Below are positions 1-64,000 of a stretch of 64,000 bases of DNA, in pieces. Origin of the DNA: Convolutriloba macropyga (lineage: Eukaryota); assembly GCF_964194025.1 (NCBI RefSeq), contig NC_134471.1, positions 81,468,001 through 81,532,000 on the forward strand, written 5' to 3'. Under the pieces are notes generated by a model, which was not told the origin of the DNA, did no database searches, and saw only the letters and a program-made list of their open reading frames with translations. The number at the start of each line of letters is the position of its first letter. Within the stretch, counting starts at the first letter, position 1. A program made the translations under genes and the position numbers.

Positions 1-476
1 AACATAATTCAAAAAAATCCCCTCCATAGAAAAAGTTAAAAATGTTATTGGCAAAAAATGTGTTCAGGACAGATAGCTGAATCTGATTTCCGAAGAAGAG
101 CAGAAAGGCTATCACAAGACATATAAAAAACACTAATAAACAAAACAATAAGATACCCTAACAATGTTGTGCCACATTCTATGAATTCTCAACTGTGAAA
201 AAAAGTTTTTGATTGCTGATGCGAGAGACGTCACCGCAAACCGAAAATATATAAATATATAGGGGTAAAGCCATGCCGCCATTTTCAAGGATAAGTGGAC
301 AAAAACGCCGTTTTGATGTTACAAAATATAGATTAAAAATCCAAATCCAGTAGAAATTTTTGGGCGTTAGAAGACTTCTAGCTGGGGAACGGCCAGCTAC
401 CAAAACTCTACCTAAAATCCGAAACATTTGTTCAGTGGTTTGTCCACCTGTTTGTAGTGTTCTATTCTGTCCCCAA

Positions 477-878
477 AAAAGTTGATCGTTCGACTGTTTG
501 AAAACTTCCTTCTGGATATTAGAATTAAAAATCAATAGAAGTAATACCAGCAACCAAAAAAGTTATATCCAGAAATATATATTTGAATATATTCAACCAT
601 CCTAAAGAAATTTTTCAATCAAGACTAAATAAAGTCCACACTACCTAATTCAATCAACCTATTCACAAGTATCCGAAATTCGTTCAATTGACTTCTTACC
701 TAAATAACGCTCAGAAATTCTGCCTCCCAAGAGCTTTTACTGACCGGAAATTTTATCCTCTCTACCAACTATATCGGATAGCTCAGCGGTTTCACTAACT
801 GCAAATACGAAACTGTGTTCTTCTACTGAGAACTCAATAGAAAACTACAATTTTTTCTCACTTGAGAACCAACTACTC

Positions 879-924
<46 letters not shown>

Positions 925-1625
925 AGCTCCTGCTTGCTTTCGCGATCGTTTGCGTTCTTCTCCCGAATGATGAGTTTTGTTGTGTTTGAATGTACTCAAC
1001 CGTATCAGTTTTTATTAGCATTAACTAACGTGTCTTTTCATGTAGAACATTTTGACCTAACGTATACGTGCAACGGTGGACGCACCAGGTCAGTAACAAG
1101 CTACAACATATCTACGTAAATTTTTGCTGAAGATGATCTGAGCTCCGTGGTTCACTTCGTTCGCTAATTTCAAAATTCAATAGAACTTATGTTTCATGCT
1201 CAGCAACTACTTTTTTCCAGTCATGAAAACTTGTCCAACTTACCTTGCCGGTACCTTTTCTTACCCTGAGGAGGTAGAAATCTTGATTTTATTTCTTAAT
1301 TTTTTCCTTCGTAATGATTTTCTTTAAAAGATATGGAAGTCTTCCTATTCCTTCTGGTAAGATATTTGTCAGCTTTAATACCTTGAAATTGAAAAATAAC
1401 CAGTTTGCACCCTTTGAATTTTGGATAGTTGTGAATCGGTTGATTAAATTAGTTTTAATTAGTCTGGACATTATTTAGTTTTGATAGAAGAATTACTTTA
1501 GGATGGTTGAATTTATTCAATATGTTTCTGGCTATAAATTTTTCGGTTGGTGGTAATACTTTTATTGATTTTTAACTCAATTATACAGGAGGTTTTCAAA
1601 CAGTCGAACGAGAATGTTCAACTTT
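477..1625. mobile_element. Fold-back / long-TIR non-autonomous element (~1.15 kb)
   Basis: About 486-700 (tcgttcgactgtttgaaaac...ttcaaccatcctaaag...tatccgaaattc) is the diverged reverse complement of about 1417-1611 (gaattttggata...ctttaggatggttgaa...gttttcaaacagtcgaacga). No coding capacity and no clear TSD. Confidence 0.6.
881..922. repeat. (CT)n microsatellite
   Basis: Perfect CT run of about 21 units. Confidence 0.98.
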
Positions 1626-2159
1626 GAAGATTGTCCACCCTTGTAAGTTTGAACAGCTTCAAGTTTTCAAATAAACATTGATGTCATGCGATTGGTGATA
1701 AAAGTTAAGGCCAAAAAGCCAGTTTCAATAGTTTGCCAAAACGTATTCAATTAAAAAAATGCGGCAGACTTGAGATCAATTTTTCTGTCCTGCTACCTGG
1801 TGGTTGGAAAGCGAAAATTCTCCATACAAATAACGCATTTGTATGCAAAAATTTTGCTTGAAGTTTTACTTTTCAACTGACCTCTTCGGACTTAAGTTTC
1901 TAAGATGGATTCCTAGACTTGATCGGTTTAAAGTTCACAGCACAGTTTAGATTCTAGAATTGGGAATGCGCTTCACAAAAACGCAGCTTTTGTTTACGTG
2001 GTCTTGTATTATCATCGGGAAATCGTAAGACAACTCATTTAAACGTGTTTGAGAACCCACGTGACAGTCCCAAAATGTTTCGGAAGAGGCACACCGGAAA
2101 GGACAGAAGATAACAACAACTGGTTCAAACTTAGTAAGAGAGTTACTAATTATTTTCTT

Positions 2160-2333
2160 GGATCTTTTCCGTTTGTGCCCCCCCCCCCAGTACGTCACAG
2201 AACGTTATGCGTCCCCAGTTACAGAGCACGTGCCATTACATAGTAATTCATAATGTAAAAATATGGCGCGTGCGTCTGGGAGGTGCAAATAATATGCGCC
2301 CACTAAGCTGGGGTGCACAAACGGAAAAGATAC
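2160..2333. mobile_element. MITE with GG-terminal TIRs and 8-bp TSD (Merlin-like), copy A
   Basis: TIRs GGATCTTTTCCGTTTGTGC...GCACAAACGGAAAAGATAC. TSD ATTTTCTT at 2152-2159 and 2334-2341. Homologous to 7464-7624 and 63198-63372. Confidence 0.9.
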
Positions 2334-2840
2334 ATTTTCTTTTATGAGCAATTTCTCTCCAATATAGTTTTAGAGGTCAAAAGTGAGATAGAAACTTCCC
2401 TCACTCTTTGCATGAGGTCGGAACAATATTAAATAGCAAAATTGACCATTACACCCTGATTTTGTGTATTCTCAGCAGCTTCAGAGAATTTTACTGTTAA
2501 GGACTAGTAGAGCTCTTAGAGAGAGCAATCTGTATGACGTTCCTTTCGCGTATTTCAATTGGACTGGTTGGTAACTGAAAAACCATTTCATTTTTCATCA
2601 TTTTTATTTTTTCTTCCAAAAACGGACTTCGAGAGATGAGCAGCAACTAAGGCTCTTTTATCAACCGAAAAAGAATAGTTGGAAAACAATCTGAATTCAT
2701 TTAAAAAAATTACTGTAAAATATAGAATCTTGTAGCATTGAATCGATATGAATTTTTGGATAAAATCTAGAGTATATACAAAATCGGAAAAATAGAAAAC
2801 ATTAGTTTGTGCTACCTCCAAAAATAACACTTCATACGTC

Positions 2841-3538
2841 TTACACAGCCGATTGTTTTATACAATTAAAAGCAGTTTCGTTTGCAAGTTTAACAGATTG
2901 AGCTAAATCTCTTCCATTGCAAATCCCAAAAACAAATCCAGCTGCAAATGCATCCCCAGCACCATTCGTATCCAACATTGTCTCACCATCGCCTTTTAAA
3001 ATATTGGCATCAAATCTCTTTACCGCAAATTCTTCGATTTGCTCTTTCAAACAGGTCAAGGTCGATTTATCGCCTCGGGTCATGACGACAACAATTTGTT
3101 TACCGTTAACTGCGGAACCCACAACCCGTTTCTGGACGTATAAAATAGCTTTGTAAGGGTCGACAATACCTGTAAAAGCTGCAAATTCTTCATAATTACC
3201 TATTACATAATCAGAAAATTTCAACGCATCCCATACTCGCTCTTTCATAGTTTTTGATTCAAGAATTTTGTAAGACGATAAATTAAATACCATCAAAATG
3301 TTCCATTTCGATATTTTCTCCGCGAGAAATAAAAATACCCAATAATTTGGATGTAAAAGGACAAAGGCCACCATGTAAAGGCCCTTGGCAGCCTCCAGTG
3401 ACGTAACAAACTCAGAATTACGTAATAGCGTCTCGGGTGTTACGTCATCAGCTCCTCCGAGAGATACAAGGCAGCGATTACCTTCGCAGAGCAGTACGCA
3501 ACATTTACCAGTAACTCCTGTCGGGCATCTTTTATTTT
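2841..3538 (-). CDS. ADK: Adenosine kinase-like PfkB/ribokinase family protein, last exon
   Basis: The frame of ORF 2841-3374 extends upstream through TGKCCVLLCEGNRCLV (ADK TGxCAVL..NRSLV). It contains DYVIGNYEEFAAF, MTRG and the PfkB signature DTNGAGDAFAAGF. The 5' boundary (3528-3538) is uncertain. Confidence 0.82.
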
Positions 3539-4029
3539 GTAAGTCATTTCAAGGACTTCAATGCTACATGCCTCCCTAGTTGACCACCATCAAACACAAC
3601 CATAAAAATCTTTACGTCATTTTATGCAAATTTATCAAAATACTAAAAAAAGAACACTTGAATTCCAAAGACAGATATAAATACCATGCCGATGGGAGTG
3701 TAGGGTAAATGCACAAATCATTGCTTTTGTTTAGGACAAAAATTAATTTATTGTATTAAAATTAACTGAATTTAAAGTCTCTCCATGACAGGTTTCCATA
3801 ACATAGGTTATGAGAAGTTTGAAATTTCATAAAGAAATGGGTCCTAATTTTTTTCACGGTTTTAAATTCAGAATTATTACTAATTGGATTAGATATGATG
3901 AAGTCATTCCAGGACTCTATAGCTCTGGCGAAAAAAAAACAGTTCTTAAGGTAATGCGATTTATATTTGAGATGGAGAAAATTTGTTTTTGGTAGTGCAG
4001 TGTAGGAAATTCTCCTAATTTTAGGAAAA

Positions 4030-6480
4030 CTGTATGAGCTCTATTTGATAAAACTTTTTGCAAGAAACTAGCTTATTTCATCCTAAATAATTAATCAAGA
4101 GTAAGTATTTCATATTGTAACTTTACTTCATGATATGAGTCATATTTTCTGTTGAAGCAGGAGTTTATTGCCCAGTTTAGCTATTTCTCAAGTGAAAATA
4201 GAAGAGAACGCTTAATGCCACTCAAAAAGACTGTACTATAGTGCAAACGACTAACAACTAGTGCATTCATATTCTTGCATACGCCCCGAAAGAGCTCTTG
4301 ATTGCATAACTTGCTCTTATTCAATAAGCCATTCTTCGCAAAACATTTTTTAGTTATTCTTGGGATTTCGAATTTTTGTCCAGAACTTAGTATATCACTT
4401 AACTTTATTTCACTGCTAGTATTTCACTGAACATTGTTAACTTTTCACCACTAAAATTTATAGAACAGGTGTTGCTTCAACAATTTTTTAGACCTTTCGC
4501 AGATTACATGGAAGTCTGGTTTTGATCTGTTCAATTTTAGACTATTTCTGTCAAAGTAGAAGGTCAAATTTTCCAAAGAATCCTCAAATATTCTAAATCA
4601 TTGACGAAAAAATTGAACACTAAGGGTCCGAGCACAGTTCCTTGCGCGGCACCCCGGTAAAGATCAATTCAGTCAGATTCACCAAAACTTTCTGTAGTCG
4701 TAGTTGAGTAAATGCTGGTATGAATTGGGGTGCGCTCCTTTAAAAACCCAATGAGTATAGCTTCTGGTAACGTACATCAAGTTTGATTGATTCGAAAGCT
4801 TTAGATAGATCCAGCAAAGCAGTTGAGACAAACTCATTGATAGCAATTTTGCAGCGTACAGTCTCTGTAAAAAAAAAGAGCGTCTAGTGTTTAAAAAGAG
4901 CTCTTGAAATGAAAGTGCCTGGGTGATAGACTTCTGATTTTGTTCAAAGGTGAATTCATTTGGCTTTAAACACGCATCTAAAAAACTTAGAAGAGCGCGC
5001 TTGTAACAGATATTGGTTTGTAAATTTCTGGATTGTCTGGTTCTTCTTTTTTTAGAATGAGAGAACGAAATGCTTTTCAAAATTCTAATGGAAAAGTATT
5101 TCGGTCAATCCATTGATTAAACAGCATAGTGAGATGTGGTACTAAGAATTTTGCGCCATCTTTTAGTGCCCAGGCTGGAATTGTTGAAAGGCGAAGCTTT
5201 TAATTCGGATTGAGCGATCAAACAACACTATACACTTACTGCACAGAAACAAATCTAAAGGACAACTTTCTCTTTTTCTAGAAGACCTTTTCATAATTCT
5301 TCAAAAGCGATTTTTCTATTTCTTTTGAGAAGAGTAGTCACCAAATTTCGAATACTGGTAGTTGAAGAGATTTGCTATTACCCTAACATTTTTAACATAA
5401 ACAACAGGAGTTCTTAAATTTCTCGCTAGCCCCATTTCTTTCATTTTGTTTCTGTTTCCGTTAATGATTTTCAATTTTTTTGTTTTGTTTTTCTTATCAA
5501 CTCCGCATTAACAATTTCTGATAGGAAAAATAACTTAGGATTCTCTCTCCGCATATAAAAAAATTTTGGTGGGGCGCAACCAATAATGGCTTGGTATGTT
5601 TCCAACAATTTCTTAAAACATAAAAACTGGATAATCGGAATTGTAGAACGTTTGCCTGAATAATTGTAAAAGACAGTAAGAAAAAATTGTTTGAGAATAT
5701 TTTGCCTTATCAATTTTAATTTTTGACCGGTTTACGTTTTTCTTCTTTTGTTTCAGCCAGTATAAGAAGTGTAGCAAAATGATCTGCTCTAAGGCCTAAT
5801 TCTAAGATATGATATTGCGCGCGCTCTAGGCTTGAACGATCAGCAATTATATAACCAATAAGAGTGTAACCAAATTTTGAAGTTGATGTTAGCTTGTTGC
5901 AAGACTCTAAGTGGTATGGCTTCAAAATTGTATCTAACGACTCTCTTTTTTTCATTAAGATAGTCAATATAAAAGGGCTACTGAACTCTTTCTGTGTATT
6001 ATACACTAGTCGAACAATGAGGATGTTTTTCGAAGAGGTCTTGCATTTAACCCAGATGTTTCCCGATTCAACTCTTTTAGAAACGTAACGTCTCCGCCTT
6101 TTTAATTTGCTTGTCATTTTTTACTTCGCGATCTGCAGTGAAACAGTTAAATGATCCGGAATCAATTTCGCACAGATGGTGGTTATCTTTCATTGTCAAT
6201 CAGGTCTCACTAAGCCCGTAGATAGTACTTGGCCCAGTGTCCAATATTATTTGCTTTAATGCGTTGCGTTTCTTAACTATACTGCGACACTTAAGGAAAA
6301 ATTAAATGTTCTTTGGAACTGAATTAATTAGACTTTTGATTTCTTCCATGTATGTCTCCGGGCTTGGGTTGTTCTCAATATCCTTGGAGTTTTATGTGAT
6401 TTCTTATTGTCCATGCTGATAATATTACTTTTTGGGAATATTCAAAATAGGACCAAATAAAAAACCTATCATGAAAAGGA
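4030..6480 (-). mobile_element. Decayed APE-type LINE (CR1/L2-like) in an intron
   Basis: Minus-strand RT motif QGTVLGP at about 4622-4645, FLD...KxF-like text near 4980 and LDxxKASPFNNSSL near 5200. Many stops and frameshifts; boundaries approximate. Confidence 0.65.
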
Positions 6481-6847
6481 AATCAGCAGTTTTCCGCTTC
6501 GATGAACTGCTGCTAAGAATTTTTTATTTGGTTGTGATAGTGGTAGTTCTAACGCGGCGATTTGTATGGCCAGAACTACCATCAAAAAGAAGTTGTAGTT
6601 TAATAGAGAACATGAGTTCGCCTGATTCAAAAGTATTAAAAATCAATGATATGGGAGGTAACTGTATATCAACCATTCTCATCTTTGAGGCTATTTATCC
6701 AACTCATTTACTGTTACCCTAATGTTATAATTTAAACTGCAGTAAACTAATGAACATTCAAAAATGAAGCAAAGCTGCCAAAGAGACTTGCTTGTCGTTC
6801 ATAGATAGCTAAAATTTTGCTGTGCAAATGTTTAACAAAAAAGATGC

Positions 6848-6979
6848 CAGAGGTGTTGCAGAGCCAAATTGCGTCCAATTGTTTTTCTTCTGCTCTCTCC
6901 TTCAGCCAATCACAGTGATCATTCTTTCCAACCAATCCCACTATCTGACACGCAATTGCTTCGTCTCTGTCATCAGCAC
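6848..6979 (-). CDS. ADK: Adenosine kinase-like gene, middle exon
   Basis: Acceptor TATTTTAG| at 6980 is phase-compatible with the donor at 13212. Peptide IVGLVGKNDHCDWLKERAEEKQLDA matches the PfkB G.VG.D..G..L.....GV segment. Donor uncertain. Confidence 0.72.
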
Positions 6980-7463
6980 CTAAAATAATTATTAATGAAT
7001 TAAGCACCGTTTAGAATCTCGACACTGCCAATATTTTAAAAGAGAAGTGTTCAAAAGTTTAAGGCAGCAAACCCCTCAAAGAGCAGAACCCCAGATGGTC
7101 TTCGCACCGATGCTCTAGTTTACTCTGGCTTGGAATTTATTCCTCTACAGATCAGTAAACTAAATATCTGAGGCTTCAAAAAAGAAGTCCTACAGCTACA
7201 GCATGAGGGGATGGCATTCTATCATATTATGATTTGTTTAGGCACCAGGAGATTATAAACATAACCGGCAGATTGCCGGAAAATTGCCGCGAGAGACGCT
7301 TGGGGCCTTCCATGAATTGAAACAACTAAAGAGATTAGATAGACAGATCGACCACCAGTCCTTTAATAGACCACTAGACTTTTCGGGTTAGCTTTGGACT
7401 GTAATTTTTATGAGACAAATAAGCTCTATAAGGAGAAAGCCCTAATAGGGCTTTTCAAAATTA

Positions 7464-7624
7464 GGATTTTTTCCGTTTGCGCCCCCTCAGCTTAGTGGGC
7501 GCATATTATTTGCACCCCTCAGATGCACGTTCAATATTTTTTACATAATTACTTACTATGTAATGGCACGTGCTCTGTAACTTGGGGGCGCATAATGTAC
7601 TGGGGGCACAAACGGAGAAGATCC
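7464..7624. mobile_element. MITE copy B (opposite orientation)
   Basis: GGATTTTTTCCGTTTGCGCCCCC...GGGGGCACAAACGGAGAAGATCC. TSD CAAAATTA at 7456-7463 and 7625-7632. Confidence 0.9.
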
Positions 7625-7899
7625 CAAAATTAATATTCGAAATCAAAAACTCAGGACTCTAATAATCAAGAATTAGGGCATATATCTTTGGCAGTACTTA
7701 GATGCACACTATTGACCTTTAACAAGTAAATGTTCATAAAATTTAAAGTTCCATAAGTGAGTTCAGAAGTCATTTTGTTGAGTGAGGCAAGTCATTGAAA
7801 AAGTCAATTCCAAGAATTCAGGGTAAGACGAAACAAAAATCTGTTAGACGAAGTAAAAAAATGGGTAAAAAAATACTGTCGTCTCAAAACTGTGCTGTT

Positions 7900-10400
7900 T
7901 CGGCTAATTAGTTCCGGGATGTAAGCACGGAATCTAAAAGATTGATGCATATAACGGCGAGCGACCAATAGTATATTGAATAAAAGCAAAGCCTAAACAA
8001 ATGGAGTCGTTTTAGGCAGACCAATCTTGGCATTCAAGGCTCAAGATGAAACATAAAAAAAAGAGAAAAAAATTGATTAGAATTGATCCGGTGTTTGATC
8101 ATATCGCTTCTTGATTATTGGAACTCCTTACTTTATGGTTTGCCAAATGGTCTTTTGTCAAAGCTTCGGTTTAGCTTTGACAAAAGAACAATTGGCAAGC
8201 CATAACATAAGGGGTTCCAATAATCAAGACGCGATATGACCAAACACAAGATCAACCTAACATTTTTTTCGTTTTGACATGACTCAGAAACGAGTAAATA
8301 TTATAACGGGCATTATATGCGCTCGGACAAACGGAATTGAAATATCGCTTATGTTAAGTGTACGACAGGTTACTTTAACTTGGACTGTAATCGCTATCAT
8401 CAGGCATACATATTTAAAAGGCCACGATTTACTATTTTAAACTTTTTTACAATCACATTTTCAGTCAGCTTTAATCTAACATTGGTAAACAACTCCTGAA
8501 TATCCTTTATTTCATACTTCAATTGCCTATGCGCTGGGTTAAAAACAAAGAAACGAACATTATCGTCTGTATAAAAAAGGGAGTTCAAAATTATTTCTCC
8601 CAATCCACGAGAATAGAAAACATCAGACCAACCCTTGCATCATACAGCCGAAATTACCACCCCATTCGAATTACCGCTGTCAATGAAAACTTCTTGAGAG
8701 CAGTTAGAGAGAGAGAGAGAGAGAACTTTTAATAAACTATAGTAAAGCGGCTTTCAGACCAATTCTGTCCTATAAAACTTCCAAATAAAATATTATAAAG
8801 AATTATATCAAAAGTAGAAGAGAGCTGTAAACCAGAACTTATTATATCACTCTATTCGTCGAATTAACAGAGACGGCAGTAGAAAACATTAAGCGTGGCT
8901 GATTTTAAGGAATGTGACCAACGATGGTCACTTATTAATAATATTACTAGACTAAGATGCAAACTAAATTACTCAAAATTGATACAGTTAATAAATTTTC
9001 AGACGGTAGTTTGATTAAACTTCTGGATCAGGTTTAGAAGTTTCTACGAATCGCTTCACAATGCCCTCTTTCAGTTCCTTTAGAGAAAAACCTGTTTGGA
9101 CTGGTAAATTAATCACCTTTGTGCAAAAAGTTCAGCATATTTGATAAAGCGGCTTCAGAGAGCTTAGTTGGCAGCAAATGATTGACGAGGCACAGCTTAA
9201 ATCTGAGAAAATATTCTGAGAACATCAATAGCTGTGATTGTTTCAAGTACTTCTCTCGCAGCTTTGCTCAAATTGACAATACATAGGCCATTTGTTGAAG
9301 GTAAGGATTACAAAAGCAATTCAATATTATGAACACAACATCGTTAAAAATATCTGCAAGTCACTCAGGTTCTCCATGCATTAATAACTTAAACCAATAA
9401 CTTAAAGATTAACTTAGACTAATAACTTAACCTTTAAGTTATTGCTGCAACATGGTTTTCAAGAAATACTATTTTTTACTGCAAATAAATCTAAGCTTAC
9501 GGTTACAGGTTCAAAAAAAACAATTTTTTGTTTTCAAAAGTAGGATTTTTGCGATTACACCTTTTGCATTTTCCTCCCATTTTTTAATTTTTGCGAAAAA
9601 CGGCAATTTATTATCCGATACTGACTTGAGGGCTGATGTAAATTCACATAGTCAACTTTTCAAAAAACTACCTTTTTCAGCAAGATCCGGTGTATTGCCA
9701 CTAACAAGATTGTTTGCAAAAGCCATCGACTCAAATTTTTCCCACTTCATTTTATTTTCGTCTTATGTAGAATTTTTCATGTGTCCTGATTTCTATAGGC
9801 TTAACATTTTCAATTGGAAAAAAGTATCATAAGAAGCTAACCTGCCTCTTACTTTTCTAGACCTGAAAAATTTTTTACAGGAATAACCGCTCTAACAGCA
9901 CTGTTCAAGGAAGAAATCATCTTTTCCATTATCCTTGATCTACGCTTCGACAAGAATTGCTTAGCTAAATTCCTCCACTTCATTCAGTTTTTTTTATTTT
10001 GAGATTTTTATTATGTATTGAACTAGCATTATACAGACAAATATTCAGAGAAGAACTATCAGATGCACACCCCGATAGCCACGTTTCTAAGGAAGCAAGC
10101 CACTTTTCAGCATTATTTCTTAGATAAGAGAATATTCAAAGGGAAAAAAGCAGGAAATTCCTCTTCATCAAATTTGAAAAAGCAGTGAAGTAATTGATAA
10201 TCACATACATCGTACCCGAGTTGCTTTATCGACCAATACTTACATGACGATTTATGGGTGGCTTCATAAAAACAAGTAAAACGCTTGGTGTCTATGTAAT
10301 AAATATAAGCAACTGTGCTTCAAATAATGTTGTTTTAAAACTGTTCTTGTATATTCAGAGTAACAAGCGAGTTTAAGGTCTTTTGATCGACCAGCATATC
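7900..10400 (-). mobile_element. Highly decayed LINE fragments
   Basis: LFYTDDNV (FxDD-like) followed by LKLTEN in ORF 8400-8603, plus other RT/APE-like remnants. Boundaries approximate. Confidence 0.45.
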
Positions 10401-10689
10401 TGTTCTTTCAAGAGTTCCACAAAATTTATATCGGCACGATTACGACATTAAAAGTGTTTGTTAAATAAAATAAACATAACGACTAACGTCGGGCAAAATG
10501 CACTCAACAACCGGCGAGCGGTTGTCTTCGTCAGTACCTAGCCACTGTTCAGTGAGGCTAGCATTAACTTGATTGAAGGGGCGTGAGGTTTGGGTAATAG
10601 ACGAATTATTGTCTCTGGATTTCTGTCATGTAACCCATCTGCAAGACTTAAAAGGTTCGCTAGCCAGTAATGATCGTTAAACTCAGAAA

Positions 10690-12345
10690 AGGACAAATAT
10701 TCAAAAATTTAAAAACTAATAGCTATTTTAACAAAAATCTTGCAAAAAATATTGATATTAATATCTTCAGAACCAATTCATTGTATCCAGAGATTATCCA
10801 CTATCCCTATTTCAAGCCCTAAACAGTTTCACTGGCTCAAAAAGATCAATAAACTTGGAACATGATAAATTATCGAAAATTTTTAAAAACAAATTTTATC
10901 AAAAAAATTGCAAAAACTCGAGTCATTCAAATATTGATAACCATTCCATTAACTCTAAAAAATATGAAACAGCCGGATATCAAACCTCGGAGGAGCCATG
11001 TTGAGAGAAAAAATTTGAAAAATTATTCAAAAAAACTTGAAAAAATTGCAGTTTTTTTTAAAAAATTGTTTGAACTCGTGATACTAAAATCGTGAAAAAC
11101 ATTACATTACATCTAGAACAAATGCGGTAACTTACTATCAAATCCTAGAGGAGGTTTCGTGGCTCTTGAGTTTGGAAAAAACCTAAAAAAATGAAACAAT
11201 TTCAAAAAATTTGAAAATTGCAATTTTTTTAATTATTCTAAATTCCTAATGTTGAAATCTTGAAAAACATTCCATTACAGTTAGAAACTATAAAGAAACC
11301 TATTATCAAACCATAGATGAGGTTTCTTGGCTCTAGAGGCTGGAAAAACCTAAAAAATTGCAACTTTCATAAAAAAAAATTGATAAAATTTGGGATATTA
11401 AAAAGTTGAAAACTATTCTATAGCCAACAAAATTTTTTCAGAAACTTAACATTAAAGCCATAGGGAGGTTCTCTGGCCCCTGGGATTTTTAAAAACAAAT
11501 TTTATCAAAAAAATTGCAAAAACTCGAGTCATTTAAATATTGATAACCATTCCATTAACTCTAAAAAATATGAAACAGCCGGATATCAAACCTCGGAGGA
11601 GCCATGTTGAGCGAAAAAATTTGAAAAATTATTCAAAAAAACTTGAAAAAATTGCAGTTTTTTTTAAAAAATTGTTTGAACTCGTGATACTAAAATCGTG
11701 AAAAACATTACATTACATCTAGAACAAATGCGGTAACTTAGTATCAAATCCGAGAGGAGGTTTCGTGGCTCTTGAGTTTGGAAAACACCTAAAAAAATGA
11801 AACAATTTCAAAAAATTTGAAAATTGCAATTTTTTTAATTATTCTAAATTCCTAATGTTGAAATCTTGAAAAACATTCCATTACAGTTAGAAACTATAAA
11901 GAAACCTATTATCAAACCCTAGATGAGGTTTCTTGGCTCTAGAGGCTGGATAAACCTAAAAAATTGCAACTTTCATAAAAAAAATTGATAAAATTTGGGA
12001 TAAAAAGTTGAAAACTATTCCATAGCCAACAAAAATTTTTCAGAAACTTAACATTAAAGCCATAGGGAGGTTCTCTGGCCCCTGGGTAGGGAAAAACTTG
12101 AATAAGGACAAAAACTGACAAAAAATTGAGAAATATTGCAAGTTTTGTAAAAAAAAAATGCTAAAATTCGCAATGTTAAAATGTTGAAACAATTCTATTA
12201 CCACCAGAAAATATGCAGTGACATATTATCAAACCCTAGAGTAGGTTTCTCAACACCTAGGGCTGATAAAACTCAAAAAATGACGAAAATGACTCAAAAA
12301 ATGACGAAATTACAAAGCTTGAAAAAATTGTTAAAATTAGTATAA
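10690..12345. repeat. Satellite-like array of ~150-170 bp monomers with a ~605-bp higher-order duplication
   Basis: Monomer marker tatcaaaccctagaggaggtttc..ggctc recurs near 10977, 11136, 11304, 11450, 11584, 11742, 11910, 12052 and 12227. About 10885-11485 is nearly identical to about 11490-12086. Confidence 0.9.
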
Positions 12346-13212
12346 ATTGATCTTTTATTTGACCTTTTCTCTTAATTAACTTTCTTTTAAAATTTAAAAT
12401 TGCCTGTTTTTAGGGAGTGGTTGTTCGTCAGCAGCTAGCCACAAAGGGGGGTTACACCGGGGTGCTCATCGTCGGTCAACAGTGGGGGGTCTTCAACCTC
12501 TAAGAACCCCTCTTCACACCATAAGTATAAGTCTCCAAAACAGTTTGAGCTGAAGAGCTAGAAAGCTCTAAGAGCACTTAATGCCCGCTGGGCCCTACCG
12601 GTTTATCCCGTTTTTGAGGGCGGAATGCGTCAGACGAAAAGTCTCAACCGAAAAATTGCACAAAAAGACCTACAGGGCTAATATAATTGCTACAAACTCC
12701 GTTTGAGATCAATTAAAAATATACTTAATCTTAACAACATCAATTTTGGCAGCTTATCTTATTCACCCTATCAATGGAGGAATAAAACTTATAGGTCAGC
12801 AAAATATATATTGAAGAAGTTTCTTCACACTTACTCAGATTACACATTCGCCAAACTAAATACAATTCCAATTTTTCTGATTCTACAAATTTAGTGACCA
12901 ACTTCTGATATGTTCTTCCCATAAAAATTTTGCGGATCTATTCCAATTTTGCTTTTTGATGGCTTTTGCCGTCAATTCTATTCTTCATTACTTAGTACTT
13001 GTGAATCTTGCTGCTTTTTTGAGAAAAATGTAGATTACAAAAAAGTCGCTTCGAAAAAAATGACCATAAGTCAAATTGAAGCATGCCATAGTAATAGTAG
13101 TAGTAGCAGTAGTAGTACATAACGAAGGCCAACGTGAGAAACGAAACCAATAAAAAAGATCAGATTTTTTCATACCTTAAGGCGATGGGCAAAAAGCTAC
13201 AAATATTATTAC

Positions 13213-13477
13213 CCTGATAGAGACTGTGGTAATGAAGTGCAGTGTTGAAGGCGGATCCGCCAGGTTTACGAATGATTTGGTGCCCATAATCCCGTTCAAA
13301 TCGTTCAACGACTGCGTACAGCCTAGGCTCTCTGTTACAGTGGTATGTTGCATTCGCTTCTAGTTGATTTTCTCTTAGGAAATCAGAGGATACATGAACT
13401 ATTTGATCCAGCAAAGCTGCTCCAATTAACAAAACTTTACCACATTCCAGAACTTCACCTCGTTGATCTTGCTCCAT
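13213..13477 (-). CDS. ADK: Adenosine kinase-like gene, first coding exon
   Basis: ATG at 13477. VLLIGAALLDQIVHVSSDFLRENQLEAN resembles ADK GNPLLDI.A.V...FL.KY.L..N, and PGGSAFNT is the GG switch. Phase-1 donor CAGG|GTAATA at 13212. Confidence 0.82.
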
Positions 13478-13599
13478 TGTAGCGCTGCAGTGATAGATCC
13501 GCTTAATCGGATCAAGATTTTCAGCTGTGAGATATCTTGACAAGTGGGCCGAAATTTAGATAAAACGAAACAGGCATAATTAAACAACTTTAAGGACCT

Positions 13600-14186
13600 G
13601 CGCAACTATAAACAATCCAGCTTTCAAGCGACTCAGGTACAAATGTTACTATAGTTAGCTACATGACCAACTGAAAGAAAATAATCTTTGAAGTCAGCTA
13701 ACAAGGCCAGTCATAATTAGGGTAATTTCGGCTTTAGTTTCATTGTTCTGCAGTTCAAATATCCAAACAGTTACGCAATTACTACTAATCTCAACAAATA
13801 AGCCAATAATCGCCTGATCCTGCTGAGGCGTATACCATGGTTCGGAAATTGATGATACAAAATACAAAGGAGGGTGAGATCTTAAAAATATGCTTTCCCT
13901 ATTCCATTCTCTTGTCCTACAAATTGACAGTGCACTGTTAATTACCTAGACCACAATTCGGTAACTGCTACATCGTGAGCGCTTGTTGTGTCAGACCACC
14001 TTTATCAGATGTCAAGTTTCCATCTGAAGATAAGGGGCCAAACATTTCTTGCACTCGGTTTACGCTATTATAATGGAAAAAATACATTTCAAAATCTGCA
14101 TATACACAATAATTGAATTTCTCCGATGCATAAAAGTTTTACTAAAGATCCTACAAAACATTTTCATTTATAATTATTGTATCCAT
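13600..14186 (-). mobile_element. Fragment of the decayed LINE unit repeated at 25150-33875
   Basis: 13790-14186 is near-identical to about 27960-28320 and 30560-30930 (tgagatcttaaaaatatgctttccctattcc...gacagtgcactgttaattacctagac). Confidence 0.8.
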
Positions 14187-14189
14187 CTA

Positions 14190-15141
14190 GCGAAAAACGC
14201 GGAGAGCCGTACGCCGACACTATAAGCTACATCCGGGCCCTCCCAGCACTACGTCTTCATAAAGCATTTCGCATAGTTTAAATCTATCAATATAATGATA
14301 TATACAACCATCAGATGAGGAAGTATACCAAAGACAGACAGCATTAGAAAACAAACAAATAATGAACAAAGTAGATGAGTCAAACTAACAGCCTCCCTTC
14401 TTCAACCACAGCTCACATCGAGGCATCTACAATTTCGCGCCGCCTAAGTGTCCTTGACCCACGAATGCAGAGGATAGAACTCCGCTTAAGAGCAAAGCTT
14501 GTTTTTGTCCTTAGATACGATATGATATCAGCATAGCTGTCCTCTTCGCGCAGAGAGCTTTGATGCCAGTTGTTTCCGCGCTTTTGAAAAAGATGGGCCA
14601 GCTCCACCAGTGCATGGGAAGACAAGCGGACAAAACGTTGCTTTCTCAACCTCAGTTATTCTTTGTTTATATTTGTTCTTTTTAATAGATTCATGGTACT
14701 TGTAGGCTTCGCTACTGCTTTAAAGGCAACTTTTTGCCAGGGGGTCGAAAAATTTCACATCAAAATAGGTTTTGTTCAACCTCGATTCCCAAAGCCCATT
14801 GGCCTTGATATCTAATCTTGCATCATCATTTGTCGTTGATTTAATCCCCTTGCAACGGCTGAAGATGAGGTTCGATCTCGACATCATGACAGACATCACA
14901 TAACAAGTTCGCAAAGGAATCGCGGAGTTCATTATGTCTCATGTGCGTGTATCCTCCTTTCGGACAGAGGAGGGCATGTGACACAGTGAAGTTTTCCTTG
15001 CATGCGCATAGTGATGAAATCTTCACTGGGTCCCAGGCATAGCCAAGGTTAAAGCCATCATGAAACTCGCTTTTCCTTAGGTCGAAAAGATAACGCTTCA
15101 ATGGCAAAGCGTTCAACCAGCTTGATGCTCCCTTTTCACTA
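14190..15141 (-). mobile_element. CRE-like non-LTR retrotransposon, 3' part (zinc knuckle plus restriction-like endonuclease), decayed
   Basis: WLNALP, CACKENFTVSHALLCPKGG, RHNELRD, EPHLQPL, ARLDIKANGLW...FDVK and SFALKRSSILCIRGSR are the CCHC/RH/PD-(D/E)xK motifs of RLE-encoding CRE-type elements. Confidence 0.85.
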
Positions 15142-15416
15142 TGTAATAACCGTGCTTTGTGTACGGTTACATTTTCGGTTGGGGGTTTTCTTGAGCACTT
15201 TAAACTTCGGGATTACCGATAGCATTCTCTAAGTCTGAGACTTTAATTTAAATATGAAGAAGTAATTATTCAAACGGTTTAAGGCAGAGTTAGGGTTATT
15301 GATTGGAAATAAAAGAAGTTTCAAAAGTTGAGAAGATGTAGAGCTATTTAGAGAAGGGCAGCTCAATTATATGAGGTTTAGTTTCGCATATGGAATTTGG
15401 TTTCGGTCCTACTGAT
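15142..15416 (-). mobile_element. Antisense solo LTR, 3' half (split by Gypsy copy 1)
   Basis: Reverse complement of the LTR 3' end (...aacccccaacc...gcacggttattaCA). Left TSD ACTA at 15138-15141. Confidence 0.9.
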
Positions 15417-15589
15417 TATAGTGAACCATAATGTATGACATGCTCATAAATTACATATTAAGCGCATAATTTGTAATTTATGAGCATGTCATACATTATG
15501 ATACATTATGGTTCACCTTACACAATCGAGCTGCCTCTCTTTAATTGCTTTACATCTCTCATCTTCACAAATCTTCTAATATTTACATC

Positions 15590-16293
15590 TCGTACAGCAA
15601 CCAGGAGAAAAACTGACTGATTTTTTGGGAGATTTAAAGCAGTTGGCTTTGAAAGCTTACCCAACGGAGTCGCAAGACATTAGAGACCATCTCGTTCTGA
15701 GAGGATTTCTAGAAGGAATCAACCATAGTCAGGTGAGGTTAGATCTCAGAAAGCAAATTGGCGATAAGGATATGAACATTGAAACAGTTTTGGAAAGAGC
15801 ATTGCATCTGGAAGCTGTAACAAGAATAGAGGAGGAAGAGCAAACACCAAAAGTTGCGGTAATTAGACGAGATGAAACAAAAGATTTAGTGGAGGCCGTC
15901 ACCAAGCTTTTGAACCAATTGTCAGTAGATGACAAACAGCGAGAAAACCGTCGAAACCAATCTAGGGAGCGAAGTGGTTCCCGGGGACGGTGGGGTGACG
16001 ACAGACGTGACAGAGGACAGCAACAAGATCGTGGGTTTAACGATCGGCGGCGATTTCCAACGCCAGGACCTAGTCACCGAGACAGATCTGTTGGAAGAGA
16101 GGAACCGTCTAGGAGGAACGACAGGCAGGGTTTCAAGTGCAGAGCCTGTGGACAAGAAGGACACCTTTCGAGGAATTGTCGAAATTGTTTCCTATGTGGA
16201 ATTTCCCAACACTTGAAAAGAAACTGCCCTTTTAAAAAGAAAACCACCGAGAACTGCAATGTCATTAGAGTTTGTTCGACAAACACAATTTAA
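15590..16293 (+). pseudogene. gag: Gag, 5'-truncated (two CCHC knuckles)
   Basis: CRACGQEGHLSRNC and CFLCGISQHLKRNC. The TAA at 16291 is AAA in copy 2 and pol continues in the same frame, so the ancestor had a single gag-pol ORF. Confidence 0.88.
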
Positions 16294-19200
16294 TGTCTAA
16301 ACGCAGAAATCATACTTCATGGGAACAGATGCGTTGGATTAATAGACAGTGGAAGTAGTATATCGCTTTTGAGCTGGTCCACATACGAAAAACTGGGAAA
16401 ACCGGGAATTGTACAAACATACACAAAACGAGTGTTAACAGCCAATAACTCAGCTGTCAAAATATTAGGCAGAGTAACGCTTTTGGTACAGATGCAACCA
16501 AGACTACCGGAGGTCGAACAAGAGTTTGTGATAACGGCAGACGGAGGTATAAAATGTCTGCTGGGAATTGATTTCCAGAAAACCAATAAATGCGTATTGA
16601 ACTTACACGAAGAGAAACTATATAGCAGTCACTTTAAAGTTTCAATACCACTCACCACAGAGAAAACGCAAGGTGTTCAAGTTTTTGCAATTGCGGGACA
16701 AAACACTTATATACAGAGTAAAAACGAAAATCTAATCAAAATTAGATTAGCTGATGAAAACGGAGAAGAAATTCCGGGAGTGGAAGGATTAGTGGAAGCA
16801 ATTGGAGATTTTGAACTAAAGACTGGTTTGCTTTTAGCCGCCTGTATGATATCAATGGAAGATGGTTGGAGTTTGATAAAAGTGTTAAATCTAACGGACG
16901 CACCAGTAACCGTGTATAAAAACACTAAAGTGGGAACTTACTTTGAAAACAAACAGAACTTAGTTGTGAATGGAACTTTCACAAATCAAAATAAGCCAAA
17001 AACATTAGAAACTTTTCAAATGGGAAAACACGCAAACTTGGAAGGTTCTAAACTAAATGACCAGCAGAAAGAAAAAGTACAGGAATTGTTCACGAGACAT
17101 CAACAAGTCTTCTCACGAAACTCAAATGACTTAGGATATTGTGACAAAATTAAACACCAGATTAAACTCAACAAAGATGCACAGCCGTTCAGAAGAAGTT
17201 ATTGCAGTATGAGTTTTGACAAAAGAAAAGCAATGAAAAAAATTGTCGAAGATCTAGAGGATGCAAAATTAATTGAACCAACCCATTCGTATTGGGCAGC
17301 ACCATCAATATTGGTGAAGAAGAAAGATGGTAGCTACAGACTAGTTGTAGATTACAGAGGTTTGAATAAACAAATCGAGAAAACCAGTTGGCCGCTACCA
17401 AGAATAAATGACGTTATTGATTCTCTAGATGGAAATTGTTACTTTTCCAATATCGATTTGACATCGGGATATTTTCAAATGGCACTCGATGAAGAGTCAC
17501 AGAACGTGACAGCCTTTGTAACTCCAATGGGACTCTACAAATGGAAGAGACTACCCATGGGTTTGGCGTCAGCGCCAGGAGCTTTTCAAAATTTAATGGA
17601 ATTGATCATGTCGGGACTCTCCTACGAGGTGGCTCTAGTATACCTGGATGACATAATCATCTTCGGTAGATCCTTTGAGGAGCATCTCAACCGCCTAGAT
17701 CTCGTACTTGGGCGACTTAAAGACGCTGGATTGAAAATAAAAGGCTCAAAATGCAGGTTTTTTCAGGAAAAAATTCATTTCCTGGGACACATTGTATCAA
17801 ATAAAGGCGTAGAAGTGGATCCGGAGAAAGTAGCGGCAGTCAGTAAAATGAAAAGCCCACGAACAATAAAAGCATTGAGAGCTATATTAGGACTAGTAGG
17901 CTTTTACAGAAGATTCATACAAGATTTCGGAAAAATAGCAGAGCCGCTTTATAAGCTATTAAACAAAAAAGAACGTTTTACTTGGAGCAAGGAATGCGAA
18001 TCAGCAGTTGAACAACTAAAACAAGCTTTACAGAAAGCACCGATTTTGGGTTATCCGAATGACACGGATCCCTATACGTTAAACACCGACGCCTCTTTGT
18101 TTGGAATTGGCGCAATTATTTCCCAAAGACAACAATGGGGTGAAAGAGTTATTGCATACGCAAGCAAAACGCTCAGCAAAAGTCAACGAAACTATTCTGC
18201 GACAAAACGAGAACTTTTTGCATTAGTTTATTTTACTCAACACTTCAGAAATTATCTTCTTGGACAAAAATTTTTAATTGTTACTGACCCTAGGGCCCTC
18301 ACGTGGTTATATAGTTTTAAGGAACCAGACGGATTATTGGCCCGGTGGATAGAAAAGCTCGGACAGTTTGACTTTGAAATCAAACACGAAGCGGGAAAAA
18401 AGATCCCTCACGCGGACTGTCTGTCGAGAGTTCCACAGACTGAAAACCAAGTCGAAGACTGCAATCAAGTGAACCAAATAAATACGGAAGAAAAAAATAT
18501 CTGGTCCATTGGACTAGGGAAATCTGTTTAACAACTAGTTGAACATCAGAAAAATGCAGCCGACCTCATTATACTGAGAAACTGGAATGAGAACGGGAAA
18601 CGCCCTCAAAGAAAACACATGGCAGGAGCCTCTAGGGCACTGTGGAAACGTTGGACTGATTTCAGAAACTTACGGATTGAAAATGATCTAATCAAGAGAC
18701 AGAAACATATTGACGAAATTAATAACTTAACACAAATAGTCATTCAGAGATCACTTTTAAAAGAAATTCTACCTTTCCTTCATGAACATTGCGGACACTT
18801 TGGTATGGCCAAGACATTTGATCGGGTTCGAGAACGATTCTACTGGCCCGGGATGAAAAAAGATGTCCATGAGTGGGTAAGTTCTTGCGAAGAATGCTGT
18901 CAAAAGAAATCTCCACACCAGAAACACATACACAGTCTGACAACGTGGAAACCAAGTCATCCGTTCTGGCAAGTTGCCTTAGACATTATGGGACCTTTAC
19001 CAGAGTCCAGCGGAAACAAATACATTCTGTTAATTGGAGATCAATTTACAAAATGGTATGAAGCAATTCCCATGAGCAACCAAGAAGCTTCAACGGTCGC
19101 CTTTGTAAATGTATGGGTTTCAAGGTTTGGTTGTCCGGCAAATCTTCATAGCGACAAGGGCAGTAATTTTATGTCGAATCTTTTCAAGAACATGTGTAAA

Positions 19201-20325
19201 GAGCTGGGAATTAACAGGACTTCAACAACAGCTTATCACCCTCAAGGAAACGCAATGATAGAGCGCACCAATCGCACAATCGAAGAGAGTCTTGCAAAAT
19301 ACGTGGGTGAACATCACAACACCTGGAGCGACTACCTTCCGCTAGTAATGATGGCGTACAGATCATCAATTCACTCTGTTACGAAGTACAGCTCCCTTTA
19401 CCTCCTTTTTGGACGATCATGCGCGCTGCCGATTGATAGCATGTATCAAACAATACAAACCAAAATCTACCCAACTTTGAGTGATTATGTTGGTTGCTTG
19501 AAAGATGAACTACAAACGTGCCATGAGCTGGTACGGGAAAGCATGGATGTGGAGCAACAAAGACAAAAAACCTACTATGACCGTAGCACATTTGGACCAC
19601 AATATGAAGTAGGTGATTTAGTAATGGTGTTCAACCCCACAATAAAAACTGGCCAGACAAAGAAATTTAAATCCTTTTACAGCGGACCGCAGGTAATACG
19701 TGAAATAATAAATGATCTGAACTTTGTTATTGAGGATGTGAAAACAAAAAAACAACAAAAGGTCAACTACGATCGACTCAAACGTTTTAACAGTAGAAGT
19801 GCTACCACCGATAAAAAAGAACCTAAGAAGGGAAAGATTGAACCGAAAATAACACAAAACAACCTTACGGAGGACAATGATTTTGTGGAAATTGAAGTGG
19901 TGACCCCAAAACAGAATGACACAGAAAGAAGAGAAGTTCAACCTGAAGGAAATATTAGTCAAATTAATCCTAATACTGAAACTCACAATGAGACAGTCAA
20001 AGACGAATCGTTTCAAACACCTATGGGTGGGAGTACAAGAGAATCAATAAATACTAACACCAATAATAAGAGCAGAAGCACAAAGATACCTGCGCCCAAA
20101 GTAGCCACACAGCAGAAGCGGGATAGTCTGGTGTCAACATCCGAAAGGAGTGAAGGCGAAGAATTTCCAAATAGGAGCACGGCTTCTACTTCGCAAAATG
20201 TCACCGAACGACGATATCAGACAAGAAGTGCGTCGGGAATAACAAGACCACGGAAACTGAAAAACTATTTTTTATTCAAGGATAACGATTCAGATGAAAA
20301 ATTTGATAATGATGTATTTTTTTAA
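16294..20325 (+). pseudogene. pol: Pol (protease, RT, RNase H, integrase) with one in-frame stop
   Basis: LIDSGS protease; LPMGLASAPGAFQ and YLDDII in RT; TDAS and NYSATKRELFA in RNase H; H...GHFG...YWPGM...CEEC; LDIMGP, HSDKG and IERTNRTI (DDE); GPQ (GPY/F). Stop at 18529-18531 is GAA in copy 2. Confidence 0.95.
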
Positions 20326-20341
20326 AAGGTGATACGACAAA

Positions 20342-22398
20342 ATGCAGAGTGCGTGGAACCCACATTGGATCGTGCAGCTGAACTGGAAACTTCTTCAGTT
20401 GGTTAGCATATTAGGTTTTTCACAATCCTTGGAGATTGTGGGGTATGATTTTGGGAACATTCTACAGACGCAGAAATTTGCAATGACGGAACCGACAAAA
20501 TGTGAAACGTCACATATAAATGAGGAGCAGGTAAACAAAGGAGGACTGATCTACGCCAAAAGCAGCATGAGTAAACTAAAATACTGCATGTACAGGGCTG
20601 CATATACGGTAACTGTGCTGAAAAAAAGTATTTGGTATGACGACGCAACTTACTTAAACGAAAAATCACAAATAATTCCAACGTTTTACCCAATGAGTCA
20701 GTCTGTCAAAATCTATGGCAGGGACACAAAACGCGGTTACCGGGTCTCGGTGATTTTGAATTCAATGCTCCCAAAGAAGTCCTCAACGAGATGAATATTG
20801 ACCGAACCGACGCTGAATTTGTTCAGAAGATATCAAAAACTTTCATGAAAGGCGGAAATGAGAAAGGAGTGAATTATGTCTACCCCGTGGATTGGATCAA
20901 TCCAAAAGGTGAAACACAGAAAGGTAACATCATGATAAATGCAGAAATTTTCATGGGGACTTTGTTCATTGAAACTAGGGAAGCAAATGAAGGAACATGG
21001 TTATATTTTAAAGACCCTTTGAAACAGGAGCAGACCTTGTTATATCAAGGAGACACATTTGAAATAGATTCAGTACAATATCTGTTCGACCAAGACAAAA
21101 AACCAAACATCTTAACGATCGTTAAATTTTCAGACTCGATAACAGCAAAACTAGTCCGCGCTGGAAACAAAAATTACTTGACGAGCAAATTAGACAGGAA
21201 AAGAAATTTAGTTGTCCAGTTGAAAAACAAGACAAAACATATAGACAGTTTTCTGCTTTTTGAAACAAACCACAGAAATTTGTTTTATACAACGGAAAAG
21301 TTGAAGGCCACGGAACAAAATTTTTCAACAACAGATATATCTGAGACAGATCTCAGGGACATAAAACTCGATCAACTTTTTGTGTGGGATTTTCGAGGCA
21401 TGTTTGAAAACCTGAAAGAAATAGAGTTATTAAATTGTCACATAGAAAAACTGCACAGAGCTATGATTCTAACGACATCAATTAACGGAAATTCACACCA
21501 AATTTTCTTAAGTCAACAAAAAGCTCTGGGTACACACGCAGAAAGAGCGGGAGGAATACTATATGTCCATAGGTGCGCTAAAGTAATCGTACATGTTGTC
21601 GAAAATCAGTTTTGTACGGAGGAAGTACCAGTTAGGATGTTTTCTGACAACACTTCAGAAGTAATTAGATACATGGACCCCATTTCTAGAGTATTCTATA
21701 GAAATTTCACACTGATTAATTGCAACCCCATGTACCCGAACGCTCTTGAATTGCAGAATGGGTCATGGATAACATATGGGCGAAGGATACAATTAATTGA
21801 AAAACCCAATGTTATGCCTAATTATAGAGTTAACGTCAATTGGTCAACTTCGGCGCCAATGGAAGGGTTTTTCAATGACAAGGACCTGGAACTTAGCAAA
21901 AGGGCCCAAAGGTTAAGGCATTCGAGAAAGACGATAACAGGAAGAGAAGTTTTCCTGGGACAAGGAGATTTATATGAGCATGAGACTCTAGAGTATTTCA
22001 ACAAGGATTTAAATTACAATAATTAGTGGCATGAATTGCTGATTTTTGAATATTTGGGTAATGAAGTGAAACAAATCTGGCCTGTGGCCAGGGAAATAAC
22101 CATCAGTTTAATGACTATTTTTATTGGATCTAAAATCATATTTTGTTTGGTACGCGTGTTTCTTTCAATCGATATGCTACGCAGTGGCACCAATCCTGTA
22201 ATTGCACTGCAACCCATTAACCCAATGGGGGAACTAGGTTATTTTCATTATTTAAAACAACGTAAAAAGGAACAAGAATTGACAAGAAAAAGGACAGTTG
22301 AACGGTGTGATGGTGAAACAAACATCGTTGTTATAAAAGCAAAAAAGGCAAAATCTGTACCAGATATGGCAGAAATTGAAATCGATACATTAGACTAA
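20342..22398 (+). pseudogene. env: Envelope-like glycoprotein resembling chuvirus (Jingchuvirales) class III fusion proteins
   Basis: N-terminal signal-like stretch then IVGYDF; FETNHRNLF; GGILYVHRCAKVIV...CTEEVPV...YMDPISRVF...INCNPMYP; several NxS/T sites; C-terminal hydrophobic segment ITISLMTIFIGSKIIFCLV. Frameshift near 20693 is repaired by copy 2; in-frame TAG at 22024. Confidence 0.75.
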
Positions 22399-22420
22399 TT
22401 TACGTGTATGATATGTAGGA

Positions 22421-23263
22421 ATGGCAGAACCAAAAATTGGTGATTATTGCTATTATCTACCCGAGTTGTTCGAAGTGAGGTCAATAGTCAGGCAACAAGT
22501 GTATCGGATTGTTGGTGTAACCTCAAACAAAAAGTACGTGGTGCCACTGACGCAGCTGCAACCACCCAATATAGTGGATAGAGCCGCAATTAGCGTTGAT
22601 GAGTTAAATGAGATGCAACACAGAATCGAGGAACAACAAAAGAAGATTGACAACAGCGAAATGCTGGGAACAGCCGGGGCTCGGCTCGAAGAGGAGCTCC
22701 GGCAGTTAAAACTTGAAAGTCAAAGATTAGGTGATCAATTGCTGGAGACCCAACGGCAACTTGAATACGCTGGGAATCAGCGGGAGTCCTGCAGAAGGCA
22801 GGTGGAAGCATTGAAGAAAGAGTTGGAGGAGGTTACAAATGTAGCCGAAACAAAAACAAGGGAATGTATCGCTCTGGTGGACGAGCGGGAGTGCTTAGCT
22901 CGGGAGTTGGAGAATGCCGAGATAGACAATAGAAAGCTGAGGGGTAGAGTAAAAACAGAGCAAACCTCAAAGAAGGTCATACAGAGGAGGCTGGAGGCGA
23001 TCAATGCGCAGAGCCCGATCAGTCGACCTCCAAACTTTTATGAACTTCTATTCCTGCCACAGGGGGCCACAACCAGTACTATCCAGAAACATTTCAAAAC
23101 GTTAGCAATGCTTTGTCATCCGGACAAGGGTGGTCGTGAGGACATGTTCAAAATCATTCTTCAAGCAAAGAAAATTATGGAAGACGAGGAGGCCCGTAAT
23201 ATCTATGACAAGTACGGCATTGAAAAAGCACAAGAATATATGAACTCGAAAATGGACATTTGA
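22421..23263 (+). CDS. Coiled-coil plus C-terminal DnaJ (J-domain) protein encoded inside the LTR element
   Basis: Intact 280-aa ORF with NFYELL...ATTSTIQKHFKTLAMLCHPDKGG...FK.I..AK.IMED...RNIYDKYG. It ends about 40 nt before the PPT and has a homologue in copy 2. Confidence 0.92.
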   Translation: MAEPKIGDYCYYLPELFEVRSIVRQQVYRIVGVTSNKKYVVPLTQLQPPNIVDRAAISVDELNEMQHRIEEQQKKIDNSEMLGTAGARLEEELRQLKLESQRLGDQLLETQRQLEYAGNQRESCRRQVEALKKELEEVTNVAETKTRECIALVDERECLARELENAEIDNRKLRGRVKTEQTSKKVIQRRLEAINAQSPISRPPNFYELLFLPQGATTSTIQKHFKTLAMLCHPDKGGREDMFKIILQAKKIMEDEEARNIYDKYGIEKAQEYMNSKMDI

Positions 23264-23317
23264 AACTCTTGCTGTGTGAGTGAGTAGAACACTCACATTT
23301 TTCTAAGAGGGAGGCAG

Positions 23318-23934
23318 TATAGTGAACCATAATGTATGACATGCTCATAAATTACATATTAAGCGCATAATTCGAAATTTTCATAAACAAAAAGGAGAAC
23401 AAAAAGAGATGGTTACTAATAGTAAACCGGATTTTAACAATATAGAGAAAGCATCATAAATAATGATGGGAATCATCATAGAATTTAATCTTGACGGGAA
23501 ACGTCAAGGAATGTTTGTTCATGACGGGATTCGTCAAAGCAGGTAAACCTGTTATCTGTTAGTTTAACTAACAGGGACCCATGCGGTAGAAAATAACTAT
23601 GAGAAAATCCCACGGAGATTAACGAAAATGGGTAAAAATAACCTAAGTTTAATTAACCATTGATAGGACTGAAACCAAAGAACATATTCAAACCTAAACC
23701 TTACACAATCGAGCTGCCTCTCTTTAATTGCTTTACATCTCTCATCTTCACAAATCTTCTAATTTTTACAAGCAATTGATCTAATTTTGTATTAAACTGA
23801 TTGAACTTTTACATTTGCTCCATTAAATTCAAGTCTGAAACTTGGAAAATTTTCCTCAGTAACTCCGAGGTTTAAAGTGCTTAGGAATAACATCCAACCC
23901 AAACCGTAACCGTTGACAGTGCACGGATATTACA
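23318..23934 (+). repeat. 3' LTR of copy 1 (617 bp, TA...CA)
   Basis: Follows the PPT directly; homologous to 49571-50167 and 59186-59807. Confidence 0.93.
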
Positions 23935-24245
23935 TGATGGCTGAATAATCTTAGGTTGTTTTTACCCATTTTCTTTAATCTCTTTGGGATTTTCTCATAG
24001 TCATTTTCTACCGCACGTGTCCCTGTTAAATAAACTAACAGACAACAGATTAACCCGTCAGGAATCCCGTCAATAACAAACATTCCTTGACGTCTCCCGT
24101 CAGGATGAAATTTCGTTATGATTCCCATCATTATCTAAGATGCTTTCTTTATATTGTTAATTGTTCTCCCATTTATTGCGAAAATTTTGAATAGTGCGTT
24201 CAAAATGTATTTTATGTTATACATTAAATTTTATCGATTACTACA
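23935..24245 (-). mobile_element. Antisense solo LTR, 5' half
   Basis: Reverse complement of the LTR 5' half, starting TGTAG at 24245. Right TSD ACTA at 24246-24249. Joins 15416 seamlessly once copy 1 is removed. Confidence 0.9.
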
Positions 24246-25135
24246 ACTAGCTAAGTCAAGTGAGCGAATCTTGTTCTTATTCAATTCGCTCTTAATTCTT
24301 GTCTTCTTTGATTTGATTATAAGCTCTTTCTACTTATTTAATTCATGTTTGATTTGTTTTTGCTTTAGTTCGGCTTCAGGCAGAGATATAAATAGAGGAC
24401 TTGACAATTGAACTGATCGTTCATATTCCTTAAGGCGGTCATCAATTTTATGTTCCGGCCACTCTGCCTTATCGGAAACGAAAGGATATACCTGTATTTT
24501 GGATAGTAGTGGGGATTCTTTAATAGATTAGGTAATAGCCCATTGTTGATTTATTTCTCTCATTCTATTTAAAGGTCTTTAATATTAGGTGTTGTACGTG
24601 CCAAGAAGGTCAGTTTATGCTGAACTGATTAAACGAAAAATTTATAAACATTTTGATGTGAAAGATTGGCATGAGCGGCTAGTTTTCTTAACTACAATTT
24701 CGGCTGTTTTATTGATCTTTCTAAAAAATCTTTATTATCAGAGTCTATTACACTACCAAGTACTCTACATCCGTCAACTATTTCAACGTCATCGTGAACA
24801 AAGATGTTTTTTCAAAAAGATGTTCTATTGTAATGATGTGGCATTTGGTAAGATGGTAACCGAAAGCAGGACCGTGTTTTATCAACGCTTCAAAAAGTTT
24901 TTTCGAGTTATAAAGAGAGCCAACAGCATTGCCATCGTCTGCATAACATTTTTGGACCGTGAATCAATCGTCAAGAAGTTTAATAAAGGGGATAATGGCA
25001 ATTCCATACATCGACATCGCAAATAGGGAATATTGTTTGTTTGTTAATAAACGAACTCTAATCACAGTATGTTTTACATATAGAATGATAGAGAGAACGA
25101 CCTAATTTATTGATGTTTCGTGAAGCAAGATCAGG
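24246..25135 (-). mobile_element. CRE-like non-LTR retrotransposon, RT part (continuation of 14190-15141)
   Basis: Minus strand reads AMSMYGIAIIPFIKLLDD*FTVQKCYADDGNAVGSL...HGPAFGYHLTKC (RT YADD motif near 24935). Confidence 0.82.
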
Positions 25136-25149
25136 TTTGAGACTATTGA

Positions 25150-38924: not shown

Positions 38925-40204
38925 TTTTGGATTTGAATCTGACAAAGATTTGAATCTTATTGTTGTAAGAGTTTACTTTAAAATGGCATAATTTTGAAAT
39001 AGTTTTAGTGGCCTGAAATTTGAGTCCAAAAAGAAAAAGAGTCTGCGATAATTTGTTTATCTAATTGTTTATGAGGCAAGTACTAGTTATTAACTTTGTT
39101 CATCTATTTGTTTATTGTGCAAGTACTAGTTATTAACTTTTAATCGATTAGCGTCAATAAAAATATGACTAATTATCGGTTATAATTACCATTATCTTTT
39201 ACCATTAGAAATGATCATTAGAAATGTCTCTTTTGAAGTTGTTCATCAATCGTTACACGATTGCATGTATCAATCGTTACACGATTGTTCATCAATCGTT
39301 ACACGATTGTAAATGATATATAATATGCAATTGTTCTTGGGTGGGGGATTGTAAAAATCCCCCTTTCAAAAATTGCCCAGTTCAAGGTGACGGTCCCCTC
39401 AAACCGAACTTTAGATGATGATTCAGAGCATTGTAGATTTGGAGTCATAATATTAAATATTAAATATTAAACTAATCTACTTAGATGAGTAGAAACCCAA
39501 ATGAAAATATATTCATTTTGACGTGATAGGGGCCAAACGGGGGTCAATCAATTTTCTTTTATCGATCAAGTTTTTGGGCATCACCTACTGGCTATTATTA
39601 CATAAATGATAAGTTTCATTGATGATTGACCATTTCTTTGGTGATGATTGAATGTCACAATCGACCTTTGAATTGATTTAATTATGTATCAATAACAATC
39701 GTTTGACGATTGTAAAACAAATGAAAACATTTTCCAATAGAGGTCGCACGATTGCATTTACAATACAGCGAAGTTTTGAAATTAAAACACAGACGGCAAT
39801 TAAAACTTGCTTATAATGTAAGTCAAATATAACTGAGCCCTTTGTTCAACAACTGCAAAGTAATACATTGTAATTTGATTTTAAACCGTTTAAAGCTAGG
39901 AATTGATATAATTATTTTTATTAGCTGAGTTTTTCAGGACTGAAGAATGATGATAGGTATCCGACATTTTAGCGTGAAAACAATGAGCAAGAATACTTAA
40001 TTTTTGTACCATGGAAACTAGGTGTTTGATATATACTAACAACTAAGGTCACTCGTTCACTGCTGGAAAACTAACCACGCTGTCTCAAGTTGTTGACCGT
40101 TAACAATCCGTATGTGTACCTATACCCACCACCATGACAGCCCGTCTCCATAACGAATACAGCACTTTCCGTGCTGGGGTTTCCTCGCTGCAGACGAGCG
40201 GGTG

Positions 40205-40715
40205 ATCTTATTGAATTTCTAAATCTGTTTTGCATTTGTGAAACACAAAGTATGCAACCATGAAACGCGATGAAGTTCAATTGTTCACCTTTAGTATTTT
40301 TTGGTATAGATAATTTTTATAGCTAATACACTTCCCAGTCAAGGGTAGCTTGTTGTTGGGTGATATTGAATTTCTAAATTTGTTTTGCATTTGTTCAATT
40401 GTTCACCTTTAGTATATTTTGGTATAGCTAATTTTTATAGCTAATACACTTCCCAGTCAAGGGTAGCTTGTTGTTGGGTGATATTGAATTTCTAAATTTG
40501 TTTTGCATTTGTTCAATCGTTCAAATTAATTATAATTTGGTATAGCTAATTTTCATAGGTTATACACTTCCCAGTCAGAGGTAGCTTCAATCAAAGCACG
40601 TTTGCAACAACGCGGAACATTTAGTATAATTTGGTATAGCTAATTTTCATAGCTAATACACTTCCCAGTCAGGGGTAGCTTCAATCAAAGCACGTGTGCA
40701 ACAACGCGGAACAAT
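40205..40715. repeat. Tandem repeats of ~80-120 bp
   Basis: ttggtatagctaattttcatagctaatacacttcccagtcaagggtagctt occurs 4 times (about 40302, 40420, 40537, 40631). Confidence 0.9.
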
Positions 40716-41107
40716 TTGAAGCAAACGCAGAACATTTACAATACAAGTAAACAAACGCCGCACGTTCAGATCGTTCGGAAACCACATGACTCAAACAACT
40801 CTATTACTTACGCAAGCGTAGGACGATAGAATGCAAAGAATGCAAAGAATGTAATTACCAAAGCGTAGAAAGTGAATCACGCGCTAATAACTCGCTTTTG
40901 CCAAATTCTCCAAGTACAGATCAGTCGCTCAATTTATTCAAGTCAAATTAGTTCTAATTCTAATTCAAACTCGCCAAGTAAAGATCACTCGCACAGAAAT
41001 TTTCTCTATTCATTCTATTGAAGTCAAATTAATTCTAATTCATCAAATTCTTCTATTCATCTTCATCAAATTATTTCGTATGCAACCCCCCTTCTGTTTA
41101 TACTAAT

Positions 41108-42777
41108 ATGTCTGATAATTCGTCCGAACCAAGTTACACGAATGAAATCCCTATTGTAAATAATTTCAATCTTAGAAATTACTTGTCTCCTTCAAAGCCT
41201 CCTACTTGTCACCAAACGCAAGCCAGTACTCCTATCATGATGCCCACATTTTCCGACCTAGACTCAAATGTACGACAATTGTTTAACTCAAAATTCTTAG
41301 CTGCCCTTACCAACAGAGATTCTATACTAAGAGAAATCAAAGATTGCATTATTTCAAACGACGAAGAAAGATGTCGCAAACTTAGTAAACAAGTGCATGC
41401 TCATTGGAGATCATTGAGCACAAGGAACGGTTGCATATTTGTCGACAATAGAGTCGCAATTCCTAACAGCATTAAAGAGGCAGTTTCAGATGTATTCCAT
41501 GCTACACACCCTGGAAGTTGGGGCATGACGGAACTGGCAACGCGAGTGTGGTGGCCATTTTGCAACAGAGATTTACTCAATAGGGTTCGACTGTGTAAAG
41601 CGTGCACAGAGTTTGGTAAGAACTTAAAGCCAATTGTACTAAGCTAATAGTACCAATTCTACCAGACCTATTTACGATGGTCAAAAGAAATATACATATT
41701 ATAATTTTAAAACAGGGATAATGTTAAGACACAAACATGTCATGGGATAATGTTGCGAAATACTGTTTAGATTATGACACATTCGGCTCAGAGGAACTAA
41801 TAGATGATTCAAATTGGAGGGACGAAGACTTACTAAGTGAAGAAGAAATTAAACGAAATAAAGACCGAATCAGAGAGGCAACTAGTGCTCAGAACTTGTT
41901 CAAATTTCTTCCGTCATCGAGTTCACAGCCAGTCAATCCTTCGAGTACCCGAATCAAATTCGCACGGAAAAACTCAAATGTTAAGAGCAGGAGAAAAAGT
42001 CTTGAAGGACTTTATGAGACAATACCAGCGGGAGCATCAATTATAAAGACTTCAGACTCAACCGTTACGATACGCGTACCGGGTAGACCCGACACTGATA
42101 TACATAAAGCAGACTTAGCAAAATTCGGAACACCAGAACAGAGGAATACTCCACTTGAGCAGTTCATCCAACCAGTGGACAAGAGTGGCAACGCAATAGA
42201 CGCTATGGTCGAACGAATGCAGAAACACGTCTCAACTTCATTAAAGAAAATGTCGGGGGAAATTTCAATTAGAAAACAGTCAGAGACTGATCCCAGCCGA
42301 GACCCATCGAAATCTAACACCAAAAAGGCGATCAGAATTAAAATTCCAGATCGGAAAGTATCAAGGACAAGTAAGAGACGAAGTTCCAAAAGAAAATCTT
42401 CGAAAGAATTTCCGACCAATAAACAAGTAAGAATTGCTAGCCCAGATAATTCAGTTAGTTCTTATCACTCAGCACCCCCAGTAAGGATCATTCGACAAGA
42501 AACTGGATTTCGTAGAAGCAAACGTCTCCGCAAAACAACAAGCCGTTTTGGGGAACTAGCATCCGATACAGAGATAGATGATGAAATCGTGGTACAAGGG
42601 CCATCTTGCAGCGCATAATCATTCCAACCCGCGCAATTACCCGACAATCGTCAAATGATTAAAAGTTCAATTCAACAATGCCCTCAGGAGGATAGTGACT
42701 CGGACTCAAATTTTGATGAATACGAGGAATATGAGGTTGACATTTCGGATCATGAATTGGGTCACAAGGATCTGTAA
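41108..42777 (+). mobile_element. Internally deleted Gypsy-type pol fragment from a different family (integrase zinc-binding domain and C-terminal tail)
   Basis: LSTRNGCIFVDNRVAIP...HATHPGSWGM...VWWP...CKAC (H2C2). The DDE core is missing; a basic Ser-rich tail with RRSKR follows. Confidence 0.8.
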
Positions 42778-44294
42778 TCCTGTTTGCCAGCAAATGTAAG
42801 AACATTGTCAAAACTATAAAACACTCATTAGTGCAATTAGTAAGTGCTCTGAAGATTTAATTGACAGCACTGTGCCAAGGCCTCACTTACTTACTGTGCC
42901 TCACTTTCTTACATATTTCAGTTGATAAATCCATAATTTTCATAATCATTTGTGATCCATGTTGATAACTTTGTGAGTAATTCAGTAGCCAAATGCAGTA
43001 TGCATTTGTTGTTCAATTTTCTTTTCTCGTTGTTCAATTTTCTTTTCTGCCAAATGCAGTACGTTTACATATTTATGTTTCAATTGTCCCTCATTTGGGG
43101 AACTATGTTACAATCGTCCCTCATTTGTGATGAAATTGCACCGATAATTCATACAGTATTTGATTTCATAATGTTGCTACATTCCATTCAGTATTTGATT
43201 TCATAATTTCATTCCTTTCATAATATCGTAATGATATATAATACCATTGTAACCTCTAAGTGTGACTGGCATCATGACAATGAAGCAGACAAAGAGAGCG
43301 CAAAAAGAGCGAACAATACAGTCTTATCTGTAATCGAGTTTTATCTGAAGCTTATGAGTAACCATATCGCTTACAGTTTATAATTAACTGCTACGTTAGT
43401 TAAATTGTTACACGATTGAAAAAAAAATTAATAATCAAGAATTTATTAAGTCATGTATGCACAATTATTGTCAACATTCCTATATGTAAAAGTTCAATGT
43501 CAACACGATGGGTGACAGTTACAGAGAGACTAATGAATCAAGGGTGATACGTCCAGTGAGACTTCCTTCTGTCCACCTCATCATCCATCATCCTAAAGCA
43601 TTTATTTATATTTACACAATTTGACATCCATCATGATTTTTCAGTGGTAGACTGCATATGGTTTATATGCAAACGCTTGGCTTTTGCACTGATAGTTTAG
43701 ATTGTATCAACTAATTCTTGGCTTTTGCACTAATTTTGTTTCAAGTCCCAGCAAACAAGTGCACATGCAAATTTAGTTTGAACAAATTGGACATGTTTAA
43801 AATGCACGAAAATTTTAATCCGATTAGAGTCCATTTTAATCCGACTCATTTTGGCCAACACTCGTGTACATACATTGTATGCAACACTTTGGTTTTGAAA
43901 TAAAAATTAGTTTTTTTAAATTTTGAGCTATTGGTTGGCACAAATTTGACTTTTGTATTAGATTTTAAGACGAAAAAAATTTGTTTCGGTTCTTCTTACT
44001 ACCAAGATTTAGTGATGCCAAAATGAAATTTTGATGTTTCATATTGGCAGTACGACAAAATTTTTGCTTCAAAATGGTATATAACTCAACTCTTACAACT
44101 TCGAGGAAAAATTTTTGAAAGTGAAAATTAAAAATTTTTTTTGGGTCCAATGACCTTGCTTTCTGCTTTTCTGGAAAAAAAAAGTTGATAGTGGTCACCG
44201 AAAAAAAATATAGGTGATGCCAATTTAAGTGCCAAAATGAATAATAGTAAATTTCATATTGTCCCAAGATCAACTTTTTCTACTACTTCAAATT

Positions 44295-44553
44295 NNNNNN
44301 NNNNNNNNNNNNNNNNNNNNNNNNNNNNNNNNNNNNNNNNNNNNNNNNNNNNNNNNNNNNNNNNNNNNNNNNNNNNNNNNNNNNNNNNNNNNNNNNNNNN
44401 NNNNNNNNNNNNNNNNNNNNNNNNNNNNNNNNNNNNNNNNNNNNNNNNNNNNNNNNNNNNNNNNNNNNNNNNNNNNNNNNNNNNNNNNNNNNNNNNNNNN
44501 NNNNNNNNNNNNNNNNNNNNNNNNNNNNNNNNNNNNNNNNNNNNNNNNNNNNN
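44295..44553. other. Assembly gap (N)
   Basis: N run. Confidence 1.
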
Positions 44554-47500
44554 AATTCCAAATATGAAATAAAAGCACGGTTGGCAACAAATACAAACAA
44601 AACAAGAAGAGTTATTTGTTTGGTTATTCTGTGAAGTGCTGCACGACGAAATTGTTGAAGGCATTCTTTGACCCGGTTCCTGCTTTCTCCTTCAATCTGG
44701 TGAACGATACTTTGTTTCGTACACAGTCTCCTTCGATTTGACTCATCCACGTTTTCCGTTGCCCCCCAGGAGCGCGTCTAGCATGGACGTATTGATCGGG
44801 CGGGTCCCAATCGAAGGCACTGCGGGCTAATCTTCCTGGTTCCATTCTCTGGATGTGTCCGTACCATTTTATCCGTTTGAGCATGATCATCGTGGATAGT
44901 TGGGGCATTCGTGATCTTGACATAATTTCTTCGTTCGTTGTTTTCTCCAGATATGACACTCGTAGAATTCTCCGAAGACAACCACAGTGGAAACTCTCAA
45001 GTTTTCTCTCCATTAATTTCGAAAGAGTCCAAGTCTCTGAGCTGTACAGCACGGCTGATAAAACGAGTGCTTTGTACAAATTGCACTTGAGGTGCACGCT
45101 GAGCTGCTTGCTCTTCCAGAGATTTTGGAAGTTAGCAAACCGTTGTCTACCTTCTGCAAGTTTGCAATTGACTTCCTGCAGGTCTCCATGCTTGAGGCTG
45201 ACATATGATCCGAGATACTTGAACGCTTCTATGTTTTCAAACTCGTTTCCGAGAACATCTTGTACTTTGCAGGAAAACACGCGTGTGGCAACTGCTTTAG
45301 TTTTGCCACAGTATCTCGATTGGTGAACTTTTCGGCCATTGACTGTTTTGAACTTTCTTTCACACTTGTCACAGGTAAGGCTCGCCTCTAGTTGCTCGAA
45401 CTTTGACTTGTCGACGACATTCTTTGACAAACCGGCTTTGCAGAATCTTGTTTGGTGCACTTTGCGTCCGGTAACTGTACTGAATTGCCGCTGACAATTC
45501 TGACATCTTAAAGACTCTTGGTCAGCCACCACTGACCGACTCTCATTTTCTAGCGACTCTGAATCTGCTACCGCAGATTGTTGTTGTGAAGCTACCAACG
45601 CTGGCTTAGCCACCGCTAAGCTTTTCAATCTTAGCTTCCGGCCATCTTGTGTTTCGAACCAGCCCGCTTTCTTTTTCGTTCCCAGCAGCACCTCCGTGCT
45701 GATGGTTAGTCGTGACTGGCTAGATGTCTCTGCCAGGAGTCCTAGTTTGCCTTTATGTGTTCCAGTGAGTTTCTCCACGTTCTGTTGGATACTAGGCACT
45801 GCAACAACACTTGGGCTGTCGCATTTTACGCCCATATTCTTTGTTTTGGCCACATTAATCTTCAGACCAGCGGCTTCCGCAAGGGCCTCGATTTGATGTA
45901 GGTTTTCTTGCACCTCATTGTCTGAGACCCCCACGAGAGCAACATCATCAGCAAAATCTAAGTCAGCCACCAATCTCCCAATGTCTAATCCTCCATGCAC
46001 CGAGTTAGCCAAAATGGAGTTGATGACAAGGCCGAATAGGATTGGGGACCACACATCACCCTGCCTAACGCCCGTTCTGACATCAAATAAGCGTCCTTTC
46101 TCACCTTCGGCTTTGACTCGACATTTGAATCCATCATAGCTGTTTCTTCTGATGTTTATCACTTTTAGCGGAAGACCATAGTGTTTCATTATCTGGTACA
46201 TCTGCTCACGATCGACAGAATCGAATGCCGCTCGAAAGTCTATGAAACAAAAGCTAATATCCAATTGAAACGCCATTGATTTCTCTATTATTTGACGCAG
46301 GGCAAAGAGTTGATCGGCGCATCCTCTGCTTTTTCTGAAGCCGCACTGCTCTTCCCTTAAGACGCGATCCACTGAATCTTTGCATCGATTGAGAATAACG
46401 GAAGCGAACACTTTGCCTGGTACTGACAATAGAGAGATCCCTCGGTGGTTCGAACACTCTGACCTCTTTCCTTTACTCTTGTATAATGGGACAATTTCTG
46501 CTACCTTCCAGTCATCGGGCAGAACTTCCGTCGACCAACACTTATCTATGATGTCCCAGAGCCACTCGACAATACCCTTGTGTGCTTTCAACAACTCACG
46601 GGAAATGTTATCGGGTCCACTTGCCTTGCCATTCTTCAACCTGCGGACAGCTTCAAGCACTTCTTCAAATCGAATTGGGCTCAGGTCAATCGACAAGTTT
46701 TCAGCTGCTTCTTCGGGATCCAATCTCGTACTGCAACTGGATGTTGAGGGATTCAGGAGTTGACTAAAATGTTCCGTCCAGCGTTCAAGTCGTTCCTCTT
46801 TCGTCCGTAAGTTGACGCCAGTGCTTGAAACTAATTTGGTCAACTGGGGACTCCATTTTCGGCAAATCTGCTGTGATGCCCCAAAAACCTCTTTCAAGTT
46901 GCCTCTGTCCGCAAAGCTCTGCACTTCTTGGCCTTTGCGTTCAAGCCATGCCCGTTTGTCTGCACGTAGAGCTTTTCTGACTTCCTTACAGCAGTTTGTG
47001 AACTCTAACAACGCCACCGCGCTGCTGTGTTTCTTCAACTGTAGATCAGCTCGTTTCCGGATAAGTTCCAGAGAATCTGGAGAAATCCAAGGTTTGTTCA
47101 CTCGCTTGTCCGGAAGGAGGCATTTCACTGCTGCTTGGTTCAAGGCTTTTCGAAAATTGTCCCAAGACTGCTCTGTATTCTCGAAATCGCCGCTCTTATC
47201 CAGATCTAACTTGACCTCCTGCGTGAATAAGTCACGCGTTGTTTCATCTTGCAGCTTTGCAGAACTGATTCTGGGCGTGAAACATGGCTTTTTAGACAAA
47301 AGTTTCATAGATACTTCCGCAATGACCATTTCATGATCGGTAATTGTGGTTTTCCCTCTTCTGGTCCTCACATTCATCAGACATCCTCTGTATCTCTCTG
47401 CAAACAGAATGTGATCCAGCATCTTTTTTCGACAACTCGGATCGGGAGGGTTTTAGGTGTACCAATGCACTTGTCGATGCTGGAACCATGTACCACCTAC

Positions 47501-48260
47501 GAGCAATTTGTGTGAAGTGCAAAATGATAACAACTTTTCCGAGTTTTCATTTTCTTCACCCATTCCAAACGGGCCTCTGCAGCTCATGGTGTCATTCAAC
47601 TGGTGTCCAGGCTCTGCATTGAGGTCACCGATGACACAAATACGCTCCCTATGTTTGAAGCTGGAAACTAGGTCTGAAAGTTGACTCCAAAACAAATCCT
47701 TCTCTTGGAGACTAGCTTCATTCGTAGGTGCGTAGCAGACAACAACAGCTAGATTGGCTCTCCTCCGAGCCGCGAACTTGACGTAGCAAATAGGTTCACT
47801 TAGAGCCACTTGTTCTACGATGCTGTTTATCAATGACTTCTTTACAGCAACGCCCACTCCTCCTTGTCTCGACTTTACACCAGACAACCACGAGTCAGAC
47901 AGGTAGAGCTTGTGGTCTCCGAGATCAATTTCTTGCTCCTGCAATCTCGTCTCCTGCGCTCCCAGAATATCCAACTTGTATTGTGCCAGATCCATTTTCA
48001 AAGCCTCTAAAGATCCGGCTTGGGTCAGTGTTCTGACGTTTAAAGTTGCAATTCTGAGTTGGTTCCTCGGGAGATTCTTAGCACCCCTTACCCGGGACTC
48101 GGGGCCATGGTTGAATGTACTCATTGCTTTGGTGTTTGAAGCCTGAGATACGACTAGTTGCGCCACAAACTAGAAGACCAGTGCCTCGTTAGCTCGACCA
48201 TGTGAGCGGAGAGCCGCAGCACATGATCTACCCCCAGGGGACACCACGTGGAGGTGAGGT
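44554..48260 (-). mobile_element. RTE-clade non-LTR retrotransposon, near full length (single APE-RT ORF 48166-44624 with one in-frame stop)
   Basis: APE motifs TLNVRTL, QETR, CYAPT, GDLNA, LDH. RT motifs QCGFR, FIDFRAAFDSV, GVRQG, FADD, FKYLGS, LYSSETW, WYGHIQRM. TAA at 47453-47455 replaces the W of YTW and the frame continues into 47422. Confidence 0.95.
48183..48260 (-). ncRNA. HDV-like self-cleaving ribozyme in the RTE 5' UTR (5' strand of P1 lost in the gap)
   Basis: Minus strand: CCTC (P2), ACC-TCCACGT-GGT (P3/L3), GTCCCCT (P1 3' strand), GG (P1.1), GATCATGTG..GCGG-CTCT-CCGC..CACATGGTC (P4), GCTAAC (J4/2 with catalytic C), GAGG (P2 3' strand). Confidence 0.85.
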
Positions 48261-48437
48261 NNNNNNNNNNNNNNNNNNNNNNNNNNNNNNNNNNNNNNNN
48301 NNNNNNNNNNNNNNNNNNNNNNNNNNNNNNNNNNNNNNNNNNNNNNNNNNNNNNNNNNNNNNNNNNNNNNNNNNNNNNNNNNNNNNNNNNNNNNNNNNNN
48401 NNNNNNNNNNNNNNNNNNNNNNNNNNNNNNNNNNNNN
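48261..48437. other. Assembly gap (N)
   Basis: N run. Confidence 1.
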
Positions 48438-48849
48438 GGGGTTGTACAAGGGTAAAGAAATAGCTGCTCCTGAGTGTTTTTGTTTGTAAGGAGGATTAGT
48501 TTTTCGAGCCAACAAATTTGTGCGGTTGCTGGGTAGACCGGTTTAGTAGTATTTGTGATTTTCGAGGCCATAGGCCGGGGAGTTTTGAGTTCCTTTGTGT
48601 TAATAACCTATTAAGATTGGCGGGTTTCTCAATAAGTATGTTTTAGGTTTTATAGATTGCTTCTAAAAAGAAAACCCCGAGCAGCCAGTGATCACCCAAT
48701 TTTATTCACGGGCTTTTATGGTGACAGGTCTTTTTGACTGACTGGAGTGCCTGGCGCTCCTAATAAACTTTTAAATAGATGTGAAATAAAAATCTCGTGT
48801 GGAAGGCCCTCTATGGAGGGATTTTAGAAACGATATTTTGCATGACTTC

Positions 48850-49453
48850 ATGATATTTATTATTGGAGCAAGCTCTGTTAATCATGCCCTACAGTCGAGA
48901 AGTGACGAAGAAATAGTTCAACTTTCAGATCAACTGAAAACATATGTCAATAGCGATACTGGCTTAAATTTACACCCTCAGGTCAAAAATCATGCTAAAA
49001 CAGTTCAACGTATCCTGCAAGATAAAGTTGGCGCACAAGACCGGTCATTATATGACACGACCTAATTAACAATACAATCACAAAACATATCCACGATCCC
49101 CGAACACTCCTGAGTCCCCTTGAACTTTTAACTGAAATACACGCACTACAATATATAACAGCTATTTTCTATTGTAACAGACAAAGAGAAGCAAACATTT
49201 TTTTCGAAATTAAACAACTGAGTATTTCGGTGGTGGAAGTTACAACGAATCTTATCTCTTGATCGAAACAACAAAACCGTGAGTTAGTTGCCACTTATCA
49301 GCACTTACATCAACCGGATTTCTTTGAGCTTCACTCTTTAGAAATTGTCATGAAAAACAACCGTGATCTGTCCGCATTTCTGTGTAAGAAAAGAAAACAG
49401 AAATTGTCACAAAAGCAACGTCAAAAACAGAGAGAAACAAAAAAGACACAATG
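48850..49453 (+). pseudogene. Decayed ~200-codon ORF, possibly SGNH-hydrolase-like and TE-derived
   Basis: IFIIGASS...GLNL... then, after a frameshift near 49040, VII*HDLINN...YQHLHQ and a basic tail ending TGA at 49453. Confidence 0.3.
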
Positions 49454-49570
49454 AAAAAAAATTCGAGTAAATCAGTTCTTGCAGTAGTAGTGGTAGTAGA
49501 TGTAGTAGTGGTAGAACTGGACTTGTTGTCCAGGTCTATCTATCTAAAATTTCTACTAGCCATTTACTCT

Positions 49571-50167
49571 TGTAGTAAACTATAGAACTTAATGTATGAC
49601 AAGCTCATAAAATACAAAGTGAACGCACAATTCGAAATTATCACAATAAAGGAAAAAACAAAAAGAGATGGTTACTAAGAGTAAACCGGATTTTAACAAT
49701 ATAAAAAAGCATCATAAATAATGATGGAATCATCGCGGAATGTCATCTTGACGGGAGACGTCAAGGAATGTTTTTTCTTGACGGGATCCGTCAGGCAGGT
49801 AAACCTGTTATCTGTTAATTTAATTAACAGGGGCCCGTGCGGTAGAAATTCCCGAAGAGATTAAAGAAAATGGGTAAAAATAACCTAAGTTTAATCAACC
49901 ATTGATAGGACCGAAACCAAAGACCATATTCAAAACTAAACCTCATATAATTGAGCTGCCTTTCTCTTATTAGCTTTACAACTTCTCATCTTTAGAAAAT
50001 TTTTGTATTTTCGACCAATAATTCTAACTCTATATTGAACCATTTGAATATTTACAGCTTCATAATTAATTAAAGTCTTATAAGATTTTCATCAGTAAAC
50101 CAGAGGTTTTCAAGTGCTCCTAGAAAAACCCCCAACCCGTAACCGTACACAGTGCACGGATATTACA
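49571..50167 (+). repeat. 5' LTR of copy 2 (TG...CA)
   Basis: TGTAGTAAAC...GGATATTACA. Confidence 0.93.
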
Positions 50168-50168
50168 C

Positions 50169-50180
50169 TGGCGACAGAGA
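50169..50180 (+). promoter_or_regulatory. Primer-binding site (TGGCGACAG)
   Basis: TGG lies 1 nt after the LTR end; repeated at 59809. Priming tRNA not determined. Confidence 0.85.
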
Positions 50181-51188
50181 TTTTTTAAAAAAGTTATTTT
50201 TTTGAAAACTTTAATAAAAATTTCGGTAGGAAGACGCAAATAAAAAGCACTTTAATCCCGAGAATCCGAGAATCGAGTTCATCTCGAGAAAACACAAGAA
50301 TTGGGATAACAAATCACCAATTCCACCAATTTCCACAAAAGTTTGTGGGATTTAGTTGCAGAAGTCAAAACGGAATCAGTCGCAAGTGAGAAATTACTCG
50401 CGTGGGGCTAACTTTTACTCGTTGGTGAAGAGAGAAAATTGCTTGTGTGGAAAGACCGCATCATACCAAGTGAGTACAAATAAAGAGTTTTCTCTAGTTG
50501 TTGTTGTTGGTAATCAAAACTGATCGCCACTGCGTTAGTCTTGTTAGTCTATGAAAATTTTTTTTCTCTTTCGATCATGGTTGCGAAATTGACTTGTAGA
50601 TAACGAGCGACATAACAATCGGAACAAAAAAAACTGCAGCGTAATTGCGTTGTAAAATCAATTAAAGCAATTGCGTTGTTTTGTACTCTGAAAGTTATAT
50701 ATTGACTTTTTCTGAAACTACCATTAATTAAAAAAAAAACAAAAAAGCGAAAAAAGTTGATCAGGTAACAATAAGCAGGAGAAAGTAAAAGAAAATTAAA
50801 GCACCTAATGTCATCCCTGTCGTAATTAGAAAAAACTATATATTTTATTAGCATCAATAAAACAGGAAAAATCGGAATTCAACTAGTATCATATTAAAAT
50901 AATAAAGAGAAATTAGGTGCGACAGTCATCTATAAGACCTAAATTAAAATTTGGTTAAAAATCAAGAAACAAAATAGGTAAAAAGGAAATACCAAACTGA
51001 AATAAGCGTTAGGTTTTGTTAAAAAAAATTTTTAAACCATTAAAAAAAGAGACAATTATAGAAATTCAAAATAAAATTAGAAAACACTTACCAGTGACGA
51101 TCTACTTGGTAATTACTTATAGAAACTATTATTTTCAACAACTAAACAAAGTTTTAAAAGGCCACGATGCAAGAAGGGGAACAGTAAA

Positions 51189-54100
51189 ATGGCAACGGGC
51201 TCGACCTCTAGAATGCTATTATACGAAGCGTTTACCAGTTCAAACGACTTGGAAGGCTACTTGACGCATTTTGAGCTATTAGCAGAACTACAAAAGTGGA
51301 AAAGAACTGAAGGAGATCCGGCCCGCGAAGTTGATGAACGGCCGCATTACTTTGCACTAAGGCTACAAAAATCTGCCATAGAGTTCTATCGCACTCTGCC
51401 GCAAGCTACAAGTGAAAAAAAAATGATGAATGCGTTAAAGCTTTTTGGAGAACACTGTAGAGTAAAAACCGGTCGTTTTCCGGGAACGGCTAGCTCGCAG
51501 CGTACAGCAACCCGGAGAAAAACTGACAGGTTTTCTGGCAGATTTAAAGCAGTTGCTTTGAAAGCTTACCCAACAGAGTCGCAGGACATTAGAGACCATC
51601 TCGTTATGAGTGGATTTCCAGAAATAATCAACCATAGTCAGGTGAGGTTAGATCTCAGAAAGCAAATCGGCGACAAGGATATGAAAATTGAAACAGTTTT
51701 GGAACGAAGCTGCAACAAGAATAGAAGAGGAAGAGCAAACACCAAAGTTGCTGTAATTAGACGGGATGAAACGAAAGACTTAGTGGAGGCCGTCACCAGG
51801 CTTGTGAACCAATTGTCAGTAGATGACAAACAGCGGATGACAAACCAATCTAGGGAGCGAAGCAGTTCCCTGGGACGATGGGGTGACGACAAACGTGAGA
51901 GAGGACAGCAACAAGATCGTGGGTTCAACGATCGGCGGCAATTGCCAACGCCAGGATCTAGTCTTCGAGACAGATCTTTCAGAGGAGATGAACCGTCTAG
52001 GAGGAACGACAGGTGGGGTTCCATGTGCAGAGCCTGTGGACAAGAACGGCACATTTCGAGGTATTGTCGAAATTGATTCCTATGTGGAAGTTCCCAACAC
52101 TTGAAAAGAAACTGCCCTTTTAAAAAGAAAACCACCGAGAATTGTTTTGTCTTTAGAGATTGTTCGACAAACACAATTAAATGTCTAAAGGCAGAAATCA
52201 CACTTCATGGGAACAGATGCGTTGGATTAATAGACAGTGGAAGTATTATATCGCTTTTGAGCTGGTCCATATACAAAAAACTGGGCAAACCGGGAATTGT
52301 GCAAACATACACAAAACGAGTGTTAACAGCCAATAACTCAGCAGTCAAAATAATAGGAAGAGTAACGCTGTTGGTACAGTTGCAAGCAAGACTGCCGGAG
52401 GTTGAACAAGAATATGTGATAACGCAGACGAAGGTATAAAATGTCTGCTGGGACTCGATTTCCTGAAAACCAGCAAATTTGTATTGAACTTACGCGAAGA
52501 GAAGCTATATAGCAGTCACTTTAAAATTTCGATACCGCTTACCACAGAGAAAACGCAAGGTGTTCAGGTTTTTGCAGTTGCGGGACAAAACACTTATATA
52601 CAGAGTAAAAACGAAAACCTTATGACAATTAGATTAGCTGATGAAAACGGAAAAGAAATTCCGGGAGTGGAAGGATTAGTTGAAGCCATTGAAGATTTTT
52701 AACTAAAGACTGGTTTGCTTTCACTCGCCTGTATGATATCAATGAAAGATGATTCGAGCTTGATAAAAGTCATGAGTCTAACGGAGGCACCAGTGACCGT
52801 GTAAAAAAGCACTAAAGTAGGAACTTATTTTGAAAACAAACAGAACTTAGTTGTGAATGGAATTTTACAAATCAAAATAAGCCAAAAACATTGGAAAATT
52901 TTCAAATGGGAATACAAGCAACCTTGGAAGATTCTAATCTACATAACCAGCAGAAAGAGAAAGTACAGGAATTGCTCATGAGACATCAACAAGTTTTCTC
53001 CCGAAACTCGAATGACTTAGGATATTGTGACAGAATTAAACACCAAATTAAACTCAACAAAGATGCACAGCCGTTCAGAAGAAGTTATTGCAGTATGAGC
53101 TTTGATAAAAGAAAAGCAAAAAAAAATTGTCGACGATCTAGAGGATGCAAAATTAATTGTTGAACCAATCCATTCGTATTGGGCAGCACCATCAATTTCG
53201 GTGAAAAAGAAAGATGGCAACTACAGACAAGTTGAAGATTACAGAGGCTTGAACAAACAAATCGAGAAAACCAGTTGGCTGCTACCAAGAATAAATGACG
53301 TTATTGACTCTCCAGACGGAAATTGTTACTTTTCCAATATCTATTTGACATAGGGATTTTTTCAAATGGCGCTGGATGAAGAGTCACAGAACGTTACAGC
53401 TTTTGTAGCCCCAATGGGACTCTACAAGTGGAAGAGACTACCAATGGGTTTGGCGTCAGCGCCAGGACCAAAATTTATTGGAATTGATCATGGCGGGACT
53501 CTCTTATGAAGTGGATTTAGTATTCCTGGATGACAAAATGATCTTCGGTAGATCCATTGAGGAGCATCTCAACCGTCGAGATCTCGTACTTGGACGACTT
53601 AAAGACGCTGGATTGAAAATTAAAGGCTCAAATTGTAGATTTTTTCAGGAAAAAGTTCATTGCTTGGAACACATTGTATCAAATCAAGGCGTAGAAGTGG
53701 ATCCGGAGAAAGTAGCGGCAGTAGGTAAAATGAAAAGTCCACGAACAATAAAAGACTTTGAAGTAATATTCGAACTAGTTGGTTTTTACAGAAGATTCAT
53801 ACAAGATTTTGGAAAAATAGCAGAACCTCTTTATAAGCTATTAAACAAAAAGAACGTTTTTCTTGGAGCAAAGAGTGTGAATCAGCAGTTGACATCTAAA
53901 ACAAGCTTTACAGAAGCACCAATATTGGGTTATCCGAATGACACGGATCCCTATACGTTAACCACAGACGCTTTTCTGTTTGACATTGGCGCAATTATCT
54001 CCAAAGACAACAATGGGGTGAAAGAGTTATTGCATACGCAAGCAAAACGCTCAACAAAAGTCAACAAAACTATTCTGCGACAAAACGAGAACTTTTTGCA

Positions 54101-56212
54101 ATAGTTTATTTCACTCAACACTTCAGAATTTATGTTCTGGGACAAAAGTTTTTAATTGTTACCGACCATAGTGCCCTCACGTGGTTATATAGTTTTAAGG
54201 AACCAGACGGATTATTGGCCAGATGATAGAAAAACTCGGACAGTTTGATTTTGAAATCAAAAACGAAGCGGGAAAAAGATCCCTCACGTAGACTGTCTGT
54301 CGAGAGTTCCACAGACAGAAGACCAAGTCAAAAACTGCGATCAAGTGATCCAAGTAAATACGGAAGACAAAAACATCTGGTTCATTGCACTAGGGAAATC
54401 TGTTGAACAACTAGTTGAACATCAGATAAATGCAGCGGACCTTATTATACTAAGAAACTGGATTGAGAACGGGAGACGCCCTCAAAGAAAAAACATGGCA
54501 GGAGCCTCTAGAGCCCTGTGGAAACTTTGGACTGACTTCTGAAACTTACAAATTGAATATGATCTAATCAAGAGATAGAAACGTATTGACGAATTTAACA
54601 GCTTAACACAAATAGTCCTTCAGTGATCACTTATAAAAGCAATTCTACTTTTCTTTCATGAACATTGCGGATATTTTGGTAGGGCCAAGACATTTGATCG
54701 GGTTCGAGAACGATTCTACTGGCCTGGGATGAAAAAAGATGTTCACGACTAGGTAAGTTCTTGCAAAGTATGCTGTCAAAAGAAGTCTCCACACCAGAAA
54801 CACATGCACAGCCTGACAACGTGGAAACCAAGTCATCCGCTTTCGCAAGTTGCCTTGGACATTATGCGACCTTTACCTGAGCCAAGTGGAAACAAATACA
54901 TTCTATTCTGTCAGTTGGAGATCGGTATACAAAATGCTATGAAGCAATTCCCAAGAGCAACCAAGAAGCTCCAACGGTAGCTAAGGATTTTGTAAACGTA
55001 TGGAGTTCAAGGTTGGGTTGTCCAGCAAATCTCCATAGCGACAAGGGCAGTAACTTCATATGGAATCTTTTCAAGAACATGTGTTAAGAGCTGGGAATCA
55101 ACAGCACATCAAAAACAGCTTATCATCCTCAAGGAAACGCAATGATAGAGCGCATCAATCACACAATCGAAGAGAGTCTTGCAAAATATGTTGGTGAACA
55201 TCACAACAACTGGAGCAACTATCTTCCGCTAGTAATTTTGGCGTACAGATCATCAATTCACTCTGTTACCAAGTACAGCCCCTTTTATCTCCGTTTTGGA
55301 CGATCATGCGCGCTACCGATTGATTACATGTATCAAACAATACAAACCAAAATCTACCCAACCTTGAGTGATTACGTTGGTTGCTTGAAAGACGAACTAC
55401 AGACTTGCCATGAAATGGTTCAGCAAAGCATGGATGTGGAGCAAGAAAGACAAAAAACCTACTATGACCGTAGCACATTTGGACCACAATATGAAGTAGG
55501 TGATTTAGTAATGGTGTTCAACCCCACAACGAAAAGTGGCCAGACAAAAAAATTTAAATCGTTTTACAGCGGACCGCAAGTAATACGTGAAAAATTCAAC
55601 GATCTAACCTTTGTTATTGAGGATGTGTAAACGAAAAAACAACAAAAGGTCCACTACAATCGACTCAAACGTTTTAAAAGTAGAAGTGCTACCACTGAAA
55701 AAAAAGAACCTATAAAGTCAAAGAGTGAACCGAGCATATCCCAAAATGACCTTACGCAGGACAATGATTTTGTGGAAATTGAAGTAGTCACTCCAAAATT
55801 GAATGACAAAGGAAGAAGAGAAGTGAATCCTGAAGAGAGTAATAGTCAAATTAACCATAGTACTGAAGCTCACAATGAGACAGTCAAAGAGGAATTATTT
55901 AAAACAAAAATTGGTGGGAGTACAAGAGAATCAATAAATACTAGCACAAACAACAAAAACAGAAGCACAAAGATACCTGCGCCTAAAGTAGCCACAGAGC
56001 AGAAGCGGGATAGCCGGGTGGCAACATCCGAAAGGAGTGAAGGCGAAGAATTTCCAAATAGAAGCACGGCTTCTACTTCGCAAAGTGTTACCGAACGACG
56101 ATATCGAACAAGAAGTACGTCGGGAATAACAAGACCACGGGAACTCAAAGACTATTTTTTTGTTCAAGGATAACGATTCAGATAAAAAATTTGATAATGA
56201 TTTATTTTTTGA
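51189..56212 (+). pseudogene. gag-pol: gag-pol of copy 2, fragmented
   Basis: ATG at 51189 (MATGSTSRM...YLTHFELLA). Fragments align with copy 1 and carry many frameshifts and stops. Confidence 0.9.
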
Positions 56213-56229
56213 AAAGGTGATACGACAAA

Positions 56230-58270
56230 ATGCAGAGGGCATGGAAACCACATTGGAATGTGCAGCTGAACTGGAAATTTCTCCAATTGGTTAGCATAGT
56301 AGGTTTTTCACAATCCTTGGAGATTGTGGGGTATGATTTTGAGAACATTCTGCAGACGCAAAAATTTTCCATGACGGAACGGACGAAATGCGAAACGTCA
56401 CACATAAATGAGGAACAGGTAAATAAAGGAGGACTCATCTACGCCGAGAGCAGCAGGAGTAAACTAAAATACTGCATGTGCACGGCTGCATACACGGTAA
56501 CTGTGCTGAAAAAAAGTGGTTGATATGACGACGCAACTTACCTAAACAAAAAATCACAAATAATTTCAACGTTTTACCCATTAAAAGAATCAATCTGCCA
56601 AATCCTATGGCAGGAACAAAAAGCGCGGTTACCGGTCTTGGTGAATTTGAATTCAATGCTCCTAAAGAAGTTATGAATGAGATGAATTTTGACCGAACCG
56701 ACGCATAGTTTGTTCAGAGGATATCAAAAACATTCATGAAAGGCGAGATGAAAAAAGAGTGAAGTATGTCTACCCCGAGGAGTGGATCAATCCAAAAGGT
56801 GAAACACAGAAAAGTAATATCATGATAAATGCTGAAATTCTCATGTGGACTTTGTTCATTGAAACTAGAGAAGCGAATGAAGGAACATGGTTATATTTTA
56901 AAGACCCTCTGAAACAGGAGCAGACCTTGTTATATCAAGGAGACACATTTGAAATAGTTTCATCACAATATTTGTTCGACCAAAACAAAAAACCAAACAT
57001 CTTAACGATAAATAAATTTTCAGACTCGATAACAGTAAAAATAAACCGTGCTGGGAACAAAAAGTACCTGACGAGCACATTGGACAGAAAAAGAAATTTA
57101 GTTGTTCAGTTGAAAAACAGGACAAAACAGATAGACAATTTTCAGCTTTTTGAAACAAACCACAGAAATTTGTTTTACACAAAGGAAACGTTGGCGGCCA
57201 CGGAACAGAATTTTTCACCAACAGATATATCTGAGACAGATCTCAGTGACATAAAACTTGACCATCTTTTTGTGCGGGATTTTTGAGGCATGTTTGAAAA
57301 TCTGAAACAAATAGAGTTATTAAATTGTCACAAGGAAACACTGCACAGAGTTATGATTTTAACGACACCAATAAACGGAAACTCACACCAAATTTTCCTA
57401 AATCAACAAAACGCTCTGGGTACACACGCAGAAAGAGCGGGAGGCATACTTTACGTCCCTAGGTGCGCTAAAGTTATCGTACATGTTATAGAAAACCAGT
57501 TTTGTACCAATTAGGGTATCTTTTGACAAAAGTTCAGAAGGAATTGGATACATGGACCCTATTTCTAGAGTATTCTATAGAAATTTCACACTAATTAAAT
57601 GCAACACCATGTACCCGTACGCTCTTGAACTGCAGATTGGGTCATGGATAACGTACGGCAGACGAATACAACTGATTGATAAACCCAATGATATGCCTAA
57701 TTACAGAGTTAACGTCAATTGGTCAACCTCCGCGCCAATGGAAGGGTTTTTCAATGACAAAGACCTTGAACTGAGCAAGAAGGCCCAAAGATTAAGGCAT
57801 TCGAGAAAAACGATTACAGGAACAGAAGTTTTCCTGGGACAAGGAGCTTTATATGAGCATGAGACTCTAGAGTATTTCAACACGGACTGGAAGTACAATC
57901 ACTAGTGGCATGACTTGCTGATTTTTGAATTCCTGGGTATTGACGTGAAACAAGTCTGGCATGTGGCCAGGGAAATAACCATCAGTTTGATGACTATTTG
58001 TATTGGATTAAAAATCATATTTTGTTTGGTACGTGTGTTTTTTTTTCAATCGATATGCTACGGAGTGGCACCAAACCTGTGATTGCTCTGCAACCTAATA
58101 ACCCAATGGGGGAACTAGGTTATTTTCATTATCTAAAACAACGTACTATGGAACAAAATTTGACAAGAAAAAGAACAGTTGAACTGTGTGATGGTAATAC
58201 AGACATTGTAGTTATAAAAGCAAAAAAGGCTAAATCTGACACAGAAATTGAGATTGACACATTAGATTAA
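56230..58270 (+). pseudogene. env: env-like glycoprotein of copy 2, fragmented
   Basis: ORFs at 56230, 56759, 57290, 57552 and 57998 align with 20342-22398. Confidence 0.8.
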
Positions 58271-58292
58271 TTTAAATGTATGATAAGTAGGA

Positions 58293-59133
58293 ATGGCAGA
58301 ACCAAAATGGCGGTTTTTGCTACTGTCTACCCGATTTGTTTGGGGTCAGGTCGATAGTCAGGCACCAAGTGTATTGGATTGTTGGAATAACCTCAAATAA
58401 AAGATACTTGGTGCCGTTGACGCAGCTGTAACCACCCAATATAGCAGATAGAGCCGCAATTAAAGTTATGGAGTTAAATGGGATGCATCAGAGAATCAAG
58501 GAACAGCAAAATAAGATTGACAACAGCGAAATCCTGGGAACTGCTGGGGCTCGGCTCGAAGAGGAGCTCCGTCAGTTAAAATTTGAAAGTCAAAGGTTAA
58601 GCGTTCAATTGCTTGAGACCAAACGACTGCTTGAATACGCTGGGAATCAGCGGCAGTCCTGCAGGAGGCAGGTGGAAATATTGAAGAAAGATTTGGCGGA
58701 GGTTACGAATGTAGCCGAAACAAAGACAAGAGAATGTATTGCTCTGGTGGATGAGCGGGAGTGTTTAGCTCGGGAGTTGAAGAATGCCGAGATAGATATC
58801 AGAAAACTAAGGACTAGGGTAAGAACAGAACAGACCTCAAAGAAGGTCATCCAGAGGAGACTGGAGGCGATCAACGCGCAGAGCCCGTTCAGTCGACCTC
58901 CGAACTTTTATGAGCTTCTACTCCTGCCACAGTGGGCCACAACCAGTACTATCCAGAAATATTTCAAAACGGTGGCAATGCTCTGTCATTCGGACAAGCG
59001 TGGTCGGGAGGACCTGTTCAAACTTATTCTTCAGGCAAAGAAAATTATGGACGATGAGGAGGCCCGTAATATTTATGACAAGCACGGGATTGAAAAAGCA
59101 GAGGAATATACGAACTCGAAAATGGACCTTTGA
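58293..59133 (+). pseudogene. Coiled-coil plus J-domain ORF of copy 2 (5' frameshift, HPD changed to HSD)
   Basis: MAEPK start at 58293; ORF 58468-59133 aligns with 22421-23263. Confidence 0.88.
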
Positions 59134-59185
59134 AACTCTTGCTTGTGAGTGAGTGGAACACTCACATTTTCTAAGAGGAAGGCAG

Positions 59186-59807
59186 TGTAGTCAACCATAG
59201 AACTTAATGTATGACATGCTTATAAAATACATAGTGAACGCACAATTCGAAATTTTCACAGTAAATGGTAGAACAAAAAGAGATGGTTACTAAGAGTAAA
59301 CCGGATTTTAACAATATAAAAAAAGCATCTGAATAATAATGGGAATCATTGCGGAAAGTCATCTTGACAGGAGACGTCAAGGAATGTTTGTTCTTGAGGG
59401 GATTCGTCATGCAGGTAAACCTGTTATCTTTTTGTTTAACTAACGGGGACCCGTGCGGTAGAAAATAACTATGAGGAAATCCCAAAGTGATTTAAAAAAA
59501 GGGTAAAACTAACCTAAGATTAATCAACCATGGATAGGGCCGAAACCAAAGACCTTATTCAAAACTAAACCACATATAATTGAGCTGCCTTTCTCTTATT
59601 AGCTTTACACCTTCTCATCTTTTGAAACTTATTGTATTTTGGACCAAAAATTCTAACTCTATATTGAACAGTTTGAATTTTTACAGCTTTATATTTATTT
59701 AGAGTCTTAGACTTAGAAGACCTTCATCAGTAAACTAGAGGTTTTAAAGTGCTTTTAGAAAAACCCCCAACCCAACCCGTAACCGTACACAGTGCACGGA
59801 TATTATA
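59186..59807 (+). repeat. 3' LTR of copy 2, also acting as 5' LTR of a tandem truncated unit
   Basis: Preceded by the PPT and followed by a PBS. Confidence 0.92.
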
Positions 59808-60465
59808 CTGGCGACAGTGATTTTTTAAAAAGTTATTATTTTGAAAACTTTAATGAAATTGTCGGTAGGAAGACGCAAATAAAAAGCACTTTAATCCAAA
59901 GAACCCGAGAATCGAATTAATCTCGAGAAAACACAAGATTCGGGATAACAAATCACGAGTTCCACCAATTTCCACCAAAGATTGTGGGAGTTAGTTGCAG
60001 AAGTCAAAACGGAATCAGTCGCAAGTGAGAATTTACTCGCGTGGGGCTAACTTTTACTCGTTGGTGAAGAGAGAAAATTGCTTGTGTGGAACGACCGCAT
60101 CATACCAAGTGAGTACAAAAAAGAGTTTTCTCTAGTTGTTGTTGTTGGTAATCAAAACTGATCGCCACTGCGTTAGTCTTGTTAGTCTAGGAATTTTTTT
60201 TTCTCTTTTGATCATAGTTGCGAAATTGACTTGTAGATAACGAGCGGCATAACAATCGGAACAAAAAAAACTGCAGTGTGTTTGCGTTGTAGAATCACAT
60301 AAAGCAATTGCAATGTTTTAAGCTCTGAAAATTATATATTGACTTTTTCTGAAACTACCATTAATAAAAAAAACAAAAAAGCAAAAAAAAATGATCAGGT
60401 AACAATAAGCAGGAGAAAGTAAAAGAAAATTAAAGCACCAAATATCATCCTTCTCGTTATTAGAA

Positions 60466-60503
<38 letters not shown>

Positions 60504-60633
60504 TATAAACATCAAAATAACAGGAAAAATCGGAATTCAGCTAGTATCATATTAAAGTAATAAAGAGAATTTAGGTGGGACAGTCATCTATAGGACTCTA
60601 AATTAAAATTTTGTTAAAAATTAAGAAAAAATA
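59808..60633 (+). mobile_element. Second PBS and leader of the same element (tandem, truncated before gag)
   Basis: Closely matches 50168 to about 50975, with a (TA)n expansion at about 60467-60503. Confidence 0.9.
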
Positions 60634-60639
60634 ACACGT

Positions 60640-62215
60640 ATTTTTAAACAATTGCATGCGCCCTACCCAAGAAGGCTTCCGACCCAACAAAAGTACAGTA
60701 AGGTCGACTTACCGTGTCAATCTTTTGATAGGAAAAACAATTCGGAAACGGAAACAGATAGCCTTTTAAACATCGACACGGAGAAAGCGTTCGATAGCGT
60801 TTGGATATATGGAATGATCTGCAAACTGAAAGAGAATGAAGTGTTTGGAGAACTATTTGCCTTTTTGTACACTTTTCTAAAATAAAGAATTGCTCACACA
60901 CGAATTGATAAACATGACACTTCTGAACTTAAAATCAAAACTGGAAAACCACAAGGCAGCGTACGCTCACCTGTGCTATTCATCCTTTAATTTCTCGAAA
61001 GACTGGAAATCACACTTTAAATTTGCGGACGACAGTTCTGTACTAATAGAAGCAGAGTCAACTGAAATTTTAAATGCGCAGCTCAAAAATGCCTGCCGTG
61101 ACATTGAGAACTGGTATTCCAAGTAGAGAATGGCCGTGAACTGCTCAAAGTGAACTGAGCGGATGCTGTTGAACTGCTCACCAACTGACGTAGATGTATC
61201 AATTGTGAAAGGTGAAAGCTGTGCCGTTACACAACAGACGAAATTGCTTGTTCCGATTATAGACCACAGACTTGAATACAAAGACCAGGTCCAGTCAGTC
61301 ATCACGACATCAATGGGGACCTGGAACCACTTCAGAAACAAATTTTCCCGGAGGTGGGGACTACCATTACAAACCCAAGCCTTGTTATACAGAACAGTTA
61401 TCCAGCCGCAAGCGTTGTATGCTTTCCCGGTATGGGTGCAAAAAAAACACGAAAGATATCCAAACCCTTCGAAACAAGGTCATTCGATCCATACTACAAA
61501 ACTACCTCTCACCATCACTTCCAGCATCCGAGTATCTCCTCGGTATCCACCGGCGGCGTCTTTGGCAAATGCTTGAATGTCAAGTTTCTCGTCAAAACAA
61601 GACAGTATGGCCCAGACCTGGTCTCTACTGCCCACGATAAAGCACTGCAATAACAAAGGAGCACAAGTCATATTCTGCAGAGCGATCTAGAAAGATATCA
61701 AAAGCAAATGGCCCCAAAGGATCCACTGCAATACTCAGCGAAATCAATAACAGATTTGTCAACAAAGAATGGACCAATAGATGGAAGAGTCCCTCACTAC
61801 CTATTGGGATTTTTAAAGAATTTCCCGTTATTTGTCCCAGAGATAGGAACAACAAGCCCACTTCTCCGCGGAAATCCATACAAAGCAAACAAGATTGCTG
61901 GACTTTTGTTTGGAAACTCCTTGCAATACAAGGAGATGAAATGGAAATTACGAATGTAAAAGTTCAGAGGAAAATGCCTACCACTTTTTCTTCGTTTGCA
62001 AGAACCGCGATCATGCGCGGCCCTCACAACCACAGCTACTGGATTTCCTGTCGTATCAGGACTGTCAGCGACTCGTGACCTTCATCTATAACTCCCGTAA
62101 ACTGCAAGAGTAACCCTATCCTTCAATTGATGTTGCTAACGATTCCAAGCCAGAACTTCCCCTACAACAGACAAGACGGCTACAATCCTCGCCCGCTAGG
62201 AGGGGCTCAATAAGA
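60640..62215 (+). mobile_element. 5'-truncated decayed LINE RT (Jockey/I-group-like)
   Basis: DTEKAFDSVW, PQGS..SPVLF, FKFADDSSVL and LLYRTVIQP across frameshifted ORFs. Confidence 0.75.
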
Positions 62216-62262
62216 AACTATATATATGTAGGCAGACTGAAAAAAAATTATGGAAGATTTTT

Positions 62263-62400
62263 GGGTCTTTCCCATTTTAGCCCCCCCCCCCCCTCAGCTT
62301 AGTGGTCAGACAATCTATAGCCCCCAACCTCAAACATGGTAGTTATACCATATTGCATTATACTATAATTTCAGGGGGGTGGCTTTAATGGGAAAGACCC
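62263..62400. mobile_element. Related MITE subfamily just upstream of PIG-K
   Basis: TIRs GGGTCTTTCCCATT...AATGGGAAAGACCC. Shares cccctcagcttagtgg with the other MITEs; TSD imperfect. Confidence 0.75.
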
Positions 62401-62514
62401 AATTTTTTAAGGACCTTTTCAAATGATTTTGACTTTTTTTCATTTCAAGTTAAATTTAATGCACTTTTATTTTTTTGGTTCGTATTCAATCAAATTCTTC
62501 TTTCAGGATCCGTA

Positions 62515-62746
62515 ATGCGTTTAATACTGCAGCTTGTTTGTTTTCTGCTCACAGTTGATTTATATTTCTGCCATACAAATAACTGGGCAATACTTGTGGA
62601 TACCAGCAAATTTTGGTTTAATTATCGGCACGTTGCAAATGTGTTATCTATATACCGGAGCATAAAGAGACTGGGGATTCCCGATAGTCACATTATTTTG
62701 ATGCTAGCCGATGATGCTGCTTGCAATCCGAGAAATCCTCGACCTG
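62515..62746 (+). CDS. PIGK: GPI-anchor transamidase catalytic subunit (peptidase C13), first coding exon
   Basis: Signal peptide followed by [58 protein letters not shown], the GPI8/PIG-K N-terminus. Donor G|GTAAGA at 62747. Confidence 0.96.
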
Positions 62747-63197
62747 GTAAGACAAATTGGACCCAATTTGGATTGAAAGTCATTTTTCGTTTATTATAGC
62801 CACGTTTGTAGACTATTAACTACACCCACCACAACAAAGATTGTAAGTGAATGAGAGAAGAGGGTTTTTTGATTTGATTGACGAAACCTAAACAGTGACT
62901 AAGACTGAGTTTTGAACTTGTCAGAAGCTTAATTCCATTAGCCGTATTCTGAACAAAAGTGACCTTCAATATCCTCCTGATAAGAAGGAACATATCACAC
63001 TTATGGTGAAGTATTTGTCTATTGTAAAGAAAGAATGGACTGGTGCTATGGTTACGTTCAGTGTCTATGGTTAAATGCACAAGAAAACCTAGTGGGGTTC
63101 TCGTTCAAAACTTGAGCATAAGCAAAAAAAAGTAAAAGACTAAGGGAATCAATGTTAAGAACGATAATAAAAGAATAGAATAAAGGTTAAAAGAATT

Positions 63198-63372
63198 GGA
63201 TCTTTTCCGTTTGTGCCCCCCCCCCCAGTACGTTATGCGCCCCCCAGTTACAGAGCACGTGCCATTACATAGTAAATCATCATAGTGAAAATATGGCACG
63301 TGTGTCTGGGGGTTGCAAATAATATGCGCCCACTAAGCTGGGGGGGGGGGGGGGCACAAACGGAAAAGATCC
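63198..63372. mobile_element. MITE copy C
   Basis: Perfect TIRs GGATCTTTTCCGTTTGTGCCCCC. TSD AAAGAATT at 63190-63197 and 63373-63380. Confidence 0.93.
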
Positions 63373-63377
63373 AAAGA

Positions 63378-63420
63378 ATTAAGAACGTTTTCGGCTCTCA
63401 TAGCCATCATCAGTTATTTA
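63378..63420 (-). ncRNA. Minimal type I hammerhead ribozyme (Penelope-associated)
   Basis: Minus strand AAATAA-CTGATGA-T-GGCT-ATGAG-AGCC-GAAA-ACGT-TC-TTAATT: full core, 4-bp stem II, palindromic stem III (AACGTT). Lies downstream of a GIY-YIG remnant. Confidence 0.75.
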
Positions 63421-63529
63421 AAAAACAGAAGATGAACTGCTTATTCAAAGCACGTCATAACAATAGAAACTAAATAGAATAAGAGTAAAAGAAATAAAAT
63501 TGAAAGATGTCGAGCTTTATTGAAACATT

Positions 63530-64000
63530 GTCTTCACAGTCAGGGGGCGGCTCGTTTGCTCATCTTTTGAGTTGATAACAGGCTTTAATTTTTCAATGAA
63601 TAGATTACTCGGTAACGAGCCTCCAGAATGAATAACTTCCTCAAATCGAAACACGAAGCCAGAATTGACACGGTAAAATCTGCATTGCATTCAGATAGGT
63701 GTTGTTTCACAAGAGCATTGACATTTTTGTGCTCGGCAAGTCGGGTTTTTAGGTGTCGAGAAGTTATTCCGACATAAACTGTACCATTAAGCTTATAAAT
63801 AACACGACTTTTGATCTCCCGGGGAATCCTGTCTTACAAACTCGATAGAACTGTTTTTAGTTTCTGAGTGCCAAAAACAACTGAAATTTGTGTGATAGAC
63901 CTAACTTTCTTCATCATTGCATCCAAATATTTCCCTCTGTATTCGAGAATTGAGTTGGCTCGTTCTTTCCTCTGTTCTTCCTTTGTTCTTTTTCTGAATT
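63530..64000 (-). mobile_element. Penelope-like element, GIY-YIG endonuclease remnant (in the PIG-K intron)
   Basis: Minus strand KSRVIYKLNGTVYVGITSRHLKTRLAEH...VKQHL...LFILEA...FIEKLKPVINSKDE; contains a stop and a frameshift. Confidence 0.85.

Follow-up and report, generated by a model that had tools for sequence, protein, structure and literature searches.

Element copies in the window

The window, i.e., the whole 64,000-nucleotide stretch of DNA that was analysed, contained two copies of an LTR retrotransposon of the Ty3/Gypsy type, designated family A. The family encoded gag-pol, an envelope gene (env) and a fourth gene (ORF4) with a J domain. The features of the two copies and of an older LTR were as follows:

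15417..23934, plus strand: copy 1, Ty3/Gypsy family A; internally deleted at its 5' end; 98.6% identity to other genomic copies
15413-15416 and 23935-23938: 4-bp target-site duplication of copy 1, TGAT
15417..15587, plus strand: copy 1, rearranged remnant of the 5' LTR
15591..20325, plus strand: copy 1, remaining gag (CCHC knuckle) and pol (protease, RT, RNase H, integrase); single frame with two in-frame stops
20342..22398, plus strand: copy 1 env, predicted to encode a class III fusion glycoprotein of gB type; interrupted near 20695 and at 22024-22026
22421..23263, plus strand: copy 1 ORF4, 280 aa, unbroken
23033..23209, plus strand: copy 1, J domain of ORF4 (PF00226); HPD motif at 23117-23125
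23301..23317, plus strand: copy 1, polypurine tract, identified from sequence
23318..23934, plus strand: copy 1, 3' LTR, 617 bp
49590..59805, plus strand: copy 2, older; 87-89% identity to young copies; retains both LTRs; frameshifts and stops numerous
56230..58270 (approximate limits), plus strand: copy 2 env, decayed
58291..59133, plus strand: copy 2 ORF4; 83% protein identity, one stop
15142..15411, minus strand: part of an older inverted LTR of family A; remaining part at 23937-24246

Copy 1 was inserted into the older inverted family A LTR and was missing ~2 kb on its 5' side, namely: LTR, primer-binding site, leader and gag start. In copy 1, a small deletion near 20695 shifted the env frame and an in-frame stop interrupted it at 22024-22026; the copy 2 env was broken by a frameshift at 56634, further indels and three stops. 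An initial annotation of this DNA had rebuilt a ~685-aa glycoprotein by combining the two copies; it was correct that their frameshifts differ, and it left the stop in copy 1 and the extra indels and three stops in copy 2 unmentioned. The 3' LTR of copy 2 was followed by a second primer site and leader (59205-60630), forming a tandem unit with a common LTR.

Elsewhere, the window contained three diverged units in tandem, each about 2.6-3.3 kb long and 78-80% alike (25181-33873), a non-LTR retrotransposon with endonuclease and RT (44283-48169, minus strand), a remnant of another integrase-bearing element (41039-42618, plus strand), and a PfkB kinase frame (2841-3548, minus strand). Another mobile element may account for two long frames at 35472-38972 (minus strand), one of which contains a SET domain (E 2.6e-8) as well as internal repeats.

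Natural copies and assignment of family A

A genome search with the middle piece of env, in which 92 of 2140 candidates were scored, returned at least 96 matches. Twenty stretches were fetched around the top matches, and later work was based on such natural copies. The copies analysed were the best-scoring 30 of the 96 matches listed, a choice that biased them toward young copies. An unbroken env frame of 685-686 aa was found in six of the 20 fetched stretches, so the glycoprotein is real and rebuilding it from the window copies was not needed. An unbroken ORF4 with HPD was present in 10 of the 20, unbroken gag-pol in one, and all frames were intact in one.

Full copies of family A were ~10.3 kb with LTRs of 617 bp. 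Both LTRs were whole in 12 of 17 elements examined, and these LTR pairs were 92.9-99.8% identical, with a single mismatch in two of the 12. A clean 4-bp duplication flanked six of the 12. The primer-binding site paired with genomic tRNA-Ser(GCU) over 12 nt. Following a CCHC gag, the pol domains occurred in the order PR-RT-RH-IN, all within one 1682-aa frame, and the top PDB match of pol was Ty3 Gag-Pol (E 1e-112), well above caulimovirus and retrovirus matches. This domain order and these PDB matches assigned the family to Ty3/Gypsy, as the initial annotation had done, and LTRs, a tRNA primer site, a polypurine tract and a short target duplication were all present. A BEL/Pao identity was considered and ruled out by the Ty3-type matches and the single CCHC; no Pfam family typical of BEL was found in family A gag-pol at E 0.01. 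Overall, family A is a recently mobile Ty3/Gypsy LTR retrotransposon.

Host of the elements

The host is likely an acoel. The genome contained three unlinked Hox genes (one anterior, one central and one posterior, on the chromosomes C11, C9 and C1) and a Cdx gene, with gene classes assigned from their signatures, among the 70 of 80 homeobox matches inspected, about four of which were unreadable. The anterior Hox gene carried GCHLGPGVQ, given in the available part of PMC13125763 as a motif of convolutid acoels (Convolutidae). A COX1 contig was read by the invertebrate mitochondrial code (table 5), and on this code tunicates, echinoderms, flatworms, cnidarians and sponges were rejected as hosts; nuclear COX1 fragments were just 72% alike, and the contig may be a contaminant, so the assignment to acoels is carried by the Hox genes.

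Env sequence and predicted fold

All six sequence motifs quoted in the initial annotation were present in the natural copy P0030: GYD at 34, FETNHRNLF at 308, G.ILYV.RC at 405, C.EEVPV at 426, YMDP.SRVF at 445, and I.C....P at 460. The signal peptide, N-glycosylation sequons, C-terminal transmembrane (TM) segment and basic tail that it had described were also found in P0030, as a hydrophobic stretch at 17-27, six sequons, a stretch of TM length at 587-611 and a basic tail; the signal peptide and TM segment were read from hydropathy only. A TM helix was visible in the AlphaFold model of Env. The Pfam family PF24664 (Monjiviricetes_fusion) matched P0030 at E 3e-14 (52 bits against a cut-off of 27) and the window's own env middle piece at E 6e-15; on these scores the resemblance is not due to chance. 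A sequence search of the PDB with Env gave no match (best E 0.34), so Env is tied to gB through its fold only.

The AlphaFold model covered residues 28-686, was built from 66 sequences, and had a mean pLDDT of 72 and a pTM of 0.60, with model residues 467-544 poor. The comparison of this model by Foldseek, a check that the initial annotation had proposed, returned gB as well as chu-, xinmo- and qin-like glycoproteins. Against the PDB, herpesvirus gB occupied all 38 rows shown (best E 1.9e-11), with the gB alignment spanning model residues 1-464 and the domain V region at low confidence. Against BFVD, the matches were glycoproteins of a thrips negative-strand virus and of chu-like, xinmo- and qin-like viruses (E 6e-25 to 1e-20). 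Env model residues 49-225 superposed on gB 158-356 (domain I) at 4.2-4.8 A over 128-138 residues, and identity to herpesvirus gB in the structural alignments was 8-11%. Whole-chain TM-scores to gB and viral G were low (about 0.15-0.3) and VIA Z was at most 7.7, short of the value that the tool sets for a clear match; the gB match accordingly holds by domain. At these Foldseek and Z values, gB-like domains I-V were found in the Env model, which we read as having the correct class III domains in an uncertain arrangement. Env almost certainly has a gB-type fold, and its description as a class III glycoprotein of the family that includes chuvirus G was borne out by PF24664 and by the fold matches to gB and viral G.

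Seven ectodomain cysteines were conserved. A further cysteine pair was kept in six other envs and missing in families A, G and I and in two database relatives; the database relatives P0025, P0016 and P0151 were sequences without genomic context. An aromatic loop near Env residue 98, placed by gB numbering, is a candidate fusion loop.

Related families and origin of env

The genome held at least nine further LTR families with a related env. Trees of RT, integrase and env were made from this genome's families only, with a midpoint root and with families lacking a usable match left out of single trees. All three trees split families B, C and D from the rest; wherever both partners were included, F was paired with H, and G with I. 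A group of all J-bearing families (A, E, G and I) was recovered at 98/99 in the integrase tree and 92/90 in the RT tree; this group was unresolved in the env tree. The same main splits in the env and pol trees indicate that env has travelled with pol for a long time.

Several families differed in what accompanied env. The family B element (C15:43416808-43434000) had an env of 897-902 aa that carried an additional region at its N terminus and two hydrophobic stretches. This env was located ~3.8 kb downstream of pol, a distance exceeding the 1-kb filter given in the available part of PMC13524379; a 284-aa frame without an ATG followed. Family C contained a 611-aa post-env frame with no Pfam match (L087:723-2558), and its LTRs were 100% identical in two of two copies. 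Family D had a RING-finger-like frame downstream of env (L097:2087-2584; PF13920 at E 0.005, below the cut-off), with putative membership in the element. Family K (C10:8010526-8018216) was a 7.7-kb element with 99.6% identical LTRs, env directly after the 5' LTR and a coiled-coil frame. No gag-pol was found in family K by tblastn, and it is likely a non-autonomous env carrier; several other 769-aa env matches may belong to it.

The initial annotation had proposed that this Gypsy lineage captured its env independently from a chuvirus. The PF24664 match would accord with such a capture, as would the presence of chu-like viruses high among the BFVD matches, with E values as low as 3e-24, a stronger match than that to gB. 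However, the top matches were spread over chu-, xinmo- and qin-like viruses, which interleaved at 12-16% identity in the structural alignments, and at that identity the sequences name no donor virus for env. Two deep pol lineages had RTs that were 28-34% identical and envs that were just 14-18% identical, a pattern that two old captures could also give; against this, the env and pol trees shared their main splits. No relative was found in viral contigs, and metagenome contigs contained one 1.2-kb broken relative (29% identity, no flanks). Additionally, an ancient association is argued in the available part of PMC13524379 (Chary and Hayashi, eLife 2026). An independent chuvirus capture is therefore quite improbable, and the claim gives way to an env that has diverged along with pol.

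The presence of a gB/chuvirus-type env in Gypsy elements, which the initial annotation had treated as new, is likewise already published. As far as its available part goes, PMC13524379 reports gB-type env as widespread and ancient in metazoan Ty3/Gypsy elements, chuvirus-like homologues included. According to the same source, the chuvirus-like glycoprotein of mosquito BEL/Pao elements also adjoins gypsy POL in 114 elements of arthropods; elements of cnidarians, ctenophores and tunicates are taken there as evidence for an ancient association, and recent viral capture is argued against. An earlier source (PMC10084718, available part) found no clear Gypsy capture, which was the state of knowledge behind the initial annotation. 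The env itself is thus a further member of the published gB-type set; what is new is the host phylum, that of a likely acoel, and the J-domain fourth gene.

ORF4 and its J domain

The four-module layout with a J-domain gene that the initial annotation had described was recovered. ORF4 began 22 bp past the env stop and comprised an N-terminal module (~1-55), a long helix or coiled coil (59-197) and a J domain (~203-278; PF00226 in the window ORF4, E 7.7e-14, Pfam). The AlphaFold model of ORF4 contained one 139-residue helix and a J domain of four helices, of which II and III enclosed the HPD; the first 54 residues of the model were without defined structure. The N-terminal module gave no match in Pfam, Atlas and PDB profile searches. 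Its derivation as a duplicate of the SH3-like domain at the integrase C terminus was unsupported (probability 2.4%, E 0.019). The ORF4 J domains were nearest to those of cytosolic Sis1, DNAJA and DNAJB, and all database matches of ORF4 were at least 51% identical.

The same arrangement recurred in other families. In family E, the post-env layout was the same, at least 150 matches were found for its J region, and env was directly upstream of the J gene in 27 of 30 checked. HPD was retained in 26 of 31 family A and 29 of 30 family E copies. The decayed families G and I also had this ORF4 layout after env. The J domains of A, E and G were 34-37% identical, all with HPD, and the whole ORF4 proteins 26-32% identical. 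In families F and H, the frame after env encoded a coiled coil and a tail that was basic and rich in serine; Pfam found no J domain in the first 254 and 315 residues of these frames, and no HPD occurred in their full translations. Both families were recently active (LTRs 99.3-100% identical), so a J domain is not needed by the whole clade. It is quite likely that the ORF4 J domain is a working Hsp70 co-chaperone.

In family E, 22 of 26 copies had no in-frame ATG ahead of the conserved N-terminal block, which points to splicing. An acceptor scan under a first rule found acceptors at three of eight ORF4 starts and one of six env starts against a background of 8.2%. Under a second rule, adjusted after the sites had been seen and with G and I not independent, four of six ORF4 and two of four env starts were positive against 6.8%. 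The scans are only suggestive of splicing of ORF4 and env. Contigs of four runs from a single study covered all 30 bins, and no intron-like pattern occurred at the joints listed, a result that bears on neither expression nor splicing.

Selection on env and ORF4

Nonsynonymous and synonymous (N/S) variants were compared between singletons and shared variants among 31 family A copies. For env, N/S was 548/212 for singletons and 45/37 for shared variants (p 0.002); for ORF4, 232/78 and 12/18 (p 1.6e-4); and for pol, 669/249 and 33/53. By these sequence comparisons env and whole ORF4 of family A are under purifying selection. The family A J domain alone (79/18 vs 5/4, p 0.087) and family E ORF4 (167/61 vs 15/10, p 0.17) were not significant. 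Stops in family A ORF4 were few, with none common to three or more copies.

ORF4 might instead be a passenger, i.e., a host DnaJ fragment gained once and carried without use. The two tests that were not significant and the success of families F and H without J lean that way. Against them stand the purifying selection on the whole of ORF4, comparable to that on env, the scarcity of stops, and the same place and layout in lineages just 26-32% identical with HPD kept. The passenger reading is highly improbable and is largely refuted already by the conservation across families.

For env, the corresponding question is whether the protein could be kept for a role other than entry, such as cell-cell fusion or a superinfection block, while the element moves only within cells. 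The loss of the cysteine pair in the A/G/I branch is compatible with this, as is the multiplication in the genome of an LTR element with env and no detected gag-pol. However, the two cysteines disappeared as a pair, in two database relatives as well, a pattern in keeping with a tolerated change, and env is under selection inside replicating elements of many families. A non-entry role is distinctly unlikely, and it is fairly likely that Env is still a working fusogen in young copies.

Proposed mechanism and significance

The reading preferred overall, which we consider likely, is a recently mobile Ty3/Gypsy element with a long-held gB-type env and a fourth gene whose J domain would bring Hsc70 to the element's RNA-Gag complex. 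Copying of the genomic RNA would start from tRNA-Ser(GCU) and proceed in the way usual for Ty3/Gypsy elements, and env and ORF4 would be made from spliced RNAs. Env would enter the secretory path, trimerise and fuse membranes, and this fusion would let particles pass between cells, as Drosophila errantiviruses do. ORF4, having no signal peptide, would act in the cytosol or nucleus, where its N-terminal module may bind a target and its coiled coil oligomerise the protein. The J domain would then stimulate Hsc70, and the ribonucleoprotein would be remodelled during export, assembly or uncoating. Since the N-terminal module has no assigned fold, the target of ORF4 is a guess. The element's own RNA-Gag complex, held at slightly less than an even chance, was chosen by analogy with CERV of Cer1 (PMC10309623, as far as available) and for the resemblance of the J-less forms to nucleic-acid binders.

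The main alternative is that ORF4 serves counter-defence. Its J domain would divert Hsc70 from or onto host silencing, e.g., small-RNA loading, or would act on chromatin or cell-cycle complexes in the manner of polyomavirus large T. Hsc70 helps to load Argonautes, and the basic, serine-rich tails of the J-less ORF4 of families F and H look nuclear. Large T was a weak PDB match to the family E J domain (E 6.6e-4); cellular Sis1/DNAJA matches were far stronger (E 2e-11). Family A has HPDKGG, given as invariant for large T in the available part of PMC11720896. However, no Rb-binding or chromatin-reader domain was found in ORF4, and there was no sign of fast arms-race evolution, shared variants being mostly synonymous. 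Counter-defence is unlikely, and action on the RNA-Gag complex is the preferred reading.

Accessory genes are a hallmark of complex retroviruses, and for J domains encoded by an element itself there is precedent among DNA viruses. More tentatively still than the choice of target, acoels may host an infectious, 'complex' retrovirus-like clade that encodes its own Hsp70 co-chaperone. Its accessory gene would be the first with a J domain in any LTR retroelement. The J domain would have been gained a single time, by a coiled-coil accessory gene that was already there, and would serve to take over Hsc70, either to remodel particles or to counter host silencing.

The fourth gene matters more than env. 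The J domain is kept in three diverged lineages, and active J-less sisters occur in the same genome, which gives a built-in comparison for the role of Hsc70 in retroelements; the same comparison asks whether elements compete with host silencing for Hsc70. The env adds one phylum to the published gB-type picture. Xenacoelomorpha are a disputed early branch of the bilaterians. The available part of PMC13524379 dates env-carrying Ty3/Gypsy elements to the Pre-Cambrian, and because Xenacoelomorpha lie outside that survey, the present families are a direct test of the dating.

Comparison with known systems

Within the literature covered, a J-domain gene in an LTR element was not found (including the available parts of PMC13524379, PMC5408684, PMC10309623, PMC12440569 and PMC10410713), nor was an env-bearing Gypsy in acoels; Repbase and most subscription journals lay outside this scope.

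The closest systems are the HSV/gB-type errantiviruses of PMC13524379. From the available part of that paper, these share with family A the gag-pol-env order, a gB-like ectodomain flanked by a signal peptide and a TM segment, conserved cysteines, a large number of nearly identical copies, priming by tRNA-Ser and an env diverging along with pol. In contrast to the present elements, Xenacoelomorpha are absent from its genome list, its available text and seven supplementary files contain no acoel term, and the same material does not mention a fourth gene with a J domain. Anakin of mosquitoes (BEL/Pao; PMC10084718 and PMC13524379, available parts) is likewise an LTR element and has a glycoprotein of this family in its env position, whereas the present pol is Ty3/Gypsy and no recent viral donor is evident here. 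The glycoproteins of Jingchuvirales, xinmoviruses and qinviruses and herpesvirus gB share with Env the Pfam family PF24664, predicted class III domains and cysteine spacing, but are only 12-16% (viral G) and 8-11% (gB) identical to it.

For genes downstream of pol, the bdelloid rotifer LTR elements with captured ORF3s (PMC5408684) are alike in having host-derived cargo after pol and spliced messages. They differ in that their cargo (GDSL, DEDDy) replaces env, while the present cargo sits behind env, and the available part of the paper does not mention DnaJ. CERV of the C. elegans element Cer1, compared here by its description in the available part of PMC10309623, offers an earlier example of an accessory protein that is encoded after pol, made by splicing, and acts on element RNA; Cer1 is without env, and DnaJ is not mentioned in that part. 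Polyomavirus large T (PMC11720896, available part) is alike as a mobile element's own HPD J domain, one that binds Hsc70, and differs as the product of a DNA virus with an N-terminal J domain joined to a helicase. The present ORF4, in contrast, carries a C-terminal J domain on a coiled coil and is closer to cellular class A/B J domains.

Follow-up and report, generated by a model that had tools for sequence, protein, structure and literature searches.

A gene encoding a C-terminal J-domain between env and the purine tract of Ty3/gypsy elements in Convolutriloba macropyga

Does a retroelement carry its own J-domain gene, and what might the product of such a gene do? The question is raised by a 64,000-nt stretch of the Convolutriloba macropyga genome (contig NC_134471.1, positions 81,468,001 to 81,532,000), here called the window. 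An earlier note, made from the letters of the window, described an ORF between env and the polypurine tract of an element, with a coiled coil and a C-terminal J-domain. DNA viruses and phages are known to encode J-domain proteins. Searches of the open full-text literature and of the accessible portions of PMC13524379, a recent errantivirus survey, found no description of a retroelement-encoded J-protein.

The J gene and the two element copies in the window

The ORF was confirmed on the forward strand of the first element copy (copy 1), starting 22 nt past the env stop and ending 41 nt short of the purine tract (Table 1). Its product, the J protein, matches Pfam DnaJ at E 7.5e-14 (52 bits, cut-off 27.8), and 44 solved-structure sequences match it with E no higher than 0.01 (42 J-domains, two a coiled coil). 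In the structure model (mean pLDDT 88), four strands in aa 9-42 precede a single long helix and the J-domain, whose predicted helices span aa 206-209, 218-232, 240-254 and 256-265, with HPD between helices II and III. Hydrophobic residues occupy 5-8 of 10 heptad a/d positions in four 35-residue windows of the long helix. The coiled coil and the J-domain described earlier are thus both present, whereas the N-terminal barrel of about 50 residues had been overlooked. No signal peptide or membrane stretch was seen by inspection of the sequence, and no helicase is present in the protein. Pfam and further family searches matched the combination of barrel, coil and J-domain to no named family.

Table 1. 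Features of the two element copies, in window positions (aa, residue of the J protein)
Feature	Position	Strand	Remarks
Rearranged LTR scraps replacing the 5' LTR of copy 1	15417-15587		pieces correspond to LTR positions 1-63 (in both orientations) and 381-453 in a natural full-length copy
Copy 1 gag-pol	15591-20325	+	5' end cut, starting within gag; several breaks; zinc knuckle, RT, RNase H, integrase
Copy 1 env	20342-22398	+	broken over three frames; Monjiviricetes (chuvirus-type) fusion glycoprotein, PF24664 E 5.9e-15
Branch-point-like CTAAT and acceptor-like AG	22395-22418	+	CTAAT overlaps env stop; AG two bases before ATG
Fourth (J) gene	22421-23263	+	280-codon ORF, ATG start, no internal stop; beta-barrel, coiled coil, J-domain
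N-terminal SH3-like beta-barrel, predicted	22430-22570	+	aa ~4-50
Long helix with heptad pattern, predicted coiled coil	22580-23011	+	aa 54-197 in model
J-domain	23033-23209	+	Pfam aa 205-263
HPD codons	23117-23125	+	aa 233-235
Predicted hairpin 5' of purine tract	23274-23298	+	folding without shuffle control
Polypurine tract	23305-23317	+
3' LTR of copy 1	23318-23934	+	617 bp
Copy 2, older	49571-60631	+	5' LTR, leader, broken gag-pol-env, broken J gene, 3' LTR, second leader
Copy 2 J gene, broken	58293-59133	+	frameshift near start, stop, HSD replacing HPD

The pol domains of copy 1 follow the Ty3/gypsy order, in which integrase comes after RT and RNase H. The gene had been described as lying inside the LTRs, but the 5' LTR of copy 1 is not intact and is represented by rearranged scraps only. 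Inverted pieces of a related LTR lie on either side of the copy (23937-24246 and 15141-15411), and this arrangement suggests that copy 1 sits inside a rearranged older LTR. In copy 2 the J gene has the same position and 87-88% DNA identity to that of copy 1, as would fit the report of an ORF in both copies, but its frame is broken. Since the second gene is broken, the two window copies alone do not prove an integral gene, although that claim holds genome-wide. The N runs of the window are clear of both copies. A 44-nt stretch at the predicted hairpin is also retained in a second family described below (77-82% over about 44 nt, family A against family B).

Elsewhere in the window, an intronless SET-domain ORF with 57-nt repeats lies on the reverse strand at 37449-38924 (Pfam SET, E 2.5e-8). 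Beside it on the same strand is a 483-aa ORF (35472-36923) with no Pfam match, which is tyrosine-recombinase-like by eye; the two are possibly another mobile element. A LINE-like element at 44624-48124, also on the reverse strand, has endonuclease-like and RT-like frames by eye, and zinc-finger-like motifs after the RT. No tRNA genes were found in the 64 kb.

Family A in the genome and selection on the J gene

A search of the 1.18-Gb genome with the J gene gave 1972 first-look candidates; all 138 scored candidates (138/138) matched, at 66-100% identity. Copy counts were limited to matches over 700 nt. The structure of this family, family A, was read from 20 of the top 30 matches, each taken with 10 kb of upstream sequence. 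It consists of a 617-bp LTR, a primer site starting with TGG after the 5' LTR, gag-pol of about 1680 codons, env of 686 codons (the frame in unbroken copies), the J gene, a purine tract and the second LTR. A full 617-bp LTR pair was present in 13 of the 20 copies and at least part of one in 17; a 4-bp target duplication was read in six of the 13. The members of the full pairs are 93-99.8% identical and, since this identity reaches 99.8%, family A moved recently. All three frames are fully open in one copy of the 20.

By these sequence features, family A is an env-carrying Ty3/gypsy element. As far as the accessible text of PMC13524379 describes them, the errantiviruses, env-carrying Ty3/gypsy elements of invertebrates, share with it the LTRs, a tRNA-type primer site, the gag-pol-env order, an integrase after RNase H and recent multicopy expansion. 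The present element differs in having an additional gene, the J gene, placed after env and ahead of the purine tract. The main text of PMC13524379 makes no mention of DnaJ, a J-domain, accessory genes or splicing, and seven of its supplements make none of DnaJ or a J domain. The same source, in the parts accessible, recognizes an HSV/gB-type class of env, in which we infer that the PF24664 env belongs.

A search with the leader only, which avoids selection by the J gene, gave 224 candidates, of which 40 were scored. A J match lies 5-15 kb downstream, by coordinates, in 31 of the 40, although neighbouring copies may have been paired at the largest distances and in three double leader hits. The other nine comprise six with a whole J gene, two with a partial one and one without it. 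In this single element a deletion also removed the end of env and part of the LTR. Absence of the ORF from most family members, which the earlier note had named as a refutation, is not what was found: the gene was seen to be wholly missing in one of the 40. Summed contig depth from four runs, a rough check only, was alike over the J gene, pol and env. The J gene is an integral gene of family A; a chance ORF, a single insertion and a neighbouring host gene were each rejected.

Tandem arrays of the env end, the J gene and part of the LTR occur with periods of 1.8-2.7 kb and 91-94% protein identity to the window gene, at loci L015, L017, L018 and L023 (C10 58.95-58.96 Mb), L021 and L029, and L077 and L080. 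At L102 and L103 (C1 51.329-51.335 Mb), two family A J copies have a 3746-codon multi-Tudor host frame (L398-L418) no more than about 10 kb away, a nearness that is probably due to chance.

For the study of selection, variants in 65 distinct family A copies were classed by the number of copies carrying them; those found in a single copy arise mostly after insertion. The single-copy class holds 475 nonsynonymous and 100 synonymous variants (pN/pS 1.27). The ratio is 0.88 for variants in two copies and 0.56 for those in three to five, and variants in six or more copies (26 nonsynonymous, 56 synonymous) give 0.12, with zero stops. Choosing copies by likeness to the J protein or to a DnaJ model biases the sets against damaged copies and lowers all ratios, but the contrast between variant classes survives it; the drop from single-copy to shared variants has a Fisher p of 2e-20. 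Among shared variants the ratio is 0.06 for the barrel, 0.15 for the coil and 0.11 for the J-domain. When the genes of the same 20-22 copies are compared, the shared-variant ratios are 0.08 for gag, 0.02 for RT-RH, 0.13 for integrase, 0.34 for env and 0.17 for the J gene, which thus falls between integrase and env. The same test was not significant within family B (p 0.12) and gave a modest signal within family C (p 0.026).

The J gene is therefore under purifying selection in family A. Decay of individual copies is common, since HPD is retained in 52 of the 65 copies and lost in 13, and a stop or frameshift is present in 33 and absent from 32. Such losses would fit a captured host gene fragment that travels as a passenger without function. 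However, the decay consists of private post-insertion changes, while shared changes have been purged, and the element J-domains form a clade of their own apart from host J-domains (see below), which makes a passenger scarcely credible. A ratio near 1 with random loss of HPD, which had been named earlier as speaking against a functional gene, describes the private variants only.

Related families, the J-domain tree and expression signals

Two more families in this genome carry the gene. Family B was found by a DnaJ search and family C by a barrel profile. The J proteins of the three families are 27-31% identical; family B against family A shows about 52% identity in gag-pol, 30% in env and 27% in the J gene. 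Family B has the same gene order as family A in 13 of 15 contexts. Of 14 family C contexts, 13 have env 5' of the J gene, and seven have the gag-pol of that family there too. The integrases of A, B and C form one clade with support 100/99 in a 12-row tree drawn entirely from this genome, and it seems from these sequences that the J gene marks one clade of gypsy elements here. Between env and the J gene, family B has several repeats of 39 nt (L076:585-790), every one containing a short inverted repeat and a misplaced ATG, and a mini-element at L078:256-2284 consists of LTR, primer site, J gene, purine tract and LTR, gag-pol-env having been deleted at the repeats.

A library search gave seven further barrel-coil-J proteins at about 25-36% identity; these are known as proteins only, and a retroelement context was seen for A, B and C alone. 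Four of the seven were searched in this genome without a close match, their best scored matches being element copies (mostly 25-45%, at most 51% over short pieces); therefore, these four come from elsewhere. Across the ten families HPD is present in 10/10, with H, P and D each invariant, and mean identity is 39% for the barrel, 43% for the J-domain and 18% for the coil, whose length ranges from 86 to 168 residues. This count omits three sequences of the first alignment, namely P0248 (HSD, 141 aa) and the J-less fragments P0178 and P0281. A metagenome scan gave 80 loci that match at the level of the J-domain only (best E 4e-13), and a viral sequence scan gave one weak locus.

In a tree of 77 J-domains over 75 columns, the 11 element-type J-domains form one clade (95/88) that stands apart from the 13 host J-domains; one further long-branched fragment falls inside it. 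Nine library hits without an intact HPD, or consisting of the barrel or N-terminal part only, were left out. Such a phylogeny had been proposed as a way to find the donor; it yields a separate element clade, but the clade sits on an open fork and no donor is placed.

How could a fourth gene be expressed? The motif GTGAGTA is present in the leader of all three families, against a chance expectation of 0.03-0.07 per leader, and acceptor-like AGs lie ahead of env and ahead of the J gene in A, B and C. The AG before the J start codon is found in 66 of 69 family A copies, and the same arrangement of branch point and AG in 18 of 19 family C copies, there without overlap with the env stop. As read from the sequences, the J-gene AG keeps one phase with respect to the J frame across A, B and C, and in A and B its codon position also agrees. 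Of 27 family B copies counted, 26 have their closest upstream AUG in another frame. Conservation among copies is alike at the leader donor and around it (0.971 vs 0.963). No GT..AG skip from leader to J gene is among the 15 joints listed of 203 in four contig runs, which has no bearing on splicing, nor has the continuation of 40/40 scored leader hits past the donor, since that search favours unspliced copies. Overall, these motifs make it probable that the J gene is translated from a spliced subgenomic mRNA using the leader donor.

The barrel and the possible function of the J protein

As a general rule, J-domains with HPD stimulate Hsp70. By this rule, the J protein very likely stimulates Hsp70 through its HPD, and recruitment of Hsp70 is likely because a J-domain gene under selection keeps this motif. 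That the J-like domain is no longer active on Hsp70, the protein being kept in another role such as a structural coiled-coil scaffold, would suit its divergence (a score of 52 bits, where the best host J-domains reach 74-101), but H, P and D are invariant in all ten families though the coil is so variable, and this reading is very unlikely. Class C J-domain proteins combine a J-domain with a client-specific module. The J protein resembles them in having an HPD J-domain and a separate targeting domain, and differs in being encoded by an element and in its unnamed layout. A conserved barrel on a variable spacer together with a J-domain is the layout of a client-targeting co-chaperone.

Folded alone, the first 50 residues, which hold the barrel, give pLDDT 84-95 over aa 1-50. 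Tudor, PWWP, KOW and SH3 folds are tied at Z 6-7.6; the top matches include the Tudor domains of SMN (Z 7.2, rmsd 1.7 over 50 residues), TDRD3, TDRD1 and Krimper and a PWWP domain. Ties of this kind in a predicted model indicate a shared fold but say nothing of function. Against gypsy integrase C-terminal domains, the barrel profile gave E 0.003 with a score of 18.3, above 100/100 column shuffles (maximum 13.95), but with an HH probability of 10%. The family B barrel touches Pfam Integrase_p58_C at E 0.18, while the window barrel has no Pfam match at E 10, and thus none to Tudor. A search of 11,903 six-frame segments with the barrel profile did not recover integrase domains. It appears almost an even chance that the barrel derives from the SH3-like C-terminal domain of integrase, which is a lead rather than a result because the direct profile search missed those domains and the HH probability is low.

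The reading ranked first, still a tentative one, is that the J protein uses its barrel to bring Hsp70 to integrase-DNA or particle complexes of the element itself. The J-domain with HPD would recruit host Hsp70, the barrel would direct it to these complexes, and the coil, given the two-fold range of its length, may be a spacer or may drive oligomerisation. Hsp70 might then remodel the nucleoprotein complex of the element or take it apart, much as the Mu transpososome is handled by ClpX; by this analogy such an outcome is conceivable, if somewhat less than evenly probable. These complexes are ranked first because the only sequence signal points to integrase and because removal of a DDE enzyme by a chaperone has a precedent in MuA and ClpX (PMC5357137, accessible portions). 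The two cases share the idea of a DDE enzyme that remains bound to its product and has to be removed by a chaperone, but MuA is recognised by the host chaperone with no J adaptor supplied by the element, and the analogy is functional only. Against the reading stand the weak likeness to integrase and the tied fold matches, with Z under 8. In addition, sister gypsy families have no J gene in the stretches searched (0 of 30 and 0 of 14 loci); therefore, any help with integration is no general need. A full-text search found no paper on chaperones in intasome disassembly. The complete scheme, in which an old clade of invertebrate endogenous retroviruses fused a copy of its integrase C-terminal domain to a captured J-domain, expresses the product from a spliced mRNA in the manner of complex retroviruses and has Hsp70 dismantle the integrase complex after integration, is rather improbable; if true, it would offer a handle on the disassembly of such complexes in eukaryotes.

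The Tudor and PWWP matches could also point to counter-defence, the main rival and the reading ranked second, in which a Tudor/PWWP-like barrel would dock on Piwi/Argonaute or chromatin silencing complexes and the J-domain would divert Hsp70, so that small-RNA loading is blocked or the complex is stripped. A host J-protein couples an Argonaute to Hsp70 for loading, according to the available text of PMC11194074. Aromatic residues of the barrel are conserved at aa 11, 12, 17 and 28, the host has many Tudor genes (28 matches), and other env-bearing families hold different 3' ORFs, one of them RING-like, which suggests a slot for host-directed accessories. However, the barrel profile does not resemble host Tudor domains, its E of 0.34 lying in the range of the shuffles. 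The D-Y/F-G motif of the host Tudor alignment, part of the methyl-arginine cage of Tudor domains, is absent from the barrel. Moreover, the barrel is conserved much like the J-domain, which is unusual for an arms-race surface, and counter-defence is on balance unlikely, though worth keeping in mind.

Alternatively, the J protein may help folding or assembly by raising local Hsp70 activity on Gag-Pol, capsids or Env's cytosolic tail; its barrel would then bind RNA or Gag and not integrase. RNA is a frequent ligand of SH3-like and KOW barrels, the present barrel carries a slight positive charge (+2 to +3), and the J gene adjoins env in all three families with the same kind of splice-like signals. 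On the other hand, a protein without a signal peptide or membrane stretch would stay outside the ER lumen, the site of Env ectodomain folding, and other families of the same env class lack the J gene; such a helper, ranked third, is an unlikely explanation. Whichever the client, its identity would show which step of a retroelement needs chaperone power: removal of the integration complex, particle handling or escape from small RNAs.

Other virus-encoded J-domains, namely those of the baculovirus J-domain protein BJDP, phages and giant viruses, dominate the viral fold search. BJDP (rank 35, E 8e-3) also has a coiled coil. However, these matches cover 49-120 columns of the 280-residue model, none spans the whole of barrel, coil and J-domain, and they belong to large DNA viruses. 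The T antigen of polyomaviruses was drawn on earlier as a parallel: its J-domain works on Hsp70 and, as far as the accessible part of PMC5982132 goes, shares with family A the hexapeptide HPDKGG and the tie to a targeting module. Yet that J-domain is N-terminal, in the helicase protein of a DNA virus, whereas the J-domain of the element is C-terminal. Relatives of the element read HPDAGG or HPDQGG, HPDxGG occurs in 47 of 52 HPD-bearing lower-ranked library hits (chosen for likeness to the query), and no polyomavirus is among the 50 viral fold matches listed; the J-domain tree contained no polyomavirus sequence. Polyomavirus origin was rejected, and the parallel holds as analogy only.

Capture of 3' genes by LTR retrotransposons is documented in bdelloids, where, in the portions of PMC5408684 available, non-env genes such as a GDSL esterase and a DEDDy exonuclease are likewise 3'. 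Those ORFs are alternative ORF3 types, whereas the J gene, for a co-chaperone, was added after env. A selected accessory gene found in several families shows that invertebrate endogenous retroviruses can reach the organisation of complex retroviruses. In other env-bearing gypsy families of this genome, the J-gene and barrel profiles found no match in 30 loci (within 1.5 kb of the env match) or in 14 loci of 7 kb. Several of these families carry unrelated 3' ORFs, so that the earlier statement of gag-pol-env as the usual maximum fails in this host, and an accessory slot after env seems, from the sequences, to be common here.

These other families are varied. No post-env ORF is present in most loci of the families at L452-L458. 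Two env families (L422-L451) have unrelated ORFs of about 284 aa (Ser/Thr/Gln-rich) and 449 aa, 150-380 nt past the env match. At L459-L461, about 4870-6310, an env that is weakly baculovirus F-like (E 0.004) is followed by one or two ORFs of 135-185 aa. A further gypsy family has two post-env ORFs; the first is RING-finger-like (L464:5062-5496 and L465:5093-5590; Pfam E 0.002-0.008, below the cut-off), and the second is over 310 aa long with no family match.
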